IMG/VR virus record: IMGVR_UViG_3300017735_000002
DNA: 64,000 nt
Source of the DNA: a virus
Strand: one strand, 5' to 3'
Shown here: positions 1 to 64,000 of the stretch, piece by piece
How positions within the stretch are numbered: the stretch's first letter is position 1
Layout of the letters: the number at the start of each line of letters is the position of its first letter
Notes under the pieces: generated by a model
The model's database searches: none
Told to the model about the DNA's origin: nothing
What the model saw: the letters and a program-made list of their open reading frames with translations, nothing else
Made by a program: the position numbers and the translations under genes

Positions 1-2
1 CT

Positions 3-1241
3 CAGAAGATATACATAGGTCTACTACCCTACATTGACGAGTTTTGTAGAGAAAGAGGATTCGACTTCGAAGGCATAGAAGATGTAATAGGAGTAAAAGA
101 AAGAGATGAGTCGAATAAGATAAACGAATGGATTGACCTCCTTGACTTACCCTTTAATCCTAGAGATTACCAACTCGAAGCATTTAAAACTGCAATACAG
201 TATGGTAGACAACTTCTTTTGTCTCCTACGGCGTCTGGCAAGTCTCTAATCATCTATATGTTGGCAAGATACTATGATAAGAAAACAATCATAATTGTAC
301 CCACTACATCACTCGTAGAACAAATGGCGAAAGACTTTGAAGAATATGGATATAAAGAAAGAGTATGCAAAATATATAGTGGTCAAGAAGTATTCGATGC
401 ACCAATTACAGTCACAACATGGCAGAGTTTCGCCAAGGCACCTAAAGAAGTAATGCAATCATTCGATATGGTTATCGGAGATGAGGCACATCTATTCAAG
501 GCACAAACACTCAAAGGCATCTTAGAGAAGATGAAAACTACTGCAATCAGAATAGGTCTAACAGGTACACTAGACGGAACAGAAGTACATAGATTACAAC
601 TAGAAGGACTATTTGGTCCTGTAAAGAAAGTAGTATCGTCATACCAACTCATGGAAGAAGGCACAATTGCAAATTTGAATATTGATTGTGTCATACTCCG
701 TCATACTAAACAAAAGAAAATGTCCTATCAAGATGAGATGGACTACTTAGTATCGCATGAAAATAGAAATGAATTTATATGTAATCTAGTATATTCACTG
801 AAAGGTAATACTTTAGTGTTGTTTCAGTATGTAGAGAAACATGGAGTCTTACTACATAAAAAAATGTTTGATAGATTAGGAGATAAACTACATTATGTAT
901 TCGGTGGTACAGATGTAGAAGATAGAGAGAATGTAAGAGAAGTCGTAGAAAAGGCAAGTGATAATGTCATACTGGCGTCATACGGAACATTCTCAACAGG
1001 CGTAAACATTAAGAAGATAGATAATGTAGTATTCGCATCACCGTCAAAATCAAGAATAAGAAACTTACAGTCTATTGGTCGTGGTCTTCGTAAGGCAGAA
1101 GGTAAGACTGAGATGAGGTTATTTGATATTGCAGATGATTTACAATGTGAAAATCATACGCTAAACCACCTTAAGGAAAGGATAAATATATACAATGAGG
1201 AGAACTTTTCTTACGAACTAAAACAATTTGACCTTAAATGA
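3..1241 (+). CDS. uvsW: UvsW DNA helicase (5' end cut by window edge)
   Basis: Frame is open from base 3 (QKIYIGLLPY...PRDYQ...SPTASGKS); SF2 motifs GDEAH, GLTGT, STGVNI, QSIGRGLR; sits upstream of gp55 as in T4-like phages. Confidence 0.93.
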   Translation, partial: QKIYIGLLPYIDEFCRERGFDFEGIEDVIGVKERDESNKINEWIDLLDLPFNPRDYQLEAFKTAIQYGRQLLLSPTASGKSLIIYMLARYYDKKTIIIVPTTSLVEQMAKDFEEYGYKERVCKIYSGQEVFDAPITVTTWQSFAKAPKEVMQSFDMVIGDEAHLFKAQTLKGILEKMKTTAIRIGLTGTLDGTEVHRLQLEGLFGPVKKVVSSYQLMEEGTIANLNIDCVILRHTKQKKMSYQDEMDYLVSHENRNEFICNLVYSLKGNTLVLFQYVEKHGVLLHKKMFDRLGDKLHYVFGGTDVEDRENVREVVEKASDNVILASYGTFSTGVNIKKIDNVVFASPSKSRIRNLQSIGRGLRKAEGKTEMRLFDIADDLQCENHTLNHLKERINIYNEENFSYELKQFDLK

Positions 1242-1705
1242 CAAGACCAACAGATTTAACACCAAGTAGATACGAAGTTATAAGACTCAAAGACAGTACA
1301 GAACTTGTCGGTATGACAAAGGATTGTGGTGATTACTTAGAAATAACTTTACCCATGATATGTCAATTATCTCTCATACCAGGAATTGCAAAAACAAATG
1401 CAGTTTTCTATCCATACTCACCCTTGAGTTCAGATGAGAGAGTACAATTACCTAAGACTGAGGTTGTTCATAGAAATACTATGAACCCACAATTTATTCC
1501 CTATTATGATAATGCATCGGCAAGATGGTTTGATATGATTGAAAATCAGAGTGTGCCACTTGCAACAGCAGAAGAGAATAAAGTAAGAGATAACCTACAA
1601 AGAAAGATGCAAGAGATGATGACTTCATATAGAGAAGACATTGCCTTTGAAGAAGAACTTGAAGATTTCGATGAAGACTTCGATATCGAAAAAACAATTC
1701 ATTAG
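1238..1705 (+). CDS. hypothetical protein, acidic C-terminus
   Basis: 155-aa ORF, ATGA overlap with uvsW stop, between uvsW and gp55. Confidence 0.75.
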   Translation: MTRPTDLTPSRYEVIRLKDSTELVGMTKDCGDYLEITLPMICQLSLIPGIAKTNAVFYPYSPLSSDERVQLPKTEVVHRNTMNPQFIPYYDNASARWFDMIENQSVPLATAEENKVRDNLQRKMQEMMTSYREDIAFEEELEDFDEDFDIEKTIH

Positions 1706-1717
1706 GTTTTCAATTTA

Positions 1718-1725
1718 ACTAAATA
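1718..1725 (+). promoter_or_regulatory. late (gp55-type) promoter ACTAAATA
   Basis: Variant of T4 late consensus TATAAATA in intergenic DNA. Confidence 0.5.
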
Positions 1726-1790
1726 AGTGCGTATAACGAGTAGTTATATGCATTTATCATTATTATTAATATTATTAAACTGGAGAAACC

Positions 1791-1952
1791 ATGTCAACTG
1801 CAATTAGAATTGCGAAGAGCATGGTGGGACGATTCGAAGACCTGAAAGAAGTGCTACCCAGCATCATAGAAGCAATTGAGTTTATGACACTATTGACTCT
1901 TCCTGTTTTATTACCTTGGATTATTATATTCATGTCGAAAGGCATCGTGTAA
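1791..1952 (+). CDS. small membrane protein (53 aa)
   Basis: GGAG RBS, MSTAIRIAKS...LLTLPVLLPWIIIFMSKGIV*; below ORF-track cutoff. Confidence 0.65.
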   Translation: MSTAIRIAKSMVGRFEDLKEVLPSIIEAIEFMTLLTLPVLLPWIIIFMSKGIV

Positions 1953-1954
1953 GA

Positions 1955-2053
1955 ATGTCAAAGAGAACCACAGAAAAACTTAAGGACGCAACAGAGGTGG
2001 CAACACTTCTGTTCGTCTTTATTATATCAATCGTATCACTAGTACCACAATGA
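1955..2053 (+). CDS. very small membrane protein (32 aa)
   Basis: MSKRTTEKLKDATEVATLLFVFIISIVSLVPQ*; fills gap exactly, ATGA overlap with next ORF. Confidence 0.5.
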   Translation: MSKRTTEKLKDATEVATLLFVFIISIVSLVPQ

Positions 2054-2256
2054 GTTATCAACACCAACTTCCACTCGCACTAAATAAAAATAGAGATGCA
2101 ACTCCTGAAGAAGTTCAGAAGTGGCACGAAGATGATTTCTTTATGAAAGGGGATTTTGATGCTATGAAACTTTTCGTAGTCATACCCGCCGTCATACAGA
2201 TAGTCGTATTTGGAATGATGTTAGTTATGTTTTATGTCAATAGTATCGTATTTTAG
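2050..2256 (+). CDS. small membrane protein (68 aa)
   Basis: C-terminal hydrophobic helix LFVVIPAVIQIVVFGMMLVMFYV. Confidence 0.65.
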   Translation: MSYQHQLPLALNKNRDATPEEVQKWHEDDFFMKGDFDAMKLFVVIPAVIQIVVFGMMLVMFYVNSIVF

Positions 2257-2410
2257 AACAACTCTTAAACTTTTACTAGGATTAGGAAAAGAGGAAGACG
2301 AGTTTGCTGTAACCTATCTAAATGTATTGATAATTGCAATATTGGTAGGGAGTATCTTTACTGTTATACCAGGATTACTTCTTATATGGATCCTGACCCT
2401 GGCGACATAG
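2234..2410 (+). CDS. small membrane protein (58 aa)
   Basis: MSIVSYFRTTLKLLLGLGKEEDEFAVTYLNVLIIAILVGSIFTVIPGLLLIWILTLAT*. Confidence 0.5.
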   Translation: MSIVSYFRTTLKLLLGLGKEEDEFAVTYLNVLIIAILVGSIFTVIPGLLLIWILTLAT

Positions 2411-2525
2411 TTATCTTAACATACTATTCCTGATTCCCACAAGGGGGTTTTGAAATTAATTTTAAATTAATTAACTTAAAAAACCACTATCCTTACAACA
2501 ACTAACCTAGTATAATAAGTACATC

Positions 2526-3068
2526 ATGGCAAAAAACGCAAAACAACAAGAACACTATGTCAACAACAAAGAGTTCACAGCAGCTGTCGCCGAGTTCAAC
2601 GCAAGTGTAAAACTCGCCGAAGAAGAGGGTAGAACCCCTCCACAAATGTCAAACTACATAGGAGAGTGTATCTATAAGATTGCTACTCGACTATCTACTA
2701 GACCAAATTTCATAAACTACACCTACAGAGATGAAATGATATGCGATGGCATAGAAAATTGCATACAGTATATCAAAAACTTCAATGTAGAAAAATCAAA
2801 CAATGCTTTTGCTTATATAACGCAAATTTGCTACTACGCTTTCTTAAGAAGGATACAGAAAGAAAAGAAACAAGTTTACATTAAGCAACAAGTCATATCA
2901 GACATAACACAAGAAACACTGGATTCCATAGACGGCGATACAACTGGAATGGTCAATACCAATGTAGAGTGGATGCAAGACAACATGAATCATGTTGAGT
3001 ATCAACCACGAAAAACTAAAAGAGAAAAAACAAAGAAAGAAAAAGGTCTGGATAAATTTACTGAATGA
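2526..3068 (+). CDS. gp55: late-transcription sigma factor gp55
   Basis: HYVNNKEF, RPNFINYTYRDEMICDGIENC, AFAYITQICYYAFLRRIQKEKKQ motifs. Confidence 0.95.
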   Translation: MAKNAKQQEHYVNNKEFTAAVAEFNASVKLAEEEGRTPPQMSNYIGECIYKIATRLSTRPNFINYTYRDEMICDGIENCIQYIKNFNVEKSNNAFAYITQICYYAFLRRIQKEKKQVYIKQQVISDITQETLDSIDGDTTGMVNTNVEWMQDNMNHVEYQPRKTKREKTKKEKGLDKFTE

Positions 3069-4132
3069 AAATAGCGATTCTTAACGACACACATGCTGGT
3101 GTTCGTGGCGATATGTTGGAGATGTCCAAATATCAAGGCAGATTCTATGAGGAAGTATTCTTCCCATACTTAGATGAACACGACATCAAACACATATTAC
3201 ACTTGGGCGATTACTTCGACAGAAGAAAGTTTGTAAACTTCGCCTCTCTAAAAGCAAATAGAGACCACTTCATCAATCCAATGTTAGAGAGAGGCATCTC
3301 TATGGATTTGATATTGGGTAATCATGATGTCTACTATAAGAATACGAATGAAGTAAATGCACCAGAGTTATTACTATTCGAAAGTGATTCGATTAATATC
3401 ATACATCATCCCATTGTAAAAGAATTTGACGGAGTTAATCTTGCACTTGTTCCTTGGATTAATAATGAGAACTATGCCGATAGTATAGATTTTCTACTCA
3501 GTGCAAATGCAGATACATGTATGGGTCACTTTGAAATTGAAGGTGCATTGATGATGCCAGGCATGACATGTCAACATGGTCTAGACCACACATATCTAAA
3601 ACGATTTGATAAAGTTTATAGTGGTCACTTTCATCAAAAGTCTGAAGTTAAGAACATCAAGTATCTAGGTTCTCAAATGGAATTCACATGGTCAGATTAT
3701 GGAGATAACAAATACTTCCATATCTTTGATACTGAAACTAGAGAGATGGAACCAATACACAATCCTTTGACGATGTTCGAGAAAGTATTTTACGATGATA
3801 GTAAAGAGACATTTGAAACAATCAGTAATAAAGATTATTCAAAGTACACAGGTAAATTCTGTAAAGTTATCGTAGTAAACAAAGACAATCCATACTGGTT
3901 CGATTCGATGGTCGATAAATTACATTCTGCTAATCCTTTGCATGTTGTAGTTGTAGATGACCACAAACATATGGACTTAATGGACGATGATGATATTGAG
4001 GGTGTAGAAGACACTCTTACAATATTAGAGAAGTATGTAGACGGTCTTGAGATACAAGGTCAGAAAAAACCACTTCTCGAATTAATGACTTCGTTGTATA
4101 ATGAAGCACTTGAAGAACATAACTATCTATGA
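3065..4132 (+). CDS. gp47: recombination endonuclease gp47 (Mre11/SbcD-like)
   Basis: Metallophosphoesterase motifs NDTH, LGDYFD, GNHD, GHFE, SGHFH. Confidence 0.95.
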   Translation: MKIAILNDTHAGVRGDMLEMSKYQGRFYEEVFFPYLDEHDIKHILHLGDYFDRRKFVNFASLKANRDHFINPMLERGISMDLILGNHDVYYKNTNEVNAPELLLFESDSINIIHHPIVKEFDGVNLALVPWINNENYADSIDFLLSANADTCMGHFEIEGALMMPGMTCQHGLDHTYLKRFDKVYSGHFHQKSEVKNIKYLGSQMEFTWSDYGDNKYFHIFDTETREMEPIHNPLTMFEKVFYDDSKETFETISNKDYSKYTGKFCKVIVVNKDNPYWFDSMVDKLHSANPLHVVVVDDHKHMDLMDDDDIEGVEDTLTILEKYVDGLEIQGQKKPLLELMTSLYNEALEEHNYL

Positions 4133-5847
4133 TTAATTTTACTAAGATACGATACAAGAATTTGTTATCGTCTGGAAACACATTTACAAACTTTGACCTA
4201 GACAGGTCGCAAACAACATTGATTGTTGGAGACAATGGTGCAGGTAAATCTACCTTATTAGATGCATTATGTTTTGTTCTATATGGAAAAGGATTTCGTA
4301 ATCTAAAAAAAGACCTATTAGTAAACTCTATTAATCAGAAAGACTTATTAGTAGAGATAGAATTTACAGTTGGTAGAAAATCATACAAAGTTATAAGAGG
4401 TGCTAAACCAAATAAGTTTGAGTTATATGTCAATGGTACAATGCTCAATCAAGATGCAACAGTTAGAGATTATCAAGAACACTTAGAGAAGAACATTCTA
4501 AAGATGTCCTTTCGTTCATTTACTCAAGTTGCAGTATTGGGTTCTGCTAACTTTACTCCTTTTATGCAGTTGAAGTCAGTAGAGAGAAGAAGACTAGTAG
4601 AAGACTTACTAGACATTAGTATCTTCTCTACCATGCAAGATATACTTAAGAAGAAAGTCACCCAACACAATATAGATGTCAGAGAAACTAAACACGAAAC
4701 AGAATTACTAGAAGAAAGAATTAGTGGTCTTAATGAACAGATGAGTCTACTACAAAAGAATCGTGACAAGAAGATTGCGAAGTATGAAAATACAATACAA
4801 GAAACTCAGAATAACATAAATTCTGTTATGAAAAGTATTGGTGTAAAACAAGGCGAAGTAAAAGATAAACAGAAGTCCATATCAGATAGAGACCCACAAG
4901 GAGATAGACTCAAACAAGCTTTAGATGTAGAGAAGAGACTTGAAGATTCTCAGAAAAAGGCACTTAAAGAAATTGAGTTCTATCAAAACAACGATGATTG
5001 TCCAGTATGTAAACAAGGATTAGATGAAGACCACAAGACGAAATGCATTAAAGAAAAATCAGATAAGGTTGCAGAGCTCAAGACGGCAGTTCTTTCAATT
5101 GGAGAAACCATTGAAGCATCCAGAAATAGAATGGCGGAAATACAAACAGTCATCGGAGAAATAGAAGAGATTCAAAGAAAGATTGGATTACATCAAACAG
5201 AAGTTTTATCTAATCAGAAGTACATAGAAAAACTCAATGGCGAAGTAAAGGATTTACAAAGTGAGATTAATGCTGACTCTGGCGTAAGTGATAGACTTAC
5301 AAGTGCTGAAGATGATTTAGATAAACTACATACTAAGAAAGAAAGTCTAACAGATAGACAACATTACTTTGACCTTGCAACAACTCTATTGAGAGACCAA
5401 GGTGTAAGACAAAGAATCATCAAACAGTATGTACCAGTAATGAACAAGATGATTAACAAGTATCTTGCAAATTTAGAATTCTATGTTGGATTTGAATTGA
5501 ATGAATCATTCGAAGAAACAATCAAGTCCAGATTTAGAGATGTGTTTAAGTATGATAACTTCTCACAAGGAGAGAAGATGAGAATTGACCTTTCGTTGTT
5601 GTTCACATGGAGAGCAGTCGCAAGAATTAAAAACTCAGTAAACACCAACATACTTATACTAGACGAGGTGTTTGATTCTTCTTTAGATTCCCAGGGTACA
5701 GATGATTTCTTGAAATTACTGAACTCACTGAATGAGAAGACAAATGCATTTATTATCTCCCATAAAGGAGACCAACTATATGATAAGTTTGAAGAAGTGG
5801 TTCGATTTGAGAAACACAAGAACTTCAGCCGTATCGCAATTTCATAA
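4129..5847 (+). CDS. gp46: recombination ATPase gp46 (Rad50/SbcC-like)
   Basis: Walker A GDNGAGKS, zinc hook CPVC, signature FSQGE, Walker B ILDEVFD, coiled coil. Confidence 0.95.
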   Translation: MINFTKIRYKNLLSSGNTFTNFDLDRSQTTLIVGDNGAGKSTLLDALCFVLYGKGFRNLKKDLLVNSINQKDLLVEIEFTVGRKSYKVIRGAKPNKFELYVNGTMLNQDATVRDYQEHLEKNILKMSFRSFTQVAVLGSANFTPFMQLKSVERRRLVEDLLDISIFSTMQDILKKKVTQHNIDVRETKHETELLEERISGLNEQMSLLQKNRDKKIAKYENTIQETQNNINSVMKSIGVKQGEVKDKQKSISDRDPQGDRLKQALDVEKRLEDSQKKALKEIEFYQNNDDCPVCKQGLDEDHKTKCIKEKSDKVAELKTAVLSIGETIEASRNRMAEIQTVIGEIEEIQRKIGLHQTEVLSNQKYIEKLNGEVKDLQSEINADSGVSDRLTSAEDDLDKLHTKKESLTDRQHYFDLATTLLRDQGVRQRIIKQYVPVMNKMINKYLANLEFYVGFELNESFEETIKSRFRDVFKYDNFSQGEKMRIDLSLLFTWRAVARIKNSVNTNILILDEVFDSSLDSQGTDDFLKLLNSLNEKTNAFIISHKGDQLYDKFEEVVRFEKHKNFSRIAIS

Positions 5848-5850
5848 ATA
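5843..5850 (+). promoter_or_regulatory. late promoter CATAAATA
   Basis: 5 nt upstream of def ATG, no Shine-Dalgarno in between. Confidence 0.55.
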
Positions 5851-5855
5851 AAACT

Positions 5856-6491
5856 ATGTATCAATTAATAGAAGAAGCATCACAAGTATTAAGAACTCCA
5901 CCTCCGGAGTTTGACTTTGAAAATCCACCAGAAGACCCAGCAGAAATTACCAAGAACTTGGCAGAAGCAATGGAGAAGTTTGGTGGTTTAGGTCTATCGG
6001 CAAATCAAGTTGGTTTACCGTATAGATTGTTTGTTATGAGAACTATGCACGAGGGTGACGAAGAGTCTAAAGTTCTTCCTTATTTCAACCCTAAGTTGAC
6101 TAGAGTATCTCAAGACACGGACTTAATGAAAGAAGGTTGTCTATCCTTTCCAGATTTATTCTTAATGATTAAAAGGTCAAAGACAATCGAATTTACATAT
6201 CAAGATGAAACAGGTGAAGAGAAAAGTGCTGTACTAGAAGGCATAGGTGCAAGATGTGTTCAACACGAAATTGACCACTTGAACGGTATACTATTTTTAC
6301 AGAGAGCATCTAGATTAAAACTTGAACGAGCTCAAAAGGCAAGAGTAAAAGAAAGAAAGAAGAGGTTAGAGTATGAAAGAAGAATTGCACTCGCAAGATA
6401 CTTCCAAGAAATGCAATCCACCAAAGATGATTCAGAATCTAATGACACAGGAACAGTGTCAACAGATGATAGAGTTTCACAAGAGTCATAG
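5856..6491 (+). CDS. def: peptide deformylase with charged C-terminal extension
   Basis: GLGLSANQVG, EGCLS, QHEIDHLNG motifs. Confidence 0.93.
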   Translation: MYQLIEEASQVLRTPPPEFDFENPPEDPAEITKNLAEAMEKFGGLGLSANQVGLPYRLFVMRTMHEGDEESKVLPYFNPKLTRVSQDTDLMKEGCLSFPDLFLMIKRSKTIEFTYQDETGEEKSAVLEGIGARCVQHEIDHLNGILFLQRASRLKLERAQKARVKERKKRLEYERRIALARYFQEMQSTKDDSESNDTGTVSTDDRVSQES

Positions 6492-7008
6492 ACACTTAAC
6501 AGCAATTGGTGATGGGTCTGATTACACAGGTATCAGACTTATGCATATTCAGAATAATTTAATAAGAAAATGGATTGCCGAAGTCATGGTCAATCTCATA
6601 GGCGAAATAAGAAAGATATCAGACCAAGTTGTATTTCCTGAAATGGTGGGTATTAATGAATGGCCAATAGGCGGAGTTCAAGCACCACATTTAGATACAT
6701 ATTCAAATCAACAGATGAACGCCGGAACACACGAAGAGAAACCTGCTAGAGAATGGACTTGTATTCTTTATCTCAATGATAATTTTAAGGGTGGTAGAAC
6801 TTATATACCAGACGGAGAAGTATACGAACCAGAAACAGGTTCAGGCCTTTTATTTCAAGGCATCTACATTCCACATGGTGTTGAGAAAGTTAGAAGACAC
6901 CCACGACATACAGTCGCAATGTGGTTCACCACAGACATCGATAGAACCATGCCTTTATATCCAGTCGATGACCTAAATCTAAACGAAGACAATATTCGAA
7001 ATACCTAG
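6373..7008 (+). CDS. 2OG-Fe(II) oxygenase (prolyl-4-hydroxylase-like)
   Basis: HxD (PHLD), CILYLNDNFKGGRT, distal H (PHGV) and R; GAGG RBS before 6373. Confidence 0.85.
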   Translation: MKEELHSQDTSKKCNPPKMIQNLMTQEQCQQMIEFHKSHRHLTAIGDGSDYTGIRLMHIQNNLIRKWIAEVMVNLIGEIRKISDQVVFPEMVGINEWPIGGVQAPHLDTYSNQQMNAGTHEEKPAREWTCILYLNDNFKGGRTYIPDGEVYEPETGSGLLFQGIYIPHGVEKVRRHPRHTVAMWFTTDIDRTMPLYPVDDLNLNEDNIRNT

Positions 7009-7041
7009 GGGTTGACAGCGACCCTAACTTTTTGTTACCAT
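7006..7041 (+). promoter_or_regulatory. repeated early promoter cassette, copy 1
   Basis: TAGGGG TTGACA gcgaccctaactttttgt TACCAT; 18-bp spacer. Confidence 0.75.
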
Positions 7042-7067
7042 ACTCCTGAATCAAAAAAGGAGAAGAA

Positions 7068-7256
7068 ATGGGACATCCAACAGAAACACAAATAATGAAT
7101 AAACTCATAGAGATTGGAGACAATCTTGAGAGCAAGCTCAATCAATTAGAATCTTTAATAGACAGTATAGATTCCAAAGTCAGTTCACTTGAAAGTGATG
7201 TGGGTTCAATCGAATCAATCGTAAACAGTATCGAATCAACAGTAGACAACCTGTAG
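7068..7256 (+). CDS. small coiled-coil protein
   Basis: GGAG RBS; heptad pattern LESKLNQLESLIDSIDSKVSSLESDVGSIESIVNSIESTVDNL. Confidence 0.7.
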   Translation: MGHPTETQIMNKLIEIGDNLESKLNQLESLIDSIDSKVSSLESDVGSIESIVNSIESTVDNL

Positions 7257-7289
7257 GGGTTGACAATGACCTTCACTTTTTAGTAGGAT
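7254..7289 (+). promoter_or_regulatory. repeated early promoter cassette, copy 2
   Basis: TAGGGG TTGACA atgaccttcactttttag TAGGAT; ATG follows 6 nt after -10. Confidence 0.8.
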
Positions 7290-7295
7290 ATAAAC

Positions 7296-9674
7296 ATGAC
7301 AGAAAAACTTAAAAACCAAAAAGACTCTCTCGCAAGATTAATGGCAACAGAAAATCTTACGATTGTACATAAAAAAATACCGACTGCATACTTTGATGTT
7401 AAGAATAGGGTACTTGCTTGTCCTACTTTCAAAGATGATATTTCTCCTGAACTATATGACTTGTTCATGGGACACGAAGTTGGTCATGCACTGAATACTC
7501 CTTACGAGGGACTTCACTCTACACTAACTGAGAATAGAACTCTTAAGGGTTATCTTAATGTTGTAGAAGATGTGAGAATCGAAAAGGCAATCAAACAAAA
7601 ATATCAAGGGTTGAGAACTTCTTTCTTTAAGGCATACAATGAACTTATGGAAAAAAACTTCTTCGGCATCAAGGGTAGAAACTTACAAGAACTTGCATTG
7701 ATTGACAAAATCAATCTTATTACTAAGTGTGGTTCTAGAGTCAACATCAAACTAAATGACACCGAACAAGAATTCTTGCAAATGGCAGAAGACTGTAAGA
7801 CTTGGGAAGAAGTTGTTGAATGTGCAAATTCAATCTACGAATACTCTAAAGAAAATGAAGAGAGAGATGAAGAAGACGAAAAACTTTCTAAGATGCAAAT
7901 ACCTGAATCAGAAGATGGCGATGAAGAAGACGAGACTGAATCATCTCCAATGAGTGGTGAAGAGTCAGATGATGAACCAGAGAGTGAAGAAGAAGAATAC
8001 AAATCAAATACAGAGGGTGACATAGAAGAAGAGGGTGATAAAGTTGAAGAGACTCTTGTAGAATCTGGCGCCAAGGGTGGCAAGTTCGATGGCAAATATG
8101 ATGAATTAGATGGCGCCAGAGAGTCAATCACTGAACACTATGCACATAATAATGAAGATGATTTTGTTGACGAAAAGGCAAACATCAAAACTAATATTGA
8201 TTTGAGAACTAGATTCAAAAGTACTGATATAGATGCAATGATTTATGACAACAAACAAATTACATCTGATTGGCAGAGTTGGTTTGCTGGTGTTGACTAT
8301 GACAAGTTGATAAAAGAAGACCCAAGATACTACACTGAAGAGAGAAAACAAGAAACTGTCAACGAGAGAAGTAATACTTTAGTTCTTGGTAAACATTACA
8401 GAAAACATCTTCAAAACAAAAACAAAAAGATTGTTGCCCATATGGCAAAAGAGTTTGAGTTAAGACAAAATGCACATAGAAGTGCAAAGGCATATACAGG
8501 CACTAGTGGTGACCTTGATATGAATAGACTTGCTAAGTATCAGATTGTAGATGATATCTTCAAAAGAGTCACTTACATTCCAGATGGCAAGAACCATGGT
8601 GTCAATGTTTTACTTGACTGGTCTGGTTCTATTCACAACGAAGCTGCTGACATGTTAGAACAATCAATTATACTTTCAGAGTTCTGTAGAAAAGTAAACA
8701 TTCCTTACAGAGTATATCTCTTCTCAGATTCTATTGTAAGACAAGACAGATATGACTACTCAAGTGGCAAGGCAAAACTTGTTGAGATTATGTCTAACGA
8801 AATATCTAATAGAAAATATTCAGAGATGTTAGATTACTTATCTTGTATCCTTGTTGGGTACATGCACAATGAACTTCATGATTGCTGGGCTGGTTCACCG
8901 AAAGGTCAGAAACTAATCGAAGAGTACAATTCAGTATTCAGTTCTATTCAAGAATGGGAATCAGGTACTTCATATTGGGGTGATTCAAGATTCTCAAGAT
9001 ACTGCTGTCCTGATAATTACAGATTGGGTGGTACACCACTTGACGAATGTTTAGTTGCTATGAGAAAATTCTTACCAGAGTTCAACAGACAGTATGGTAT
9101 TGAGAAATCAATTCTAACAATCATCACCGATGGGTTCAGTTTCAGAAGTGACTTCTTTGACGAATCAGAAGTTGAGTCTGCTGACTATAAGGCTCAGGCA
9201 GGCGATGATTACTACTGGTCTGCTCAGAGAGAGAGAAGTTTCATTGACCCATACATCAACAAGAACTTCCTTTACACGACTAATTCAAGATATGGTAGAA
9301 ACGACTTCGAGAAAACTCAAAACATCTTAGAGTGGTTATCAGAAACTTGTAATGTGACCGTGACTGGTTACTTTGTCTTCACCAAGAAAAGAGACTTTCA
9401 ACAAATGGGTGAATACATTATACCAAACTTTTGGGAAGAAGTTGATGGGTTGTGGAGAGATATGAGAAAATCAGGTGTAGTAGTTGACACCAAGGGTTAC
9501 AACAAATTGTTCTTGACCACTGCATCTAATCTTGCTACGACAGGCGAAGATGAACTTGGCGAAGAGTTCATTGGTGCAAACAAAAACAGAGTGACTGCCG
9601 CTTTCAAAAGAAATCAGAAAGGCAAGTCAACATCAAGATTTCTAACTAACGAATTTATAAAGGAGATTGCATAA
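7296..9674 (+). CDS. metallopeptidase-like/VWA-domain protein (CobT-like partner of MoxR ATPase)
   Basis: N-terminal HEVGH, acidic linker, VWA MIDAS motifs LLDWSGS, GGTPL, IITDG. Confidence 0.8.
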   Translation: MTEKLKNQKDSLARLMATENLTIVHKKIPTAYFDVKNRVLACPTFKDDISPELYDLFMGHEVGHALNTPYEGLHSTLTENRTLKGYLNVVEDVRIEKAIKQKYQGLRTSFFKAYNELMEKNFFGIKGRNLQELALIDKINLITKCGSRVNIKLNDTEQEFLQMAEDCKTWEEVVECANSIYEYSKENEERDEEDEKLSKMQIPESEDGDEEDETESSPMSGEESDDEPESEEEEYKSNTEGDIEEEGDKVEETLVESGAKGGKFDGKYDELDGARESITEHYAHNNEDDFVDEKANIKTNIDLRTRFKSTDIDAMIYDNKQITSDWQSWFAGVDYDKLIKEDPRYYTEERKQETVNERSNTLVLGKHYRKHLQNKNKKIVAHMAKEFELRQNAHRSAKAYTGTSGDLDMNRLAKYQIVDDIFKRVTYIPDGKNHGVNVLLDWSGSIHNEAADMLEQSIILSEFCRKVNIPYRVYLFSDSIVRQDRYDYSSGKAKLVEIMSNEISNRKYSEMLDYLSCILVGYMHNELHDCWAGSPKGQKLIEEYNSVFSSIQEWESGTSYWGDSRFSRYCCPDNYRLGGTPLDECLVAMRKFLPEFNRQYGIEKSILTIITDGFSFRSDFFDESEVESADYKAQAGDDYYWSAQRERSFIDPYINKNFLYTTNSRYGRNDFEKTQNILEWLSETCNVTVTGYFVFTKKRDFQQMGEYIIPNFWEEVDGLWRDMRKSGVVVDTKGYNKLFLTTASNLATTGEDELGEEFIGANKNRVTAAFKRNQKGKSTSRFLTNEFIKEIA

Positions 9675-9907
9675 TGGAAATGATAGGTACTATTAATATT
9701 GATAAATTTCAAGACGCCATACAACAGGTCGGTAAAGGACCTTGCGTAAAGTTTGATTGCCCTAGGCAAAAGGCTTGTGGCGAAGAAGAGGTTGAATGTA
9801 AGGCATTTAGGTTTTGGGTTAACAACGACTCATACACCACAATGAGAAAAGGTCAGAAGACCTCTATTGCAATTGACATGGAAAGATTACTAAAAGAAAT
9901 TGAATAG
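9674..9907 (+). CDS. hypothetical protein, Cys-containing
   Basis: 77 aa, TAATG overlap, C-x4-C-x4-C-x6-C. Confidence 0.65.
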   Translation: MEMIGTINIDKFQDAIQQVGKGPCVKFDCPRQKACGEEEVECKAFRFWVNNDSYTTMRKGQKTSIAIDMERLLKEIE

Positions 9908-9939
9908 GGTTGACAATGACCCTAACTTTTTGATAGGAT
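9905..9939 (+). promoter_or_regulatory. repeated early promoter cassette, copy 3
   Basis: TAGGG TTGACA atgaccctaactttttga TAGGAT. Confidence 0.8.
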
Positions 9940-9981
9940 AATAACTGATGAGAAATAAAACTACTTTAACGGAGACAAATT

Positions 9982-11214
9982 ATGAGTAAGTGGACATACG
10001 ACCCAACAGAGTCGATAAATCTGGGAGATAAAAATTTCCACCTGACACCTGACAGGAAAGAATTCATTCAGGCATTAAAGGAGAAATATCCGAATCAATT
10101 GCAATTCTCGAAAGAGCAGTTCAATTCATTGGGCCATTTTCCATACTGGTTGAAATCAAACAGGTACAATTTTAAAGATGGTGCTGTTTTCAATCTAACA
10201 CCAATCCTTGCGATTGATAATAACGGTACGACTGTTGCAGTTTCTAAACCAGAACCTTTAACAGTTCCAAAAGTTGCACCTCAAGTTCAACAAATGCCAG
10301 TTGCCGCTGCTACTGCTTCGGTCAACATGATTGATGATAATGTAAAAATCATTCCAGAAAAAATGCCAAACTATGTACCGTTTGGTCATGCTAAAGATGT
10401 CAAGAACATAATCAAATCTAAAATGTTCTTCCCTTTCTTTGTGACTGGTCTTTCAGGTAATGGTAAAACATTAATGATTGAACAAACTTGTGCTCAATTG
10501 AATAGAGAACTCTTCAGAGTCAATATCACTATTGAGACAGACGAAGACGACCTAATGGGTGGTCACACTTTGCAGAATGGTAACATCATCTTCAGAGAAG
10601 GTCCAGTTATCAAGGCAATGAGAAAAGGCGCTGTATTACTTCTTGACGAAGTAGACTTAGGGTCTAACAAAATGATGTGTCTACAATCAGTTCTTGAGGG
10701 CAAAGGTTACCTTATCAAGAAAACTGGTGAGTGGGTCACACCGACACCAGGGTTTACTGTTGTCGCTACTGCCAACACCAAGGGCCAAGGGTCTGAAGAT
10801 GGCAAGTTCATTGGTACTCAAATCATGAATGAGGCGATGCTTGAAAGATTCGCTATCACTATGCAACAAGAATATCCACCAGTGACTACTGAGAGAAATA
10901 TTCTGAAACAAGAAATGGCTTTGACTGGCGATGTCGATGAAGACTTCGTTAAGAAACTAGTTGATTGGGCTGACATAATCAGAAAAACTTATTATGAAGG
11001 CGCCATTGATGATGTGATTACAACAAGAAGACTTGTTCACATTGTCAGTGCTTACAAGATGTTTGGTGACAAACTCAAGGCGATTACAATGTGTATTTCA
11101 AGATTCGATGAAGAAACTAGAAATGCTGTTCTAGACCTCTACACCAAAGTTGACGATGGTGTTCATTTAGAAAACCCTGTTGACGATTCAGAGTCTTCAG
11201 AGTATAATGATTAA
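9982..11214 (+). CDS. cobS: CobS-like MoxR/AAA+ ATPase
   Basis: GLSGNGKT, LLLDEVD, ATANTKG, AMLERF, ITTRRLV. Confidence 0.88.
   Translation: MSKWTYDPTESINLGDKNFHLTPDRKEFIQALKEKYPNQLQFSKEQFNSLGHFPYWLKSNRYNFKDGAVFNLTPILAIDNNGTTVAVSKPEPLTVPKVAPQVQQMPVAAATASVNMIDDNVKIIPEKMPNYVPFGHAKDVKNIIKSKMFFPFFVTGLSGNGKTLMIEQTCAQLNRELFRVNITIETDEDDLMGGHTLQNGNIIFREGPVIKAMRKGAVLLLDEVDLGSNKMMCLQSVLEGKGYLIKKTGEWVTPTPGFTVVATANTKGQGSEDGKFIGTQIMNEAMLERFAITMQQEYPPVTTERNILKQEMALTGDVDEDFVKKLVDWADIIRKTYYEGAIDDVITTRRLVHIVSAYKMFGDKLKAITMCISRFDEETRNAVLDLYTKVDDGVHLENPVDDSESSEYND
11180..11208 (+). promoter_or_regulatory. sigma70-type promoter
   Basis: TTGACG-17bp-TATAAT, ATG at 11216. Confidence 0.6.
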
Positions 11215-11215
11215 T

Positions 11216-11551
11216 ATGGGTTTATTTACTAAGTCAACTAACACCAAAAGTGGTATTGACTACAAATACAATGAGGGAGAACTTCTAAAGGAGTTCTCTT
11301 CTTATGTAGACTCAACATATGACCAACACTACAGTCTGAACAAATATCAGGCAACTGAATTCATTATGGATGCAGGACACGGTGAAGGTTTCTGTATTGG
11401 GAATATTTTAAAGTATGCCCAACGATACGGCAAAAAAGGTGGGAAAAATCGTGCCGACCTTTTAAAGGTAATTCATTATGGATTCCTTGCATTGAACAAT
11501 CACGATAAATTAATGCTTGAAGAAGCAGGCTATAAAGGAGACAAGAAATGA
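11216..11551 (+). CDS. DUF3310-like protein (T7 gp1.7/SaV-type)
   Basis: HY...GFCIGNILKYAQRYGKK...DLLKVIHY motif; start moved to ATG 11216. Confidence 0.7.
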   Translation: MGLFTKSTNTKSGIDYKYNEGELLKEFSSYVDSTYDQHYSLNKYQATEFIMDAGHGEGFCIGNILKYAQRYGKKGGKNRADLLKVIHYGFLALNNHDKLMLEEAGYKGDKK

Positions 11552-12213
11552 AAATTTCAAGTGAAACAAAGGCGATATTAAAAAACTTCGCTACTATTAA
11601 TTCAGGTATCAAAGTTGATTCAGGTAATCAACTTAAGACGATATCTAACATGAAGAATATACTGGCAGTCGCAACGATACCAGAAACATTCGACAAGTCA
11701 TTTAGTATCTACAATCTAGTAGAATTTCTAGGTGCAACAAGTCTAATGGAGAATCCAGACTTCAACTTCAACGAAGCTTCGTTGGCGATTGCAGATGCTG
11801 ATACATCTCTAACATATTTCTATGCCTCAGAGGGTATGGTCACTTCACCAGAGAAGATGATTACCATGCCAGATGCAGAGATTAGTATTGACTTAACTTC
11901 TACACTTCTAACTGAATTGCAAAAGGCAGCTTCAGTATTAGGTGTAAATGATTTAGTTCTTACATCCGATGGTACTAAAATCGAGATGCAAGTGACTGAT
12001 AAAAAGAACACAACTTCAAATACATTCAGTAGAACTGTAGGCGAAGGCAATGGTGCAACATTCACAATGAACTTCAAGATTGAGAACTTGAAAGTTTTAG
12101 ATGGCAACTATACAGTTGCAGTATCTTCTAAAGGCATCTCACACTTTAAGAATAAAGATGTAGATTTAGAGTACTTTATTGCTTTAGAACCAGATAGTTC
12201 TTACAGCGCTTAA
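11548..12213 (+). CDS. gp45: sliding clamp gp45
   Basis: ILKNFATINSGI, FSIYNLVEFL, YFIALE; precedes gp44. Confidence 0.93.
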   Translation: MKISSETKAILKNFATINSGIKVDSGNQLKTISNMKNILAVATIPETFDKSFSIYNLVEFLGATSLMENPDFNFNEASLAIADADTSLTYFYASEGMVTSPEKMITMPDAEISIDLTSTLLTELQKAASVLGVNDLVLTSDGTKIEMQVTDKKNTTSNTFSRTVGEGNGATFTMNFKIENLKVLDGNYTVAVSSKGISHFKNKDVDLEYFIALEPDSSYSA

Positions 12214-12228
12214 CATATATATTATGTG

Positions 12229-12318
12229 TGAAACAGCGCCAGTCTCCGCTACTTTCATGGGAGAATTAGAATCTCATCATCAATGGTCTAATACACGAAC
12301 ACTCGGAGGGGTTTGTTC
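12229..12318 (+). promoter_or_regulatory. structured gp44 leader (three hairpins)
   Basis: Inverted repeats TGAAA..AGCG/CGCT..TTTCA, ATTAGA/TCTAAT, GAACA/TGTTC; the last encloses GGAGG. Confidence 0.4.
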
Positions 12319-12327
12319 TCTTTAATT

Positions 12328-13272
12328 ATGAATACAAATGAATTTTTATATGTAGAAAAGTATCGTCCCACTATCATTGACGATACTATACTACCAAAAG
12401 GCGTTAAGAAAACATTCAAAGAGTTTGTTTCTAATAACGAAATACCAAATCTGATGCTCTGTGGTTCACAGGGAACAGGCAAAACAACCGTCGCTAAGGC
12501 ACTCTGTAATGAGTTAGGCGCTGATTTCATTGTTATCAATGGCAGTGACGAAGGCCGACTTATCGACACTTTGCGAACTAAAATCAAAAACTTTGCATCT
12601 ACTGTATCTCTTGCCGGTGGTCCTAAAGTTGTCATTCTTGATGAGGCAGATTATATATCTGCTGATTCAGTTCAACCGGCATTGAGAAACTTCATAGAAG
12701 AGTTCTCAAGTAATTGTAGATTTATCTTTACATGTAATTACAAGAATAGAATCATTGCACCTCTACATAGTAGATGTACTGTAATCGATTTTTCTATACC
12801 TAAGAGTGAGAAACAAAAACTCGCAATGGGTGGTCTTGATAGATTAAAATCTATATGTGACAATGAGGGTATCAAGTATGATGAAAAGGTATTAGTAGAA
12901 CTTATACTAAAGTTCTTTCCAGATTTCAGACGATGCATCAATGAAGTACAACGATATGGTGCAAGTGGTGTAATCGATAGTGGTCTACTAGCGACATTAT
13001 CAGAAGAAAAACTTACACCTCTCATTGATATGATTGAAAAGAAAAACTGGACTGCCATGAGAAAATGGGTTGCTCAGAATTCTGATAATGATTTCAATGG
13101 TTTATATCGTAAAGTTTTCGATGCACTTGAACAAAGATTAGAACCAAGTTCTATACCTGCAGCTGTTTTGTTCATTGCTGATTATCAATACAAGGCTGCA
13201 TTTGCAATGGACTCAGAAATCAACTTCACTGCATGTCTCACCGAGATTATGTCAGAGTGTAGATTTAAGTGA
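12328..13272 (+). CDS. gp44: clamp loader large subunit gp44
   Basis: VEKYRP, GSQGTGKTT, VVILDEAD, SRC-equivalent LHSRC; start moved to ATG 12328. Confidence 0.95.
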   Translation: MNTNEFLYVEKYRPTIIDDTILPKGVKKTFKEFVSNNEIPNLMLCGSQGTGKTTVAKALCNELGADFIVINGSDEGRLIDTLRTKIKNFASTVSLAGGPKVVILDEADYISADSVQPALRNFIEEFSSNCRFIFTCNYKNRIIAPLHSRCTVIDFSIPKSEKQKLAMGGLDRLKSICDNEGIKYDEKVLVELILKFFPDFRRCINEVQRYGASGVIDSGLLATLSEEKLTPLIDMIEKKNWTAMRKWVAQNSDNDFNGLYRKVFDALEQRLEPSSIPAAVLFIADYQYKAAFAMDSEINFTACLTEIMSECRFK

Positions 13273-13364
13273 TTGAAATACTTATATGGAGTCTAATAGT
13301 AATTACATGGTTGTCAGTAGGACTTCATGTGATAAAAGAATACATACGATTTAACGGAGAATGA
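13269..13364 (+). CDS. very small membrane protein (31 aa)
   Basis: GTGA overlap; MIEILIWSLIVITWLSVGLHVIKEYIRFNGE*. Confidence 0.5.
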   Translation: MIEILIWSLIVITWLSVGLHVIKEYIRFNGE

Positions 13365-13365
13365 A

Positions 13366-13782
13366 ATGAGTAAGATTCAACCAATGATGAAAAAACCAAG
13401 TTTATTCAGAAGAACTGCATTTGCCCTTGTGAATGGGTGGCGAAGAGTTATGGATGTAAGATACAATCCTTTAAAGTATATACCTGACCCAAGTTTACAA
13501 ACTTACTTTATGTTAGTGTTGTTTACTGTATGGTCAGTGTTTTTTGGTTTCTTGGCGGCAAACTATCTAGGTTTCTTTAACTACAATACAGTAGCAAGTA
13601 TTGTTATACATTGTGCAATTCTATTACCTTTGGCATTTACCAATGCAATCTTTATTGATGCAGAGAGAGATGGTTCTAATTGGTTAAAAGAATGGCAAGA
13701 AGAGAGAAGTAGATATAAGTTAGTTGTAAATAGACTTAAAACTAAAAACCTAACAATCTGGAATCCAAACGAAGAAGCATAA
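13366..13782 (+). CDS. membrane protein, two TM helices
   Basis: GGAG RBS; hydrophobic segments YFMLVLFTVWSVFFGFLAA and IVIHCAILLPLAF. Confidence 0.75.
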   Translation: MSKIQPMMKKPSLFRRTAFALVNGWRRVMDVRYNPLKYIPDPSLQTYFMLVLFTVWSVFFGFLAANYLGFFNYNTVASIVIHCAILLPLAFTNAIFIDAERDGSNWLKEWQEERSRYKLVVNRLKTKNLTIWNPNEEA

Positions 13783-13895
13783 TGGGTAAATTAAGACAAT
13801 GGTTAGCAAGATGGTTTGATTACCACTTAGAGAAAAGTTTACAAAGACAAGCCGATAAAATATGGCGGGAGAGTAGAGACAATGACAGAACATAA
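13782..13895 (+). CDS. small hypothetical protein (37 aa)
   Basis: TAATG overlap; MGKLRQWLARWFDYHLEKSLQRQADKIWRESRDNDRT*. Confidence 0.5.
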   Translation: MGKLRQWLARWFDYHLEKSLQRQADKIWRESRDNDRT

Positions 13896-14142
13896 CGAGA
13901 GAGTAGAACGACAAAGACTGTTATTAGAAGCAGAGAAATGGTCAAGTGGTGTTAAATCTATTCATGCACATTCTTTTACTTCAATGTGGTACGACAACAG
14001 AAACAATGATGGTTCAGTGATGGACATTGAATATAACAACGGTGTTGTGCAAAGAACAATAAAGTCAAGTGGTGAGATTATTTACTTTGGTGAAGCTCTC
14101 ACTGGTCAAGCACTAGTTGACTCTTACATAAGAAACACTTAA
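13882..14142 (+). CDS. hypothetical protein
   Basis: 86-aa ORF in operon, abuts gp62. Confidence 0.7.
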   Translation: MTEHNERVERQRLLLEAEKWSSGVKSIHAHSFTSMWYDNRNNDGSVMDIEYNNGVVQRTIKSSGEIIYFGEALTGQALVDSYIRNT

Positions 14143-14535
14143 GTGGCAAAACGAAATCCATTCGACTTCGTTAAGTCGGTCTCTTACGACAAAAAAGATA
14201 TCATGGTTGATGATATCGAAGAGAAAGCATATCAACCTTTCCTAATCAATAAGGCATTATCTTACCACCAAGATGCAGTCTTTCTAGTAAACGAGATGAA
14301 CACCAGACATTCGACTGAGGGTCGTCTTCAATACTTGTTTTTCATAAATACTCTTAGAAAAAGGCAGAGATTTTCGAAATGGCATAAACCTTACGAGAGT
14401 AAGAAATTAGATACAGTGAAGAACGCCTTTGGTGTATCCTCACAACGAGCCAAAGAATATCTAGAACTTTTAAATGATAAACAGTATCGTGACTTGAAAG
14501 ACAGTATGAAAATTGGTGGAAAGAATAATGGATGA
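14143..14535 (+). CDS. gp62: clamp loader small subunit gp62
   Basis: NPFDFVKSV, YQPFLINKALS, LRKRQRFSKW; precedes regA. Confidence 0.9.
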   Translation: MAKRNPFDFVKSVSYDKKDIMVDDIEEKAYQPFLINKALSYHQDAVFLVNEMNTRHSTEGRLQYLFFINTLRKRQRFSKWHKPYESKKLDTVKNAFGVSSQRAKEYLELLNDKQYRDLKDSMKIGGKNNG

Positions 14536-14938
14536 CAATTTAGAATCAGTAAAAGATTTAGTAGAAATAACATTTCCTGAAAAGGACGACTTCTTAAAGA
14601 TAAGAGAAACCCTATCTAGAATTGGCGTAGCGTCAAGAAAAGAAAAAGAACTTTTTCAGTCATGTCACATACTACACAAAAGGGGCAAGTATTACATTGT
14701 CCACTTCAAAGAGTTATTCAAACTCGATGGTAAACAATCAAACTTTGACGAATCAGATGTTGCAAGGCGCAACACCATAATCGATTTATTGAGACAATGG
14801 AGTCTTGTCAAGGTACTTGACCCAAAGAGAATTGAAGAACCTAGAGCACCACTTTCTCAGATTAAGGTTATACCTTACAAAGAGAAACAACAGTGGAAAC
14901 TCACACAAAAGTACTCAATAGGCACTAACATATCATAA
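14528..14938 (+). CDS. regA: translational repressor RegA
   Basis: DDFLKIRETLSRIGVAS, QSCHILHKRGKYYIVHFKELF; start moved to 14528. Confidence 0.95.
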   Translation: MDDNLESVKDLVEITFPEKDDFLKIRETLSRIGVASRKEKELFQSCHILHKRGKYYIVHFKELFKLDGKQSNFDESDVARRNTIIDLLRQWSLVKVLDPKRIEEPRAPLSQIKVIPYKEKQQWKLTQKYSIGTNIS

Positions 14939-14977
14939 ATACCTCTGTTATAAATCAATTAATAACAGGAGTATTAT

Positions 14978-15151
14978 ATGTTGGAATTTCTTCAATGGAT
15001 AATTGCTTGGGTACAAGTGTTACCCTGGTTAGTAATGGGTGCATCATTAATTGCAGCTCTTACACCTACACCAGTTGATGATGGCATAGTCAAGAAAGCT
15101 TACAAAGTACTTGATTGGGTCGCATTAAATGTTGGTAAAGCAAAGGACTAA
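14978..15151 (+). CDS. small membrane protein, holin-like (57 aa)
   Basis: AGGAG RBS; MLEFLQWIIAWVQVLPWLVMGASLIAALTPTPVDD...; CATAAATA late promoter at 14934-14941. Confidence 0.65.
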   Translation: MLEFLQWIIAWVQVLPWLVMGASLIAALTPTPVDDGIVKKAYKVLDWVALNVGKAKD

Positions 15152-15170
15152 AAAGTTCTATAAAACCCCC

Positions 15171-15199
15171 TAGACAAATACACGAAACTTCGATATACT
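15171..15199 (+). promoter_or_regulatory. sigma70-type promoter
   Basis: TAGACA-17bp-TATACT. Confidence 0.55.
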
Positions 15200-15228
15200 G
15201 GAGTCTCATAATTTGATAGGAGTATATT

Positions 15229-15558
15229 ATGGAATACGCAATTGCAATTGTAGTGTTATTTGTTATTGTTTACGCTTATTTCAATAGAGATAACGAAACA
15301 ACTACAACAACGGTGGCTCCACCTCCGGTTAGAAAACCAAGAGTAGTGAAACCAAAAGTTGTTGCAGATAAAAACAATAACGGTATTACATCTAAGGCTG
15401 AACTTAAGACATTAACTAAAGTTCAACTATTAGAACTTGCTGATAAAAAATCACTGAAAGTAAAAAGAAGTGGTTCGAAAGCAGCTGTAATTACCGAAAT
15501 ACACTCGCAACTGAAAAATAATAATGATTCTGATGGTGATGATACCGAAGAAGAATAA
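15229..15558 (+). CDS. N-terminally anchored protein with Rho-N/SAP-like helical C-domain
   Basis: TM helix, T/P/K linker, LKTLTKVQLLELADKKSL...SKAAVITEI pattern. Confidence 0.65.
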   Translation: MEYAIAIVVLFVIVYAYFNRDNETTTTTVAPPPVRKPRVVKPKVVADKNNNGITSKAELKTLTKVQLLELADKKSLKVKRSGSKAAVITEIHSQLKNNNDSDGDDTEEE

Positions 15559-15583
15559 TTATTAGTCCTACCAGGACACGAAA

Positions 15584-15609
15584 GGGACTCGTTAGAGTCC
15601 CTTTTTTTT
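15584..15609 (+). terminator. Rho-independent terminator
   Basis: GGGACTC-GTTA-GAGTCCC then T8. Confidence 0.9.
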
Positions 15610-15632
15610 AGCCCTTAGGAAAAGACAATTTG

Positions 15633-15640
15633 TATAAATA
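15633..15640 (+). promoter_or_regulatory. late promoter TATAAATA driving the curli module
   Basis: Exact T4 late consensus right after terminator, 5 nt before ATG 15646. Confidence 0.75.
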
Positions 15641-15645
15641 ACAGT

Positions 15646-15942
15646 ATGGAAGAGATTTTTAATCTAATAGGTGAAGTGGGTGCTCCGATTGCTGGTTCAG
15701 TAGTAATGGGGTTCTTTATATTCATAGTTATTAAACAGATACTTGAGGGTGTAGTTGATTCTATTTCCACACTTACAATGTTCTGTAAATCTTTAGAAAA
15801 TCGAGCAAGAACAATGTCTAACGAAATGATTAAGATAGATTTACTTGTATCAAGTGCTTTAGAGTTGAGACCAGACATAGAGAGAATTGCGAGAGCTGAA
15901 AACTTCATAGAAGATGATAAGCTCGATGTCAGGAGAGACTGA
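15646..15942 (+). CDS. small membrane protein (TM + amphipathic/coiled tail)
   Basis: EVGAPIAGSVVMGFFIFIVI; similar layout to next ORF. Confidence 0.75.
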   Translation: MEEIFNLIGEVGAPIAGSVVMGFFIFIVIKQILEGVVDSISTLTMFCKSLENRARTMSNEMIKIDLLVSSALELRPDIERIARAENFIEDDKLDVRRD

Positions 15943-16199
15943 TGGACATTGCACAATTAATCTCCGATTTCGGATTTCCCATTGTGATGGCAGTAGGACT
16001 CGGTTATTTCATATATTACATTTGGTGGTTTGTAGGTGAAAAACTAGAACCCGAAATTGAAAAAATGCACTTTCAATTAATTAAAGTAATAGACCAAACA
16101 AGAATGTTAGACCAAGACTTAATAAGACTACAACAAAAAGTAGATGTAGTTTTAGAGATGAAAGAGAATGCCAAAAAGGAAGAGGTGAAAAAGAAATGA
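15942..16199 (+). CDS. small membrane protein, probable paralog of upstream ORF
   Basis: DFGFPIVMAVGLGYFIYYIW then coiled tail. Confidence 0.75.
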   Translation: MDIAQLISDFGFPIVMAVGLGYFIYYIWWFVGEKLEPEIEKMHFQLIKVIDQTRMLDQDLIRLQQKVDVVLEMKENAKKEEVKKK

Positions 16200-16684
16200 A
16201 ATTATTACAAATCATATTCTTAGTTTCAGTATTCTGTATTAGCGAAAGCGTACAGGCTGATATAAAACATAAATTTAAAAACCCTAGTTTCAGTGGAATA
16301 GGCACAGCATCACATTACCTAACCGTTGAGAACCAAGAGTTTACAAGAAAAAAAGAAATAGAAGATGCACTTGAATCTGCTAGAAAGGCAGCTGAAAGGG
16401 CAGAAGACAATACAACCATGGCCAAATTTATTCGTAATTTAGAATCACGAATTTATGCTCAAATGGCAAAACAATTGGTTGAGTCTATGTTTTCGAATGA
16501 CGGTTCAGTTAGATTTGGTTCATTTAGTTTAGAGGGCAATGTTGTCACATATGAAGTAATGACTAACGAAGATGGTTCAGAATTTATACGAATGACAATT
16601 GTTGATTCCGATGGAACAGAAACAGTTATTGAGATACCAATCGGAACAGGAAACTTTGGACAAGACTCAGATGGAACTGGTTAA
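16196..16684 (+). CDS. csgF: curli assembly protein CsgF-like
   Basis: Signal peptide ..VQA, then HKFKNPSFSG; LESRIYAQMAKQL helix; precedes csgG. Confidence 0.85.
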   Translation: MKLLQIIFLVSVFCISESVQADIKHKFKNPSFSGIGTASHYLTVENQEFTRKKEIEDALESARKAAERAEDNTTMAKFIRNLESRIYAQMAKQLVESMFSNDGSVRFGSFSLEGNVVTYEVMTNEDGSEFIRMTIVDSDGTETVIEIPIGTGNFGQDSDGTG

Positions 16685-17636
16685 ATATTTACTCACCTGC
16701 GTACTTTTACTATCTGGATGTGCATCTGTTCCAAAGTGGTCAGACAACCCAGCAGATTGTGCCTATGAGACAGGAAGATTTGATGAGGGTTTCGGCAGAG
16801 ATGTTGTCACAGGTGTCGCAAAGGCATGGTCTAGAAATTACATATGTGTAGAAAATGCTACTGTAATTAATCTACCTTCACATTTAGAACTACTGAATTT
16901 GCCTAAGGCAAAAGAAAGACCTACTGTTGCAGTTTATAATTTTATAGATAAGACTGGTCAAAGAAAGGCAGAAGATAATCTCGCATCATTTTCTACTGCT
17001 GTGACACAAGGTGCAACCGAAATGGTTATTGATGCACTTAAAACGGCAGGTAAAGGAACATGGTTTAGAGTTGTTGAAAGACATGGCATAGACAACTTAG
17101 TAAGAGAGAGACAAATCATTCGTTCTGCTAGACAAGACTTTGCTAAACAACAAGGCGAAGACAAGTTTCAAAATTTACAACCCTTACTATTCGCAGGTAT
17201 GATAATAGAGGGTGGTATAATAGGTTATGATTCCAATTTATTAACTGGTGGTCGAGGCGCAAGGACACTAGGAATTGGAGTTAGTAGACAGTATCGTCAA
17301 GATGCTGTCACGGTTAGTATGAGAGCTGTTTCAGTTCTAACAGGTGAAGTATTATTGAATGTCCAAACAAGAAAGACTATCCTTTCTTATGGTTCAGGCG
17401 GCGATGTATTCCGATTCATTGAAGAAGGTACACAATTGCTAGAGTTCGAGGACGGAGTGGGTAATAATGAGTCAGTGACATATGCGGTACGAACAGCTAT
17501 TGAGGCTGCCGTACTGGAATTAATCTACCAAGGGCATGATAGGGGTTTTTGGAAAATAGAGGAAGGTCATAGACACCCACACAATAGTGATGGTGTAAAT
17601 GATTTACACTCAATAAAAGGAGAAGAAAATGAATAA
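16671..17636 (+). CDS. csgG: curli secretion channel CsgG
   Basis: Lipobox LSGC; VAVYNFIDKTGQRK, FRVVERHGIDNLVRERQIIRS, EGGIIGYDSN, LRAV-type MRAVSVLTGEVL; start moved to 16671. Confidence 0.93.
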   Translation: MELVKYLLTCVLLLSGCASVPKWSDNPADCAYETGRFDEGFGRDVVTGVAKAWSRNYICVENATVINLPSHLELLNLPKAKERPTVAVYNFIDKTGQRKAEDNLASFSTAVTQGATEMVIDALKTAGKGTWFRVVERHGIDNLVRERQIIRSARQDFAKQQGEDKFQNLQPLLFAGMIIEGGIIGYDSNLLTGGRGARTLGIGVSRQYRQDAVTVSMRAVSVLTGEVLLNVQTRKTILSYGSGGDVFRFIEEGTQLLEFEDGVGNNESVTYAVRTAIEAAVLELIYQGHDRGFWKIEEGHRHPHNSDGVNDLHSIKGEENE

Positions 17637-18363
17637 AATTTTAAGTATTTTATTACTAATGTCGACACCATTCGTTTTCGCAGCTGCAACTGATGATAAT
17701 GAGATTATGATAACACAAGTTGGTGATACTCTAAAATTATATGTTGACCAAGTTGGTTTTGGTAACAAAGTAGGACTAAACGACTTTTCAAGTGGTTCTG
17801 GTTCAAACATGACCATTACTGGTGTGACTTTGGATTTCAACATAGATATGATAGGTAACAAGAACTTGTTATTCGGACCTCTCGTTGCCGATACATCGAA
17901 CTACGCTATATCGATGACTGGTGATTCTAACGCTATTGACTGGAACATAGGTTCTACAGGTAGTTCAGATGATTCAGACATCAATTTCGCAATGACAGGC
18001 GATTCGAATACATTCGATATCGACCAAGGTGCTGTTGCAAGTGCAGAGAGATTAAATGCGGATTTAGTTCTCATTGGAAGTAGTAATGTTTTTGATATTG
18101 ATTGGGAATCAGATGATGTCACATGGAATTTCGATGTGACTGGTTCTAGTTCTAATTTCAATACATTGCAAAAAGATGGTTCACAAACACTTAATTTTGA
18201 TTTTACAGGAGACAGTGCTGATGTTGATATCACTCAGATATCAGGCACATGTGCAGCTTCTGGCGGAGGGTGTGCAACACCTAATGCAAATGTCAATCTT
18301 AATGTAAACAGTGACAATGCGATTATTCAGATTACACAAAAAGATTCCGGCAGCGATAGTTAG
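17629..18363 (+). CDS. curlin-like secreted beta-solenoid protein 1
   Basis: Signal peptide; repeated x-x-G-x-x-N turns (MIGNKN, MTGDSN x2, LIGSSN); ITQVGD/DQVG; C-terminal Cys pair. Confidence 0.75.
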   Translation: MNKILSILLLMSTPFVFAAATDDNEIMITQVGDTLKLYVDQVGFGNKVGLNDFSSGSGSNMTITGVTLDFNIDMIGNKNLLFGPLVADTSNYAISMTGDSNAIDWNIGSTGSSDDSDINFAMTGDSNTFDIDQGAVASAERLNADLVLIGSSNVFDIDWESDDVTWNFDVTGSSSNFNTLQKDGSQTLNFDFTGDSADVDITQISGTCAASGGGCATPNANVNLNVNSDNAIIQITQKDSGSDS

Positions 18364-19468
18364 TTTCTTTTTATTATTCGCTGGTGGGTTCAGCTGGGCT
18401 GAGCCCATTGGCGGTGTAATTGAATCTACAGGTGTCACATCTGTAAAAAGAGAGCAGGACAGAATTCTAACAGATGTCGGTACAGACATCAACATGTATG
18501 ATGAAGCAGAGACTGCCAATGGGCGTATGCTCATACAATTTTTAGATAATGAAAAATTGAGTTTAACAGAAAACTCACTCGTTTACATAGACGAGGCATA
18601 TTACGACCCCGACCCAAGTTTATCCAAAATGTCAATACGAATGGCACGAGGCACAGCACGATTCGCCTCGGGTGGTGGTTCAAGAATTAAAAAACAAAAT
18701 GTAGATGTATCTACTCCTACAGCCAATATCACAATGAGAGGGACAGATTTTACAACCACCATTGATGAGTTGGGAAGGACTATGGTAATCTTACTTCCGG
18801 ATGAAGATACAGGTGAATCATCTGGAGAAATACTAGTTTATAATGACGGTGGTGAAGTTGTTTTAAATCAACCATATCAGGCAACTACTGTTGCATCGTT
18901 TGATTCATCACCAACTACAGCAGTCACGGTTCAAGGTATTACACCGAGTCTGATTGACAACATGTTCATCGTAAATCCGCCTTCGGAAATACGAAATGCG
19001 ATGGAAGAATCCTATCAAGATGAAAACTATGATGACCAAGGTCTATTAGATGTAGACTTCTTAGAGTTCAATGAACTTGAGGGAGATGCTTTGGCCGATA
19101 CGACTGAAGATTTATCATTTTCAGAGTTGGACATAGATTATTTGGATGTGGATTTTTTACAAGACTTATTAGATGTTATAGAAGAATTAGAGAGAACCAC
19201 GGTATCGTTAGGTTCCAAAAGTAGTTCGGGTACTGAATTAGCTGGGTTTGCACTTAAAGGTGCCTCACAAGGTTTCAACAAAGATTCTCAGTTTAATGTT
19301 TTCGAACAAGACGGAGACTTAGTTTTCTTTCGTGATGTCCAAGGAGTCATAAATATAATTATAACAAGTGGTGGTTCAGGTATTATAGATGCCGAAGTTC
19401 CAGGATACTCAGGTGTCATGACATTTGGAGATGGAGATGGAATTACAATTGTTATACGACAAGATTAA
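18317..19468 (+). CDS. FecR-domain secreted/periplasmic protein
   Basis: Signal peptide ..FSWA; TANGRMLIQFLD, STPTANITMRGTDF FecR pattern; acidic linker; start moved to ATG 18317. Confidence 0.8.
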   Translation: MRLFRLHKKIPAAIVSFFLLFAGGFSWAEPIGGVIESTGVTSVKREQDRILTDVGTDINMYDEAETANGRMLIQFLDNEKLSLTENSLVYIDEAYYDPDPSLSKMSIRMARGTARFASGGGSRIKKQNVDVSTPTANITMRGTDFTTTIDELGRTMVILLPDEDTGESSGEILVYNDGGEVVLNQPYQATTVASFDSSPTTAVTVQGITPSLIDNMFIVNPPSEIRNAMEESYQDENYDDQGLLDVDFLEFNELEGDALADTTEDLSFSELDIDYLDVDFLQDLLDVIEELERTTVSLGSKSSSGTELAGFALKGASQGFNKDSQFNVFEQDGDLVFFRDVQGVINIIITSGGSGIIDAEVPGYSGVMTFGDGDGITIVIRQD

Positions 19469-19478
19469 GGAGAGATTT

Positions 19479-19634
19479 ATGAGCATAAATATTGACTTTA
19501 CTAAACTAAGACAATGGCATGAAAACCTAACATGGGAAGTTGCCGACTATTTTGGTTTAGATGAATATGAAATGTTATGGGTGTCATACACCGAGGGATT
19601 AATTTTAGGATTATTATTATGGTGGATTTTTTAA
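19479..19634 (+). CDS. small membrane protein (51 aa)
   Basis: AGGAG RBS; C-terminal GLILGLLLWWIF. Confidence 0.65.
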   Translation: MSINIDFTKLRQWHENLTWEVADYFGLDEYEMLWVSYTEGLILGLLLWWIF

Positions 19635-20389
19635 ACAAATTAAAAAATAAATTTTACAAATACTGGATACTACCATGGGGTGCTTGTTATCTCATGGTAT
19701 TTCCTGTATACGCTGATGACAATGTTATATCTATTGAACAAAGCGGAGATAATTTTGAACTAGGTATAGAACAAATTGGTTTCGATAATGAAATTAAAAT
19801 GTTAGATGCTAATTCATATATTAATGCTTCTAGTCTAGGTGTGTATATGGTTCAATACAACATACACAATACATCATCAAGTTATACTTATCCCAACTCA
19901 ATTGTATTTGATGAGGTTAGTGGTACTGGTAACAAAATGAAACTTGGCCAAGGCATTACTTGGGATTCACTAGACTCCGAAACAAATTTAGATTGGAGTC
20001 ATGATGGTAGTGAAGGTGGCGGACACGAGATAGACATTACAATGTATGGCGACTATAACAAATTAGCAGTTCAACAAACAAATCAACATAATGCATGGGA
20101 TGGTCATAACTTTGATTTGCATTTAGCAGGTGACCATAACGAAGTTCAAATCAAACAACAAGGCAATGGTGTAAAAACTACAAACTTAACAATCTACAAT
20201 GATTATAACGATGTGTATGTCCGTCAGAAAGGAACTAGTGCAAATCACACTGCAAATATAACTCTTGATGGTTTATATGGAACAGACTTAACATTATTAC
20301 AATTTGGTACTAGTGGTACTCAGTCTTATACTATATCAGTCGATTGCATGACAGTCGGTGGTTGTAGTACATCGGTGACCCAACAATGA
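19619..20389 (+). CDS. curlin-like secreted beta-solenoid protein 2
   Basis: Signal-like N-terminus ..VYA; IEQSGD, IEQIG, MYGDYN, LAGDHN, KQQG, RQKG repeats; C-terminal Cys pair. Confidence 0.75.
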   Translation: MVDFLNKLKNKFYKYWILPWGACYLMVFPVYADDNVISIEQSGDNFELGIEQIGFDNEIKMLDANSYINASSLGVYMVQYNIHNTSSSYTYPNSIVFDEVSGTGNKMKLGQGITWDSLDSETNLDWSHDGSEGGGHEIDITMYGDYNKLAVQQTNQHNAWDGHNFDLHLAGDHNEVQIKQQGNGVKTTNLTIYNDYNDVYVRQKGTSANHTANITLDGLYGTDLTLLQFGTSGTQSYTISVDCMTVGGCSTSVTQQ

Positions 20390-20643
20390 GTGAATGTCCA
20401 CCTGAGTTTTACGAGTGTCTCACTGAAGAAGAGTATGACGACATATTAGAACTCTTTGAAGAGAACGATATGGTCATGCCTGAATCTTTGGGTGATGTAG
20501 AAGCTGCATCTGATTTCGTTTGGCAAGTTCTCTTCCTAACACCAATAGAACTTATTTACATAGGTTTTACAATGACTGTTCTCGCTACTTATGGACTGTC
20601 TATATACTATATCTATAAACGAATACAGAAGAAATTCTCATGA
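20386..20643 (+). CDS. small membrane protein, acidic N-terminus
   Basis: ATGA overlap; C-terminal TM LIYIGFTMTVLATYGLSIYYI. Confidence 0.7.
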   Translation: MSECPPEFYECLTEEEYDDILELFEENDMVMPESLGDVEAASDFVWQVLFLTPIELIYIGFTMTVLATYGLSIYYIYKRIQKKFS

Positions 20644-20741
20644 ACACAATCGACATGATACCGTATTCTTTTAAAAAAGACTTTATCTTAGTCTGTTCTT
20701 TAGGACTAAACATAGGTTTTATTATCGGTTTAATATTATGA
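20640..20741 (+). CDS. very small membrane protein (33 aa)
   Basis: ATGA overlaps at both ends; FILVCSLGLNIGFIIGLIL. Confidence 0.5.
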   Translation: MNTIDMIPYSFKKDFILVCSLGLNIGFIIGLIL

Positions 20742-20917
20742 ATGAAGCGAATCCATTTTCAAAAGATGCACGAGAAAGGACCATCGCAATGGTTAACGAA
20801 TATCGTAGAAAGAAAAAACAACAATGGTGGTCAAGTTTCTGGTCAACAGTTCTTGCAATATCACTCATTGGTGTTTGTCTATACATATTCTTTTTTGCGT
20901 GGCCCACAATTGAATAG
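20738..20917 (+). CDS. small membrane protein (59 aa)
   Basis: ATGA overlap; MNEANPFSKD...RRKKKQQWW + TM VLAISLIGVCLYIFFFAW; preferred over the track ORF 20742..20969. Confidence 0.6.
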   Translation: MNEANPFSKDARERTIAMVNEYRRKKKQQWWSSFWSTVLAISLIGVCLYIFFFAWPTIE

Positions 20918-20983
20918 TGCCACAAAACAGATACAGGAGATATCGACTACTCGAATGGAAAAAGGGTAACCTGATAGATATCT

Positions 20984-22822
20984 ATGTATAATTGGAAAAC
21001 TGTACTTATAACCATCGTTGCACTCGTGGGCATAAAGATATGGTCGCCTTATCTAATAGATAATGTTAGATGGTCTTACTTCGATGTTCTACATCAACAA
21101 AAAGAAAAAGTGATAGTAGATGACATACTACTGGTCAACATAGATGAAAAGGCAATAGAGAAGTACGGTCAATATCCTTTCCCTAGAGACATATACGCAG
21201 ATACATTATGGGAAACACATCACTCAAATACTCATGTATTCAATATACTATTCGCAGAAGAAGATAGATTCGGTGGTGATGAAGTCTTTGCAGAGGCACT
21301 AGAAAACAGATTAACGATATTATCATCAGCACCAACAATTCAAAAAGAATCAGGCAACGCACCATTTGTAAATACATCTGTATTCGGAGATGGTAATATA
21401 CAAGACCATGTATGGAACTTTTCAGGTTTAGTAAGTCCCCGAACCGAATTACAAAACTCAGCTTGGGGTATGGGCGTGACAGTTGCCACACCACCTGTGG
21501 CGAATACACCAAATTTTGACGGAACAAACAGAGCGATTCCGCTAGTCATCCAGGCAAATGGTCAATTATATCCAAGTTTAGGATTCGAAGTTCTCAGAGC
21601 ATACTATGACCAACCCAATTATCAAACTAGGGTAACTGCTGATGCAGGTATTGAATGGGTTAAAATGGGAAGAGACAAACCAATAGAGACCACATCAAGT
21701 GCAGACTTGATGATTTCGTATTGGAACGAATTCGAATCTATCTCATTTGCAGACTTGCAAGATTCTGATATAGAAGGAAAGATTCTAGTCTATGGACTAA
21801 CCGCTGAGGGGTTATCTATTCCAGTTTCAACCCCAATGGGTGTAATGTATCCTCACGAAGTTCAAGCACACCTAATCCAAACCGTTTCGTCAGGAGTTCA
21901 AATACATGTATCCGAGACTCTTGAAATGCTCGAGACTTTTCTTCTTCTGTTAGTCCTTCTAGGAATACTGGTATCGGTCTACAAACTTCCCACAGCCTTC
22001 TCGGCGATAGTCTCTGTAGGGTTCGTTTTACTTCAGGTGGGGTTAAGTCACTATTTGTGGTTTTACAATCTCGTTCTTTTCGATATCTTCTGGTCATCGT
22101 TAAGCTCCGTTGTTGTTTTCGGACACGCTTCTTTTAACCAATACTATACTACTTACCAACTCAAAGAACAAATTAAGAAGCAGTTCCAAAAGTATTTATC
22201 TCCTGACATGATTGAAGAACTACAAAAAGACCCAAGTAAACTTAGACTTGGCGGAGATAGAAGAGAGATGACTTTCATGTTTATGGACATAATCGGATTC
22301 ACTCCCATAAGCGAACACTATATGCAGAAAGATGATCCAGAAGGTTTAGTAGAACTCATTAATAAGTTTTTAGATATGCAAACTAAAATCATACTAAATA
22401 ATAGTGGAACCATAGATAAGTATATGGGGGATTGCATAATGAGTTTTTGGAATGCACCACTTGATTGTGAAAACCACGCAGACCTTGCCGTAAAATCAGC
22501 ACTAGAAGTCCTAGATGCAACAAAGGAATTAAATGAAGAACTTAAACCTCTTAACCTGCCTCCTATTAATGTGGGCATCGGTATCAGTTCAGGCGAATGT
22601 ATTGTCGGAAACATGGGTTCCGAACTTAGATTTGACTATTCCGTCATCGGAGATGCCGTCAACTTGGGCGCTAGACTCGAAGGCCAAACAAGAAATTATA
22701 ATGGGGTGGACTTGTTGTTATCAGAAAGAACTTATCAACTATGTCCAGACAGAGCATTCACTAGAGTTGATAGAATTACAGTTAAAGGAAAATCAGAACA
22801 AGTCACAATTTACACTATCTGA
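20984..22822 (+). CDS. CHASE2-domain class III adenylate cyclase
   Basis: CHASE2 (LLVNIDEKAIEKYGQYPFPRD, GVMYPHEVQA), TM helices, cyclase motifs FMDIIGFT, DKYMGD, RFDYSVIGDAVNLGARLE; K and D residues indicate ATP specificity. Confidence 0.92.
   Translation: MYNWKTVLITIVALVGIKIWSPYLIDNVRWSYFDVLHQQKEKVIVDDILLVNIDEKAIEKYGQYPFPRDIYADTLWETHHSNTHVFNILFAEEDRFGGDEVFAEALENRLTILSSAPTIQKESGNAPFVNTSVFGDGNIQDHVWNFSGLVSPRTELQNSAWGMGVTVATPPVANTPNFDGTNRAIPLVIQANGQLYPSLGFEVLRAYYDQPNYQTRVTADAGIEWVKMGRDKPIETTSSADLMISYWNEFESISFADLQDSDIEGKILVYGLTAEGLSIPVSTPMGVMYPHEVQAHLIQTVSSGVQIHVSETLEMLETFLLLLVLLGILVSVYKLPTAFSAIVSVGFVLLQVGLSHYLWFYNLVLFDIFWSSLSSVVVFGHASFNQYYTTYQLKEQIKKQFQKYLSPDMIEELQKDPSKLRLGGDRREMTFMFMDIIGFTPISEHYMQKDDPEGLVELINKFLDMQTKIILNNSGTIDKYMGDCIMSFWNAPLDCENHADLAVKSALEVLDATKELNEELKPLNLPPINVGIGISSGECIVGNMGSELRFDYSVIGDAVNLGARLEGQTRNYNGVDLLLSERTYQLCPDRAFTRVDRITVKGKSEQVTIYTI
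21816..22097 (-). CDS. possible nested antisense ORF (93 aa)
   Basis: GGAG 7 nt upstream of ATG on minus strand; wholly inside cyclase gene; no recognisable family. Confidence 0.25.
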   Translation of the reverse strand: MTRRYRKERDCKTTNSDLTPPEVKRTLQRLSPRRLWEVCRPIPVFLEGLTEEEKSRAFQESRIHVFELLTKRFGLGVLELREDTLHPLGLKLE

Positions 22823-23126
22823 CCCAATCACAACTAAGCAGTGGATTACATTTACCACACTACAACTTGCAGATATCTATACAACTTATCGTGGACTTAA
22901 ATACAATTGTGTTTATGAAATAAATCCAATTGTTGGTGAACAACCATCAGTACCACAAATGTTTCTTGTTAAAACACTTGTTCTCATACCTGCAATCAAT
23001 TCTGATATAGAACGACAGACTCTAGAACCAAAAACTATGAATAATATAAATCTTTTAATGGCATTAGTTGTAGGCAACAACTACAATGTATGGCACAGAG
23101 CAGAAAAAAACTGTGGAAGAAGATGA
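22533..23126 (+). CDS. secreted/membrane protein overprinted on cyclase 3' end (DUF5658-like C-terminus)
   Basis: AAGGA RBS; signal peptide MKNLNLLTCLLLMWASVSVQA; C-domain LQLADIYTTYRGL..EINPIV. Confidence 0.7.
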   Translation: MKNLNLLTCLLLMWASVSVQANVLSETWVPNLDLTIPSSEMPSTWALDSKAKQEIIMGWTCCYQKELINYVQTEHSLELIELQLKENQNKSQFTLSDPITTKQWITFTTLQLADIYTTYRGLKYNCVYEINPIVGEQPSVPQMFLVKTLVLIPAINSDIERQTLEPKTMNNINLLMALVVGNNYNVWHRAEKNCGRR

Positions 23127-23890
23127 TAATAATAACTGGTACAAAAAAAGATAACAGAGTATCTTTTCTTGTATACAATGATAATTTTGAACTACAATTG
23201 GTCAAACCCTACACTCCTGAATTAGATGACTTGTCAGTTGAAGGAATGAAATCAGGCAAAAACACCAGACCAACCTTTAGACCCTTTGGCATAACTTATG
23301 ATGAAGATAATATTTACATTGCAAATCATACTAAAATAGGTATCTACGATATCAATGATTACACATTCAAAGGTCTATTACCTATTACTAGTTTTTTTAA
23401 CACGCATCAAATATTAAAGAAAGACAATATCATGTATGTTGCGAATACACACGAAAACTCAATTGGTATACATAATTTAGATGACGGCAGTTCATTCTTT
23501 AAAGTTCTTCCTAAAAAATCTCATTGCAACAGTCTATTTTTTAAAGATGAGTTATACTATGTATTTCACAATAGAAATCTAAAACCATCTGAGTTTTATA
23601 GAGGAGATACTAAGATAAAGGAATTAGGAAGAAAATGTCATAACATAATTGTTGATGAACATTTCTATACTATTGATACAGGTGCCTATGAACTAGTCAT
23701 TGATGACGATAGATATTTCATTAATAAGGGTTTCTGTAGAGGTTTAGCAAAAAGAAATGGAAAACTTTTAGTTGGCAATAACGAAGGAGATGTTGCGTCT
23801 GTTTTTGTTTTTGATATAGAAAATAGAGTATTTGATAATCAAATAAATATAGAACACCTAGATAAAATTACAGATATAAAATGCATTTAG
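23123..23890 (+). CDS. beta-propeller-like protein
   Basis: Repeats PFGITYDEDNIYIAN, HQILKKDNIMYVAN, HCNSLFF, CRGLAKRNGKLLVG; ATGA overlap; start moved to 23123. Confidence 0.6.
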   Translation: MIIITGTKKDNRVSFLVYNDNFELQLVKPYTPELDDLSVEGMKSGKNTRPTFRPFGITYDEDNIYIANHTKIGIYDINDYTFKGLLPITSFFNTHQILKKDNIMYVANTHENSIGIHNLDDGSSFFKVLPKKSHCNSLFFKDELYYVFHNRNLKPSEFYRGDTKIKELGRKCHNIIVDEHFYTIDTGAYELVIDDDRYFINKGFCRGLAKRNGKLLVGNNEGDVASVFVFDIENRVFDNQINIEHLDKITDIKCI

Positions 23891-24519
23891 ATAAAATATT
23901 TTACACTCCTTTTCTGAGTCATAAATTTCCAGATAACACTGAGTTAAACAAAAACTTGATTGATGAAATTGAACAAGAAAAACTCCTTGCGCCAGATGGT
24001 GACACACGAAGTTTTGCTTCTACACCCAATAACACTTGGCAATCGAACACTAAGATGCAACATACTTATCATAGTTTTAGAGCTTTAACTCGTCAGATAG
24101 ACGATTTACTCCTAGAAGAAGAGATGCAAGTATCAGCCTGTTGGGCTAATCTTATACATGGAGCTGGTGGATTTTCTTTTCCACATACTCATAACAGTAA
24201 AAAAAACGAAATAAGGGGTTCGGTTTCTACCAAAATGACTGCTGTATATTTTCCAAAGGGTCTAGTAGAAAAAGATAATTTCATGAAAAGTAGATATAGT
24301 AAAGACGAGGGAGATTTAATTCTCTTTTCTCCAAACTTTGCATATAAAAATTCTCATACTGATGTTTTAAGTATAAGTGTAGTAGAATCTTTATTGGTTT
24401 TATTTCCCAATAATATAACACATATGGTTAAACCTATGCAGACAAATACAAAAAGATATTCTATAGTTTTTACACTTTCTACACCTAAACAAAAGGGAAA
24501 ATATGAATCGCTTTTCTAA
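23881..24519 (+). CDS. 2OG-Fe(II) oxygenase (TIGR02466-like)
   Basis: WANL..FPHTH, AVYFP, LVLFPNNITHMVKP, RYSIVF. Confidence 0.75.
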   Translation: MHLDKIFYTPFLSHKFPDNTELNKNLIDEIEQEKLLAPDGDTRSFASTPNNTWQSNTKMQHTYHSFRALTRQIDDLLLEEEMQVSACWANLIHGAGGFSFPHTHNSKKNEIRGSVSTKMTAVYFPKGLVEKDNFMKSRYSKDEGDLILFSPNFAYKNSHTDVLSISVVESLLVLFPNNITHMVKPMQTNTKRYSIVFTLSTPKQKGKYESLF

Positions 24520-25195
24520 AAATACTTCAGAAATAGATGCCGTTGTTGCATTTTCTGGCGGAGTGGAATCTACATCACTTCTACAATATCTTTGTGATAA
24601 CAAATTAAAAGTGGCTGCAATATACAGTCATTATCCTGCAAGAAAAAAAACAATTCAAGCTAATCGTCTTCCCAATCATTTAGAACTAATATGTAAACTA
24701 CTTGATGTTGACTTTATAACACATACTCATGAACATTATACCAAATATCGTGATGTCGAAACTTCTTTTTATTCTACAAGACATTGGTTATTAGCAATGT
24801 GTAATGCATCATTGAGATTTTCAAAAGTTAAAAATTTCTATTGGGGAGCAAATAGTGGTATGTTAGAGTTCAATGATGGATTAGGAGACTGTTCTATAGT
24901 CGACCCTACAAAGTATCAGGTTCAAAATGTATTTGAGGCATTACAGAACATACCCCAAAAAGTAAAAGGATATCATGATGCAGATGCAAAACATCATGAC
25001 GGAAGTTATAAACATTCTTTTGATTGGCCAATCAAACAAACAATATCAGCACCACTAATAGGTTGGACAAAAAAACAGCAATGGGATTATATAAGAGATG
25101 ATATAAAACCATTAGTTCAAAGTTGTATACATTTTACTAATTGTGGTAAATGTATGAAATGCGAAGAATTTGAATTATTAAATGTCACTGAATAA
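24503..25195 (+). CDS. QueC-like PP-loop ATPase
   Basis: VVAFSGGVES PP-loop; APLIGWTK; C-terminal C-x4-CGKC-x2-C zinc cluster. Confidence 0.75.
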   Translation: MNRFSKNTSEIDAVVAFSGGVESTSLLQYLCDNKLKVAAIYSHYPARKKTIQANRLPNHLELICKLLDVDFITHTHEHYTKYRDVETSFYSTRHWLLAMCNASLRFSKVKNFYWGANSGMLEFNDGLGDCSIVDPTKYQVQNVFEALQNIPQKVKGYHDADAKHHDGSYKHSFDWPIKQTISAPLIGWTKKQQWDYIRDDIKPLVQSCIHFTNCGKCMKCEEFELLNVTE

Positions 25196-25209
25196 TAAAA
25201 AAGGAGATT

Positions 25210-25419
25210 ATGATGCCAGTGAAATTCGGTAAAACTTCTATACAAATAGATAGAAATACAAAAAAGAAAACCATAGTTCATGACTATATGAAATGCAAAT
25301 CTAATGCAGAGTTGATAGATGCGTATAACAAACCAGTTATACCTAAACTCAGACAAAAGGTTAAAAATGAAATGGTCAGAAGAAACATAAAGGGTCTTGC
25401 AAATATAACCTTTAGCTAG
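25210..25419 (+). CDS. small basic hypothetical protein
   Basis: AGGAG RBS; 69 aa Lys-rich. Confidence 0.75.
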   Translation: MMPVKFGKTSIQIDRNTKKKTIVHDYMKCKSNAELIDAYNKPVIPKLRQKVKNEMVRRNIKGLANITFS

Positions 25420-25434
25420 TATAATTACTAAATA

Positions 25435-25543
25435 CTATTGTGACACACAATTGTCACATAACAGAAACAATTACGACACAAAGAGTAAGTAGCGAAAGCG
25501 AAGTCCAGTTGTCAGATAGTTTCTAACATAACAGGAGATAACA
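25435..25543 (+). ncRNA. candidate structured leader RNA (loop-E + GNRA)
   Basis: After ACTAAATA (25427-34): TGTGAC/GTCACA hairpin; AGTA-GC-GAAA-GC-GAA at 25488-25502; AGAAAC/GTTTCT and ACGAC/GTTGT pairings. Confidence 0.45.
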
Positions 25544-25654
25544 ATGCGATATTATGCATCATTGTCTGCCGAGTATCTAAAGACACAAGCAGACAAACTA
25601 CACAACCTTATGAAATGCGGAAGATTACAGAATGTAATCAGAGACATTTATTAA
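25544..25654 (+). CDS. 36-aa peptide
   Basis: AGGAGA RBS; MRYYASLSAEYLKTQADKLHNLMKCGRLQNVIRDIY*. Confidence 0.6.
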   Translation: MRYYASLSAEYLKTQADKLHNLMKCGRLQNVIRDIY

Positions 25655-25705
25655 GTTTTTTTTAAAAAACCCCTTGAAAAATCTGTAAGAAGACATATAT
25701 AATAG

Positions 25706-25858
25706 TAGTACGAGAACTTCAAAAGAGCTCGGATTTGGAACTAGGATTGGGCAACGCCGACATCTAGTGACCCCAAGTCTTCAAAAGAGCTCGGTTCTCT
25801 GCTACCCTAATGCTCAATAGAGGTTAGGTAACATAACTTGCTTTAAATAGGAGAAAAT
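25706..25858 (+). ncRNA. structured 5' leader of hsp20, probably manA-motif-like
   Basis: 16-nt direct repeat CTTCAAAAGAGCTCGG at 25717 and 25779, hairpin CCTAA-TGCTCAATAGAGG-TTAGG; promoter TTGAAA..TATAAT at 25674-25703. Confidence 0.55.
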
Positions 25859-26266
25859 ATGACAGCAATAGATAACTTTGGTCAGTTCAGACCATTCACA
25901 ATAGGATTCGATAAACTCTTTTCAGACATGGAGAGAATCTCGAATATTAACGATAACTTCCCACCTTACAATGTAATCAAGTCTTCTGAAGAGTCTTACA
26001 TCATTGAACTTGCAGTAGCAGGATTTAGTAAAGATGAATTATTCATTGAGTTTAAAGATTCAGTTCTTAAAGTCGATGGTAAGAAAGAGACTAGGGAGAT
26101 TGACTTTGCACATAAAGGTATTTCTGAGAGAAACTTTGCAAGAAGTTGGACTCTTGGTGAATATGTAAAAGTAAAGGGTGCAGAAGTTAAAGATGGTATG
26201 CTCATCATCTCACTCTTAAAAGAGATTCCAGAAGAAGAGAAACCTCAAGTAATTAAAATTAAATAA
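25859..26266 (+). CDS. hsp20: small heat shock protein Hsp20 (IbpA-like)
   Basis: FPPYNVIK, IELAVAGFSKDEL, HKGISERNF, DGMLIISL. Confidence 0.95.
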   Translation: MTAIDNFGQFRPFTIGFDKLFSDMERISNINDNFPPYNVIKSSEESYIIELAVAGFSKDELFIEFKDSVLKVDGKKETREIDFAHKGISERNFARSWTLGEYVKVKGAEVKDGMLIISLLKEIPEEEKPQVIKIK

Positions 26267-26280
26267 TTTTAAAAACCCCC

Positions 26281-26309
26281 TTGAAAAGTATGCAGTCTTT
26301 TAGTATACT
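26281..26309 (+). promoter_or_regulatory. sigma70-type promoter for tRNA-Gly/ahpC
   Basis: TTGAAA-17bp-TATACT. Confidence 0.6.
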
Positions 26310-26317
26310 GTATACAT

Positions 26318-26390
26318 GCGGAGTTAGTTTAAAGTAAAACACTTTACTTCCAGTTAAGAGATTCTAGTGCAATTCTAGAACTCCGCTCCA
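26318..26390 (+). tRNA. trnG: tRNA-Gly(UCC), atypical D and T loops
   Basis: Acceptor GCGGAGT/ACTCCGC, anticodon loop CT-TCC-AG, T arm TCTAG-TGCAATT-CTAGA, encoded CCA. Confidence 0.85.
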
Positions 26391-26410
26391 ACTTTATTAT
26401 GGAGAACGAT

Positions 26411-26956
26411 ATGTCTTACCCTTATAACAACGGCATGCTTTGTGTCGGAGATGAATTTCCTTCCTTTGAATTACAAGGAGTTAATTCTAACAATGAGATT
26501 GTACCGGTCTCAGTAGAAGAGAGTTATACACCACATAAACATGATTGGTCAGTAATTTACTTCTACCCTAAAGACTTTACATTTATTTGTCCTACCGAAA
26601 TTTCTGCAATGGATATTTTGACAAGTGAGGCAAATGTGATAGGTATATCTGGCGATAATGAGTTTTGTAAACTTGCATGGAAACAAAGTAATGAGTTGAT
26701 TGGAAACATTCAACATACATTAGCTGCAGACTGTGGTCTGTATCTTTCAGAATCTTTGGGCATTATCAACCAAGAAGAAGGAGTCTGTTATAGGGCAACT
26801 TTCATTGTTGATAAACAAAGAGTCGTACAACATGTATCAGTAAATGCACTAGATACAGGTAGAAATGCAGACGAAGTTTTAAGAACCTTACAGGCACTTA
26901 AGGCAGGTGGTCTAACTGGATGCTCATGGCAACCAGAAGATGATTTTGTAGCATAA
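26411..26956 (+). CDS. ahpC: 2-Cys peroxiredoxin (AhpC/Tsa family)
   Basis: FYPKDFTFICPTE, RATFIVD, GRNADEVLR, GLTGCSW; GGAG RBS gives start 26411. Confidence 0.93.
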   Translation: MSYPYNNGMLCVGDEFPSFELQGVNSNNEIVPVSVEESYTPHKHDWSVIYFYPKDFTFICPTEISAMDILTSEANVIGISGDNEFCKLAWKQSNELIGNIQHTLAADCGLYLSESLGIINQEEGVCYRATFIVDKQRVVQHVSVNALDTGRNADEVLRTLQALKAGGLTGCSWQPEDDFVA

Positions 26957-26969
26957 CACAAAAACTCAC

Positions 26970-27013
26970 TAGACAGGAACCCAAGTTCATCGTATAATGG
27001 ACTTGGGTTTTTT
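26970..27013 (+). terminator. terminator hairpin overlapping a sigma70-type promoter
   Basis: AACCCAAGTT..GACTTGGGTT + T run; TAGACA (26970) 17 bp TATAAT (26993) with the -10 in the loop. Confidence 0.65.
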
Positions 27014-27016
27014 ATT

Positions 27017-28141
27017 ATGTTAATACTTTCAAAACAAGATGCTGAATATGTAGGTCAAATTTTTATTGACTACTATTCCAATTTCGATAGAATAGATGAT
27101 TATCTTCGCAAAGTCAAATTAGAAAAGATGGCAGAAAGACCTGCATCTTTATTTGGTATGGGACCAGAAGATGATATGTTTCAAGACTTTACTATGCACC
27201 CAAATGATATGGAGTTTGTTTGCAGAGAGATGCCAATCTATGATGATTACATTGACATAGTTGCATCTCAAATGATACAAAAGTCTATACCAGGCAAAAC
27301 TTTAAAGTGGGTAGTTTATGAAAAGAATACGAATAAGATTGTGGGATTTATTAGATTTGGCAGCCCTACTATTAATAGTAAACCTCGTAATGAGTTCTTA
27401 GGTAAACCTCTAAATACGACAGACAAAGATACGATGAAGAGATTCAATGATTCTACAATCATGGGTTTCAATATCATACCAACTCAACCCTTTGGTTTTA
27501 ATTATCTAGGTGGTAAACTTCTTGCCGCCATTTGCACTTCGCATTACGCCAGAAGAGCATTGAACAAAAAGTATAATACAAAGTATTGTATGTTTGAGAC
27601 TACATCATTATATGGTTCAAGTAAATCATCATCAATGTATGACGGCATGAAACCTTATTTAAGATTCATTGGTCTAACTGATTCAGACTTTGTACCAAGT
27701 ATCAATGATGAGAAATATCATCATCTCAAAGAATGGTTTGAGAATAAAAACAATGGCGTACCTTTAGTAGATGCAGAGGCATCAAGTAGAAAGTTGAAGA
27801 CACAAGGTAAGATGATATCTATTATAAGAAACTCACTTGAGAAAAATGATAGTGAAATGCTAAGACCATTCAAACAATGTTTTGTAGATGCAAAGAATCT
27901 TACAGAAAGAAAGAGACAATACTTAGGCACATATGGTTACAAGAATGTTAAAGAGTACATGAACTCAGAAACAGATACCTTAGAGAAGAATGTAAACTTT
28001 GATAGATTCGAATTAGAGAATGTAATCACATGGTGGAAAAAGATGGCAACAAAACGATATGAAAATTTACAGAGAGATGGTAGACTAAGAAATGAACTAG
28101 AAGTTTGGTCTAAGAATCAAAACATAGATATTATAAGATGA
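27017..28141 (+). CDS. DUF4338 (DruA-like) domain protein, paralog 1
   Basis: PTQPFGFNYLGGKLLAAIC, FETTSLYG motifs shared with 36985..38265. Confidence 0.65.
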   Translation: MLILSKQDAEYVGQIFIDYYSNFDRIDDYLRKVKLEKMAERPASLFGMGPEDDMFQDFTMHPNDMEFVCREMPIYDDYIDIVASQMIQKSIPGKTLKWVVYEKNTNKIVGFIRFGSPTINSKPRNEFLGKPLNTTDKDTMKRFNDSTIMGFNIIPTQPFGFNYLGGKLLAAICTSHYARRALNKKYNTKYCMFETTSLYGSSKSSSMYDGMKPYLRFIGLTDSDFVPSINDEKYHHLKEWFENKNNGVPLVDAEASSRKLKTQGKMISIIRNSLEKNDSEMLRPFKQCFVDAKNLTERKRQYLGTYGYKNVKEYMNSETDTLEKNVNFDRFELENVITWWKKMATKRYENLQRDGRLRNELEVWSKNQNIDIIR

Positions 28142-28533
28142 AGACAAAAGGATTTACATGCGGATGTTTTGACTTGCTACATGCAGGTCATATCGTCATG
28201 TTAAAAGAGGCAAAAGAAAATTGCGAATATTTAATCGTGGGTTTACAAACAGACCCTAGTATTGATAGACAAGAAAAGAACAAACCTGTTCAATCAGTCT
28301 ATGAGAGATTCGTTCAATTGCAGGCAGTAAAGTATGTTGATGAAATCATACCATATGATACTGAACAAAGTCTGATTGACTTATTAGAGTCAACAGAGAT
28401 ACATTTGAGATTCGTGGGAGAAGATTATACTGAAAGAGATTTCACAGGTAAAGGTCTACACGAAATTTATTATACAAACAGACAACACTCTTTTAGTAGT
28501 AGTGGTCTAAGACAAAGGGTGACACAATCATGA
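28138..28533 (+). CDS. cytidylyltransferase (TagD/glycerol-3-phosphate CT-like)
   Basis: GCFDLLHAGH, LIVGLQTD, VKYVDEII, FVGEDY, SSSGLR. Confidence 0.9.
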   Translation: MKTKGFTCGCFDLLHAGHIVMLKEAKENCEYLIVGLQTDPSIDRQEKNKPVQSVYERFVQLQAVKYVDEIIPYDTEQSLIDLLESTEIHLRFVGEDYTERDFTGKGLHEIYYTNRQHSFSSSGLRQRVTQS

Positions 28534-29516
28534 ATATAACAATAGCAAGACTTCGTTCATTTGTAAAATACAATGGACCTTTAGAAACAGTATTAGATAG
28601 TTTCTTTGAAAACTATGTGAAGTGGATGAAAGCAAATCCACAACATAATTACGATACTTACAATGTATCATTCGATAATGTCAGACCTAAAAGAACGCCT
28701 GAGACTATAGAATGGGCAGACTGTATTGTAATACCAAGTGATTCAGAATTCAGATATCATGGTGAGTTGCAGATGAACCCTAAAGACCTTGCAAAGTCAA
28801 ATGAACATATGGATGCAATTAGACCTTTCTTTGAGGGTAAACATGTTATCATGTTCTGTAGTGATAGGGCAGATACAGAAGAGTTATATATCAATGAAGT
28901 ATTCAAAGGTATCAATTTAAAATCATTCACTAAAATCGATGAGATAGATTTCAGTGGAAACATTCACGGCATGAAGTATCACTTTATAAATACTTTAAAA
29001 AACCCATTGGCCGAAATGGTTGGGTCATCTAAGACTCACGACTTTGGATATTGGGGTCGTATGAAACACGGCCACGATAGAGAGAAGACCATTCGCCAAA
29101 TTTATCGTAGTGACCTTTCATGCCAACTTATTGGTGGTATGCCATCTGGTGTAGAGAGAAAGTCTAAATGGATAAAAGACTGGAAGAAACTCTATCCTTT
29201 GTTAGAGGGTTGTAGAGAAACATTGTGTTTCAATTGGTTAGATGAAACTGCAACCACCTCTAGATATGTTGAGGCACTTGCAATAGGTATTGTACCCTTT
29301 GTATGGAGAAACTATGATTGCAACAATACATATAGAATTGATAAGTGGCAGAGAGTTTACACATTTGAAGAGTTCCTAGAAAAATCATTAGAGTTGAGAG
29401 ATGATACCTTTAGAGAAGAAAAACTAGAACTGGCAAGACAAAACTATTCAGAAGTTCATCTATCAGAAGAGGAATACTATGAAGAGTTTGCGAGGAGAAT
29501 GAACGATGCTTTTTAA
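28530..29516 (+). CDS. GT-B glycosyltransferase resembling T4 DNA beta-glucosyltransferase
   Basis: KTHDFGYWGRMKHGHDREK and TTSRYVEALAIG align by eye with T4 BGT KTLDVIYGGSFRSGQRES and ITLRVWETMASD. Confidence 0.6.
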   Translation: MNITIARLRSFVKYNGPLETVLDSFFENYVKWMKANPQHNYDTYNVSFDNVRPKRTPETIEWADCIVIPSDSEFRYHGELQMNPKDLAKSNEHMDAIRPFFEGKHVIMFCSDRADTEELYINEVFKGINLKSFTKIDEIDFSGNIHGMKYHFINTLKNPLAEMVGSSKTHDFGYWGRMKHGHDREKTIRQIYRSDLSCQLIGGMPSGVERKSKWIKDWKKLYPLLEGCRETLCFNWLDETATTSRYVEALAIGIVPFVWRNYDCNNTYRIDKWQRVYTFEEFLEKSLELRDDTFREEKLELARQNYSEVHLSEEEYYEEFARRMNDAF

Positions 29517-29814
29517 AGAAGTATATCAAGTTGTAGAAAGTCCACTTGAAAAAGATGCAGGCATTGAACTTGTAAGTGGTGAGTGGAAAGGTTTAGTATA
29601 TCAATATGGTGATGTACAGTTTGTCAATGGCGAACCTCAAATGAACTTCAAAAGAAACATAAGAAGGATGCCAGAAGGTGTCGAAGGCACAGAGGAGGCA
29701 ATTCAAGAATTACTAAATAATAGTGAATTAAACAATCTCATGGGTGATATTCTAGTTGAATTAATTCAAGAGCAAATCAAAAGAGAAGAGGAATCAAAAA
29801 ATGGCAAGAAGTAA
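29506..29814 (+). CDS. hypothetical protein
   Basis: 102 aa; AGIEL..GEWKGLVYQYGDV...GDILVELI. Confidence 0.75.
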   Translation: MLFKEVYQVVESPLEKDAGIELVSGEWKGLVYQYGDVQFVNGEPQMNFKRNIRRMPEGVEGTEEAIQELLNNSELNNLMGDILVELIQEQIKREEESKNGKK

Positions 29815-29962
29815 TCTCAAATTTACAAAAGTAGAAGACGGCGTAACCGTTGGATACTATTTTAATTGTGAAGAAAGTGACTATGAAACTTTCAAAGCTG
29901 ATAAAGAATCAGAGGGTTATACATTCGATTCGAATAAAACTCCAGAACCAATTTCAGAGTAA
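29801..29962 (+). CDS. small hypothetical protein (53 aa)
   Basis: GAGG RBS; MARSNLKFTKVEDGVTVGYYF...PEPISE*. Confidence 0.6.
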   Translation: MARSNLKFTKVEDGVTVGYYFNCEESDYETFKADKESEGYTFDSNKTPEPISE

Positions 29963-29979
29963 TTAATTAGGAATTAATA

Positions 29980-30438
29980 ATGAATAAAGATGTTTTAAAA
30001 GAACAAATTAAGAGACATGAAGGCGAAGTCCTTGAAGTCTATGAAGATTCTCTAGGGTACTTAACCTTAGGGGTTGGTCATCTTATTAGAGAAGATGATG
30101 CAGAATTTGGAGAACCAGCAGGTACTCCAGTCAGTCAAGAAACTGTCGATAGATACTATGAGGCAGACTTTGACAAACATGTTGATGAAACTATACACCT
30201 ATTCGAATCTAAGGGTGGTGAAGACTTCTATAGTCTTCCAGAAGACATTCAACATGTACTAGTCAACATGACATTCAACTTAGGTGGAAGTCGTTTTGGT
30301 AAATTTAATAACATGTGGAAAGGAGTTGTTTCATGCGATTGGGAAAAAATGGCAGTCGAAATGGAAGACTCAAAATGGTTCGGTCAAGTTGGAAGAAGGT
30401 CAGTAGAACTACAAGACATGGTTCGAAATTGTGAATAG
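29980..30438 (+). CDS. T4-type lysozyme (GH24-like endolysin)
   Basis: IKRHEG..YEDSLGYLTLGVGH catalytic E-D-T; LVNMTFNLG, SKWFGQVGRR. Confidence 0.88.
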   Translation: MNKDVLKEQIKRHEGEVLEVYEDSLGYLTLGVGHLIREDDAEFGEPAGTPVSQETVDRYYEADFDKHVDETIHLFESKGGEDFYSLPEDIQHVLVNMTFNLGGSRFGKFNNMWKGVVSCDWEKMAVEMEDSKWFGQVGRRSVELQDMVRNCE

Positions 30439-30721
30439 TGTCAAATGTATCAGATTAGATACAGGTGAAGTTCTGATTGGATTTGTAGAGAAGAAGTGGA
30501 ATGGAGATTATATAATCTCAGAAGCTCAAGTATGTGTAATGGAGGTAAAAGATGGAACTATGGAAGTCAATTTGGCGCCGTGGATTCCCTTTGCCAAAGA
30601 TTACACCTTCACAATCAATTCAGGCCTCATACAGACGGTGTTTGAAGCAAAGCCCCAACTCGAAACTAATTTTAAAGTTGCGACAGGCAACAACCTCCAA
30701 AGAGGCAAAGTAAGAAAATAA
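30431..30721 (+). CDS. Sm-like hypothetical protein
   Basis: VKCIRLDTGEVLIG...LAPWIPFA; GTG start. Confidence 0.7.
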   Translation: MNSVKCIRLDTGEVLIGFVEKKWNGDYIISEAQVCVMEVKDGTMEVNLAPWIPFAKDYTFTINSGLIQTVFEAKPQLETNFKVATGNNLQRGKVRK

Positions 30722-30723
30722 TT

Positions 30724-30960
30724 ATGGTAGACTTTATGAATAGAGTTCTCGTTGCACAGGTCAAACAGGCCGATGCTCAGATTGAGAAACACAAAATAAA
30801 TATTGAAGTATTAACAAAGAACGCAGTTGGTGTCGCAGAACATCCTGACACAATGGAAACAGTAGAGAAAGAACTAGAAAAGATTTCATACTGGACAGAT
30901 ATTAAGTCAGCAGTTGTTAATAATTTCGACTTCGAATCTAAAAGAACATTGACAGAATAG
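30724..30960 (+). CDS. hypothetical protein
   Basis: 78 aa; NAVGVAEHPDTMETVEKEL. Confidence 0.75.
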   Translation: MVDFMNRVLVAQVKQADAQIEKHKINIEVLTKNAVGVAEHPDTMETVEKELEKISYWTDIKSAVVNNFDFESKRTLTE

Positions 30961-30977
30961 ACCTACTGTAGTATACT
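30949..30977 (+). promoter_or_regulatory. sigma70-type promoter for gp43
   Basis: TTGACA-17bp-TATACT; ATG 6 nt downstream. Confidence 0.7.
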
Positions 30978-30983
30978 TACAGT

Positions 30984-33491
30984 ATGGATTTTTACACAAA
31001 TGTATGTCGCACTCGTGACAAAATATTAGCGATTGGTTATCAGAACGGAAAGAAACAAAAACTTTCCGTATCTTATCGTCCAAATCATTTCATTCCCTCA
31101 AAGAAAAGCGCTACGCCTTACAAGGCACTTGACGGCAGACCACTAGATGTAGTCAACTTAGACTCAATGGGTGGTGCAAGAAAGTTCAAAGAAAAGTATC
31201 AAGGCATAGACGGTTTTGAAGTTCATGGTTACGATAGGTATGTGTATACTTACATATCAGATAAGTTTCCTGGCAAGATAGACTTTGATGCAAATGCAAT
31301 CAAAATTGCCACACTTGATATTGAGTGTGAATCAGAAAATGGTTTTCCAGAACCAGGCGAAGCAATAGAAAAGGTCAACGCAATCTCAATCAAACCATTC
31401 GGTAAGTCTTGTGTTGTATTTGGTCTAGGTGAATGGGAAACAGAATCAGATGTAATCTATATCAACTGTAAAAATGAGGCACATCTACTAACAGAGTTTA
31501 TTAAATACTGGCGACAAGAATGGTTCGATATCATTACTGGTTGGAATGTAGATGCATTTGATATGACTTATCTTTGTAATAGAATCGATAGACTATTCGG
31601 TGAAGATGCACACAAAAAGTTATCGCCATGGAATATGTCTTCTAGTAGAGAGTTTTTACAGAATGGTTATCAGAAGACTCAGATATTTGACTTGTATGGT
31701 GTCAACATCGTAGACTACTTAGAACTATATCGTAGGTCTACTTTTCATAACCAAGAGTCATACAAACTAGATTACATCGCTCACTTTGAATTGGGTAAGA
31801 AGAAACTAGATTATTCAGAGTATGGTTCATTGCATACCTTATACAAAAACAATTACGCAAAGTACTTAGAGTATAATGTTAAAGATGTTGTTCTCGTAGA
31901 AGAACTAGAAGACAAACTAGGTTTCTTAGACTTGACTCAGGCAATGGCGTATGATGCCAAGTGTAATTACATCGACACATTCGGTATGGTTAAGTATTGG
32001 GAAACAATCATCTACAACTTCTTAAAAGAACAAGGAGTTCAAACACCACCTCAAAAACGAAACGAGAACAAGACGAATCAGATTGCAGGTGCCTATGTTA
32101 AAGAACCAATCACTGGTGGTCATAATTGGGTTATGTCATTTGACTTGAACTCTCTATATCCTCATTTGATTATGCAATGGAATATTTCACCAGAGAAAAT
32201 GATTAAGGGTCATAGACAAGATACGAATGTAGAATTGATGTTGCACAAGAAAGTGGACTTATCTATTGCTAAGAAGATGAACGCTACAGTCGCACCCAAT
32301 GGTGTAATGTTCACACGAGATAAACAAGGTTTCTTTCCTGAGATTATGGAAGTCATGTACGATGAGCGTAAGGCATGGAAGAAAAAGATGATTGAGTATC
32401 AGAAAGTCAAAGAGAAGACTTCTGACCCTAAAGAGATTAAGAAACTAGATACTCTTATTAAGAGGGCATACAACAATCAACAAGTAAGAAAGATTGCACT
32501 TAACTCAGCATATGGTTCTATGGCGAATCAGTGGTTTGCTTTCTTTGACCCAAATCTTGCAGAGGCAATTACTTATTCTGGTCAGTTAGTTATCAAATGG
32601 TCAGAGAAGATAGTCAACGAATATCTAAACAAGATACTTAAAACAGACAATGAAGATTATGTCATTGCAATGGATACTGATTCAATTTATCTCACAATGG
32701 ATAAATTCGTAGAAACAGTTATGCCTGGCGAAACAGACAAAGACAAGATATGTGATTTCTTATCTAAGGCAGAGTCTAAGATAGAAGATGTACTTGATGC
32801 AGGTTTCGAAGACCTTGCAGATTATACCAATGCATATCAACAGAAAATGGAAATGGGTCGTGAAGTAATTGCAGACAAAGGTATATGGACTGCAAAGAAA
32901 AGATATATTCTAAATGTATTTGATAATGAGGGTGTTAGACTAGAGACACCTAAACTCAAACTTATGGGCATTGAGACTGCAAAGTCATCAACTCCTTTGT
33001 GGGTGAGACGAAGACTAGAAGATGCAATTAAGATTGTCATGCGTGGTGATGAACAGCAGTTATGGGACTTTGTAGAAACTGCAAGAAAAGAATTCAGAGA
33101 ACTTCCGCCAGAAGATGTTGCATTCCCTAGAGGGTGTAAAGGTCTCATTCAGTATGCAGACCCAACTCACATCTATGGCAAGGGTACACCAATTCATGTC
33201 AGAGGTTCATTACTATTCAATCATAGACTTAAAGAAATGAATCTACTGAAGAGATATGAACCTATTCAAAACGGTGAGAAGATTCACTTTACATATCTTA
33301 CTATGCCAAACCCTATCAATGAGAATGTGATATCATTCACTAACTCATTACCAAAAGAATTTGATTTACATAGATTTGTAGATTATGATTTGCAGTTTGA
33401 TAAATCATTTATCGAACCATTACGAAACATCATAGGACATATTAACTGGAATGTAGAACCAGTTGCGAGTTTAGATTCCTTTTTTGGATAA
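30984..33491 (+). CDS. gp43: family B DNA polymerase gp43
   Basis: Exo DIE, ITGWN, YNVKD; pol FDLNSLYP, KIALNSAYG, DTDS, KKRY; no intein or intron. Confidence 0.97.
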   Translation: MDFYTNVCRTRDKILAIGYQNGKKQKLSVSYRPNHFIPSKKSATPYKALDGRPLDVVNLDSMGGARKFKEKYQGIDGFEVHGYDRYVYTYISDKFPGKIDFDANAIKIATLDIECESENGFPEPGEAIEKVNAISIKPFGKSCVVFGLGEWETESDVIYINCKNEAHLLTEFIKYWRQEWFDIITGWNVDAFDMTYLCNRIDRLFGEDAHKKLSPWNMSSSREFLQNGYQKTQIFDLYGVNIVDYLELYRRSTFHNQESYKLDYIAHFELGKKKLDYSEYGSLHTLYKNNYAKYLEYNVKDVVLVEELEDKLGFLDLTQAMAYDAKCNYIDTFGMVKYWETIIYNFLKEQGVQTPPQKRNENKTNQIAGAYVKEPITGGHNWVMSFDLNSLYPHLIMQWNISPEKMIKGHRQDTNVELMLHKKVDLSIAKKMNATVAPNGVMFTRDKQGFFPEIMEVMYDERKAWKKKMIEYQKVKEKTSDPKEIKKLDTLIKRAYNNQQVRKIALNSAYGSMANQWFAFFDPNLAEAITYSGQLVIKWSEKIVNEYLNKILKTDNEDYVIAMDTDSIYLTMDKFVETVMPGETDKDKICDFLSKAESKIEDVLDAGFEDLADYTNAYQQKMEMGREVIADKGIWTAKKRYILNVFDNEGVRLETPKLKLMGIETAKSSTPLWVRRRLEDAIKIVMRGDEQQLWDFVETARKEFRELPPEDVAFPRGCKGLIQYADPTHIYGKGTPIHVRGSLLFNHRLKEMNLLKRYEPIQNGEKIHFTYLTMPNPINENVISFTNSLPKEFDLHRFVDYDLQFDKSFIEPLRNIIGHINWNVEPVASLDSFFG

Positions 33492-33494
33492 ATA
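33487..33494 (+). promoter_or_regulatory. late promoter GATAAATA
   Basis: 5 nt before iscU ATG. Confidence 0.5.
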
Positions 33495-33499
33495 ACTCT

Positions 33500-33922
33500 A
33501 TGGCATACTCAAAAAAAGTAGTCGATAGATTCGAAGAAGTCTTGAACAATCCATCAAAACATGGAGTCGGAAGATTCGACCCAAATGACCCAAATGTAGT
33601 GACCGGTTTAGCTGGTGCACCTGCATGTGGTGATGTAATGAAATTAGATTTAAAAGTAAATCCTGATACTGAAGTTATTGAAGATGTCAAATTTAAAACT
33701 TATGGGTGTGGTTCTGCTATTGCAAGTTCATCTTTATTCGTAGAACTCTTAATGGGTAAAACCATGACTGAGGCACAACTGATTAAAGATAAAGAAATTG
33801 CAGATGCATTAGAACTACCGCCAATCAAATTGCATTGTTCTGTTCTTGCAGAAGATTCTATAAGAAAGGCATTGAAAGATTGGGCAGAAAAAACTGCACA
33901 TAGAAAACATAATCAGGTATAA
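33500..33922 (+). CDS. iscU: Fe-S cluster scaffold IscU/NifU-N
   Basis: GAPACGDVM, FKTYGCGSAIASSS, LPPIKLHCSVLAEDSI. Confidence 0.95.
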   Translation: MAYSKKVVDRFEEVLNNPSKHGVGRFDPNDPNVVTGLAGAPACGDVMKLDLKVNPDTEVIEDVKFKTYGCGSAIASSSLFVELLMGKTMTEAQLIKDKEIADALELPPIKLHCSVLAEDSIRKALKDWAEKTAHRKHNQV

Positions 33923-33925
33923 AAA

Positions 33926-34366
33926 ATGTATAGATATAAAGTAAACATAGTGAAGGTAGTCGATGGTGATACAGTAGATGTAGATATTGATTTAGGGTTC
34001 GGTATGGTGTATAAAAAACAGAGAGTAAGAATGTTAGGCATCGATACTCCTGAAAGCCGAACAAGAGATTTAGTAGAAAAGAAATTTGGTAAAGCATCTA
34101 AAAAACATCTTAAAACAATTTTAGAAGAAGCAGAATCAATCGAACTAGTATCACACGATAAAGGAAAGTTTGGAAGAATCTTAGGAGATTTGTTCATTGG
34201 TTCAAATGAAACATCTGTAAATCAACAGATGATTCTTGACCACCATGCAGTCGCATATACAGGTGGTAATAAAGAAGAAACTGAAGCTGCCCACATGGCA
34301 AACAGAGAAGTATTACTAGAACAAGGTGTTGTAGTTTTAGAGACACAATCAGAGTTAGAACTATGA
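33926..34366 (+). CDS. thermonuclease (SNase-like)
   Basis: VVDGDTV, RVRMLGIDTPE, GKFGRILG. Confidence 0.88.
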   Translation: MYRYKVNIVKVVDGDTVDVDIDLGFGMVYKKQRVRMLGIDTPESRTRDLVEKKFGKASKKHLKTILEEAESIELVSHDKGKFGRILGDLFIGSNETSVNQQMILDHHAVAYTGGNKEETEAAHMANREVLLEQGVVVLETQSELEL

Positions 34367-34539
34367 CAATCCATATAATGGATATATTTTACATGATTAT
34401 GATTGCAATCATATTTGGTTTTATAATTCATTTAGAAACTCAATGTAAAATGATACTAGAAATTTTAGAACAACAATCTAAATACAAAAGTTGTCGTGAA
34501 GACTTTCCAGAATTAGAAGAAAACCTACTAGACAAATAA
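34363..34539 (+). CDS. small membrane protein (58 aa)
   Basis: ATGA overlap; IFYMIMIAIIFGFII. Confidence 0.55.
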   Translation: MTIHIMDIFYMIMIAIIFGFIIHLETQCKMILEILEQQSKYKSCREDFPELEENLLDK

Positions 34540-34557
34540 CACATCTTCTAGTATACT
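34529..34557 (+). promoter_or_regulatory. sigma70-type promoter for uvsX
   Basis: TAGACA-17bp-TATACT. Confidence 0.55.
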
Positions 34558-34590
34558 AGATTAGTATATTACATATTATGGAGAAGTGAA

Positions 34591-35646
34591 ATGTCATTTA
34601 TAAAAGATTTAGTCAAAGCATCAGGCAATGAATACGCAGGAGTAGTTTCCGATGGCGTCAATGCTGGTGATGTAGATTCATTCGTAGATAGTGGGTCGTA
34701 CATATTTAATGCTTTGCTGAGTGGGTCACTATATGGTGGTCTACCCAAAAACAAAATCACCGCAATCGCTGGTGAATCAGCAACAGGTAAAACTTTCTTT
34801 GCATTGGGAATGGTAAAACAATTCCTTGCAGATAATCCTGAATCTGCTGTTATCTACTTTGAGTCAGAGTCCGCAATCAGTAAAGCAATGATTGAAGAAA
34901 GGGGTATAGACTCAGATAGAATTGTTATCGTGCCTGTGGTAACAGTACAAGAATTCAGAAATCAGGCAATCAATATTCTCGACAAGTACTTAGAGACACC
35001 AAAGGATGAAAGACCTCCGATGATGTTTTGTTTAGACTCACTTGGTATGTTATCAACTACCAAAGAGATACAAGATACTGCTGACGGAAAAGAAACCAAA
35101 GACATGACTCGTGCCCAAATTACTAAGGGTGCATTTAGAGTATTAACTTTAAAACTAGGTCGTGCAGGTGTTCCAATGATTGTGACTAATCATACATATG
35201 ATGTGATTGGTTCTATGTTTCCTCAGAAAGAAATGGGTGGGGGTAGTGGTCTCAAGTATGCCGCTAGTTCAATCATCTATCTTTCAAAAAGAAAAGAAAA
35301 AGAGGGTACAGAAATCATTGGAAATATTATACACTGTAAGAACGCCAAATCAAGATTGACTGTAGAAAATAGAATGGTCGATGTAAGATTAACATATGAC
35401 TCAGGCTTAGATAGATACTATGGTCTGCTAGACATGGCACTTGCAAGTGGTGTATTCCAGAAGTCAAGTACAAGGGTGTTATTACCAAATGGCAAAACAG
35501 AATTTGGTAAAACAATTAACAACAATCCCGAAAAGTATTTCACTCCAGATGTAATGGAGAGATTAGAAAAAGTCGCAAACAATTATTTTAAGTATGGAAG
35601 CAATGAGAATAGAACAGACAATCCTGAAGAACCTGATTCAGAGTGA
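34591..35646 (+). CDS. uvsX: RecA-like recombinase UvsX
   Basis: [31 protein letters not shown]. Confidence 0.95.
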
Positions 35647-36982
35647 ACAGTTTACACGAAAAGTAATTCCTTTTCTTAAACCTGAGTACTTTGCCGATTC
35701 ATCTGAGCAGTTGGTGTATAACGAGATAAAATCTTATTTCGAAAAATACACCAAGAGCCCAACACTCGAAGCACTTCTCATAAACCTAGACAATGATACA
35801 TCTCATTCAGAGAATATCATTACAGGTTGTAAAGAGTTGTTGGGCTCAATGCCAGAAGAAGAGACACCAATAGATTGGTTAGTAGATGAAACAGAGAAGT
35901 GGTGCAAAGATAGAGCAATCTATATTGCAGTCATGGATTCAATCGAAGTCATTGATAAGAAGTCGCAAAGGTCTACAGGTGAGATACCAGAACTATTGAA
36001 AGATGCATTGTCAGTATCATTTGACCAACACATTGGTCATGATGTCTTAGAAGATGCAGAAGAACGATATGAGTTCTACACAACAGAAGAAGAGAAACTT
36101 CCGTTTGACTTAGAATACTTCAACAAGATTACCAAAGGTGGTTTGCCCAATAAGACATTAAACATTTGTCTCGCAGGTACTGGTGTTGGTAAATCTTTAT
36201 TCATGTGTCACATGGCTGCAAGTGCATTGATGATGAACAAGAATGTACTTTATATTACACTTGAAATGTCAGAAGAAAGAATTGCAGAGAGAATAGATGC
36301 AAACATTATGAATGTACCTATGAAAGATTTGCCTGATATGTCTAAGAAAGAATACGGCAAGAAGATTGGTAGACTTAAATCTAAGACTCAAGGTAAACTT
36401 ATTGTAAAAGAATATCCTACTGCAGCCGCCCATGCAGGTCACTTTAGACATCTATTACAAGAACTAGAGATTAAGAAAGACTTCAAACCCGATATCATCT
36501 TTATCGACTATCTAAACATATGTGCCTCTCAGAGAATTAGACCAGGTGCTGGGGCAAACTCTTATACACTAGTTAAGAGTATTGCAGAAGAACTTAGAGG
36601 TGTTGCAGTAGAATGTGATGTACCTATTATGAGTGCAACACAAACAACAAGAAGTGGTTTTGGTTCTACTGATATTGGTCTTGAAGATACTTCAGAATCA
36701 TTTGGGTTACCTGCAACAGCAGACTTGATGTTTGCATTGATTACATCTGAAGAACTAGAAGAGTTAGACCAACTCGTAGTGAAACAGTTAAAAAACAGAT
36801 ACAATGACCCTACAATCTTTAAGAGATTTGTAATAGGTATCGATAGAGCAAGAATGAAACTCTATGATGTAGAACAAGAGGCACAAGAAGAATTAGTAGA
36901 TGGCGAAATGTTAATCGATGATAGTATACCTGTCGCTGATAGGGCAAGACCTTCAACTAAGTTTAACGATTTTAATATGTAA
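35603..36982 (+). CDS. gp41: replicative helicase gp41
   Basis: [43 protein letters not shown]. Confidence 0.95.
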
Positions 36983-36984
36983 TT

Positions 36985-38265
36985 ATGGAACCATTTGTAC
37001 AAAAACAATTCGATGAATATCAGGCCAATAGGGTTGAGAAAGACATCGTATCAAAAGAAGAACTCAGAGAACTACTGATAAAAGATTTATCATTCGTATC
37101 TAAAATGGGTGTAGCAGAATACACCTTATATCAGAAGTACCAAGAGATACACATGAAGTATCCGACACAAACAGTTTCTACATTGTTTGGCGAAGAGACT
37201 AACTTTGTTAATGAAGACCATTTAAAACTTATCAATGAGACTAAGAACAACATATGGTTTCCTAATTCATACGAAGACTTTGAGAAACTAGAACCAGAAC
37301 TGATTTATACAGACTCGAACAAAGATAGACAGTCTGCTGGTACTCTTACAGAGAAATGGAATTGTCTTAGAACAATGACACACTCACAAAAGAACTCATC
37401 AAACATAGGTAGAAATCTACATTACATTGTTAGAGACAAAGTGACCGAGAAGTATCTTGGTGTTATCTGTATTACAGGTGACTTTATTGACTTAACACCT
37501 AGAGATGATTACATTGGGTGGGAAAGAATATACAAAACGAATAGTGGTAAACTAAACAACAGCGCCATAGGTTCAAGTATTCTACCAACACAACCACTAG
37601 GGTTCAATTACACTGGTGGTAAACTCATGGCATTGTTATGTACTGCCGATGTGATACAGAAACAATGGGAAGAAAACTACGGAGATAAACTAGTCGGTAT
37701 GACTACTACATCTCTCTATGGTAAATCTAAGACAGGTGGGTTATCACAATACGACAGACTCAAACATTGGAAGAAAATGGGATACAGTCAAGGTTCATTA
37801 TCATTTGAAATGACCAAAGAGACTGAAAGAAAGATGCTAGACTATGCAGAACACCATTTCAATGAGAGATACTTCTTATTGTATGTTGCAAAGAGAGAAA
37901 GTGGTCAGACTCTTAAGAGAGACCATAGAAATCGTATGAGACAATTCATGTACTCGCAACTTAAGATACCAAAAGAGTTGCAGAAGTCAGACCATCAAAG
38001 AGGTATCTACTATTCTTGTTTCTATGAAAACACTAGAGAATTTCTTAGAGGTGAGATAGAACAAGACCAATTGATAAGAAACAACAATGATGGTTCAGTC
38101 GAAACACTTACTCAGTTATGGAAAGATAAGTATGCGGCTAAACGAATAAATAACCTCATGAACGCAGAGAGACAAAACTTAACAGAAACATTATTCTATG
38201 ATGATATTGTATCTATGTCATGGGATGAATGTAAACACAAATACTTAGGGGCAGTAGGAAGATGA
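36985..38265 (+). CDS. DUF4338 (DruA-like) domain protein, paralog 2
   Basis: PTQPLGFNYTGGKLMALLC, TTTSLYG. Confidence 0.65.
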   Translation: MEPFVQKQFDEYQANRVEKDIVSKEELRELLIKDLSFVSKMGVAEYTLYQKYQEIHMKYPTQTVSTLFGEETNFVNEDHLKLINETKNNIWFPNSYEDFEKLEPELIYTDSNKDRQSAGTLTEKWNCLRTMTHSQKNSSNIGRNLHYIVRDKVTEKYLGVICITGDFIDLTPRDDYIGWERIYKTNSGKLNNSAIGSSILPTQPLGFNYTGGKLMALLCTADVIQKQWEENYGDKLVGMTTTSLYGKSKTGGLSQYDRLKHWKKMGYSQGSLSFEMTKETERKMLDYAEHHFNERYFLLYVAKRESGQTLKRDHRNRMRQFMYSQLKIPKELQKSDHQRGIYYSCFYENTREFLRGEIEQDQLIRNNNDGSVETLTQLWKDKYAAKRINNLMNAERQNLTETLFYDDIVSMSWDECKHKYLGAVGR

Positions 38266-38477
38266 ACATTATAGATATGATACCAGTGACAGCAAAGAAA
38301 CAAGTTAAGGTCGATAGAGATACCTACAGAGAGTTTACAGAGGCAGTTGATAGATTGGCATCACAAGGTGTTGAATTGCCACACTCAGTAGAATTTTTAA
38401 GAGAGACCGATGAATTTAAGATTGAACTCTTAGATGCAAATAACATTGACTTAGAACATTTAGACACGCTACTGTAG
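38262..38477 (+). CDS. hypothetical protein
   Basis: 71 aa, ATGA overlap; last 10 nt overlap tRNA-Thr. Confidence 0.7.
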   Translation: MNIIDMIPVTAKKQVKVDRDTYREFTEAVDRLASQGVELPHSVEFLRETDEFKIELLDANNIDLEHLDTLL

Positions 38478-38543
38478 CTCACTCGGTAGAGCAGCTGATT
38501 TGTAATCAGCAGGTAGTCAGTTCGATTCTGACCAGTAGCTCCA
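38468..38543 (+). tRNA. trnT: tRNA-Thr(UGU)
   Basis: Acceptor GCTACTG/CAGTAGC, anticodon loop TT-TGT-AA, GTTCGA, CCA. Confidence 0.93.
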
Positions 38544-38556
38544 ATTAGGATATATT

Positions 38557-39066
38557 ATGAAATATGAATTAGACTTAATGCGACCAGAATATGCAGAAGG
38601 TTGTCATAGAGTACAACATTCAGGCATACATCATCACCATTCAGAACTATGGCACCTAGAGGCATGGAAATGGATTGGGATAAACATGAGAGATGCTTGG
38701 GTAATCAAACACGAAAACAAAGTGATTGGTTATTTTGCAGGTATGGTGCAATTCGTAAATGAACCTGAAGACGAACATTACGGTGAAGGATTGGGTTACT
38801 TCGGTGCAGATATCTGTTTAGATATGGATCCTGAACGAAAGTATCCTGATGCCATGAATCAATTGTTTGCTCGTATATGTGACATTCATCCTTACATAAC
38901 TGGTTATTGTGGAGAAGACAATCAACCATTAATCGATTTCACCAACAAATGGGGTTTTGACAGGTGGAAAACTAATCCAGACAGTAATCTTCTTTACTGT
39001 CGCAACTTCACTGATAATCCCAAAGCACAAGCTCTAAGAGATAAACATAGAATTAATCACGCCTAG
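38557..39066 (+). CDS. hypothetical protein, possible GNAT fold
   Basis: WVIKHENKVIGYFAG strand pair, late FTNKWGF; His-rich patch HHHH. Confidence 0.6.
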   Translation: MKYELDLMRPEYAEGCHRVQHSGIHHHHSELWHLEAWKWIGINMRDAWVIKHENKVIGYFAGMVQFVNEPEDEHYGEGLGYFGADICLDMDPERKYPDAMNQLFARICDIHPYITGYCGEDNQPLIDFTNKWGFDRWKTNPDSNLLYCRNFTDNPKAQALRDKHRINHA

Positions 39067-39099
39067 GGGTTGACAGCAGGCCTTACTTTTTAGTATCCT
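39064..39099 (+). promoter_or_regulatory. repeated early promoter cassette, copy 4
   Basis: TAGGGG TTGACA gcaggccttactttttag TATCCT. Confidence 0.75.
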
Positions 39100-39105
39100 T
39101 ATTCC

Positions 39106-39324
39106 ATGATGAAGAAAGGAGATAATATGAGTAATCAAGTTAATGATAATATCAAAGAAGATATTATGGAAAACATCTTAGAGATGGCAGATAAAGATAT
39201 CTGGAATGTAATCTTTGCAATAGAGAAAGAATTCGGTATTGAAAATGTACCAAGTCCAGTGGGTGGTGAACATGGGTTTATCGCAAAACTGTTCGAACTT
39301 AGGTTCGAGGAGGCATGTCAATGA
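39106..39324 (+). CDS. early hypothetical protein
   Basis: 72 aa after promoter cassette; alternative start 39127 with GGAG. Confidence 0.7.
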   Translation: MMKKGDNMSNQVNDNIKEDIMENILEMADKDIWNVIFAIEKEFGIENVPSPVGGEHGFIAKLFELRFEEACQ

Positions 39325-39626
39325 GTTTGTTTAACGGTTACATAGAAGAGGGTTTAGATACCTGTAAATATGTCAAAGACGGTATGGAATATACTGCAAT
39401 CATCAAAAAGGTTAGTGATAATTCTTTACTAGTCAAACCAATTCAAAAGACTAACTGGAAAGATGTTTTCCAGAACAATCTACAAAATACATTTGAACAC
39501 ATGATACTACACATCAAAGAGTTTGATGAGATTAAACTCGAACTCTGGATGGATGGTAGGGGTTGCGATAACTCCGCTATCGGTGTTTCAGGTTGTTATG
39601 AACCTTACACATGTTTGTCATGGTAG
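39315..39626 (+). CDS. early hypothetical protein
   Basis: GGAGG RBS; stop TAG supplied by next promoter cassette. Confidence 0.7.
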   Translation: MSMSLFNGYIEEGLDTCKYVKDGMEYTAIIKKVSDNSLLVKPIQKTNWKDVFQNNLQNTFEHMILHIKEFDEIKLELWMDGRGCDNSAIGVSGCYEPYTCLSW

Positions 39627-39658
39627 GGTTGACAATGACCTTCACTTTTTAGTAGAAT
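39624..39658 (+). promoter_or_regulatory. repeated early promoter cassette, copy 5
   Basis: TAGGG TTGACA atgaccttcactttttag TAGAAT. Confidence 0.8.
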
Positions 39659-39685
39659 GGAACAGTAATAAAAAAGGAGACTGAT

Positions 39686-40048
39686 ATGAGAAACCAATAT
39701 GTAATAACCACCCAAAATGTCGAAGAGTACGGCACTAACTTCCATAAGTTTAAGGGAGGTTCTGATTATGTTATTGGGTTCGATGTCGAAACCCTTGTGT
39801 ACGAGGAGAACGCATATGGTGAGGGCGAACACTCTTACTACCATTCACCTAGTTTGACTGAGGCAAGTGCAGCTGCACTGGTCATGAAACATGTCAACAG
39901 ATACAATGGACTAAATGGTTCATTTGACTACATCACTTCGATTGAAGTGCAAGAAGGAGATTTTCGTTCTGATGAAATCGACAATCCTACATGGGTGGGT
40001 GATATCTCAGAGTTAATAGGGGAGTTAGAATTACATGAAGTATCTTAA
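39686..40048 (+). CDS. early hypothetical protein
   Basis: AGGAG RBS; TQNVEEYG..HKFKGGSDY. Confidence 0.75.
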   Translation: MRNQYVITTQNVEEYGTNFHKFKGGSDYVIGFDVETLVYEENAYGEGEHSYYHSPSLTEASAAALVMKHVNRYNGLNGSFDYITSIEVQEGDFRSDEIDNPTWVGDISELIGELELHEVS

Positions 40049-40229
40049 AGAGATTACCGATTGGTCAGACGCCAAATGTCCTGTACCAAATCACACCTAC
40101 ATTGTTAATGATGCACTGCATCTCGTAGGTTATATCAAGACTGGAACTAAAGAAGAGATAATCTTTAAGTCTCCAATGAAACAGTTTAGTAAATCTAGGA
40201 GGAAGTTTGTTGACCTTAAAAGGGGTTGA
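40035..40229 (+). CDS. early hypothetical protein
   Basis: LKEITDW..PNHTYIV..FSKSRRKF. Confidence 0.75.
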   Translation: MKYLKEITDWSDAKCPVPNHTYIVNDALHLVGYIKTGTKEEIIFKSPMKQFSKSRRKFVDLKRG

Positions 40230-40255
40230 CGGTGACCTTCATTTAATGCAATAAT
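40222..40255 (+). promoter_or_regulatory. repeated early promoter cassette, copy 6
   Basis: GGGG TTGACG gtgaccttcatttaatgc AATAAT. Confidence 0.65.
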
Positions 40256-40261
40256 GGACAC

Positions 40262-40708
40262 ATGATAAAGAAACAAACAATAATTTTCGATGTTGACGGC
40301 ACTATCGCTGATGTCGAACATAGAAGGCATTTTGTCAATGGTAATAACGATTGGCAGTCTTTTAGAGCAGAAACAGTAAACGATACTCCAGTTCAGTGGG
40401 TATGTGACATTGCAAAAAGATTTATTGCACAAGGTGACCAAGTTGCCTTCTTCAGTGCAAGAAATGAGTCAGAGAGGGAGATTACAGAGAAACAAATTGC
40501 AGAATGGATTGGCGACAATCACCAAGGTTTGTTCTTAAGACCAGATGGCGATTTCAGAAAAGATGATGAATTCAAATCTGAACTTGCAGATAAGTTTGAA
40601 GAATTAGGTGGCAAGATTGATTTAGTCTTTGACGACAGAAATCAAGTTGTCGAAATGTGGAGAAAAAGAGGCACTACAGTTGTCCAAGTTGCAGAAGGAG
40701 ATTTTTAA
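40262..40708 (+). CDS. HAD phosphatase (PseT 3'-phosphatase-like)
   Basis: IFDVDGTIAD, FFSAR, LFLRPDGDFRKD, VFDDRNQVV. Confidence 0.88.
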   Translation: MIKKQTIIFDVDGTIADVEHRRHFVNGNNDWQSFRAETVNDTPVQWVCDIAKRFIAQGDQVAFFSARNESEREITEKQIAEWIGDNHQGLFLRPDGDFRKDDEFKSELADKFEELGGKIDLVFDDRNQVVEMWRKRGTTVVQVAEGDF

Positions 40709-40709
40709 T

Positions 40710-42017
40710 ATGACAATGAAAATAATGAATCCAAAAGATTTAATAGAACATCCATATAACAAAGAGTTATATCCAAATGGATGGTCTACCGAAGACGATG
40801 AGATGCAAGAACTTCGTAAGTCTATGAAAGCAAGACTTGATGCTGGCGAAGAGTTTCTCAACACAAGACCAATCAAAGCAGATGAAAAAAATGTTGTCTA
40901 TGGTGGCAATCGAAGAACATATATCGCTAAAGAATTAGGTGGTAATGTTCAAGTTGAAACAACACCTTACACATTTAACCCTAATAACGAAAAAGATGAT
41001 GAACTAGAATTGCTAGAGTCAGATAATGATGATAAGTCAACAGAAAGAAATGAAAAGAAATTGCAAATTGCGATACCTAAACTATCTAAAAGATTATCTG
41101 TTAAAAATGAAAGAAGTTTCAGAGAAACTGGTAAAGGTTGGTCAGTTAAAAATACATCCGAATTCAAAATTGCTTTTGGTATCAAGTGGGGCATTTCAGA
41201 AAAAACTTTAAAAGATGCATACAGAATATATGCAGAGTTTGATAGATTCGATTTACTTCAAGCAGTTGATGACCCAAACGATAAAACAACAATACATCAA
41301 GCATTAAAAATTGCTAGAGAGGGCACAAAAAAAGCAAGAAAAGTTGACCCAAATAAATTTAATGTGGTAGCATTTTTAAAAGGCGATGAACGAGCAGAAA
41401 CTATTATTGAGAGAGCTAAAAGATACACAAAACAATACTCCGATAAAAGATTGACTACATCTATAACCACAGATGATGGCATTACATATGAAGTGCCAAC
41501 TAATCCACAGTTTGGTTCTGAGAAACAATTTTTACTTACAGACATTAGTAATGCAACTCAATTTGGGTTTGCAAAATCATTTGACGAAACAGGTGACAAT
41601 GCACTTACAACTCAAACAGGTATAAATTATGAAGATATAGTTTTTGTGAACAAGTGTAAAGCACAATATGAAGATGAAAGTTTAGAGATAAAGGCATTTA
41701 CTTGGAAAGGAACTGCATCTAAAACTATGGCGACTGCTGGTAAAACTGCTTCTACTAAGTTATTTAATTCAAAACCTTTCTTACTTACAATGATGACCTC
41801 AGATTCTAGGGGTAATCCTACTGCTAACTCTAGGTACTTTCAAATGATTACATGGGTCACTAAAGATGATTTTAAATCTTCTGGCGACAACGCAACAATG
41901 ACAATGCAAAAATGGTATGAGAATCACTTTGATAGACCAGAAGATTATATTGTCATTACAGGAGAAGTTTACGACAGCAACGGTAAACCAGAATTTAATT
42001 TTGCTCCGTTGATGTAA
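40710..42017 (+). CDS. ParB/Srx-like N-terminal domain protein with possible PD-(D/E)xK C-domain
   Basis: HPYNKELY, RPIKADEKNVVYGGNRR; helical middle; EDIVF..SLEIK; start moved to 40710. Confidence 0.6.
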   Translation: MTMKIMNPKDLIEHPYNKELYPNGWSTEDDEMQELRKSMKARLDAGEEFLNTRPIKADEKNVVYGGNRRTYIAKELGGNVQVETTPYTFNPNNEKDDELELLESDNDDKSTERNEKKLQIAIPKLSKRLSVKNERSFRETGKGWSVKNTSEFKIAFGIKWGISEKTLKDAYRIYAEFDRFDLLQAVDDPNDKTTIHQALKIAREGTKKARKVDPNKFNVVAFLKGDERAETIIERAKRYTKQYSDKRLTTSITTDDGITYEVPTNPQFGSEKQFLLTDISNATQFGFAKSFDETGDNALTTQTGINYEDIVFVNKCKAQYEDESLEIKAFTWKGTASKTMATAGKTASTKLFNSKPFLLTMMTSDSRGNPTANSRYFQMITWVTKDDFKSSGDNATMTMQKWYENHFDRPEDYIVITGEVYDSNGKPEFNFAPLM

Positions 42018-42027
42018 AAAGAATGTT

Positions 42028-42104
42028 CGGCCTGTAGCTCAGTTGGATAGAGCATCGGTCTTCTAAACCGAGGGTCAGAGGTTCGAATCCTCTCAGGTCG
42101 GCCA
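42028..42104 (+). tRNA. trnR: tRNA-Arg(UCU)
   Basis: Acceptor CGGCCTG/CAGGTCG, anticodon loop CT-TCT-AA, GGTTCGAATCC, CCA. Confidence 0.95.
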
Positions 42105-42114
42105 AAAATTGTGA

Positions 42115-42122
42115 TATAAATA
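42115..42122 (+). promoter_or_regulatory. late promoter TATAAATA
   Basis: Exact T4 consensus; further copies ACTAAATA 42302, CATAAATA 42804. Confidence 0.7.
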
Positions 42123-42129
42123 ATAGATT

Positions 42130-42306
42130 ATGACGAAGAACTTAAAACCTAAAGAAGTATTGTCAGTACTTCAAAAGAAGGTGCAACTAAAGAGAGACAT
42201 TAAAGAACTCAAGTCTGTTGGTGAAACCAAAAAGGCAGAGATATTAATGAAAAAAGTTTCTCAATTAGAAGAAAAATTGCACTCTAGACCGCTATCAAAA
42301 AACTAA
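42130..42306 (+). CDS. small basic helical protein (58 aa)
   Basis: MTKNLKPKEVLSVLQKKVQLKRDIK...SKN*; after late promoter. Confidence 0.6.
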   Translation: MTKNLKPKEVLSVLQKKVQLKRDIKELKSVGETKKAEILMKKVSQLEEKLHSRPLSKN

Positions 42307-42339
42307 ATAGTAGTATAGAAATTTAACACGGAGATATAA

Positions 42340-42792
42340 ATGGCAACAATTAGATATGATGCGTACTTAGCAGATATGCAATCAAAATTAATCGAATGGC
42401 AAAACAGGTACGATTTGATGGGTGGAGATGCAGGAACTTCCAGAACATTTTATTTCTATTCTAAAGATGCAGATGAAACAGATGATTCTATAATTGTGAG
42501 TTTATCAGAATCTTCAGACTTAACCGTAGACGATGTTGCACATTCACATAAGATATTTGAATGGACAGGCACTGGAGACATTATAGAAGCTCTTAATGCA
42601 TGGAGAACTGCAAATCCAGACGCCACATCAGGCGGAATGTATTCATATTGGAATCAAGATAAAAAGAGTGAATCAGAAATCGATGATGAAAAGATTGTCG
42701 CCTATAATGCAGTACAATCAATTACCGCTAATATATCTTTTGCTACAACGCTGTTAGAAGGCGATGCAGACGCCACTTTCGAAACACCATAG
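42340..42792 (+). CDS. acidic hypothetical protein
   Basis: GGAG RBS, late promoter upstream. Confidence 0.75.
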   Translation: MATIRYDAYLADMQSKLIEWQNRYDLMGGDAGTSRTFYFYSKDADETDDSIIVSLSESSDLTVDDVAHSHKIFEWTGTGDIIEALNAWRTANPDATSGGMYSYWNQDKKSESEIDDEKIVAYNAVQSITANISFATTLLEGDADATFETP

Positions 42793-42842
42793 CTTTCAAA
42801 ATACATAAATAGTAGTTATACACAACAATGTGATAACTACTT

Positions 42843-44048
42843 ATGGCCGTTAAAAATCTACATTTAGAACATTTAGAAGATGAAATCATCAATAACGGTA
42901 TTGATGGTGGTCGTGCTTCTATAACCTTTCTACTCGCACTCAGAGACATGATGAAAGGAAATGCCAAGAAAAAATTCAACATGACTGTCAAATGGGATGG
43001 TGCACCTGCAATCTTTTGTGGAAAACATCCAGAAGACGGCAGATTCTTTGTCGCAAAGAAATCATTATTCAATAAAGAACCTAAGTTCTATTGTTCAGTA
43101 TCAGAAATTAAGAACGCATCTGAACTATCTGGAGACTTAGAGAAGAAGTTCATAGACTCATTCGAGTATCTATCTAAACTATCCTGGAATAAAGTAATGC
43201 AAGGTGACTTGATGTTTACTCAGGCAGATAAGAAGATGAAGAAAATAAATGATGTAGAACACATTACATTTCAACCTAACACAATCATGTATGCTGTACC
43301 AGTTCAATCAGAATTAGGTAAACAGATTGCAAATGCCAAGTATGGTATAGTATTTCATACGACATACGAGGGTTCAAGTATAGATGATTTGGGCGCCTCA
43401 TTCGGTGCAGATATATCTTCTTTAGGTCATAACAATGATGTATGGATTGATGATGCAACCTTTAAGAATGTTGCAGGTAATTCTACACTCACAGGAAAAG
43501 AAACACTTAAGTTATCTACTCTACTTACTAAAACAGGTAAGTCATTTCATAAAATCAAAAGACCTTCACTGATTAAGTTTATGAAGATACAAGACACCAT
43601 TGCATCTAAAGGTGCAGGTGCAACATACAAAACATACATGAACGCCCAAATAAGAAAGGGTAAGTTCAATCTAAACTATAATGATTATCTTAAACACTTT
43701 GAGAACTATTGGAAAACAAAAGTGGTTGGTGCAGTAAAGATGCAGAAGACAAAAGATATCAAAGAACAAATAGGTAAAGACCTTGTCAGAGATATCAGAA
43801 GTCTTAAACCATTCATAACTGCATTGACAGAGTTTCAAGTAGGCATGGTTGAGGCGAAACAGATTATCATAGATGGTTTAAACAAAGCAAAATCAATCGG
43901 CACATTCGTAAGAACACCCACAGGTTTAAAAGTAGTAAATCCTGAGGGATATGTTGCAATCGATGATGACGGTAAGGCAGTGAAGTTAGTAGACCGTATG
44001 GAGTTCTCACTAAATAACTTTACAGCTGCAAAGGCATGGGACAAATAA
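42843..44048 (+). CDS. conserved T4-like protein (DUF6267-like)
   Basis: NLHLEHLED, TVKWDGAPAIFCG, QGDLMF, EGYVA, VKLVDRMEFS pattern suggests ligase-type nucleotidyltransferase fold. Confidence 0.7.
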   Translation: MAVKNLHLEHLEDEIINNGIDGGRASITFLLALRDMMKGNAKKKFNMTVKWDGAPAIFCGKHPEDGRFFVAKKSLFNKEPKFYCSVSEIKNASELSGDLEKKFIDSFEYLSKLSWNKVMQGDLMFTQADKKMKKINDVEHITFQPNTIMYAVPVQSELGKQIANAKYGIVFHTTYEGSSIDDLGASFGADISSLGHNNDVWIDDATFKNVAGNSTLTGKETLKLSTLLTKTGKSFHKIKRPSLIKFMKIQDTIASKGAGATYKTYMNAQIRKGKFNLNYNDYLKHFENYWKTKVVGAVKMQKTKDIKEQIGKDLVRDIRSLKPFITALTEFQVGMVEAKQIIIDGLNKAKSIGTFVRTPTGLKVVNPEGYVAIDDDGKAVKLVDRMEFSLNNFTAAKAWDK

Positions 44049-45349
44049 TGAAAACATTACAATCATTCATATCAGAGGCGAAACAAAGACCCGCTGTTTT
44101 TTCATTCGGAAGGTTCAACCCACCCACAATTGGGCATGGTAAACTTGTCGATAAACTAAACAAGGTATCAAAGTCAGTAAAAGGCGACCCAATGATATTT
44201 ACTTCTCACTCAAATGATAAGAGAAAAAATCCACTGAATCACAAAACAAAGATTCAGTATCTAAGAAAGTTCTTTTCTAAGAAGGTTGGTGTACCAGATG
44301 CAAACGCCAGAACAGTATTCGATGTCGCAAACGCATTACACAAACAAGGTTATACTAGTATCACTATGGTTGTTGGTTCAGATAGAATCAGAGAATTCGA
44401 AACACTACTTAAGAAATACAATGGTGTAAAGGCAAGACACGGTTTCTATAAGTTCGATGATATAAACATAGTTAGTGCTGGTGAAAGGGATCCAGATGCT
44501 GATGATGTGTCAGGTATGAGTGCATCTAAGATGAGGGCAGCCGCAGAACAAGATGACTTTGATTCATTCAAAGGTGGCGTGCCAGATAAAAAACTCGCAG
44601 ACAAACTATACAAAGATGTGCGTAGAGGTATGGGAATCGCAGAGGAGTCGTTCTCCACTCTACCAGACTACATGATTGAGGACTTACTTAGAGAAGGTGT
44701 ATATGACCCAGGTATCTTTAAGGCAGTATTCTTCATGGGTGGTCCAGGTTCTGGTAAGTCAACAGTAGTAGATGGTTTGGGTTTGAAGGCATTAGGGTTG
44801 AAACTAGTCAATACAGATAAGTCATTTGAGAATGGTCTAAAGAAGGCAGGTCAAACCTTAGACTTAAATGCAGTACCTGCCGATATCAGAGACCCAATTA
44901 GAAAGAAGGCGAAGAGACAAACTACTCGATTGATGGACAGATACATTGACAATAGACTTGGTCTTATCTTCGATACTACAAGTGCAAACGACACTAAGAT
45001 TAAAGCGTATAAGAACATGTTAGATAAACTTGGTTACGAATCTAAAATGGTGTATGTCAGTACATCACTTCCAAACGCATTGGCAAGAAACAGTTCAAGA
45101 CCAAGACAATTACCAGATGCGATTGTTAAGAAAGATTGGAACAATTCACAAAAGAATATTGCATCTATGCAGAAACTATTCAAAAGAGACTTCATGCAAG
45201 TATCAAATGATGATGATTTAGATTCTTTAAAAAGAAAAACTAACTCAGTCTTTGGTAAATTGATGGCATGGTCTACATCATTTCCTGGAAACACCAGAGC
45301 AACACTCTGGAAACAAAGACAACTATTAACAAAGAAATTACATAAATAG
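44048..45349 (+). CDS. cytidyltransferase/NMNAT-like domain fused to P-loop (zeta-toxin/AAA_33-like) kinase
   Basis: FGRFNPPTIGH, VVGSDR, SASKMR; then GGPGSGKST, IFDTT; N-terminus MKTLQSFISE. Confidence 0.85.
   Translation: MKTLQSFISEAKQRPAVFSFGRFNPPTIGHGKLVDKLNKVSKSVKGDPMIFTSHSNDKRKNPLNHKTKIQYLRKFFSKKVGVPDANARTVFDVANALHKQGYTSITMVVGSDRIREFETLLKKYNGVKARHGFYKFDDINIVSAGERDPDADDVSGMSASKMRAAAEQDDFDSFKGGVPDKKLADKLYKDVRRGMGIAEESFSTLPDYMIEDLLREGVYDPGIFKAVFFMGGPGSGKSTVVDGLGLKALGLKLVNTDKSFENGLKKAGQTLDLNAVPADIRDPIRKKAKRQTTRLMDRYIDNRLGLIFDTTSANDTKIKAYKNMLDKLGYESKMVYVSTSLPNALARNSSRPRQLPDAIVKKDWNNSQKNIASMQKLFKRDFMQVSNDDDLDSLKRKTNSVFGKLMAWSTSFPGNTRATLWKQRQLLTKKLHK
45341..45348 (+). promoter_or_regulatory. 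late promoter CATAAATA
   Basis: 5 nt before ATG 45354. Confidence 0.6.
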
Positions 45350-45353
45350 AAGT

Positions 45354-46358
45354 ATGACTACATTATTTAAAAGAATCTTAGAACAAAGAGTTAAACAAGA
45401 CAAAGACATTAAAGATAAAGAAGGTTCACAACCTGCAAAATATCATAGTGGTTTGTCTAAAGACACTAAACAAAAACGAGATGCACACTTTAAGGCAAAG
45501 AAAAGTGGACCTGCACCTGGTGATGATGAAGGTAAGACTAAGAAGTCAGTTCATACTAAGAAGTATGAAAAACAGTTTGGCGAAGAAACCGTGATAGTAG
45601 AAAAGATTACAGGTTTGGTAAACAAGGCAAAGAAATCAGGCATCTCATATGGTATTCTAAAGAAAGTTTACGATAGAGGATTGGCTGCATATAAGACTGG
45701 TCATAGACCTGGTACAACTGCACCACAATGGGCATTTGCCAGAGTGAATAGTTTTATCACTAAAGGTTCAGGCACATGGGGCAAGGCAGACAAAGACCTT
45801 GCAAACAAAGTTAGAGGTGAGTCATTCGTTGCAGACGAAGACTTCACAATGGACGAAGCATGTTGGGATGGTTACAAACAAGTTGGTACAAAAAAGAAAG
45901 GTGGAAAAGTAGTTCCTAATTGTGTGCCAGAAGAGACCGAGATAGAAGAGAACGCAAAAGTCAAAGCAATGTTAAGTAAGATGAAAGGTGTTTCATCTGC
46001 TCAGGCACAATTAATTGCACAAATACCAATACCTGTATTGACTCAAATATCACAGGCATTGGGTCAGTTAGTAATGGGCGAAGATACTGTAGAAGAAGAT
46101 AGAGATTACAAAAAAGAGTATGAGAACTATCAAGGCAAACCAGAACAAATCAAAAGACGAGCTGCAAGAAATTCAGCTAGAAATCAGTTAAAAGACAACA
46201 AAGACATAAAGGGTAAAGATGTTCATCATAAAGATAACAACCCAATGAATAATGATAAATCAAATCTATCAATAGTATCTAAAAACTATAATAGAAAAGA
46301 ACCTAGACTTAGAGAAAGACTAGTAAAACAGGGGATAATTAAAAATGGCAAAAGGTAA
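45354..46358 (+). CDS. mosaic late protein: DUF5824-like modules, CWxGY..PNCVP module, C-terminal HNH
   Basis: QPAKYHSGL, VYDRGLAAY..QWAFARVNSF, ACWDGYKQVG..VPNCVP, DVHHKDNNPMNN..NL..NYN. Confidence 0.75.
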   Translation: MTTLFKRILEQRVKQDKDIKDKEGSQPAKYHSGLSKDTKQKRDAHFKAKKSGPAPGDDEGKTKKSVHTKKYEKQFGEETVIVEKITGLVNKAKKSGISYGILKKVYDRGLAAYKTGHRPGTTAPQWAFARVNSFITKGSGTWGKADKDLANKVRGESFVADEDFTMDEACWDGYKQVGTKKKGGKVVPNCVPEETEIEENAKVKAMLSKMKGVSSAQAQLIAQIPIPVLTQISQALGQLVMGEDTVEEDRDYKKEYENYQGKPEQIKRRAARNSARNQLKDNKDIKGKDVHHKDNNPMNNDKSNLSIVSKNYNRKEPRLRERLVKQGIIKNGKR

Positions 46359-47226
46359 TAAAACAGACAATGGTGTTCATCTAATGGGTACAGATGAAAT
46401 GCTTGCCGCTTACAAGGCAGATACACCAGGTGAATTAGAAACATCTTATACTGAAAATGTAGACAAGATGATTAAGATTCAAGGTAAGAAGAACAAAGAA
46501 GGCAAGAAGAATCATATGTCTATGTTGTTTGATAATCCTTTAAAGGGATATCCTTACAATGAGTCAGTAGAACTAAAAGAACTTGAAGAAGAAATCGATG
46601 CACTGATTCTATCTGAAGCATTATCCAAAAAAATGAATATCCAAAAGTACGCAAAGAAAGTAGGATTTAATTCAGACGAAGTTCAATGGATTATGGACAA
46701 CGAAGATGAAGACCATTACGAAAATAATAGTGCCATGAAAAATGAGTGGAGTGCATTATCATATCCTATCAGAACAGGTGATTACTACTTTGCCTTCATT
46801 GGTGACCGTATGACTGATACCTCTATCACCAAAGCAAATAACAAAATGAATGATGCCATGAGAAAGTATTTTCAAATGGGTCAAAAGAAACTAGAAACAT
46901 TCTATGATGATGATGCAGAATACAGTAAAAAAGATATGCTCGCATCATACATGTGGAATGAAATGTCTCAGATATTTGAAAAACTACCTGCTGGTTTAGG
47001 CGCTGACGATACAATGACACGAGAATGTCTATACACTGCAATTAAACATATGACAGGCGATGGTGAGATTGTATTCGAACATACTACTATGGCAGATGAC
47101 ATAATCAACGAAGGTATGTTTAAGAATCTTGCAAAGGGTATCATGGGTAGAATTAGAAATAAACTTAGAAAAGTTAAAAAGAAAATCAAATTAGGCAAAA
47201 GAGCCAAAGATTTAATGGTGAAGTAA
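46345..47226 (+). CDS. mosaic late protein
   Basis: 293 aa, modules separated by PYNE/ILSE/IVFE/IINE. Confidence 0.75.
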   Translation: MAKGNKTDNGVHLMGTDEMLAAYKADTPGELETSYTENVDKMIKIQGKKNKEGKKNHMSMLFDNPLKGYPYNESVELKELEEEIDALILSEALSKKMNIQKYAKKVGFNSDEVQWIMDNEDEDHYENNSAMKNEWSALSYPIRTGDYYFAFIGDRMTDTSITKANNKMNDAMRKYFQMGQKKLETFYDDDAEYSKKDMLASYMWNEMSQIFEKLPAGLGADDTMTRECLYTAIKHMTGDGEIVFEHTTMADDIINEGMFKNLAKGIMGRIRNKLRKVKKKIKLGKRAKDLMVK

Positions 47227-47633
47227 TGATTAAGGATTTCAAGTCTTTATTCGAAGAAGAATCTACACCAGAAGTCATTTCTGAGGTAGACTCTATACAA
47301 ACTAGAATGAAGAAACGCAGAGCAATGCGTAAGAACAAAGCGAAGATTGCCTTTGCACGAAAGAAGGCAATGAAGAGAAAGATTCTAGACCCAAAGAAAC
47401 TTATGAAGAGGGCACAAAAACAAGCTCGAAGTAAGATTGCCTCAAGAATTCTAAAAGGTAAAAACAAAGCAGAATTGGGTATGGGTCAAAAGAGGGCTCT
47501 AGAAAAGATACTCGATAAGAAAACAAAAGCAATATCTAAACTTGCCAAGAAGATGTTGAAAGTCGTAAGACAAAAAGAAATGAACAAAGGCAAAAAGACA
47601 TTAAAAGATATTGCACCAGGTAACGCAAAATGA
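47226..47633 (+). CDS. highly basic late protein
   Basis: N-terminus MIKDFKSLFEE, VISE, then Lys/Arg-rich helices. Confidence 0.75.
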   Translation: MIKDFKSLFEEESTPEVISEVDSIQTRMKKRRAMRKNKAKIAFARKKAMKRKILDPKKLMKRAQKQARSKIASRILKGKNKAELGMGQKRALEKILDKKTKAISKLAKKMLKVVRQKEMNKGKKTLKDIAPGNAK

Positions 47634-48175
47634 AGATAAACACATTCAAGGGCATGGCAATCGATGACACATTGAGAGACTTGCAGATGACAGAAACAAA
47701 TCTATTAGATAATCCATTCAGACTAGGTTCAATGATGTACTTTGAAGTAATCAAAGAGGCAAAAAAACTAGTTGCAGAAGGAAGATACAATCTTACAGAG
47801 ATAGATAAACAAGTCTTAGAAACAAACTTAGGTGAGTATGATATCTATGAGAATGAACTTGTACCTCTAGATTGTCCTATGATGGAGATGAACGAAGAAG
47901 AAGATAAAGATGTTGCAATAGGTAAACCTAAAGCAGGCGGGCCTAAGAAGTTCTATGTCTATGTTAAAGACGGTGACAAGACAAAGAAAGTCACATTCGG
48001 AGATACATCAGGTCTATCAGTAAAATTTAAAGACCCTAAGGCAAGAGCATCATATGTCGCAAGACATAATTGTGATACTGCAAATGATAAAACCACACCA
48101 GGATATTGGTCATGTAGACTACCAAGATACGCAAAACAACTTGGTCTGAGTGGTGGTGGTTCATTTTTCTGGTAA
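47630..48175 (+). CDS. two-module late protein
   Basis: NPFRLGS module; after EMNEEE a KKFYVYVK..VTFGD..RHNC..GYWSC module. Confidence 0.75.
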   Translation: MKINTFKGMAIDDTLRDLQMTETNLLDNPFRLGSMMYFEVIKEAKKLVAEGRYNLTEIDKQVLETNLGEYDIYENELVPLDCPMMEMNEEEDKDVAIGKPKAGGPKKFYVYVKDGDKTKKVTFGDTSGLSVKFKDPKARASYVARHNCDTANDKTTPGYWSCRLPRYAKQLGLSGGGSFFW

Positions 48176-48197
48176 AAAATAACACCTAAATATTTGT

Positions 48198-48479
48198 ATG
48201 AAACCATACAGAGAACGAATAGAAGAACAACATGGTACAGGTCGAGAGTTCATATATCGAACATTCGAACCAAATATACTAGATGACGAACTCGTTTGGC
48301 ACAGAGATAAAAAGAATCGATGTGTACATGTATTAAGTGGAAGTGGTTGGCAATTACAATTAGATGACAAATTGCCTAAAGATTTAACAATAGGATTAGA
48401 TTACTACATACCCAAGATGACTTATCATAGAGTCATTAAAGGTACTAGTGACCTAGTCGTAAGGATTGAGAACATATAA
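48198..48479 (+). CDS. cupin-like protein
   Basis: ELVWHRD, GSGWQLQLD, IPKMTYHRVIKG; CCTAAATA 5 nt upstream. Confidence 0.75.
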   Translation: MKPYRERIEEQHGTGREFIYRTFEPNILDDELVWHRDKKNRCVHVLSGSGWQLQLDDKLPKDLTIGLDYYIPKMTYHRVIKGTSDLVVRIENI

Positions 48480-48490
48480 ATAACTATATC

Positions 48491-48856
48491 ATGGAAAACA
48501 AAACTTGGAAAGATAAACTAGAAGAAGTAAGAGGTTTTAACAAGACCGAAACTTCTCCAGCAATTATAGATGAGAAATTAACATCTGATGAAATCGAGGA
48601 AATGCTTAAAGAAGAGTTCAAAGAACTTGCAGAGGGCGAAAAGACGGCAGTGGAGTCACTCGAAGAAAAACGAGACAGACTCAAAGAAGAACTCGCACAC
48701 ATAGAAGAAGAGATTGCTACATCTAATGAGTCAGTTGAAAAAACCATAGAAAAATTAACAGAAAGAAATATGCTTGGCAGACTTGCTAAGTCTTTAAAAC
48801 TTAATGAAACTGGTAAACAGAAGATGTTTGACTATTTCGAACAAGGGGAACTATAA
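48491..48856 (+). CDS. acidic coiled-coil late protein
   Basis: TATAAATA at 48475; Glu-rich helices. Confidence 0.75.
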   Translation: MENKTWKDKLEEVRGFNKTETSPAIIDEKLTSDEIEEMLKEEFKELAEGEKTAVESLEEKRDRLKEELAHIEEEIATSNESVEKTIEKLTERNMLGRLAKSLKLNETGKQKMFDYFEQGEL

Positions 48857-49620
48857 TGAAATTAACAGATAAGGGTGTATCAGACCAATTAGTTGCTGAT
48901 ATGAGAACCATGTTAGAGGGTCATCTATCAGAAGAACCGTTTAATGCAAATGCAGCTCTAAAGAAACAAAGAATCAAGGGTATGCAAGACAAACTCGAAA
49001 ATCTAAGAACACAAAGACAACGAGCTGATGATTCTGCTAAACAGGCAAGAGACCAAGGTAGAGATGACGCCGCTGATGACCACGAACATAAGGGCGATAG
49101 AATTAACAACAATATCAGAGACCTTAAGGCAAAGATAAGAGATGAGATGAATGAAGACAACACCAATGACAAGTCAGACGATGGTGAAGGTCTAGATAAA
49201 GTTAAAAAAGATGCAGTTAAGAAGAAGTTTGCAGACCGTAAAGACAAAGACATTGACAATGATGGCGACACTGATTCTTCAGACGAATATCTTCATAAGA
49301 AAAGACAGGCAATCTCCAAGAAAATGGATGAGGGCGAATTACCACCTGCATTGAAAAAGGCAATCGATAAGAAGAAAGGTGAAGACGATGAAGAAGAAGT
49401 CGAAGAAGGAAAATTACCACCTGCTCTTCAGAAAGCAATAGACAAGAAGAAAGGTAAAGATACAGACGATGATGAGAAAGAAGTCGAAGAGGGCAAAGAC
49501 AAAATCAAATATCGTGGTAATCTAAAAGATTTGAAGGCAATGAAAGAAGACTTCATGATAATCATAGAGAAGTACGGATTAGACCAAGTTAAGACTATTA
49601 TCAATTCAATCGAGAAATAA
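48856..49620 (+). CDS. charged low-complexity late protein (prohead-core-like)
   Basis: DKDIDNDGDTDSSD loop; tandem EGxLPPALxKAIDKKKG. Confidence 0.75.
   Translation: MKLTDKGVSDQLVADMRTMLEGHLSEEPFNANAALKKQRIKGMQDKLENLRTQRQRADDSAKQARDQGRDDAADDHEHKGDRINNNIRDLKAKIRDEMNEDNTNDKSDDGEGLDKVKKDAVKKKFADRKDKDIDNDGDTDSSDEYLHKKRQAISKKMDEGELPPALKKAIDKKKGEDDEEEVEEGKLPPALQKAIDKKKGKDTDDDEKEVEEGKDKIKYRGNLKDLKAMKEDFMIIIEKYGLDQVKTIINSIEK
49330..49456 (+). repeat. diverged tandem coding repeat
   Basis: EGELPPALKKAIDKKKG and EGKLPPALQKAIDKKKG with synonymous divergence. Confidence 0.8.
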
Positions 49621-49621
49621 C

Positions 49622-51100
49622 ATGAATCTGTTTCAAGAGGCAAAGTCAGTTTTAGACAAGGACGGTAAAGTAAATCCTTTAGGTCCTTACGGCAAACAAA
49701 AACTCACAGGTAGAGAAACATCTGCCTATTTTCGTAGAAACAAAGTAAAACCAGGCGATATCAAGAAAGCAGTAGAAGTTGCACTTGACCTTGGTGGTGC
49801 AGATACTATTGCAAGACAAGAAATTAAAAAGTTCTTTGGTGATAAGATTCTTAAATCAAAAGAAGTTCAAAACGCATTACAATACGCAAACGAAGAGACA
49901 TTCAGAGATGACCTTAACAATTTAGATGAGGGTTCATTCTATGGTAGAGATGACTTAGTTAAACAATTTGCTACACCCAAAAATAAAAAACACCTCTTTG
50001 TAAAATTAAGAAAGACTGATTCTAAAGGCACACATGGTGTCAGTATGGCAAAAAAGGGCAACGAGAAGAAGATTGCTGATTATAAAAGACAAGGGTACAA
50101 AGAAGTACCAGTAGAATCTGTAGAAGAGGGTTTCAAACCTTACAATGACAAACAGTATCCTAGATGTGTAGACTTCTACATTCAGTTTAGAGGTGGTAAA
50201 GGAGACAGAATCACTTCGCCAGAAAATAAGAAAGATTTTGAAACTGCAAAGAAGATGATTGATACATATTGCAGAACAAACAAAATCAAACAGAAACCAG
50301 TTTACTCAACACCTGAAGAGGGTTCAAGTGCATACAAAGTCGGTCTTATGATTGACAGTACTTACAGTAAAACATCTGATTATAAAGACGGCAAAGACTT
50401 GCAACCTTTATATGTATCATTAAGTAAACTAAAGACCGCAGAAGACCACGGTGGTGGTTGGAGTCAAGCAGTAATTAAAGAAGAAACAGATTTAACAGAG
50501 AACTATAGAAAACTCGCACAACATGGTATGGGTGCAGAGGGTAAGAAAGATATCAAAACTGGTACAGGTGTAGATTTCTATGAACCTAAACAAGGTAATA
50601 AGAGACAAGGTAAAGTCACTAAGATGACTGCTACTGGTTACTCAGTTAAAGATGAGAAAGATGGTAAAACATATACATTTATGTACCACGACAGAATGAA
50701 GGCAAAGAAACTTCTTCAGAAGAAAGATAAACTATCTAACATCATTAAGAAGAACACCATCCAGAAAGGTAAGTTCGCTGGATACATGACTGATTCAGTA
50801 GAAGAGGCACAACAAGGTGCAAGACAGTCTATTATGGACACATATAGAAATATATGGGAAGAAGACTTACAAGAAGAGATGATTACTTACAGAGTTAAGA
50901 AGATGCATCCTGCTGAAAAGAAAAAGTTCGAACAGTCAGGAAAGATGATGGGTCTAAAAGTCACCATGAATACTAACAAACAAGATACATTAGTTGTTAT
51001 GAGTGGCACTAAGAAGAAACTCAGAGACTTCGACTCAGTTGCAAGAGGTAAATCATCATATGGTGATCCTTCAACAGTATCACACTTTGACGAGAAGTAA
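49622..51100 (+). CDS. multi-module late protein
   Basis: 492 aa; junctions LFQE, YANE, NLDE, SVEE, VIKE, DLTE, SVEE, DLQE. Confidence 0.8.
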   Translation: MNLFQEAKSVLDKDGKVNPLGPYGKQKLTGRETSAYFRRNKVKPGDIKKAVEVALDLGGADTIARQEIKKFFGDKILKSKEVQNALQYANEETFRDDLNNLDEGSFYGRDDLVKQFATPKNKKHLFVKLRKTDSKGTHGVSMAKKGNEKKIADYKRQGYKEVPVESVEEGFKPYNDKQYPRCVDFYIQFRGGKGDRITSPENKKDFETAKKMIDTYCRTNKIKQKPVYSTPEEGSSAYKVGLMIDSTYSKTSDYKDGKDLQPLYVSLSKLKTAEDHGGGWSQAVIKEETDLTENYRKLAQHGMGAEGKKDIKTGTGVDFYEPKQGNKRQGKVTKMTATGYSVKDEKDGKTYTFMYHDRMKAKKLLQKKDKLSNIIKKNTIQKGKFAGYMTDSVEEAQQGARQSIMDTYRNIWEEDLQEEMITYRVKKMHPAEKKKFEQSGKMMGLKVTMNTNKQDTLVVMSGTKKKLRDFDSVARGKSSYGDPSTVSHFDEK

Positions 51101-51101
51101 T

Positions 51102-51428
51102 ATGACATATAAAAGTCTAGTACAAGTAATTAAAGAACACAATGATGGCAAAGAAGAAATCATTGAAAGAATAAACTTTCATGGGAAAAGTCCTGCTGAG
51201 AAAAAGGGTTCAGAGTTCAATAGAAAACAAGAAATCAATGGTTATAAAAAGATTTTAAAGACTATTGAAAAGATTAACAAAGACCACGAGAAGTTTCAAT
51301 ATAACAATCGTGCAGACGGACCATCTAATATATTTAAAGGTCTACAACAAGTTGAAAGAACATGCTATGACTTGATACGAGAAATTGAACAAGGCAAATG
51401 GGATGGTAAAGTGGACTTAGAAGAATAA
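51102..51428 (+). CDS. late hypothetical protein
   Basis: Start moved to ATG 51102: MTYKSLVQVIKE. Confidence 0.7.
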   Translation: MTYKSLVQVIKEHNDGKEEIIERINFHGKSPAEKKGSEFNRKQEINGYKKILKTIEKINKDHEKFQYNNRADGPSNIFKGLQQVERTCYDLIREIEQGKWDGKVDLEE

Positions 51429-51988
51429 TGGAAAAAGTAGACGCCAGAACAAGAATGTTTAAAGAAAAGTTGAAGAGACTCAACTATAAAAAACATATTA
51501 CAGATGCAATTGAGGCATCATCAAATGTCAAACAAGTAATGGAAAAGATTGCTGACTTTGGTATGATGTCAGATGCAGGTAATAAAAAAATTGCTCGTGC
51601 TGTTGCACAATCTAAGAACGAGAAAGATTTAAGAGCAAAATTAGATAAAATATCTAAAATGGCAAAGGGTAAGTATGCAGAGGCAGAAGAGGATGAAGTC
51701 TTCAATCGTGCCATGGATGCAATGCAATCGAAGGCAACTGGTGTACAGAATAGACCAGATGCAACGATGTTAATACAACTTCGTAAATTCAAAGATGGAA
51801 CCAAAGATGGTGAAGTTAGAACAGATGATATGAAGAAGATTAAAGTAAAAAATGCAGATGCAGTCAAAGTTCATGACACTTTAATGAAGGTTCGAGCACC
51901 AATTCGAACTAAATACTTACAACTATTACAAAAAGACAAAAACACTTTTAGTAAAACATTTAATGCAATCTTAAAGGTTGCGAAATAG
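51428..51988 (+). CDS. late hypothetical protein
   Basis: MEKVDARTRMFKEKL.. basic/helical; TAATG overlap. Confidence 0.75.
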   Translation: MEKVDARTRMFKEKLKRLNYKKHITDAIEASSNVKQVMEKIADFGMMSDAGNKKIARAVAQSKNEKDLRAKLDKISKMAKGKYAEAEEDEVFNRAMDAMQSKATGVQNRPDATMLIQLRKFKDGTKDGEVRTDDMKKIKVKNADAVKVHDTLMKVRAPIRTKYLQLLQKDKNTFSKTFNAILKVAK

Positions 51989-51997
51989 GAGAATAAA

Positions 51998-52543
51998 ATG
52001 GCATTATGGGGAATTTCAGATGCAGACGAATCGAAACCTAAGTGGTTAAACGATGCAGATAAGAAGAAAGTTTACGCTGACGCTAGTGGTTGGAGATTTG
52101 AAAACCCTAAAAGTGGCGCAACAGATGAAGTCTTATGTGCAGTAAGTGGACTTGCAGTTTCAATTGGTTCTGCTGATATTACAGAAATAGAATTTATTTC
52201 AACAGCATTTGATAAATCAGCGGGTGGAACATTATCCGTACGAGTTAGATTTAACGAGGCAGTTGCAGTCACAGGCACACCACAACTTACAGTTGTAAAT
52301 GACCAAAGAGCAAATCATGTATTATCATACGCAAGTGGTACAGGTTCTAACGAACTAGTATTCAGTCTTGTAATTGGTGCAGCTAACGCTGCTACAAATG
52401 CAGGTGATGTTCTAAGTATTGGTGCAAATGCAATGGCATTAAACAGTGGTACTGTAAAAGATAACGGTACTTCTACAAACGCAACTATTACCAATATCGC
52501 AGGAATTGGTACTGCTGCTGGTACAATTACAGTAGTTGCATAG
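51998..52543 (+). CDS. virion structural protein with Ig-like domain
   Basis: MALWG N-terminus; VRVRFNEAVAVTGTPQL, YASGTGSNELVF Ig-like strands; Ala/Gly/Thr-rich. Confidence 0.7.
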   Translation: MALWGISDADESKPKWLNDADKKKVYADASGWRFENPKSGATDEVLCAVSGLAVSIGSADITEIEFISTAFDKSAGGTLSVRVRFNEAVAVTGTPQLTVVNDQRANHVLSYASGTGSNELVFSLVIGAANAATNAGDVLSIGANAMALNSGTVKDNGTSTNATITNIAGIGTAAGTITVVA

Positions 52544-52552
52544 TAGAAGACT

Positions 52553-52780
52553 ATGGCATATGTAGTCGTTCCAGGTTCGAATAATTTATGGCAGTATGAT
52601 AATGCTGCCGTAAAATCTGATTCAGATACTTACAACGAATCAAATGGTACGGTTGCAAACGGCATTAGAACATTCACTACACCAGGTGGTAATGTCGAAA
52701 GGGTCTACATTAAGTGTAGAAAAGTTGGTGAAACAATAGTTCGTGGTGAGTTGAATAAAAACTACTACGATGCACAATAG
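52553..52780 (+). CDS. hypothetical protein
   Basis: 75 aa; VPGSNNLWQYDN. Confidence 0.7.
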   Translation: MAYVVVPGSNNLWQYDNAAVKSDSDTYNESNGTVANGIRTFTTPGGNVERVYIKCRKVGETIVRGELNKNYYDAQ

Positions 52781-52788
52781 GAAAAATT

Positions 52789-53208
52789 ATGAAATCATTT
52801 AACGAATATTTAATTGAAAATTTAGGTGGGGACTTTGGTTTAGACTCAACAGTACCTTACGACATAGATTCCCAGGCAGTTAAGAACAAACTTAATGCAG
52901 TTTTGGGTCATGTTGCAGTGTCAGAGTTTATGAATCCTCTCGCCGCTATTCAACAAATGGAATCAAAACTCTCTCAAATGGGTCTACATAAGAAAGTTCA
53001 AGTAGAAGGACATGGTGTAGTACAAGATGAAGAGTTCTCAGGTTCAGGTGAATTAAACTTAGAGTTTACTCAATTTGGTGGGGTGTTTGGTAAATCAGTA
53101 GATACACCTATCGATGAGATTGAGAAAGAAGAAAGAAACATTTCTCTCAAAGTTAAATATGAACAGTTAGAAACTGGTTCATTCAAAGTTTACGGTTCAA
53201 TCGTTTAA
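52789..53208 (+). CDS. late protein with internal-protein-like N-terminus
   Basis: MKSFNEYLIE; QFGGVFGK. Confidence 0.75.
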   Translation: MKSFNEYLIENLGGDFGLDSTVPYDIDSQAVKNKLNAVLGHVAVSEFMNPLAAIQQMESKLSQMGLHKKVQVEGHGVVQDEEFSGSGELNLEFTQFGGVFGKSVDTPIDEIEKEERNISLKVKYEQLETGSFKVYGSIV

Positions 53209-53265
53209 ACTTCTTTAGTTGAGTCTACTAAATACTAGTAGACACAACAACTAAACAATTATATT

Positions 53266-53637
53266 ATGGGTCTATTTGACAAAATCACAGCAAAAAACTT
53301 TAACGCATACGCACATAAGCATTATGATGACCCCCAATGTGAAGACATTGAGGACTTTAATGAAGACTTGCGTAGGTTTAGATATCTAAAACGACTACTT
53401 CATCGTTACCATGAGAATGGTGAATTAAGAGAACGCCTCATGTTGAATCATATTATATGTTTATTCAATGTGTTTGGATTTGAGGCATGTATGAGAATGT
53501 TGCAGTTTAAGATTAAAGAAGAAGAACATTGGTCATCTATAAAGACTATGTTGTTATATCTTGAACTCATACAAGAAGGTTGGTTGATAAACTACCCTAT
53601 AGATGATAAACTTGCACAACGATTGAGAGAACTGTAG
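53266..53637 (+). CDS. conserved T4-like hypothetical protein
   Basis: HYDDPQC..DFNEDLRRFRYLKRLL..LNHIICLFNVFG; ACTAAATA at 53227. Confidence 0.75.
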   Translation: MGLFDKITAKNFNAYAHKHYDDPQCEDIEDFNEDLRRFRYLKRLLHRYHENGELRERLMLNHIICLFNVFGFEACMRMLQFKIKEEEHWSSIKTMLLYLELIQEGWLINYPIDDKLAQRLREL

Positions 53638-53662
53638 TCATTCAGATTGCATAAATAGATAT

Positions 53663-54292
53663 ATGGTCGGAAGAGTAATAGACAGTTTAATCGTATTCAG
53701 GATTCTTAAGATGTTGACAACACCTTTTGAGAAGACACCTGCCTACAAGTTTGGGTTCATTGACCAGAATGGTGTAAGAGTCAAGTTCATAACAGACCCA
53801 GAAAATAAGAATCAAAAACTTGCAAACAACCCCAAGACAAAAGAAGAGAAGAACTCTCTCACACCTTTACATAGATTAGTATTCAATCTAAAGAAACTAA
53901 TTAGAAAAGTGCCTGGTGGTAAGTCACAATTGGCATCATATGCAGTTGCACTTGGTTTACTCAAAGAACATACTAACTTAGATTCAGAACAGGCAGACCA
54001 GTTGTATGAAGACTTTTATAGATTACTGAAAGACGAAGATGCATTTCAACCAGAGATGATTGAAGAGGCACAAGACATTGGTAAACTATGTTCTCTAAAA
54101 ATGCATGGTTCTGATTATCATCTAAGAACTCAAATCAAACAGAACTTTGATGAGAATGAAGAAATCAAAATATATCCAGAAAAATCAACAGTCACCAATG
54201 TTGCAGAACATAGTATAGGTTATGGTGTACTAATATATGAGGGGTACATAGGGGAAGATAGAGTCCTGTTTACCGCAGAAGATGTATATTAA
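53663..54292 (+). CDS. conserved T4-like protein (gp61.1-like N-terminus)
   Basis: FRILKMLTTPFEKTPAYKFGFIDQNG, TPLHRLVFNLKKL; CATAAATA 5 nt upstream. Confidence 0.65.
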   Translation: MVGRVIDSLIVFRILKMLTTPFEKTPAYKFGFIDQNGVRVKFITDPENKNQKLANNPKTKEEKNSLTPLHRLVFNLKKLIRKVPGGKSQLASYAVALGLLKEHTNLDSEQADQLYEDFYRLLKDEDAFQPEMIEEAQDIGKLCSLKMHGSDYHLRTQIKQNFDENEEIKIYPEKSTVTNVAEHSIGYGVLIYEGYIGEDRVLFTAEDVY

Positions 54293-56087
54293 CGAAGTAC
54301 TATATCATATTGATGAAGACTACAAACAATATTGTGATGCAATAGACTCCATATGTGAAGAACTTCTAGTTGAAGAAGACAAGAAGAAAGATGCATGGTT
54401 CTTCGACATGTCTACAGATAAACAACAAGACTATCTCAAGTCACATCCAGATTCAGACAAGGCAAAAGAACTCAAAAGAAAACTACAATCAATGCCCAAA
54501 AAGGGCGACCAAGGTGATACGAGACCGGCACCGGATAAAAAATCTCCGAAGGGGAATGTAGCGAAGACAAATCCCGACAAGGACGCCACACCTTCTGAGA
54601 AACCTAAGAACGATGTTGGTGGTTCATTACCAACTCAAGTTGCAGACTTAAAACAACACATTGGTGAATTAAAAGATGCAATAGGTTTAGATATCGCAAC
54701 GATTGGTAAGGCATTTAAAGAACCTTCAGTATACAATACAGTCAAGGCGATTGGTGGTTCAATAACTGCAACATCTAAGACCATAATGGGTTCACTTAGA
54801 ACTGTGGGTAAGACTCTTACAGTAGGGGGTGCCGCTATACATGACACTAAGGCATTCCAACAGTTAGAAAAGGGTCTAATTAAAACAGATGAGTTCATGC
54901 AGAAAAACAAAGTACTCGCAACTATGAGTGCTGTTGGTGTATCTAGTCTCGCAATTGCACAATGGTTAAGAATGTCATTCTCGGGTGATATAGAATCTGA
55001 TTTTGACTTGACTATTATACCTGCCGCCTTTGCAGGTAACGCTGGGTTCGCAGACTTGATTGCAACGCCAGATGGTATCAAAGGTATTGGTTTATTGAGT
55101 GCTGGTATGGCAACAGGTGGTCTACCTATATGGATGGGTGGTCCTGTTGGTCTTGCAATGGCATTAACATATTCAGGTTTAGTCAGTGCAGGTGATACAA
55201 AGAAAGGCGCTGAGATTAAAAAGAAAATGGTCGATTGGGCAGATAGTATGAGGTCATCAACTGGTGATGTACTGAGAAAAGTTGACAAGAAACTTGGTCT
55301 AACAACAGAGTCATTGATGAATCCATCGAACATAGATAAACTTCAATTCAATGTATTTGAGAAACTAAAGAAACCCAAATATCACAAAGTAGAGATATTT
55401 GAAGATGGTTGGTCAGAAATAGAAATGATGCCCCCACCTACAAATAGTTCTAAAACAACTAAGTCAGAATTAGAAACAGTCATCAAAGAGTCAAACAACG
55501 CAACAGATGACATCAAAAAGAAATACATCAATTGTGCCGATGACCCATGTTATTATATCAAAGAATACATGGAAGACTCAGACTTAGAGTTTGATGAAGA
55601 GTATATGGATTACATCGTAGACCAATGTACACCAGTAATCAGACACTTTAAAAATTCATTCAACAGACCTAGACCATATCAAGTTGCAGAAGCACTTAAT
55701 ATGAAACTTAACAAATGGAAAACAGGAACTGCAAACTCTCCTTCATATCCATCAGGTCATTCAATGCAACCATATCTGGTTGCAAACTTCTATGCAGAGA
55801 AATATCCAGAACATGAGGGTAATCTTAGAGATGCCGCTGATATATGTGCATATGGAAGAGTTCAAGCTGGGTTGCATTACCCAACAGATTATAACGCAGG
55901 TATACAACTTGCAGATGAAATGGCAAAGTATCTTAAAGATGACTTAAAAGAAGATGCGCCAGTGAACGCTACAGGTAGTGCTGTATCAACAGACACACCT
56001 TTAGTAAGAAGTAGAAACAAGTATCTCAAAAAGAACAAAGAAGATTCTAAGAAGATTTTCGGTCTTTTAAAAAGATACTCTAAGTAA
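54282..56087 (+). CDS. mosaic protein: Gly/Ala-rich hydrophobic domain + PAP2/haloperoxidase-family phosphatase
   Basis: KNSFNRPRP, PSYPSGHS, GRVQAGLHYPTD PAP2 motifs; hydrophobic GLLSAGMATGGLPIWMGGPVGLAMAL. Confidence 0.82.
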   Translation: MYINEVLYHIDEDYKQYCDAIDSICEELLVEEDKKKDAWFFDMSTDKQQDYLKSHPDSDKAKELKRKLQSMPKKGDQGDTRPAPDKKSPKGNVAKTNPDKDATPSEKPKNDVGGSLPTQVADLKQHIGELKDAIGLDIATIGKAFKEPSVYNTVKAIGGSITATSKTIMGSLRTVGKTLTVGGAAIHDTKAFQQLEKGLIKTDEFMQKNKVLATMSAVGVSSLAIAQWLRMSFSGDIESDFDLTIIPAAFAGNAGFADLIATPDGIKGIGLLSAGMATGGLPIWMGGPVGLAMALTYSGLVSAGDTKKGAEIKKKMVDWADSMRSSTGDVLRKVDKKLGLTTESLMNPSNIDKLQFNVFEKLKKPKYHKVEIFEDGWSEIEMMPPPTNSSKTTKSELETVIKESNNATDDIKKKYINCADDPCYYIKEYMEDSDLEFDEEYMDYIVDQCTPVIRHFKNSFNRPRPYQVAEALNMKLNKWKTGTANSPSYPSGHSMQPYLVANFYAEKYPEHEGNLRDAADICAYGRVQAGLHYPTDYNAGIQLADEMAKYLKDDLKEDAPVNATGSAVSTDTPLVRSRNKYLKKNKEDSKKIFGLLKRYSK

Positions 56088-56090
56088 ATT

Positions 56091-56909
56091 ATGGAAAAAT
56101 TCTTAAACTATTTGGCTCTAGGTACCTCTCTTGTAATTGCAGGTATCGCCGCCTATTTCTCAGTTCTTGGTCTTGCAACTATATTTGCAGGTGCATGGTT
56201 ATCAGTTGTCATTATGACTGGTGTATTAGAGTTTGGTAAAATAGTCACTGCCGCCTATCTACATCTATTTTGGGAAAGACTCAATTACATGAAGTATTAT
56301 CTAACCCTATCAGTTTTCATATTGATGTTAATTACATCATTGGGTATCTTTGGGTTCTTATCAAAGGCGAACATAGACCAGACACTTAAGGGTGATTCGT
56401 TTTCACTTGAGATGTCAATCATAGAGAAGAGAATAGAGGGTGAAGAGGGTAAACTAGAGAGACTAGAAACACGACTAGAGGGATTAGATTTAGTTATTAG
56501 TACTGCAAGACCCCAAGATAGAAACTACATTGACCGTAGACAAAAAGAAGAAAGGGACTTGATTGCACAAGATATGGATGTTATAATTGAACAAGTAGTC
56601 AAGTACAATGAAGAATTGATGCCTCTCAAAAGAGAACAACTCATGCAAGAGGGTGAGATTGGTCCGATTAAGTATGTTGCAGAAGTGATATATGGCCAGG
56701 AAGAGAGTGTCAAGTACCTTGACAACGCTGTTAGGTGGGTGATTTTTGCACTCATCTTTGTGTTTGACCCACTTGCGATTTTACTATTGATAACATCAAC
56801 AAGTCTTATTGCAAGAAAGATTGAGAAAGATAAACCAAAGGTAGTTGAGAACAGATATGTCATTCAAGTACCCAAAAAGAAAGTTCCCAAAATCAATAAA
56901 ACCGACTAG
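56091..56909 (+). CDS. multi-pass membrane protein with coiled coil
   Basis: Three N-terminal TM helices, heptad region, C-terminal TM VIFALIFVFDPLAILLLI. Confidence 0.8.
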   Translation: MEKFLNYLALGTSLVIAGIAAYFSVLGLATIFAGAWLSVVIMTGVLEFGKIVTAAYLHLFWERLNYMKYYLTLSVFILMLITSLGIFGFLSKANIDQTLKGDSFSLEMSIIEKRIEGEEGKLERLETRLEGLDLVISTARPQDRNYIDRRQKEERDLIAQDMDVIIEQVVKYNEELMPLKREQLMQEGEIGPIKYVAEVIYGQEESVKYLDNAVRWVIFALIFVFDPLAILLLITSTSLIARKIEKDKPKVVENRYVIQVPKKKVPKINKTD

Positions 56910-56943
56910 TATTTTGACCATAATTACTGTATAATAAGTAGTA

Positions 56944-57978
56944 ATGTTATGGTTAGAGCGAAAATACTTGTCGATGGTCATGGTCTACTTAGACCGTGCC
57001 AAATGGACAAACGAGAATACGATGAATCACAGGTGCAATTACTGTGGTGATTCGCAAAAGAATGTATATAAGGCACGAGGGTTTCACTTCGTCAAAGAAC
57101 AATCATTCATCTTCAAATGCCATAACTGTGGTAAGTCAACATCTTCGATAAACTTTATCAAAGACCATTGGCCATCAGTTCACAAAGAATATCTGAAAGA
57201 ATTTCTATCAGAAAAAGGTATGAAACCTAAAAGAAAAATGCCATCGGCGAACGCTTTTAAGTTCACCCCACGAACAGATAATCTAAATAAAACTGTGGTT
57301 GAAAAAGAAAACAGTCTCAAGGCAATCGCCTTTCCTGTTCTCGAAAAGGCAATCGCAAAGAACTATCTCTTAGATAGAAAAATACCAGAATCTTCAATGA
57401 CTGATTTATGGTTCGTATCATCGGCACAAACTCTTAGTATGTTGTCAGATAAGTATAGAGATAGAGTATTGGGTAAAGACCCAAGAATAATATTGCCATT
57501 CTATGACGAGAGTGGTGAATTGATTGGTGTATCAGGTCGTGCTATTAACGACTCACCATTGAGATACATGACCATGAGATTCAGAGATGATGTGCCGCTC
57601 ATCTTCAATCTTAATAAAGTGGACAAGACTAAGACAATCTATGTCACAGAGGGACCCATAGATAGTCTATTCCTACCGAATAGTATCGCAGTAGCGGGTA
57701 GTGATTTTAAAAAGATACAAGATGATATAAAAGATAACGCAATACTAATATATGATAACGAACCAAGAAACGCCGAGATAATCAAAAAGATAGAAGAGGT
57801 CATTGACCTCGGGTACAAGGTGTGTATCTGGAACGATAGAAGAATAGAAGATTGCAAAGACATAAATGATATGATTATTAAAGGTTTGAGTGAAAGTGAG
57901 ATTATCGAAATCATCAATCGTAATACAGTTTACGGTCTCTCAGCAAAATTACAATTGATGGAGTATAAGAAAATATGA
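56944..57978 (+). CDS. gp61: DNA primase gp61
   Basis: Zn finger RCNYCGDS..CHNCG; RIILPF; TOPRIM VTEGPIDS, YDNEPRN. Confidence 0.95.
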   Translation: MLWLERKYLSMVMVYLDRAKWTNENTMNHRCNYCGDSQKNVYKARGFHFVKEQSFIFKCHNCGKSTSSINFIKDHWPSVHKEYLKEFLSEKGMKPKRKMPSANAFKFTPRTDNLNKTVVEKENSLKAIAFPVLEKAIAKNYLLDRKIPESSMTDLWFVSSAQTLSMLSDKYRDRVLGKDPRIILPFYDESGELIGVSGRAINDSPLRYMTMRFRDDVPLIFNLNKVDKTKTIYVTEGPIDSLFLPNSIAVAGSDFKKIQDDIKDNAILIYDNEPRNAEIIKKIEEVIDLGYKVCIWNDRRIEDCKDINDMIIKGLSESEIIEIINRNTVYGLSAKLQLMEYKKI

Positions 57979-60266
57979 ACGCAGAAATAAATGTTATAAA
58001 GAGTGACGGCACAAAATCAATTATCGATTTAGATAAGATACATGTAATGGTAGAGAAGTCTTGCAGAGGCATCAATGGTGTTTCTGAATCTTCAGTAGAG
58101 ATGAATAGTGGTCTACAATTCTTTGATGGTATCACCACAAAAGAGATTCAAAAGATTCTAGTGAAGAGTGCAAGTGATTTGATATCACTAGAGAATCCTA
58201 ACTACCAATTCGTTGCTGCCAGACTGTTATTGTTTGGTATTCAGAAACAAGTATTCAATACCAAGTGGAAAGACTCAGAGATTTATCCACCCCTACAAGA
58301 CTTGATTGAGAGAAACATAGACAAAGGTCTATACACGAAAGACCTAGTAGAGAAATACTCAGACAAAGAACTAAAGAAACTCAATTCATATCTAAGACAT
58401 AGTAGAGACTTTGACTTTACATATGCAGGTCTACAACAAGTCGTAGATAAGTATTTGGTTCAAGATAGGTCAACAGGTACACTATTTGAAACGCCTCAGT
58501 TCATGTACATGTTGATTGCAATGACATTGTTTCAAGACTATGAATCAGACGATAGATTACTATATGTTCGTAGATACTATGATGCAGTGAGTATGTTTAA
58601 GATTAATATACCAACGCCAGTCATGGCAGGTGTTAGAACACCATTGAAACAGTTTGCATCATGTGTTCTGGTCGATACAGATGATTCACTAGACTCATTA
58701 TTTGCATCTGATATGGCGATTGGTCGATATGTTGCACAAAGGGCAGGTATTGGTATCAATGCAGGTCGTATCAGAGGTTTAGGTGCAAAGATAAGAGGGG
58801 GTGAAGTACAACATACTGGTGTCATTCCATTCTTAAAGAAATTCGAATCAACAGTAAGATGTTGTACTCAGAATGGTGTAAGAGGGGGTTCTGCTACAGT
58901 TCATTTCCCTATCTGGCACCAAGAGATAGAAGACATTATAGTCTTAAAGAACAACAAGGGTACAGAAGACAACAGAGTTAGAAAACTAGATTACAGTATT
59001 CAGTTATCAGAATTGTTCTATCAGAGATTCTTAAAGAACGAAGACATTACTCTATTCTCACCACATGAAGTACCTGGTTTATATGATGCATTTGGTACGC
59101 CAGAGTTTGATGAACTCTATGAGAAGTATGAGAGAGCGACTTCAGTACCTAAAAGAAAAGTTAGTGCAAGAGAATTGATTACAGATTTATTAAAAGAAAG
59201 AGCGGAGACTGGCAGAATCTATATTATGAACATTGACCATTGTAATACTCATAGTTCATTTACTGATAAAGTAAACATGAGTAATCTATGTCAAGAGATA
59301 ACATTGCCAACAGACCCAATAGACCACATTGATGACCATGGGGGTGAGATTGCACTTTGTATATTGAGTGCTGTCAATGTGGGTGTAGTTAAAGATGATG
59401 AACTACAAGACATATGTGAACTTGCAGTGAGGGGTTTAGAAGAACTGATTGATTATCAAGAGTATCCTGTAAAGGCGGCAGAGATGTCGACACTCGCAAG
59501 AAGAAGTCTTGGTATAGGGTATATTGGTCTTGCACATTATCTTGCAAAACATAGAGTCAAGTATTCGGATCCAGAGGCATGGCAACTAGTTCATGACTTG
59601 ACTGAGAGATTTCAATACTACTTACTAAGGGCATCAAATCAACTTGCAAAAGAAAAGGGTAAATGTGACTACTTCGACAGAACTAAGTATGCACAAGGTT
59701 TATTACCAATTGACACATACAAAAAAGATGTTGACTCAATTGTGAAACCAGTATATACTAGAGATTGGGAATATTTAAGGGCAGAGATATTGACTCATGG
59801 TTTAAGACACTCAACACTTACAGCACAAATGCCAAGTGAATCGTCTTCAGTTGTATGTAATGCAACTAATGGTATTGAACCACCTAGAGACCATCTCTCA
59901 GTTAAGAAGAGTAAGAAAGGTACATTGAAACAGATAGTGCCTCAGTATTCTACTCTTAAGAGTGCATACACATTGCTATGGGATATGCCAGACAACACTG
60001 GTTATATCAATGTAGTTGCAGTGATGCAGAAGTTCTTTGACCAAGGTATTAGTGGTAACTGGTCATATAATCCAGAACAATACCCTAACAATGAAGTACC
60101 TGTGTCAGTAATGGCGAAAGACTTATTGAACACCTATAAATATGGATGGAAGACTTCTTACTACCAGAATACTATGGATGGTAAAGTCGAAGATGTTGTA
60201 CAAGATGAACTTGCACCATCACAAATTGAAGAAGGAGATGAAGACTGCGATGCCTGTGCCATTTGA
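57975..60266 (+). CDS. nrdA: class Ia ribonucleotide reductase alpha subunit with ATP cone
   Basis: PTPVMAG, ASCVL, SNLCQEI, QMPSESSS, KTSYY, C-terminal CDAC. Confidence 0.97.
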   Translation: MNAEINVIKSDGTKSIIDLDKIHVMVEKSCRGINGVSESSVEMNSGLQFFDGITTKEIQKILVKSASDLISLENPNYQFVAARLLLFGIQKQVFNTKWKDSEIYPPLQDLIERNIDKGLYTKDLVEKYSDKELKKLNSYLRHSRDFDFTYAGLQQVVDKYLVQDRSTGTLFETPQFMYMLIAMTLFQDYESDDRLLYVRRYYDAVSMFKINIPTPVMAGVRTPLKQFASCVLVDTDDSLDSLFASDMAIGRYVAQRAGIGINAGRIRGLGAKIRGGEVQHTGVIPFLKKFESTVRCCTQNGVRGGSATVHFPIWHQEIEDIIVLKNNKGTEDNRVRKLDYSIQLSELFYQRFLKNEDITLFSPHEVPGLYDAFGTPEFDELYEKYERATSVPKRKVSARELITDLLKERAETGRIYIMNIDHCNTHSSFTDKVNMSNLCQEITLPTDPIDHIDDHGGEIALCILSAVNVGVVKDDELQDICELAVRGLEELIDYQEYPVKAAEMSTLARRSLGIGYIGLAHYLAKHRVKYSDPEAWQLVHDLTERFQYYLLRASNQLAKEKGKCDYFDRTKYAQGLLPIDTYKKDVDSIVKPVYTRDWEYLRAEILTHGLRHSTLTAQMPSESSSVVCNATNGIEPPRDHLSVKKSKKGTLKQIVPQYSTLKSAYTLLWDMPDNTGYINVVAVMQKFFDQGISGNWSYNPEQYPNNEVPVSVMAKDLLNTYKYGWKTSYYQNTMDGKVEDVVQDELAPSQIEEGDEDCDACAI

Positions 60267-61185
60267 TGAAAAAACTATAGAATATAAGTGTGTAGACGAG
60301 AATATCGCTAAGTGGAAAGACCAACAATCTGCTACACTTAGGGGTAAAACAAACCCAATGACATGGCAGTTTATGAAGAACAAATATGTTGTTGTCAGAG
60401 ACTTCTTACCACAACACATGATTACCTTTGCGATGGATGTGTGGAAATCAGCAGAATACACCGATACTGCAACCACATTAGAAACACATGACATTACATA
60501 TAAGAACCCCCAATCATCTAGGGGAACGAGTTCTGGAAAGTATTGTTCGCCATGGGGTAATGCATTGTCTCATTACATACATGAGAAACTAAAAGACTGT
60601 TTTGACATGACTTTAGAAGAGACATATTCATTCACCAGAAAGTATGTTAGAGGTGCCTATCTTGGTTCACATACTGATAGACCTTCATGTGAGGTCAGTG
60701 CAACATTGTGTTTAGATTACAAAACAGACGACAACACACCATGGACAATATGGTTGAGAAATGATAAGAACTATGCAGGTGTAGATGCAGAACAAGTTAA
60801 GAATGAATCACAAGATTTTAATCATAGAGACAGACTAAAGAATAATTGTATTGCAGTTGACTTAGAACCTGGTGATATATTATTGTATCAAGGTCCTAAC
60901 ATACCACATTGGAGAGATGAATTCTTAGGTGATTACAGTTATCATATATTTTCGCATTTTGTGAATTCAAATTCTATGATGCAACATATACCAGACTTTC
61001 ATCATGGCGATGAAAGACGCCCTAAGACATCATTAAACCTAGATGGTAGAGAACATAGATGGTCAAATGACAATGACACATATGGTGAACAATCAAAAAT
61101 CTTTAATGATAAATACTATGCCACAGATTATGGGCAATTCGTAAATTACTATGATGATTTAGAAGAAATAGAGAGTAAGAGATAA
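60250..61185 (+). CDS. 2OG-Fe(II) oxygenase
   Basis: LGSHTDRPSCEVSATLCL, LEPGDILLYQG..PHWR; start moved to 60250. Confidence 0.82.
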   Translation: MPVPFDEKTIEYKCVDENIAKWKDQQSATLRGKTNPMTWQFMKNKYVVVRDFLPQHMITFAMDVWKSAEYTDTATTLETHDITYKNPQSSRGTSSGKYCSPWGNALSHYIHEKLKDCFDMTLEETYSFTRKYVRGAYLGSHTDRPSCEVSATLCLDYKTDDNTPWTIWLRNDKNYAGVDAEQVKNESQDFNHRDRLKNNCIAVDLEPGDILLYQGPNIPHWRDEFLGDYSYHIFSHFVNSNSMMQHIPDFHHGDERRPKTSLNLDGREHRWSNDNDTYGEQSKIFNDKYYATDYGQFVNYYDDLEEIESKR

Positions 61186-62282
61186 TGACAGTTTTTAATA
61201 AGAAAAATATTGACTTCACAAAGAACAAGATATTCTTTGGCGAAGAATTAAACACACAAAGATTCGATGAGTTCAAGTATCCGATATTTGATAAACTCAC
61301 TCAGACACAATTAGGATTCTTTTGGAGACCAGAAGAAGTATCACTACAGAAAGATAGAAGTGATTACCAACAACTAACAGATGCACAAAAACATATATTC
61401 ACATCTAACTTAAGATATCAAACTTTACTTGACTCAGTTCAAGGCAGAGCGCCATCCATAGCATTTTTACCGTTTGTCACTCTACCTGAACTTGAGTCGT
61501 GTATTATCACATGGGACTTCATGGAGACTATTCATAGTAGAAGTTATACTCACATTATAAAGAACATCTATAGTGACCCTAGTGATATATTCGATACGAT
61601 TATAGATGAACCTGCAATCGTTAAGAGGGCAGAGATGGTGACAGAGAAGTATGACCACTTCATTGAACTTGGTCGTAGAAGATTGTTAGGTCTAAAAGTA
61701 GATGACTATGACCTGTATAAGGCATTGTATCTTGCATTGATATCAGTCAACATACTAGAGGGTGTAAGATTCTTTGTATCATTCGCCTGTAGTTTTGCAT
61801 TTGGTGAACTCAAACTCATGGAAGGCAGTGCGAAGATTATCTCATTCATTTCCAGAGATGAAGCACAACACCTTGCAATCACTCAACACATACTTAAATG
61901 TTATAAGAATCAAGAAAACGACTCACTCATGCATAAAGTTATGAAAGATTGTGAATCAGAAGTGTACTCAATGTATGAAGATGCAGTCGCCCAAGAGAAA
62001 GAATGGGCAGAGTTCTTGTTCAGAGAGGGTTCTATGATTGGTTTATCAATACCATTACTTGGTAATTACATAGAATACATTTGTAATAAGAGACTTAGGG
62101 CGATTGGTTTAGACCCAATATTCAATGTCTCTTCAACTAACAACCCTTTACCATGGACACAACATTGGTTTAACAGTAGAGGATTACAAAACGCACCCCA
62201 AGAGACAGAGATTGAATCTTATGTCATTGGTGGTATTAAACAAGATGTCGATGATAACACATTTGACAATTTTACATTATGA
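61185..62282 (+). CDS. nrdB: class Ia ribonucleotide reductase beta subunit
   Basis: FFWRPEE, LLDSVQG, ETIHSRSY, LEGVRF, RDEAQH, APQETE. Confidence 0.97.
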   Translation: MTVFNKKNIDFTKNKIFFGEELNTQRFDEFKYPIFDKLTQTQLGFFWRPEEVSLQKDRSDYQQLTDAQKHIFTSNLRYQTLLDSVQGRAPSIAFLPFVTLPELESCIITWDFMETIHSRSYTHIIKNIYSDPSDIFDTIIDEPAIVKRAEMVTEKYDHFIELGRRRLLGLKVDDYDLYKALYLALISVNILEGVRFFVSFACSFAFGELKLMEGSAKIISFISRDEAQHLAITQHILKCYKNQENDSLMHKVMKDCESEVYSMYEDAVAQEKEWAEFLFREGSMIGLSIPLLGNYIEYICNKRLRAIGLDPIFNVSSTNNPLPWTQHWFNSRGLQNAPQETEIESYVIGGIKQDVDDNTFDNFTL

Positions 62283-62722
62283 GAGAATTAGGAATGACAT
62301 TAATCGGTTGTTTAGTAATAGCAACCTTCTTTACACTTAAAGTATACCCAAACTTAGAATATACAGGATACTCATCAAACACTTCATGCACTGGTCAGTG
62401 TTATGTTGACTATGTTGCATTGAACGGTACAAGTGTAGACATATTAAGGGCGAAACAAGAACTTGCAAATGCAGATGAGTTTAGTTCAATCAGAAGTTTA
62501 TGGTCAGGTTGTGCCGCCTGTCATGGTGCAGAAGGTCAAGGTATGGCAGTCTTCCCAGCACTTGCAGGTCAAAGTAGTGATTACATTACTCAAAGACTAT
62601 ATGCATATAAGAATAGAGAAACAGTAGGTGCAATGTCATCTACCATGTGGGCACAGGCAGGTATGTTATCTGATGCAGATATACAAACTATAGGTAAATT
62701 TATACAACAGGAGTTGAAATGA
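62279..62722 (+). CDS. membrane-anchored monoheme c-type cytochrome (c4/c553-like)
   Basis: N-terminal TM; CAACHG heme motif; FPALAGQ; distal Met (AMSSTM..QA..LSDADI). Confidence 0.88.
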   Translation: MRELGMTLIGCLVIATFFTLKVYPNLEYTGYSSNTSCTGQCYVDYVALNGTSVDILRAKQELANADEFSSIRSLWSGCAACHGAEGQGMAVFPALAGQSSDYITQRLYAYKNRETVGAMSSTMWAQAGMLSDADIQTIGKFIQQELK

Positions 62723-62943
62723 TAGAAATATATGGAAAAACACAATGCCCATATTGTGATATGGCGAAAAAATTATGTGAACAACAAGGGTATGACTTTG
62801 TATACAAATCACTAGGTACAGATTTTGACAGAGAAGAGATGATGAATACATTTCCAACTGCAAGAACATTTCCTCAGATTAAAGTGAACGAAGAATCTAT
62901 TGGTGGGTATACAGAACTACTTGAGTGGCATAACAACAAATGA
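62719..62943 (+). CDS. grx: glutaredoxin
   Basis: CPYC, ARTFPQI, IGGYTEL. Confidence 0.93.
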   Translation: MIEIYGKTQCPYCDMAKKLCEQQGYDFVYKSLGTDFDREEMMNTFPTARTFPQIKVNEESIGGYTELLEWHNNK

Positions 62944-63194
62944 GAATTGTACACCTTTATCTACAGAGAGAACGAGATTGGGATGCAATGGATTTGAGAT
63001 TGAAACATATCTGTAATTCATTGAACCGAGAAGAGTTCGAGGTGAGGGTGTATGTATTGGGGTTAGACTTCTATAAGACTGATAAGACTTTACCCCATAT
63101 AGAACTAGATGGTAAGAAAAAGTCAATAGATAACTTTTGGAATGAAACAATAGGCGAAAGAAAACTAGATAATGGAGATTTACTGCAAGAATAA
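62940..63194 (+). CDS. hypothetical protein, possible degenerate thioredoxin fold
   Basis: TLPHIELDG resembles glutaredoxin TxPQI; no CxxC. Confidence 0.6.
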   Translation: MRIVHLYLQRERDWDAMDLRLKHICNSLNREEFEVRVYVLGLDFYKTDKTLPHIELDGKKKSIDNFWNETIGERKLDNGDLLQE

Positions 63195-63495
63195 TCTATT
63201 GTTAGACAAGGCAGTAGAGTATGCGAATACGCTGGGTATCAGTGAGATGCCTGCGATTATCAATATAAAACGATTACCACCATCATTCACGCAACAAGGG
63301 TTAATCGAACACCCACGAGAACTAGACAATCACATCTACATAAACATATTTGTTAAACTCAACAAAGAGAGATACATCACACTCGCACACGAAATGGTGC
63401 ATGTCCGACAGGTACTAAAGGGTGAAGAAATAGACGAAAACGAGGCGTATTTACTTGAGAAAACCCTTGACAATGACCATCGAAAACGGTTATAA
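63172..63495 (+). CDS. small HExxH metallopeptidase-like protein
   Basis: TLAHEMVHVRQ..E. Confidence 0.7.
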   Translation: MEIYCKNNLLLDKAVEYANTLGISEMPAIINIKRLPPSFTQQGLIEHPRELDNHIYINIFVKLNKERYITLAHEMVHVRQVLKGEEIDENEAYLLEKTLDNDHRKRL

Positions 63496-63496
63496 T
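63467..63496 (+). promoter_or_regulatory. repeated early promoter cassette, copy 7 (partial)
   Basis: TTGACA atgacc..18 bp.. TATAAT, ATG 6 nt later. Confidence 0.7.
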
Positions 63497-63502
63497 CCTA
63501 CC

Positions 63503-64000
63503 ATGATGAAAGGAAAAGTAAAAAGAATATTTATCGATATGGACGGTGTACTTGCCGACTTCTTAAGAGGGGTCGAAGGTCCACAGTATTTGGGTGAACC
63601 ACTTACTAATGATGCAGAAGGTCATTCTACATATGACGATAGAAAAGAAGAACTAACAAACAAAAGACTGTTTGCAAACTTACCCCCAATGGTCGATATG
63701 TACGACCTACTCGCATATGTCAGACATTGTGAAGTACCATGGGAAATATTGACTGCCGCTGGTGAAGTCAACAGACACTTAGTAGTACATGACAAGAACG
63801 AATGGATTAAGAGATATGTAGACCCAACAGTTCCAGTGACATGTACATTTACTGGTACTCAAAAGGCGGCATATGCCTTTGAGGGTTCTGTATTGATTGA
63901 CGATAGACAAAAGAATATCGATGCATGGATTGATGCAGGTGGTATTGGTATTGTCCATGTAAGTGCAAGAGATACTATAGAACAATTAAAGTTGTTAAGA
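63503..64000 (+). CDS. HAD 5'(3')-deoxyribonucleotidase-like (3' end cut by window edge)
   Basis: Missing from ORF track; translated IFIDMDGVLADF, ILTA, KNEW, LIDDRQKNIDAW..AGG. Confidence 0.85.
   Translation, partial: MMKGKVKRIFIDMDGVLADFLRGVEGPQYLGEPLTNDAEGHSTYDDRKEELTNKRLFANLPPMVDMYDLLAYVRHCEVPWEILTAAGEVNRHLVVHDKNEWIKRYVDPTVPVTCTFTGTQKAAYAFEGSVLIDDRQKNIDAWIDAGGIGIVHVSARDTIEQLKLLR

Follow-up and report, generated by a model that had tools for sequence, protein, structure and literature searches.

A viral curli secretion cassette linked to a FecR-domain protein and a CHASE2 adenylate cyclase in an uncultivated T4-like marine phage

Introduction

Why would a lytic marine phage carry a type VIII (curli) secretion system (T8SS) in one gene block with a FecR-domain protein and a receptor adenylate cyclase? 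This question is raised by positions 15633-23126 of the window analyzed here, a 64,000-nucleotide stretch of DNA from an uncultivated T4-like marine phage. The block is headed by a late promoter and is flanked by replication genes (clamp loader, RegA) on one side and by a variable region on the other. A first-pass annotation, made from the sequence alone, had proposed that it forms one surface-sensing unit, and every part that it named was recovered on the + strand (Table 1).

Curli secretion cassettes have been described in SAR11/OM43-type phages (PMC7029224, PMC9004378), and the viral cassette has been described together with FecR and an adenylate cyclase (PMC9599517). Annotations of Pelagibacter phage HTVC008M and Methylophilales phage Melnitz include the same cassette, in agreement with the earlier remark that csgF and csgG are known from marine myophages. 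The present cassette is a member of this published pelagiphage-type family and, FecR and cyclase included, is no new discovery. What we add is the complete linkage of its parts, an apparently leaderless late-promoter layout, a hypervariable second curlin-like protein (Cur2), a counterpart operon on a bacterial chromosome, the finding that FecR/CHASE2-cyclase pairs are common in Alphaproteobacteria, and the finding that the two leading small proteins, sA and sB, are not recognizable histidine kinases.

Table 1. Features of the cassette and its upstream boundary, in window coordinates.
Feature	Position	Strand	Description
Intrinsic terminator	15580..15609	+	11-bp stem (hairpin 15580-15605), 4-nt loop, U8; ends upstream replication/RegA block
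Late promoter octamer	15633..15640	+	T4-type, TATAAATA; ends 5 nt 5' of sA ATG
sA	15646..15942	+	98-aa single-pass membrane protein, phage-specific; phrog_18771 at 2.6e-24
sB	15942..16199	+	85-aa sA paralog; phrog_18771 at 8.6e-25; ATGA overlap with sA
CsgF homolog	16196..16684	+	Signal peptide; PF10614 at 1.6e-13, profile positions 4-132; phrog_35372 at 8.7e-37
CsgG	16671..17636	+	Outer-membrane channel lipoprotein; PF03783 at 1.7e-54; lipobox LLLSGC
Cur1	17629..18363	+	Conserved secreted curlin-like repeat protein; Sec-type signal peptide
FecR-fold protein	18317..19468	+	Periplasmic; signal peptide; PF04773 at 1.3e-9
Tiny tail-anchored membrane ORF	19479..19634	+	51 aa from ATG 19479; frame open from 19425
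Cur2	19619..20389	+	Second secreted curlin-like protein; Sec-type signal peptide; hypervariable
Three tiny membrane ORFs	20386-20643, 20640-20741, 20738-20917	+	85, 33 and 59 aa; ATGA-coupled
CHASE2 receptor class III adenylate cyclase	20984..22822	+	CHASE2 2.3e-29; Guanylate_cyc 3e-18
197-aa signal-peptide protein	22533..23126	+	First ~97 codons overlap cyclase 3' end, +1 frame

Results

The terminator noted upstream is indeed strong, folding at a dG of -17.7 kcal/mol (z -4.71; 0 of 200 shuffles equally good), and a hairpin with a T-run is kept at this place in most relatives despite differing sequence. The promoter had been called from an exact octamer. Exact TATAAATA octamers are no more numerous in the window than chance would predict and by their number lend no support; the call instead follows from conservation and strand bias. 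Of 59 distinct regions preceding sA, 55 contain NATAAATA, usually with unchanged spacing. The window holds 19 copies on the + strand against 2 on the - strand, and five copies have the form NATAAATA-N5-ATG at the start of long ORFs. Because the octamer ends only 5 nt from the sA start codon, a late mRNA beginning there would be leaderless.

The genes follow in the order sA, sB, CsgF, CsgG, Cur1, FecR, tiny ORF, Cur2, tiny ORFs and CHASE2 cyclase, and family or structure matches establish the identity of every large one. Most junctions overlap by 1-53 nt, as the annotation had observed, with the exception of a 66-nt gap 5' of the cyclase, and most of the genes are translationally coupled. The cassette is also present in RNA libraries: sequences at least 99% identical cover it in four RNA-seq runs, drawn from three studies, as assembled contigs that do not show transcript ends and are compatible with DNA carry-over.

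The description of sA and sB as small membrane paralogs is borne out by their matches to phrog_18771 (both about 1e-24) and by one N-terminal TM helix in each (residues 11-29 in sA). Of 92 loci that include upstream flank, 89 have both. sA has no Pfam family at E<=0.1, and its neighbors in Atlas are viral hypothetical proteins throughout. Although sA was labelled 'HK' in PMC9599517, a histidine kinase assignment for sA and sB finds no support in Pfam, PHROGs or Atlas. The four tiny membrane ORFs that had been noted are all present, while the set varies among relatives. The ORF preceding Cur2 matches no family and has counterparts, 30-99% identical, at 21 related loci; the 85-, 33- and 59-aa ORFs, each with one TM helix and no family match, occur in only some relatives (16, 2 and 9 related loci, respectively).

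The N-termini of sA and sB weakly resemble a holin PHROG at about 1e-3 (phrog_4898 at 1.7e-3 for sA). Together with late expression and the absence of a CsgE gate, this resemblance fits a device for lysis timing, in which an ungated CsgG/CsgF pore and holin-like sA/sB would control permeabilization of the envelope in pinholin- or secretin-like fashion (PMC9004378). We consider this very unlikely. The cassette here has clamp loader, RegA, 2OG oxygenase and QueC-like genes as neighbors rather than endolysin or spanins, and a lysis pore needs neither two conserved secreted cargo proteins nor a receptor cyclase. Additionally, the homologous bacterial operon described below is chromosomal, and so cannot be a phage lysis device, and lacks sA/sB.

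CsgF and CsgG, with its lipobox, were confirmed as annotated. CsgG matches solved E. coli CsgG structures at 5e-49 over residues 93-322, and its start is ATG 16671 rather than 16599. Near its N-terminus is a Cys-containing insertion of roughly 45 aa that is specific to its own clade and missing from HTVC008M and Melnitz in the alignment. No CsgE-like gene had been recognized in the first-pass annotation, and none was found in the whole 114-kb phage contig. The missing gate, and the ability of CsgG to form a channel, would also suit an open outer-membrane pore through which infected cells take up more nutrients or small macromolecules (PMC7029224). This reading is highly improbable, as it leaves CsgF, two conserved signal-peptide curlin-like proteins, FecR and the cyclase unexplained though strictly retained.

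Both proteins annotated as signal-peptide curlin-like solenoids do carry Sec-type signal peptides, while their curlin matches are marginal: against the Curlin_rpt cut-off of 20.7 bits, Cur1 scores just below (19.8) and Cur2 22.4. Units of xTGDSNxFDxDQ recur in the Cur1 alignment, and a Cur1 HMM matches Cur2 at 2e-14. The AlphaFold2 model of Cur1 (pLDDT 78) is all-beta and aligns with parallel beta-helix proteins (VIA-align Z 16.6, rmsd 3.1 A, 198 residues), which predicts a beta-solenoid; the model resembles generic parallel beta-helices, not CsgA specifically. This generic resemblance and the marginal repeat scores count against the sensing proposal discussed below. The caveat that these ORFs might be virion fiber parts is disfavored because of their signal peptides. 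Nucleotide identity to near-identical phages drops from 93-100% to 22-60% exactly across Cur2, which forms 13 clusters at 60% identity where Cur1 forms 3. By these comparisons, the Cur2 gene is a hypervariable, recombining cassette.

The FecR-domain assignment was upheld by both profile and fold. The domain spans residues of about 30-210 (model pLDDT about 85), followed by an acidic low-confidence C-terminal half, and its best fold match is the C-terminal cell-surface signaling domain of PupR (6ovk; probability 1.00, rmsd 3.3 A, 159 columns). No anti-sigma N-domain is present. The cyclase, annotated as intact, consists of TM1 (7-25), a periplasmic CHASE2 domain, a TM cluster (315-380) and a cytoplasmic catalytic domain (428-608) that matches solved adenylate cyclases at up to 2.7e-34. 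All catalytic residues are present; among 43 homologs D435, K479, D483 and R564 do not vary, S553 is kept in 40 and N560 in 41. The cyclase looks active. The gene overlapping its 3' end, whose product has a weak DUF5658 match, recurs in 31 loci whose cyclases are merely 48-98% identical; there too the ORF begins with ATG, keeps the frame, encodes 191-209 aa and has 290-314 nt of overlap.

Linkage was counted in the 36 related loci whose flank reaches 6 kb or more. Downstream of csgFG, FecR and the cyclase were each present in 36/36 and Cur1 and Cur2 each in 35/36, the opposite of the unlinking that the annotation had named as refuting its proposal. FecR and cyclase also lie downstream of csgFG in HTVC008M, Melnitz and one bacterial chromosome, that of a marine Henriciella-like (Hyphomonadaceae) MAG. 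This chromosomal csgF-csgG-curlin-fecR-CHASE2 cyclase operon has host-like GC (52%) and metabolic neighbors, is syntenic in a sister species, and was found in only 2 of 262 Hyphomonadaceae genomes. In the cyclase tree its enzyme branches as the sister of the 17 phage sequences taken together (SH-aLRT 100), and in the CsgG tree its protein falls with those of the phages (SH-aLRT 97).

That FecR-domain proteins sit beside CHASE2 cyclases in bacteria was confirmed: of 401 alphaproteobacterial genomes sampled, at least 22 have a FecR-domain match no more than 3 kb from a CHASE2 cyclase. In S. meliloti, SMc02177 adjoins the CHASE2 cyclase CyaD1 (PMC5498481), and in Burkholderia a LysM-FecR protein lies beside a CHASE2 histidine kinase (PMC5192318). 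These widespread pairs lack any T8SS, and most bacterial csgG loci have no FecR/CHASE2-cyclase pair within 10 kb, as would be expected if the two were functionally separate cargoes travelling together: the T8SS an adhesive fiber or protective coat for aggregation ('sibling capture', an idea already in the literature) or superinfection exclusion, and the FecR/CHASE2 cyclase a host-takeover sensor acting on its own to reset host metabolism via cAMP. A recombining, hypervariable Cur2 is likewise expected of an exposed surface component under diversifying selection. We judge separate cargoes unlikely, given strict linkage and order in all examined phage lineages and the Henriciella-like operon, and the retention of FecR with the T8SS in cyclase-less podophages (PMC9599517). 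Additionally, Melnitz-infected cultures showed no clumping (PMC9004378), a result that also counts against our own proposal.

Discussion

The data support a single co-inherited, co-oriented, late-promoter-headed unit. This part of the original surface-sensing claim stands, as do an active-looking cyclase and a predicted Cur1 beta-solenoid, and the sensing part is plausible. In our proposal, the T4-type late promoter abutting the first start codon would yield a single polycistronic late mRNA without a leader. The CsgG lipoprotein pore, together with CsgF, would reach the outer membrane through the Sec and Lol pathways of the host, and the pore would pass the two Sec-exported beta-solenoid curlin-like proteins to a surface fiber or coat, combining conserved Cur1 and hypervariable Cur2. 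The periplasmic FecR-fold protein may act as an adaptor from the secretion apparatus or envelope state to the periplasmic CHASE2 domain, and the inner-membrane class III cyclase would then produce cAMP in the infected cell. The unit may have been inherited as a block from, or share a block ancestor with, the alphaproteobacterial operon of the same order. We give this proposal as a whole an even chance of being right; fiber assembly, a FecR-CHASE2 or FecR-CsgG contact, the direction of signaling and any cAMP effect are what we infer. The adaptor role fits FecR because FecR accompanies the T8SS without the cyclase and CHASE2 sensors without the T8SS. The FecR-domain neighbor of CyaD1 is dispensable for signal perception in S. 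meliloti (PMC5498481), which counts against the proposal.

The signal could instead run inside-out, with FecR, the cyclase and the small proteins regulating the T8SS so that cAMP/FecR time fiber making or secretion (PMC9599517). E. coli csgD is influenced by cAMP-CRP, as cited in that report, and the Henriciella-like carriers encode cNMP-binding proteins, making transcriptional feedback possible in cells. For the phage we find this quite unlikely. With all genes in one operon under a late promoter, there is little scope for cAMP to control transcription of the T8SS genes, the kinase label for sA/sB is unsupported, and the 114-kb phage contig encodes neither CsgD nor a cNMP-binding protein, the latter absence also weighing against the envelope-sensing proposal.

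Comparison with known systems

In the FecR/PupR family of anti-sigma factors, the periplasmic domain contacts an outer-membrane protein. The phage FecR shares the fold of this domain (6ovk) but has a cleavable signal peptide rather than a TM helix and cytoplasmic anti-sigma domain, and unlike TonB-dependent cell-surface signaling, the cassette includes no ECF sigma factor or TonB-dependent transducer. Bacterial FecR/CHASE2 sensor pairs are similar to the phage pair in that a signal-peptide FecR-domain protein is encoded beside a membrane sensor with periplasmic CHASE2; the S. meliloti output is likewise a class III adenylate cyclase. In the S. meliloti and Burkholderia pairs, however, no T8SS is attached and the output may be a kinase.

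With E. coli curli (csgBAC/csgDEFG), the phage has in common CsgG, CsgF and secreted repeats with a curlin-like xGxxNxxxxxQ rhythm. In contrast, it lacks CsgE, CsgC and CsgD, its curlin matches are marginal, and its single-operon layout is coupled to FecR and a cyclase. The carrier is also a lytic phage whose known relatives' hosts have no curli genes.

Pelagiphage and methylophage T8SS cassettes (HTVC008M, Melnitz, pelagimyophage MAGs, HTVC023P-type podophages) have the same gene order and the same position after replication genes, and likewise lack CsgE, CsgC and CsgD. Proteins of the cultured phages are only 33-51% identical in amino acids to those studied here, and the present phage differs in its extra tiny membrane ORFs between Cur2 and the cyclase, its ~45-aa CsgG insertion and its conserved cyclase-overlapping gene. 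Counterparts of the 'HK' small proteins of PMC9599517 carry no kinase signature in the present phage.

The Henriciella-like operon has one 504-aa curlin instead of two, lacks sA/sB, the tiny ORFs and the overlapping downstream gene, and is 39-54% identical to the phage proteins. It nevertheless shares its five genes and their order with the phage, also with overlapping junctions, and includes a similar CsgF N-terminal motif, a lipoprotein CsgG, a signal-peptide FecR and a CHASE2 class III cyclase, and it is the closest cellular relative in both the cyclase and CsgG trees.

Organization of the cassette

The window lies within a 114-kb IMG/VR viral contig, has a GC content of ~36% and carries all of its genes on one strand. 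By profile and structure-sequence matches, every part named in the first-pass annotation is present, with a small correction that places the CsgG start at 16671. Junctions within the cassette are overlaps of 1–53 nt, the exception being a 66-nt gap 5′ of the cyclase gene.

Features of the curli-FecR-cyclase cassette, in window coordinates
Feature	Position	Strand	Match or remark
Intrinsic terminator	15580-15609		11-bp hairpin + U8; dG -17.7 kcal/mol, z -4.7
Octamer TATAAATA	15633-15640		downstream of terminator
sA	15646-15942	+	phrog_18771
sB	15942-16199	+	phrog_18771
CsgF	16196-16684	+	PF10614, 1.6e-13
CsgG	16671-17636	+	PF03783, 1.7e-54; E. coli CsgG structures 5e-49; lipobox LLLSGC
Cur1	17629-18363	+	curlin-like
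FecR	18317-19468	+	PF04773, 1.3e-9
Tiny ORF	19479-19634	+	no family
Cur2	19619-20389	+	curlin-like
Three tiny membrane ORFs	20386-20917	+	no family
CHASE2 class III cyclase	20984-22822	+	CHASE2 2.3e-29; Guanylate_cyc 3e-18

The linkage of FecR and cyclase to csgFG held in a synteny survey. In the 36 related loci whose sequence continues for 6 kb or more downstream of csgG, FecR and the cyclase each occur in 36 and the two curlin-like proteins, Cur1 and Cur2, in 35 each; these loci are mostly close relatives and so are not independent, and Pelagibacter phage HTVC008M, Methylophilales phage Melnitz and two distant contigs agree with them. Additionally, the small membrane paralogs sA and sB are both present in 89 of the 92 loci with upstream flank.

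sA and sB are 85–98 aa long, have one TM helix each and form a single phage-only family whose function is unassigned in PHROGs. Their N-terminus weakly resembles a holin PHROG (~1e-3). The published label of histidine kinase for these proteins (PMC9599517) found no support, as no HisKA/HATPase or other kinase domain was recognized in them: no Pfam family matched at E ≤ 0.1, PHROGs returned only phrog_18771, and the Atlas neighbours carry no Pfam family.

A conserved octamer suggests leaderless late transcription

Of 59 distinct regions 5′ of sA, 55 contain the octamer NATAAATA. It mostly ends 5 nt before the ATG and is preceded in relatives by a hairpin and T-run even where the sequence has diverged. 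Within the window, the coding strand holds 19 copies of the octamer and the opposite strand 2. Exact TATAAATA occurs five times, which is not above chance, and the promoter call rests on conservation and strand bias. On these grounds the late promoter proposed ahead of sA is retained, as a putative T4-type late transcription unit with a (T/N)ATAAATA octamer at -10, while no excess of exact copies was seen.

T4 late spacing would place the transcription start approximately at the A of the ATG here, so that an octamer followed by N5 and ATG implies leaderless late mRNAs. The operon therefore appears, from its predicted start, to be transcribed as a leaderless late mRNA. The arrangement NATAAATA-N5-ATG precedes long ORFs at 5843, 15633, 33487, 45341 and 53650, and at two further sites (42115 and 48475) the octamer stands N7-8 before the ATG. 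This pattern suggests that late mRNAs with no leader, or almost none, may be the norm in this phage.

Four RNA-seq runs, drawn from three studies, yielded contigs of at least 99% identity that span the cassette; being assembled contigs, they show presence in RNA libraries, not transcript ends, strand or level. Their coverage ends at ~23.07–23.3 kb in all four runs, and the gene that follows (23090-23890) has a counterpart in a single close relative. This end of coverage probably marks the border of a strain-variable region and not a transcript end.

The secretion pore and its putative curlin-like substrates

CsgG has the features of the CsgG-family outer-membrane lipoprotein channel of the type VIII (curli) secretion system (T8SS), matching both PF03783 and the E. 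coli structures and carrying a lipobox. CsgF qualifies as the T8SS accessory protein, with a PF10614 match that begins at profile position 4. After its signal peptide it contains an FxNPxFxG-type motif, which we take to correspond to the N-terminal segment of E. coli CsgF that plugs into CsgG; phmmer with the phage CsgF against solved structures returned no CsgF. No CsgE-like gene had been recognized initially, and a PF10627 search for this gammaproteobacterial-type gate/adaptor found no match across the 114-kb contig, with the E. coli control positive. Directly after the CsgG lipid anchor, this clade has an insertion of ~45 aa with two Cys (residues ~17–65; window 16720-16860), which the CsgG proteins of HTVC008M, Melnitz and the Henriciella-like bacterium described below all lack. 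A pore of this kind could also take material in: Zaragoza-Solas et al. 2020 proposed uptake or ‘sibling capture’ for the pelagimyophage curli operon (PMC7029224), and the uptake pore is a rival to secretion of a fibre.

Both Cur1 and Cur2 bear Sec-type signal peptides, which argues against their being parts of the virion. The two are paralogs, since an HMM of Cur1 matches Cur2 at 2e-14 (224 window ORFs). Their matches to Curlin_rpt are marginal, at 19.8 and 22.4 bits for a cut-off of 20.7 bits. The AlphaFold2 model of Cur1 is all-beta (pLDDT 78, pTM 0.73), and VIA-align placed it with parallel beta-helix proteins (Z 16.6, rmsd 3.1 Å, 198 residues), the lower rows also being beta-helices only. 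With Foldseek, no entry of PDB or Swiss-Prot AFDB reached significance; the rows listed were generic beta-helices and amyloids, and none was a match specific to CsgA. Of the curlin-like solenoids proposed at first, both proteins are candidate curlin subunits with signal peptides, and Cur1 has a predicted parallel beta-helix; amyloid formation would be a putative property.

Cur2 is a hypervariable, exchangeable cassette, as judged by sequence comparison. Compared with phages that are 92–100% identical over all other genes, it is 37% identical, and nucleotide identity drops from 93–100% to 22–60% precisely at 19600-20400, recovering afterwards. At 60% identity, Cur2 from 57 loci falls into 13 clusters and Cur1 into 3. 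Divergence of Cur2 is poorly coupled to that of the backbone (r 0.50 vs 0.85 for Cur1), and similar Cur2 alleles are common to some divergent backbones. Such variability would be expected of a component that is exposed and subject to diversifying or frequency-dependent selection, with relaxed constraint as the alternative. In the former case, exchangeability points to an exposed, selected surface role.

FecR as a candidate adaptor

The FecR protein matches PF04773 alone and has only a signal peptide before this domain; the N-terminal cytoplasmic anti-sigma domain and TM helix are absent. Its model is confident at residues 30–210 and of low confidence in the acidic C-terminal half, and its top fold match is the periplasmic cell-surface signalling domain of PupR (6ovk, probability 1.00). 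The match covers only the periplasmic part of PupR, and the protein does not qualify as a FecR-type anti-sigma factor. Rejected for want of statistical support was a curlin repeat or shared terminal signal at the FecR C-terminus, where the Cur1 HMM scored at noise level (E 3.6–7.7, 224 window ORFs); a short motif is possible.

A homolog search from FecR was filled by more than 4000 viral metagenome proteins and yielded no bacterial context. FecR-domain proteins had been said to sit beside CHASE2 cyclases in bacteria, and this was borne out: among 401 sampled alphaproteobacterial genomes, 92 had FecR-domain matches, 147 had CHASE2-cyclase matches, and at least 22 (hand count) had the two within 3 kb of each other. 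In Burkholderia, a LysM-FecR protein and a CHASE2 kinase share an operon (PMC5192318), and in S. meliloti SMc02177 adjoins CyaD1, a cyclase rendered constitutive by removal of CHASE2 (PMC5498481). Bacterial csgG loci mostly lack both FecR and cyclase within 10 kb, as would be expected under the rival reading that T8SS and FecR/cyclase are independent modules; podophage cassettes without the cyclase still retain FecR (PMC9599517). The occurrence of FecR with the T8SS alone or with CHASE2 alone fits an adaptor between the two, and FecR would then link them.

The cyclase retains a complete catalytic set

Alignment to CyaB (3r5g) and 2w01 identified the metal-binding Asp residues D435 and D483, the adenine-selecting K479 with its partner S553, and the transition-state residues N560 and R564, the full set of a class III adenylate cyclase. 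Across 43 viral and bacterial homologs, the D, K, D and R positions are invariant, S is conserved in 40 and N in 41. The protein is thus a predicted adenylate cyclase with an intact catalytic set, as first proposed. PF05226 (CHASE2) matches residues 11–325 at 2.3e-29, the cyclase domain spans 428–608, and hydrophobic segments lie at 7–25, 315–333 and 337–355. This gives the topology of a CHASE2 receptor: TM1, a periplasmic CHASE2 domain, a TM cluster and a cytoplasmic catalytic domain. A complex prediction between the FecR domain (31–215) and the CHASE2 domain (26–314) scored 0.00, which speaks neither for nor against binding.

An ORF for a 197-aa protein with a signal peptide (22533-23126) shares its first 290 nt with the cyclase gene, in which it starts in the +1 frame. 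In 31 loci with cyclases of only 48–98% identity, an equivalent ORF with an ATG start and an overlap of 290–314 nt is retained; the match to DUF5658 is weak. The ORF is probably genuine, an overprinted gene that closes the cassette.

A cellular counterpart of the operon

A Henriciella-like MAG encodes the closest bacterial CsgG (54% identity). On one of its contigs (397 kb), csgF and csgG are followed by a curlin-like repeat protein of 504 aa, then by FecR with a signal peptide and a class III cyclase with CHASE2, and the junctions overlap. The locus has 52% GC, equal to its flanks, and its neighbours are an FAA hydrolase, an ALO oxidase and a 2OG oxygenase. Locus and flank recur in a sister species, and these 2 are the sole carriers among 262 genomes of the family. 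Relative to them, only the phages have sA, sB, the tiny ORFs and the overlapping downstream gene. The Henriciella-like carriers encode cNMP-binding proteins, whereas no cNMP-binding cAMP receptor was found on the 114-kb phage contig.

By quick maximum-likelihood inference, all 17 phage cyclases (clade support 99) have the two bacterial ones as their sister group (SH-aLRT 100), with 30 other alphaproteobacterial CHASE2 cyclases outside this group. In the CsgG tree, the phages plus the Henriciella-like bacterium make up one clade (97) to the exclusion of 63 other bacterial CsgGs; the Henriciella-like branch is long there, and phage monophyly is not resolved. The cellular operon and the trees indicate that the coupling of T8SS, FecR and cyclase is not a viral invention; the old transfer may have run in either direction, and the whole-operon counterpart provides a tractable experimental route.

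Additional cassette contigs with phage neighbours (RegA and others), L083–L091 and L093–L095, had been binned into bacterial MAGs labelled Synechococcus, Rhodobacterales, Sphingobacteriales, Flavobacteriales, Saprospirales, Polynucleobacter and Pirellulales. All are phage contigs placed in the wrong bins, and they would mislead inference of host or origin.

Proposed mechanism and relation to published cassettes

We prefer a reading, resting on co-inheritance and domain logic, in which the cassette would be a fibre-secretion unit expressed late, with FecR relaying its state to the CHASE2 adenylate cyclase. Inside-out regulation is a rival for the direction of this relay. The first-pass annotation had proposed a surface-sensing unit in which pore and amyloid-like fibre signal through FecR to change host cAMP; its observation is confirmed and its interpretation partly supported. 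We consider unlikely, though worth stating, a more far-reaching view: curli-like fibre and pore, FecR-fold adaptor and CHASE2 cyclase as a single trans-envelope pathway common to a rare alphaproteobacterial lineage and abundant ocean phages, with the secreted beta-solenoid fibre or the loading state of the CsgG pore as antenna, hypervariable Cur2 as the part meeting the outside, and cAMP as output. If true, cells and phages would share a type of cell-surface signalling that is new.

Lysis timing was proposed for the cassette by Buchholz et al. 2022, who did not see clumping (PMC9004378); against this rival, no lysis genes flank the cassette here. Phages with the cassette infect some of the ocean’s most abundant bacteria, and its function bears on the behaviour of infected cells, be it aggregation, protection from other phages or nutrient signalling.

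The cassette is a member of an already published kind, the pelagiphage-type viral T8SS. Its gene order is that of HTVC008M and Melnitz, in both of which it is annotated, and of all 36 related loci. Precisely this set, HK-CsgF-CsgG-CsgA/B-FecR-CsgA/B-adenylate cyclase, was reported from podo- and myophages by Wittmers et al. 2022, with an ocean-wide distribution at every surveyed station, metatranscriptome matches and alphaproteobacterial affinity (PMC9599517). A T4-like clamp-loader small subunit and the translational repressor RegA lie immediately upstream (14143-14938) and a 2OG-Fe(II) oxygenase and a QueC-like gene downstream (23881-25195), which puts the cassette at the boundary of replication module and variable region, the same position described for pelagimyophages. 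What the window adds to these systems is detail: the whole-operon cellular counterpart, the exchangeability of Cur2 and an apparent leaderless late transcript.

Follow-up and report, generated by a model that had tools for sequence, protein, structure and literature searches.

A signal peptide and the front part of a small exported protein are probably encoded in the +1 frame of a marine phage CHASE2 cyclase gene

Does the 3' end of a phage cyclase gene also encode the beginning of a second, exported protein? The window (the whole 64,000-nt stretch of DNA that was analyzed) is part of the genome of a pelagimyophage-type, T4-like marine myophage. On its plus strand, positions 20984 to 22822 encode a CHASE2 sensor/class III adenylate-guanylate cyclase of 612 amino acids. 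A 197-amino-acid open reading frame (ORF) at 22533 to 23126 (+) sits in the +1 frame of this gene and shares its last 290 bases (96 codons). The initial annotation had noticed that this ORF starts inside the cyclase gene, with AAGGA 5 nt before its ATG, and had proposed true dual coding. All of these elements are present in the sequence, and a TAA stop codon lies immediately 5' of the ATG. The ORF begins with MKNLNLLTCLLLMWASVSVQA, and the cyclase reading of the same bases is ...LNEELKPLNLPPINVGIGISSGE... The +1 frame had also been described as open through conserved cyclase motifs. Read directly, it has no stop codon across GNMGS..DYSVIGDAVNLGARLE and up to the cyclase stop at 22820 to 22822. 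A single open frame of 196 to 208 amino acids is kept in 73 distinct homologous loci. Dual coding is supported by comparative evidence of four kinds, a conserved open frame, reduced synonymous variation, a conserved start, and a hydrophobic N terminus. From these sequence comparisons, we put at about 0.85 the probability that the late curli/FecR/CHASE2-cyclase operon holds a real dual-coding stretch, in which the cyclase 3' end doubles as coding sequence for a signal peptide and the N-terminal part of a small exported protein.

The cyclase is the older frame of the overlap. Its Pfam matches to CHASE2 (103 bits) and Guanylate_cyc (66.5 bits) are both above the cut-off, and the catalytic residues (the Asp pair D435 and D483 and the Asn/Arg residues N560 and R564) are invariant in 30 cyclase homologues. 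The host gene is therefore a class III nucleotidyl cyclase with a CHASE2 sensor, and its catalytic N560 and R564 fall within the dual-coding stretch. NCBIfam has no informative family for the cyclase or the small protein; its sole match, the cyclase against TIGR03903, was far below threshold (10.7 bits, with a cut-off of 705.75).

We examined the +1 frame at every locus in which the small gene follows the cyclase. It is open back to a conserved Met in 46 distinct cyclase genes, with identity down to 47%, and the lone exception (L096) has one nonsense codon. At all loci with untruncated upstream sequence, the frame of the small gene is the cyclase +1 frame, and 115 codons or more ahead of the YTTYRGL motif are open. 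Fourteen viral loci in this set were retrieved by the non-overlapping part alone, which makes them an unbiased sample. The 46 cyclase genes have no +1-frame stops inside the overlap but 8.4 per 100 codons in the rest of their length, and the +2 frame has 6 to 14 stops in the same overlap stretch. In the cyclase gene of the window, the 515 codons upstream of the overlap contain 46 +1-frame stops. Synonymous shuffles that held the cyclase protein and its codon usage fixed gave a mean of 8.4 +1 stops per 96 codons for the window, with a minimum of 2, and none of 2000 shuffles was open. Across genes, 5 to 11 stops are expected in the overlap, and the probability of an open frame is 0 to 0.0015 per gene. 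Even the 40 least constrained codons, in which about 4 stops are expected, have none in 46/46 genes. A natural control is provided by 78 related phage CHASE2-cyclases that have no downstream gene. Their last 96 codons have 2 to 9 +1 stops and never zero. Alternative frames open for at least 90 codons occur somewhere in 59 of these 78 control genes. Because such frames are a common background, an open frame in a single sequence is weak evidence, and it is conservation of the open frame in both position and frame that counts. The homologues are open over the whole of 22533 to 22822, as the initial annotation had expected of a dual-coding region. Therefore, the second frame is open in diverged homologues beyond chance, a hallmark of overprinted pairs.

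A second such hallmark is that synonymous sites of the older gene vary less where the two genes overlap. The initial annotation had also anticipated this reduction, and we found it to be pronounced. The most constrained dual-coding core is at 22598 to 22765 (+), corresponding to cyclase codons 539 to 594 and approximately residues 23 to 78 of the ORF. Here pS is 0.33, compared with 0.67 to 0.69 elsewhere (0.69 just upstream), and the synonymous-codon entropy ratio is 0.29 to 0.44, compared with about 0.75 elsewhere. In a 39-gene codon alignment, one codon was used by at least 90% of genes at 18 of 38 conserved columns in the core but at only 3 of 60 just upstream. The codons fixed in the overlap are often rare ones. 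The frequent C-ending cyclase codons that had been remarked upon are real: 90% or more of the 39 homologues share AAC, GAC, GTC (twice), and CTC at fixed columns. An example of a fixed rare codon is at 22713 to 22718 (+), where the +1 frame reads TGT TGT (Cys-Cys) and cyclase Leu/Val-Leu-Leu is written xTG-TTG-T.. Cyclase codon 578 (Leu) is TTG in 39/39 genes, although TTG accounts for just 13% of gene-wide Leu codons. At codon 577, all 39 genes have TTG or GTG. Leu578 is therefore fixed in the form that gives Cys-Cys in the +1 frame. Comparing the identities of the +1 and +2 translations (0.68 versus 0.65) does not discriminate between the frames, because fixed wobble positions raise both.

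The third hallmark is a conserved start with a ribosome-binding site for the second frame. All aligned genes have an ATG at the 22533 column or 3 codons upstream. The Shine-Dalgarno-like AAGGA at 22523 to 22527 (+), 5 nt 5' of the ATG, is formed by the cyclase codons AAG-GAA (Lys-Glu). Of 47 distinct homologous contexts, 35 have a motif of this kind (AAGGA, GGAG, or GAGG) 5 to 7 nt before the conserved ATG, and the cyclase codons that form it differ between clades. In the Lys column of the motif, 23 of 27 Lys codons are AAG, whereas AAA is commoner gene-wide. Translation from 22533 is thus suggested by sequence conservation. The initial annotation had allowed for a later start at 22701. In its favor, an ATG is present at this column in 31/39 genes and at the neighboring codon in 26/39. 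However, it is not universal (in four genes, neither 22698 nor 22701 has an ATG), and it does not explain the open, constrained frame upstream. Because Met is frequent at or beside 22701, a shorter internal product may also be made from there.

Does the new frame encode an export signal? The segment read from cyclase codons 517 to 538, at 22533 to 22595 (+), has the layout MK-N, then LNLLTCLLLMWASVSV, then V-Q-A, then N. By rule of thumb, it has the charged n-region, hydrophobic h-region, and small residues at -3/-1 of a Sec-type signal peptide. (The rule was a positive n-region, an h-region of about 10 to 15 residues, and small residues at -3/-1, applied as such and not through a trained predictor.) The 19-residue Kyte-Doolittle mean is 1.75, and this is the sole segment of the protein that reaches 1.6 or more. 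The N-terminal hydrophobic peak exceeds the synonymous-shuffle mean in 46/46 genes, with p ≤ 0.05 in 29. In divergent clades, the signal-like segments differ in sequence and end in VHA, GSA, ASA, or VQG. The n-region in the window has a single Lys, and the -3/-1 residues are imperfect in some homologues. A lipoprotein reading based on the lipobox-like LLTC was ruled out, as its Cys is not conserved. Relatives of 166 amino acids are encoded without overlap, directly upstream of the cyclase. They have their own classical signal peptide, and their cores are 88 to 99% identical to overlap-type cores. Since the core of these relatives follows its own signal peptide, the small protein is predicted to be exported, and the signal peptide that the initial annotation had recognized at the +1 N terminus stands on these relatives and on the hydrophobicity beyond shuffles. 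From both, we infer Sec export and cleavage. The relatives with their own signal peptide do not have the overprinted 22-96 region, so this region is not needed for core function everywhere.

The non-overlapping part of the small protein has a DUF5658-like match (Pfam PF18902) at 22857 to 22991 (+). Its score is 25.2 bits for the non-overlapping part, equal to the cut-off of 25.2, and 21.5 bits for the whole ORF, and it covers only profile positions 2 to 48 of 82. Many homologues have a precomputed PF18902 hit. The core helices span residues 101 to 193 (nt 22833 to 23111). In an AlphaFold2 model, 10-residue block means of pLDDT are 81 to 95 over residues 101 to 197, and confidence is low for residues 1 to 48. 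Typical DUF5658 members are hydrophobic, unlike this core, which falls short of the hydrophobicity needed for transmembrane helices. C126 does not vary and C194 varies little or not at all, and the two probably form a disulfide in the periplasm. Searches with the AlphaFold2 model by Foldseek against the PDB, by VIA-align against 48,161 representatives, and against the ESM Atlas returned only generic helical-bundle matches; the best Z score was 6.7, and there was no functional lead. In an ESM Atlas feature search, the hits were all unnamed viral clusters.

Most database entries for this family are 118 to 119 amino acids long. In one protein cluster, short contigs have the 197-amino-acid call and long contigs the 119-amino-acid call. 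The 119-amino-acid call overlaps the cyclase by 56 nt. Prodigal allows a same-strand overlap of at most 60 nt. The split of calls by contig fits this gene-caller limit, and most database entries, at 119 amino acids, are truncated calls. Therefore, gene callers shorten the family to 119 amino acids, and the export signal is lost from the annotation.

These observations bear on where translation might otherwise begin. If the true start were near the cyclase end (ATG 22701 or TTG 22767), the upstream frame would be untranslated and the product would be cytoplasmic or membrane peripheral, with no signal peptide. The prevailing entry length and the frequent ATG at or beside 22701 fit this arrangement, and by reasoning only, an N-in topology would place both conserved Cys residues outside if the core helices were transmembrane. 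However, the core is too weakly hydrophobic for that, the entry length coincides with the gene-caller limit, and the 22767 codon is TTG in 23/39 genes but TCG in the other 16. A late start would also leave unexplained the 56 codons upstream of 22701 that are open in every homologue, the conserved ATG with its Shine-Dalgarno-like motif, the hydrophobicity above shuffles, and the signal peptide of the non-overlapping homologues. We consider it quite unlikely. Programmed +1 ribosomal frameshifting could instead produce a cyclase-DUF5658 fusion, with the +1 frame kept open for the fusion. The frame does run continuously from inside the cyclase into the downstream domain, and phages are known to make frameshift fusions, for example in tail assembly chaperones and T7 gene 10B. 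But the conserved ATG, the Shine-Dalgarno-like motif, and the signal-like segment lie exactly at the start of the open stretch, which begins at nearly the same place in all clades and not at a slippery site. Furthermore, sequences of the window type have a stop codon directly before the ATG, an Rfam scan of 22300 to 23300 found nothing, and a fusion would place in the cytoplasm a Cys-pair domain that elsewhere has a signal peptide. Frameshifting is very improbable on this evidence.

The open frame might also be an artefact of composition or phylogeny, arising from cyclase conservation and codon bias or from unselected inheritance. In the overlap core, the average identity of the cyclase protein is 83%, and the family often has long open alternative frames. 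The overlap-type cyclases all belong to one clade, so that their sequences are not independent. (The argument for dual coding leans on synonymous sites outside the overlap that are near saturation.) However, shuffles that keep the protein and codon usage almost never open the frame, equally conserved cyclases without the downstream gene carry stops, rare codons are fixed in the overlap, and a background pS of about 0.7 means that synonymous turnover has been ample. We give an artefact almost no credence.

In the preferred, dual-coding reading, ribosomes would start at the ATG at 22533 inside the cyclase gene, served by the AAGGA in the Lys-Glu codons. The +1 reading would cross the cyclase catalytic core, pass the cyclase stop, and end at 23126, making the full overprinted gene (22533 to 23126, +) one that encodes a signal peptide, an overprinted N-terminal region, and a DUF5658-like helical core. 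Its product would be a 197-amino-acid precursor. Residues 1 to 21 would serve as a Sec-type signal peptide or, possibly, stay uncleaved as a signal anchor. Residues 22 to 96 would be the newly overprinted region, partly disordered and with the conserved Cys-Cys, and residues from about 97 to 197 would form a conserved three-helix core with the C126 and C194 pair. Most likely, the small gene was first placed downstream of the cyclase gene, and the start of the small gene then shifted upstream into the cyclase gene; purifying selection on both frames would have maintained the overlap since. The overlap might also act as a functional lock of the exported protein to the cyclase, as the initial annotation had supposed.

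The closest architectural parallel is with the Rz/Rz1 two-component spanin genes of phage lambda and its relatives, which occur in embedded, overlapped, or separated architectures (Kongari et al. 2018, PMC6139136). As in Rz/Rz1, the signal sequence of an exported protein lies in the +1 frame of a neighboring phage gene, and the same pair overlaps in some phages and not in others. However, the host gene here encodes a CHASE2 adenylate cyclase rather than an i-spanin, the overlap runs through its catalytic core, and the exported protein has a DUF5658-like helical core. An Rz/Rz1-type spanin identity was rejected, as there is no conserved lipobox, the h-region Cys is replaced in homologues, and the host is a cyclase; the likeness is one of analogy only. 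Classical overprinting is that of phiX174, with E inside D and B inside A. As in those pairs, the overlap is on the same strand in an alternative frame, the older gene's synonymous variation is reduced, and a hydrophobic N-terminal segment is drawn largely from the host gene's wobble positions. Unlike in phiX174, the genome is about 140 to 150 kb (from related contigs), so saving space is not an obvious pressure, and overprinting is confined to the 5' half of the younger gene, with the conserved domain outside the overlap. Overprinted genes of small phages have been reviewed (PMC8227390). An overlap that arises when a downstream gene shifts to an upstream start codon corresponds to mechanism b of Delaye et al. 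(2008, PMC2268670). As in that mechanism, the conserved domain does not overlap and only an N-terminal extension lies inside the upstream gene, but the extension here is 96 codons long, is conserved across a deep clade, and supplies the predicted export signal. Outside very small genomes, long dual coding on the same strand is rare. Typical bacterial gene overlaps are 1 to 4 nt.

The locus belongs to a setting described as the pelagimyophage, or Melnitz, "curli operon" (Zaragoza-Solas et al. 2020, PMC7029224; Buchholz et al. 2022, PMC9004378), and like it combines CsgF, CsgG, and curlin-like genes within a T4-like marine phage. The words cyclase and FecR are absent from both of these papers, and CHASE2 is absent from PMC7029224; compared with the described cluster, the cyclase and its overprinted partner are additions. 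A tblastn search with ORF 22533 to 23126 against 50,697 phage records, isolate genomes included, gave no match, and our literature search found no papers that join CHASE2, curli, and phage and no mention of DUF5658. Overprinting itself is known, and the pelagimyophage curli cluster adds a new and clean case. In a clade of T4-like marine myophages that is deep, abundant, and widespread, 96 codons for an exported protein have been kept within the sequence that encodes an enzyme's catalytic core. The sister cyclases without overlap are a built-in control, and the relatives with the same core domain behind its own signal peptide are a natural "unfolded" version. This makes the locus a good system for studying the origin of overprinting, shared constraint, and a signal peptide built mostly from wobble positions. 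The phage curli operon of SAR11/OM43-type myophages gains a CHASE2 cyclase and an exported partner.

The small protein may be tied to the periplasmic CHASE2/FecR sensors. A complex prediction with the CHASE2 periplasmic domain (cyclase residues 23 to 312) and the mature small protein (residues 22 to 197) gave no verdict either way. It is conceivable, if rather doubtful, that residues 22 to 96 (SETW..LDLTIPS.EM.ST..LDSK..GWTCCY..) are a de novo-born periplasmic module that, with the core, binds or modulates the CHASE2 or FecR sensor. If so, the cyclase gene would carry its own extracytoplasmic regulator in its second frame, and phage recombination could never separate the two.

A promoter and terminator scan of 20400 to 23400 found nothing above shuffle expectation, and the T4-type late promoter closest to the locus (TATAAATA) lies at 15633; an internal promoter is therefore not proposed. 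At the 3' end of the overprinted gene, its stop codon overlaps a possible start of the next gene in an ATGA junction at 23123 to 23126 (+), which is in frame with an ORF at 23090 to 23890.

Within the CHASE2/class III cyclase gene (20984-22822), a 197-amino-acid ORF begins at 22533 and ends at 23126. It overlaps the cyclase gene by 290 nt (22533-22822) and is read in the +1 frame. Its ATG directly follows a TAA stop and has AAGGA 5 nt upstream. Residues 1 to 21, MKNLNLLTCLLLMWASVSVQA, are read from the same bases that encode LNEELKPLNLPPINVGIGISSGE in the cyclase. The +1 frame then stays open through the cyclase motifs GNMGS and DYSVIGDAVNLGARLE, and these overlapped motifs contain N560 and R564, two invariant transition-state residues. 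The features from which the initial annotation had proposed dual coding (the ATG, the AAGGA, a signal-like N terminus, and an open +1 frame) were all found in the sequence.

To compare homologous loci, we used 16 from viruses, 80 from metagenomes, and two contigs from metagenome-assembled genomes (MAGs). The viral set was retrieved with the non-overlapping part of the small protein only and is therefore unbiased for overlap. Wherever the upstream sequence is intact, the small gene comes after a CHASE2-cyclase gene and is in the +1 frame relative to it. At these loci, the +1 frame is open for 115 to 157 codons upstream of the invariant YTTYRGL motif, at least to the position of the window ATG. 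The sole exception is L096:368-494 (Ga0123366_1175699), in which the same ORF carries a single nonsense codon just 3' of the cyclase stop, where its closest relative, L094, has Glu. This locus may be a pseudogene, or the codon may reflect a sequencing error or be read through. Across 46 distinct cyclase genes, the overlap contains no +1-frame stops, whereas the part upstream of it has 8.4 per 100 codons. The +2 frame of the same stretch has 6 to 14 stops.

An open frame might be a compositional artefact, but synonymous shuffles and control cyclases contradicted this. When codons were shuffled gene by gene with protein and codon usage fixed, 5 to 11 stops were expected, and between 0 and 0.15% of shuffles left the frame open (0/2,000 for the window cyclase). 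Even where constraint was weakest, in two pieces totaling 40 codons, about 4 stops were expected in each gene and none was present in any of the 46. As the best control, a natural one, we examined 78 related phage CHASE2-cyclases without a downstream DUF5658-like gene. Their last 96 codons contain 2 to 9 +1-frame stops and never zero. Chance and composition are excluded as the cause of the open frame. When 100 cyclases were placed in a tree, a branch with an SH-aLRT support of 100% separated the overlap-type genes from the others, a topology compatible with a single origin. Cyclases within this clade have diverged down to 47% identity.

The prediction that synonymous variation would be reduced over the overlap was borne out. 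Uncorrected synonymous differences (pS, Nei-Gojobori) were 0.67 to 0.69 in CHASE2 and the upstream cyclase regions versus 0.33 in the overlap core (codons 539 to 594). They were 0.57 in the signal-peptide codons and 0.61 in the last 17 cyclase codons. We also took the columns whose amino acid is conserved and degenerate and counted those in which one codon was fixed (at least 90% of genes). There were 18/38 in the overlap core, compared with 3/60 just upstream and 1/48 in CHASE2. Many of the fixed codons end in C or G (AAC, GAC, GTC, CTC, GGG, and TTG), consistent with the C-ending bias first noticed in the window. Leu578 is the clearest example: its codon is TTG in 39/39 genes, although TTG accounts for just 13% of Leu codons. 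The preceding codon, 577, is xTG in every gene, and with TTG578 it gives the +1 frame a conserved Cys-Cys. These codon patterns indicate that both reading frames of the overlap are under selection.

A second dip in synonymous variation occurs at 21816-22136 (cyclase codons about 280 to 384), in the transmembrane region (entropy ratio, 0.45 to 0.49; pS, 0.52; fixed codons in 5/19 conserved columns). It coincides with a 93-amino-acid antisense ORF (21816..22097) whose frame is open in 27/39 homologues (shuffle P value, 0.016). However, control cyclases have similar antisense open frames, so this dip may be compositional.

In all clades, a Met built from AAT-GAA or GAT-GAA is found at the window position or three codons upstream. 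A Shine-Dalgarno (SD)-like motif lies 5 to 7 nt before it in 35/47 distinct contexts, supplied by different cyclase codons in different clades (AAG-GAA, ACG-GAG, or GAG-GCx). Clades differ in the sequence after the Met, yet in each it is a hydrophobic stretch closing with small-x-small (VQA, VHA, GSA, ASA, or VQG). Wobble positions of the cyclase serve as second codon positions in the +1 frame, and silent changes can therefore set hydrophobicity. In 46/46 genes, the N-terminal hydrophobic peak is above the mean of the synonymous shuffles (P ≤ 0.05 in 29), and no other segment of the small protein reaches membrane-grade hydrophobicity. If the small gene instead started downstream, at 22701 or 22767, the conserved, constrained frame upstream of these codons would be unexplained, and neither codon is universal among homologues. 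A +1 frameshift producing a cyclase fusion would leave unexplained the conserved ATG and SD-like motif, the signal-like segment where the open stretch begins, and the stop immediately before the ATG. We propose that the overprinted frame is translated from 22533.

The last 101 residues, outside the overlap, match Pfam DUF5658 exactly at cut-off and have 66 relatives in marine metagenomes. This part is a genuine and conserved domain. An AlphaFold2 model has three confident helices at residues 101 to 193 (pLDDT 81 to 95 in 10-residue blocks). Across relatives, C126 is invariant and C194 is invariant or nearly so. Most database entries are 118 to 119 amino acids long and start 56 nt within the cyclase gene. 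Prodigal allows same-strand overlaps of no more than 60 nt, and we attribute the short entries to this limit. Within a single 90% cluster, the same gene is called as 197 amino acids on short contigs versus 119 on long contigs. The 119-amino-acid start is TTG in 23/39 aligned genes and TCG in 16/39, so it is not conserved.

The window is part of the genome of a marine T4-like myophage, with a gp43-type DNA polymerase, DnaB-like helicase, clamp loader, SbcC-like nuclease, and NrdA all encoded on a single strand. A T4-type late promoter motif (15633) precedes a cluster of CsgF (16196-16684), CsgG (16599-17636), two curlin-repeat proteins, a FecR-domain protein (18311-19468), small ORFs, and the 612-amino-acid cyclase. 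This matches the "curli operon" setting of pelagimyophages (PMC7029224) and phage Melnitz (PMC9004378). Neither description mentions a cyclase or FecR, and CHASE2 is not mentioned in PMC7029224. Relatives of the cyclase are encoded on at least 597 stretches of IMG/VR, a viral contig collection, which makes it a common, yet undescribed, component beside phage curli genes.

In 11 relatives (160 to 166 amino acids), the core follows an unrelated N terminus that is a textbook signal peptide (L099:4001-6425; proteins P0011, P0020, and P0025). On the one long contig examined, such a gene lies directly upstream of the CHASE2-cyclase gene without overlap, in the same CsgF-CsgG-FecR cluster, and that cyclase has five +1-frame stops in its last 96 codons. 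These cores are 88 to 99% identical to overlap-type cores. Thus, the two architectures have traded this domain, which implies that phages have repeatedly swapped modules at its boundary. Both architectures place the core behind an export signal and beside a cyclase, providing independent support for export.

In our proposed mechanism, ribosomes would initiate internally at 22533 on the operon mRNA. Residues 1 to 21 would target the product to Sec and be cleaved after VQA or kept as an anchor. The periplasmic product would comprise the overprinted, partly disordered residues 22 to 96, with the Cys-Cys, and the helical core, probably with a C126-C194 disulfide. An upstream shift of the downstream gene's start codon (mechanism b, PMC2268670) fits as the origin. 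Because the small gene adjoins the cyclase in two gene orders, its product may work with periplasmic CHASE2 or FecR sensors; complex prediction with a periplasmic sensor gave no verdict either way. The Rz/Rz1 spanin pair offers the closest analogy: an exported protein's signal lies in the +1 frame of the adjoining phage gene, and the pair occurs in embedded, overlapped, and separated forms (PMC6139136). The cyclase overlap adds a new example to the known class of overprinted genes. It stands out because it runs through an enzyme's catalytic core, lies in a large phage genome, and has built-in evolutionary controls. The small protein is not itself a spanin, since it has no lipobox and its host gene is a cyclase.

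The interval from the second curlin-like gene to the cyclase (20386-20969) contains several small ORFs without a family match, including one of 85 amino acids with a hydrophobic C terminus (20386..20643). At the 3' end of the overprinted gene, its stop shares bases with an ATG in an ATGA junction (23123-23126), and this ATG is in frame with the next ORF (listed from 23090). The arrangement suggests that the two genes are translationally coupled and that the second truly starts later than 23090. The cyclase/overprinted-gene pair is also present in both MAG contigs, which are assigned to unrelated phyla (L097, "Synechococcus sp. CPC35"; L098, "Sphingobacteriales bacterium") and are probably phage contigs binned into bacterial MAGs.

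Follow-up and report, generated by a model that had tools for sequence, protein, structure and literature searches.

The 12-kb block at 44048-56087 in the genome of an uncultured marine T4-like myophage is likely to be a cargo locus. Leaders resembling the T4 capsid-targeting sequence (CTS) would load its proteins, the gp21 prohead protease would cut the leaders and probably the inter-module linkers, and the products would be injected. The block proteins are most likely enzymes and basic proteins carried in the capsid and delivered with the DNA. In the proposed mechanism, the leader docks the protein on the gp22 scaffolding core during prohead formation, and the gp21 (S77) protease would then cut past hydrophobic-x-Glu, with loss of the leader. 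The same motif in inter-module linkers would probably also be cut, giving separate enzymes and Lys-rich peptides in the head, and the released products would remain associated with the DNA and reach the host cell during infection. Leader cleavage is highly probable from the sequence; core binding, host entry of the cargo and its biochemical roles we infer. If so, the CTS/gp21 cargo system of T4 also occurs in ocean myophages, there with cassette polyproteins.

Phage, locus and late expression

The nearest relatives of the phage are Methylophilales phage Melnitz and Pelagibacter phage HTVC008M. Genes for the gp41 helicase and gp61 primase flank the block. The sequence-only reading had cautioned that gp21 is not in the window (the whole stretch analysed, 64,000 nt); a gp21-type protease gene (Peptidase_S77, E 1.9e-38) lies ~5 kb before its first base, which resolves that caveat. 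A gp22-type scaffold (T4_CASP) is also encoded just outside the window, and the genome has a portal gene. A gp55-type late sigma factor gene is located at 2526-3068, and ATAAATA late-promoter-like sites number 34 on the coding strand vs 5 on the opposite strand in the whole genome. Such sites are found inside the block at 45342, 48476 and 53651, as expected from the several late promoters noticed there before, and just upstream of it at 42116 and 42805. These motifs and the sigma factor gene indicate that the block is transcribed late. The 42805 site probably drives ORF 42843 and the translationally coupled ORF 44048 (ORFs are named by their first position). As for the second caveat, that Glu is common in these proteins, Glu is not raised in the block (7.2% vs 6.9%); it is Lys that is doubled (12.6% vs 6.2%). 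The features are as follows, with leader scores given against the T4 leader.

42805-42811, + strand: late-promoter-like ATAAATA, 31 nt before the ligase-like gene
42843-44048, + strand: DUF6267 ligase-like protein, KxDG motif, pI 9.4 (Pfam E 3.1e-98)
44048-44077, + strand: CTS-like leader MKTLQSFISE, predicted gp21 cut past Glu10 (score 34)
44048-45349, + strand: HIGH-motif nucleotidyltransferase (residues ~16-194) and P-loop kinase (~225-433), by profile matches
44630-44719, + strand: inter-domain linker of 44048, residues 195-224; candidate cuts GIAE199/E and LLRE216/G
45342-45348, + strand: late-promoter-like ATAAATA, 5 nt upstream of the ATG start codon of 45354
45354-46358, + strand: string of small modules (DUF5824, E 9.2e-21)
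46345-47226, + strand: modular protein, IINE256/G close to a C-terminal basic tail
47226-47633, + strand: small very basic protein, pI 10.9, 25% Lys; leader MIKDFKSLFE/E
47630-48175, + strand: two-part module protein (LDNPF part and KKFYVYV part)
48198-48479, + strand: 93-aa protein, CTS-like leader MKPYRERIEE/Q (score 21)
48476-48482, + strand: late-promoter-like TATAAATA, 8 nt upstream of the ATG start codon of 48491
48856-49620, + strand: acidic and basic repeat protein
49622-51100, + strand: cassette protein
51998-52543, + strand: member of the 'S-layer domain' family (T4-GC425), a different sort of virion protein, without leader
52789-53208, + strand: 139-aa protein; leader MKSFNEYLIE/N (score 21), variable spacer, conserved domain
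53651-53657, + strand: late-promoter-like ATAAATA, 5 nt upstream of the ATG start codon of 53663
54282-56087, + strand: Gly/Ala-rich hydrophobic N half and PAP2 phosphatase domain (E 1.1e-7, above cut-off)

Leaders

N-termini were scored against the T4 ipII/ipIII leader from NC_000866, with 33,542 internal 10-mers of the genome as background. ORF 44048 scored 34, the best internal 10-mer being 27, and ORFs 52789 and 48198 scored 21, a value reached by 1.2e-4 of the internal 10-mers. When the N-termini of 139 genes were ranked, the top three were all block genes and the gp21 protease itself came next. Six T4-CTS-like leaders had been claimed from the sequence; those of 44048 and 52789 stood, whereas the other four (MTTLFKRILE, MNLFQE, MTYKSLVQVIKE and MIKDFKSLFEE) were not outstanding by the T4-leader score. 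By these comparisons, the leaders of 44048, 52789 and 48198 are true T4 look-alikes, and that of 47226 qualifies via its homologs, which start with MKSFKEFCE, VKTFFDFLEE and MKKFSELTSELIE. At least these four leaders are, in sequence, homologous to those of T4 IPI, IPII and IPIII. Hundreds of relatives keep them in this form. Homologs of 48198 start with VKPYTEQVLE, and those of 47630 with MKTLKEV and MKTFKEL. Within the 12-kb span 51998, 52553, 53266 and 53663 have no leader, and at least 51998 among them is a virion protein of a different sort.

Positions 4, 7, 8 and 10 of the T4 leader are the targeting and processing positions. They are kept in ~160 homologs, and conservation drops sharply directly past Glu10. 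The 44048 consensus over 120 homologs is MKT[LFY]xxF[ILM]xEAK; in 37 aligned homologs K2, F7, E10 and K12 are invariant, A11 is present in 36 and positions 5, 6 and 9 are free, and all 120 give the same picture. Residues 1-9 of 44048 have pLDDT <50. In the 52789 family, 33/42 distinct N-termini, from clusters sharing <50% identity, match M[KR]x[FLY]xxx[ILVMFT]xE, the consensus MK[ST]FK[QE][YHF][IL]xE is kept across such clusters, and information falls from 2-4 bits in the leader to ~1 bit past Glu10. Leaders scoring >=16 in nine related genomes are confined to the gp41-gp61 block, beginning with the gene that precedes the ligase-like gene, with up to 5 leader-bearing genes per genome; genes farther upstream have borderline scores of 14-15 only. 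The N-terminus of 42843 has no leader in this phage, and its orthologs carry N-terminal extensions, a longer one in Melnitz that ends in hydrophobic-x-Glu (ITE) and a short one in HTVC008M that ends in LVE.

Modular proteins and internal sites

The six leaders and twelve internal junction strings of the sequence-only reading were all found in the ORFs named for them, LTTE/S having Thr instead of a hydrophobic residue at P3. [LIVMF]-x-E occurs in the block at 1.40x expectation (z 4.3) vs 1.11x in other non-structural genes (mostly replication and metabolism). The control patterns [LIVMF]E and [LIVMF]xxE are flat, and head-core genes show an enrichment similar to the block. The motif stands immediately before ten different modules, in many contexts unrelated to one another. 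As had been supposed, modules swap at these sites: the motif is kept at the boundary in 28/28 and 23/24 distinct contexts in the 49622 family, in 19/23, 16/16 and 15/18 upstream of 45354 modules, and in 6/6 in a further case. One module is seen either past an internal site or right behind a full leader.

ORF 44048 matches profiles of PHROG cytidyltransferase (E 1.8e-62), AAA_33 (4.6e-10) and Zeta_toxin (1.5e-8), and its fold resembles NadR, CoA synthase and ATP sulfurylase-APS kinase. Mean pLDDT is 51-53 for linker residues 201-220 and <50 for residues 200-203; 37 homologs all keep I197, E199 and E216, have I or L at position 214, and vary at the P2 positions. HTVC008M encodes the kinase on its own, in a gene that starts MIPFILKE/GLYDPG. 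ORF 45354 opens with a short leader (RILE10/) and a DUF5824 N part rich in Lys. The DUF5824 core follows VIVE83/, a Cys-knuckle comes next behind TMDE168/A, and a helical module leads on to the HNH-like end, which follows TVEE248/; in relatives these modules are spread over different genes. Among the cargo domains named earlier, the nucleotidyltransferase, kinase and PAP2 domains were recovered, whereas the HNH_3 match (E 1.3e-4) is below the Pfam cut-off. Family searches with 46345 gave no match. In Melnitz the counterpart of 47630 is appended C-terminally to the nucleotidyltransferase protein.

In 49622 an N module (1-103) is followed by NLDE103/G, a cassette (104-169), SVEE169/G, a cassette (170-293), DLTE293/N, the NYR module (294-395), SVEE395/A and a C-terminal module. 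Relatives have 0, ~80, ~180 or >400 aa of differing cassettes between the same flanking modules. Of its motif sites, 8/10 fall in low-pLDDT linkers; a structure search with the predicted fold found no match. ORF 54282 has DLKE557/D, which fits the motif, and a weak site, LTTE343/S. At the boundary between its N half and the PAP2 part, a related locus (L007) starts a PAP2 gene of its own, 261 aa long and beginning MFIEE. ORF 48856 has TMLE21/G, EMNE100/D, KMDE159/G and two EVEE/G ahead of LPPALxKAID repeats. Its DNDGD-SSD-YL segment is found again in a related locus, where [LIVMF]xE precedes the KKLDPVGK module in all contexts examined. By eye only, a similar segment is seen in the S-SM1 virion protein SSM1_191.

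Since the internal sites are enriched, lie in predicted linkers and directly precede shuffled cassettes, polyprotein processing by gp21 seems fairly likely. Alternatively, the leader may target the protein to the head and be removed while multi-domain proteins stay intact, the boundary motif reflecting linker composition or module fold. Nucleotidyltransferase-kinase pairs function uncut in NadR, CoA synthase and ATPS-APSK, and as the NadR and CoA synthase pairs work fused, cutting of 44048 is not needed for function. Each module might bring the motif along as a piece of its own fold; however, the same preceding motif is common to ten unrelated modules, with P2 variable. Other Glu-containing patterns are also enriched at homology breakpoints in some tests on a small data set, and P3 specificity is weak in the 45354 family, but the block-wide enrichment is specific to P3 and the 49622 family breakpoints lack enrichment of non-hydrophobic-x-Glu. 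The motif is absent at some junctions (the HTVC008M DUF5824 junction, one common SSEETS/VKQDKD context, NPLKG and LTTE). In T4 core proteins gp21 leaves no accessible site of this kind uncut, which speaks against intact cargo. We regard intact multi-domain cargo as unlikely.

Evidence from virions of relatives

A cytidylyltransferase orthologous to 44048 is present in virions of S-SM1, S-SZBM1 and S-CREM2 (PMC3037559 Table S8, PMC9146016, PMC10665884), with 25 counts in S-SM1, where it is SSM1_190 (E 3e-52 with 44048). S-SM1 virions contain six syntenic-block proteins (GC1453, GC190, GC1454, GC1455, GC425 and GC426). The predicted virion presence is borne out to this extent, by mass spectrometry of cyanomyovirus orthologs of the nucleotidyltransferase and other block proteins. 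ORF 51998 matches PSSM7_196 (E 3e-24) and SSM1_195 (E 3e-22), a family with 17 peptide counts in S-SM1 virions. These proteome papers give no packaging mechanism and leave contamination possible; PMC10665884 itself points out that detection in virions could be due to abundant proteins that co-purify.

It is quite improbable that the block encodes scaffold- or core-like assembly proteins (cf. gp22, gp67, gp68) that are degraded at maturation and mostly exit the head. Lys-rich, partly disordered, repeat-rich sequences, the similar motif enrichment in head-core genes and the fate of T4 core proteins as small peptides would suit such a role, whereas the intact enzyme domains (nucleotidyltransferase, kinase, PAP2), the many peptides of orthologs in mature virions and the separate gp22-type scaffold argue for cargo. 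Ordinary cytoplasmic enzymes or accessory proteins are the least probable and already disfavoured: the block lies within the replication module, AT-rich phages often have MK starts, so that Lys-rich gene starts could resemble leaders by coincidence, and the cytidylyltransferase was not detected in S-PM2 and Syn9 virion proteomes, but elsewhere in the genome such a start occurs on gp21 only, the conserved residues are those important in T4 with conservation ending at Glu10, and the ortholog appears in three independent virion proteomes.

Relation to known systems

The proposed cargo system is closest to the T4 internal protein (IP) system. The 10-residue T4 leaders MKTYQEFIAE and MKTFKEF... correspond to MKTLQSFISE and MKSFNEYLIE here and to MKTFKEFYEE and MKTYSQFIEE in relatives. 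Both systems have leaders ending in hydrophobic-x-Glu, late expression signals and varied cargo behind one common leader, and both genomes encode an S77 protease and a gp22-type scaffold; the small very basic 47226 may be regarded as the analogue of the T4 internal proteins. Unlike T4 (Straboviridae), the phage is Kyanoviridae-like and has its locus in the replication module, between gp41 and gp61; large enzymes are found among the cargo, as are multi-cassette proteins that contain candidate sites internally. The T4 system is experimentally supported, whereas the present one is proposed from sequence and from virions of relatives. T4 Alt, a packaged ADP-ribosyltransferase cut by gp21 at both ends, is injected, as proposed for the cargo here, and acts early, but it has other enzymology, no IP-type leader and a single domain instead of a cassette string.

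In the ejection or inner-body proteins of the giant phages phiKZ, 201phi2-1 and SPN3US, a gp21-like protease cuts past x-Glu motifs, and we know of no shared 10-residue leader described for them. Many head-internal proteins cut by a T4-like prohead protease enter the cell in these phages (PMC5694885, PMC7411985), as would the cargo here; they form an unrelated group, however, in which propeptides are removed and cassettes are not separated. The cyanomyovirus virion cytidylyltransferase (S-SM1, S-SZBM1, S-CREM2) has an orthologous nucleotidyltransferase domain at the same genomic position, but with another module between leader and enzyme and without the fused kinase. Polyvalent proteins of phages and conjugative elements (Iyer et al. 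2017, PMC5512222) likewise have several effector domains per polypeptide, predicted capsid packing, delivery with DNA and rampant domain shuffling. They have their own peptidase or anchor domains (MPTase, MuF), of which domain searches found none here, whereas the junctions in the present block match the motif of the phage's own prohead protease and its modules are much smaller.

Genomic setting and head machinery

The probable cargo-gene cluster at 44048-56087 (the block; its ORFs are named by start coordinate) is the T4 system of capsid-targeting sequence (CTS) and gp21 prohead protease, with CTS-like leaders on four ORFs and with an S77 protease and a gp22-type scaffold in the same genome. 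It differs from that of T4 in phage family, in genomic position, in its enzyme cargo and in having proteins built from cassettes. In DNA and protein searches the window groups with marine myophages of the T4 type. Among isolates, Methylophilales phage Melnitz and Pelagibacter phage HTVC008M are closest and cyanomyoviruses come next; all of these are assigned to Kyanoviridae. The source record is an IMG/VR contig of 114 kb with a completeness estimate of 63%. In the window, G+C content is about 36% and every gene is on the + strand. The block lies between gp41 and gp61, and synteny of this interval is kept in Melnitz, HTVC008M and cyanophages. The principal features are as follows.

35594-36982, + strand, gp41-type helicase, left bound of the interval
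44048-45349, + strand, HIGH-motif nucleotidyltransferase then P-loop kinase (AF2 model, Foldseek, profile matches)
45354-46358, + strand, DUF5824 protein with a sub-threshold HNH motif
47226-47633, + strand, protein of 135 aa
54282-56087, + strand, protein with a C-terminal PAP2 phosphatase domain, above threshold
56944-57978, + strand, gp61-type primase, right bound of the interval together with nrdA

Two reservations attached to the sequence-only reading have been settled. It had noted that gp21 is not in the window; a gp21-type protease (Peptidase_S77, PF03420, E 1.9e-38) is encoded about 5 kb ahead of the window's first base, flanked by a T4_CASP scaffold gene (gp22-type, E 1.7e-66) and a T4-type portal gene. 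It had also feared that Glu is simply common in these proteins, and the Glu share of the block is not unusual (7.2% vs 6.9% elsewhere in the genome). Lys is doubled (12.6% vs 6.2% in the rest of the genome) and many block proteins have a pI of 9.4-10.9, six of them above 9.4, a composition that recalls internal proteins associated with DNA. Within the block, ORF 47226 (135 residues, pI 10.9) comes nearest to the T4 internal proteins.

N-terminal leaders

Reference leaders were read from the T4 record (ipII and ipIII, MKTYQEFIAEA; ipI, MKTFKEF), and 139 N-termini were compared without gaps with the ipII/ipIII leader against a background of 33,542 internal 10-mers of the genome. The N-terminus of ORF 44048 scores 34, whereas the best internal 10-mer scores 27. 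ORFs 52789 and 48198 rank next with a score of 21, which is matched by 1.2e-4 of internal 10-mers, and the N-terminus of the gp21 protease itself ranks after these three. T4 gp21 itself also has such a site (PMC9026906). ORF 47226 has a CTS-like leader as judged by its homologs, which start MKSFKEFCE, VKTFFDFLEE and MKKFSELTSELIE. By score against the T4 leader, no CTS-like leader was found in 45354, 49622, 51102 or 54282, and the leader is absent from 51998, 52553, 53266 (DUF7207) and 53663. All leader and junction strings quoted in the sequence-only reading are present in the ORFs; of its T4-like leaders, those of 44048 and 52789 hold, but the other four listed do not stand out, 47226 being rescued by its homologs.

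In the T4 CTS, positions 4 and 7 serve targeting and positions 8 and 10 serve processing (PMC9026906), and the conservation of the leader coincides with these positions. The consensus from 120 homologs of ORF 44048 is MKT[LFY]xxF[ILM]xEAK. The 37 aligned homologs all have K2, F7, E10 and K12; position 4 is occupied by L/F/Y and position 8 by I/L/M, positions 5, 6 and 9 vary freely, and the processing motif I/L/M8-x-E10 is always kept. In the family of ORF 52789, where each 50%-identity cluster was sampled once, M[KR]x[FLY]xxx[ILVMFT]xE fits 33 of 42 distinct N-termini (consensus MK[ST]FK[QE][YHF][IL]xE); directly past Glu10 the information content drops to about 1 bit, from 2-4 bits before it. 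In nine related genomes, leaders scoring at least 16 occur on up to 5 genes per genome inside the gp41-gp61 block; they begin one gene ahead of the ligase-like one, and only borderline scores of 14-15 are found further upstream. Cyanophage leaders include MKKFSAFLTE and MKKFSAFLNE of cytidylyltransferases and MKTYSQFIEE of PSSM7_194.

Virion proteomes of relatives

Among the proteins that Sullivan et al. (2010) identified in purified virions of S-SM1 is the T4-GC190 cytidylyltransferase, whose 25 peptide counts are close to those of gp6 and gp22 (PMC3037559). The gp41-gp61 block of S-SM1 contains six virion-detected proteins (GC1453, GC190, GC1454, GC1455, GC425 and GC426), and GC119 was likewise detected (PMC3037559); the P-SSM7 member of GC119 has a near-T4 leader. 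ORF 44048 matches SSM1_190 with an E-value of 3e-52, and ORF 51998, a virion protein of another family, matches SSM1_195 with an E-value of 3e-22. Cytidylyltransferase is also contained in virions of S-SZBM1 (PMC9146016) and of S-CREM2, whose authors propose encapsidation and leave contamination open (PMC10665884). Mass spectrometry therefore places orthologs, those of S-SM1, S-SZBM1 and S-CREM2, in virion preparations. Three further correspondences were rejected: ORF 53663 has the position of cyanophage GC426 but no sequence similarity to it, ORF 45354 has no sequence similarity to GC119, and the BLAST match of ORF 48856 to the S-SM1 virion protein SSM1_191 is not significant, though short motifs recur.

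Because the sequence statistics are strong and virion proteomes of orthologs have been published, it is very probable that the leaders target block proteins to the head and that these are packaged there. The leader itself is then probably removed, by predicted cleavage after hydrophobic-x-Glu. Our literature search found no paper tying a CTS to cyanophages or pelagiphages, or to these virion proteins.

Candidate internal sites in mosaic proteins

The block proteins are mosaics of several modules, which are shuffled among relatives. Melnitz gp18 combines in one chain the nucleotidyltransferase, the DUF5824 part of ORF 45354 and the module of ORF 47630. The kinase is a stand-alone gene in HTVC008M (MIPFILKE/GLYDPG, the slash marking the predicted cut) and is fused after DLLRE/GVYDPG in the window. 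The PAP2 domain of ORF 54282 is a separate gene in a related phage (contig L007), beginning at the same boundary.

The sequence-only reading had placed prohead-protease junctions between such modules. By within-protein shuffling, the candidate site [LIVMF]-x-E (P3, P2 and P1) is found in the block at 1.40 times expectation (z 4.3); the ratio is 1.34 for head-core genes and 1.11 for other non-structural genes, mostly of replication and metabolism. Narrowed to [LI]-x-E, the ratio in the block is 1.62, and [LIVMF]E and [LIVMF]xxE, taken as controls, stay at 1.02. Module swapping at these sites was also seen in homologs. In the family of ORF 49622 the motif lies within 5-14 residues after the shared N module in 28/28 distinct following sequences, and [ILVM]-x-E precedes the NYRxLAxxGMG module in 23/24 distinct contexts. 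In the family of ORF 45354 it lies upstream of the DUF5824 N part in 19/23 contexts, of the DUF5824 core in 16/16 and of the Cys-knuckle in 15/18, and one gene of this family carries a full leader, MKTFQDYLEE, immediately ahead of the Cys-knuckle. Six longer proteins of the 52789 family have [VILM]-x-E/DGYSQ ahead of the domain; all have CTS-like leaders, of which five show the exact 10-residue pattern, and that of P0381 (MKSLKEFVLSE) departs from it by one inserted residue.

A first breakpoint test, on nine genomes, showed enrichment of the motif and of other Glu patterns as well; it was therefore repeated with 240 homologs, a tighter window around the breakpoints and explicit module contexts. 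At most 4 residues from homology breakpoints, the motif is 2.2-2.4 times as frequent as expected. In the 49622 family, Glu that lacks a hydrophobic P3 is as frequent at breakpoints as expected (1.0), and motif specificity is poorer in the 45354 family. In the AF2 model of ORF 49622, 8/10 motif sites fall in low-pLDDT segments, which account for 34% of its length; in the model of ORF 44048, 4/5 fall in the leader or the linker. This linker is a low-confidence stretch of the model, in which I197, E199 and E216 are invariant among 37 homologs, position 214 is I/L and both P2 positions vary.

It may be that the motif is just a part of every module. In the 49622 family the same cassettes follow it with differing P3 and P2 residues. 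At several module junctions in the block's relatives and in the block it is missing. Polyprotein processing, that is, cutting at the predicted internal junctions, nevertheless seems the likelier reading of these sequence patterns.

Comparison with known systems

Polyvalent proteins carry two to fifteen effector domains per polypeptide in a late or packaging context (Iyer et al. 2017, PMC5512222), and the block likewise has multi-module proteins and late promoter motifs. Their signature domains for processing or anchoring (MPTase/zincin peptidase, MuF etc.) were found in none of the block proteins by Pfam, PHROG and NCBIfam.

By likeness to the T4 internal proteins and Alt, we infer that the cargo would be injected into the host, and its roles are read in the same way. 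We lean, by a small measure, towards the idea that abundant ocean T4-like myophages (pelagimyophages, methylophages and cyanomyoviruses) share a combinatorial system of ejected proteins, in which a conserved T4-type 10-residue label is followed by strings of small cassettes with a prohead-protease site at every boundary. Since the cassettes are so bounded, recombination between cut sites could add, drop or swap them, and the protease would free individual enzymes and DNA-binding peptides, which would pass into the host along with the genome. If so, the leader would make the injected proteome of uncultured phages readable from sequence, as a simple rule predicting which proteins of uncultured ocean myophages reach SAR11, OM43 and picocyanobacterial cells on infection. 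The T4 leader is conserved between Straboviridae and marine Kyanoviridae-like phages, and may be a ready tag to load foreign proteins into the latter. A mechanism is thereby offered for the repeated, unexplained finding of cytidylyltransferase and other non-structural proteins in cyanomyovirus virions. Should the internal sites prove real, the cargo would evolve through the exchange of cassettes where the protease cuts, which would be a compact way to diversify early-acting functions of host takeover and counter-defence.

Proposed cargo enzymes

Among the domains of the proposed cargo, the nucleotidyltransferase, the kinase and the PAP2 phosphatase are supported by profile matches, and the HNH domain stays sub-threshold. 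ORF 44048 has the domain order of NadR, a HIGH-motif nucleotidyltransferase then a P-loop kinase (AF2 model, Foldseek), and was considered as a NadR-type NMN adenylyltransferase/ribosylnicotinamide kinase. NadR chains match its fold with E of about 4e-5, but ATP sulfurylase-APS kinase and PPAT plus dephospho-CoA kinase match equally, CoA-synthase parts and PSTK scoring alike, and it fails NCBIfam nadR_NMN_Atrans (16 bits vs a cut-off of 341) and PRK08887 (20.5 vs 164). No substrate was therefore assigned. A PDB sequence search with ORFs 44048 and 42843 gave no match, and no solved structure matched the AF2 model of ORF 49622.

A PNKP-type HAD phosphatase (PF25109, E 2.1e-28) at 40262-40708 lies near a DUF6267 ligase-like protein with a KxDG motif (42843-44048) and the kinase of 44048-45349, whose P-loop is PNK-like. 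These three could be a repair set for RNA or nucleic-acid ends rather than for cofactor synthesis. In S-PM2 (L010 3821-5600) the DUF6267 homolog is split: p138 is the N half, and p139, annotated 'cytitidyltransferase', starts with the C half fused to the transferase domain. Pfam marks on contigs place a DruA-family (PF14236) protein immediately after gp41 in relatives L015, L017/L018 and L019; the counterpart region in the window is 36985-38265 (and 27017-28141), and an NCBIfam scan of ORF 36985 found nothing.

Late promoter motifs

The 7-mer ATAAATA is the core of the T4 late promoter. It was used as a probe because exact TATAAATA was too strict, giving only two sites near the block. In the genome it occurs 34 times on the coding strand vs 5 on the opposite strand, and the several late promoters proposed for the block correspond to the sites at 45342, 48476 and 53651.

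2526-3068, + strand, gp55-type late sigma factor
42116, 42805, 45342, 48476 and 53651, + strand, ATAAATA sites in or near the block (7-mer search)

Across the genome, ATAAATA stands 5 nt ahead of ATG (7-8 nt in two cases) in 11 genes, of which 7 lie in the window (5844, 15634, 33488, 42116, 45342, 48476 and 53651). If this is a T4-type late promoter, transcripts would start at or beside the start codon, and the late mRNAs would be leaderless and lack a Shine-Dalgarno sequence. The ATAAATA-N5-ATG arrangement is found again in relatives L015, L018 and L019.
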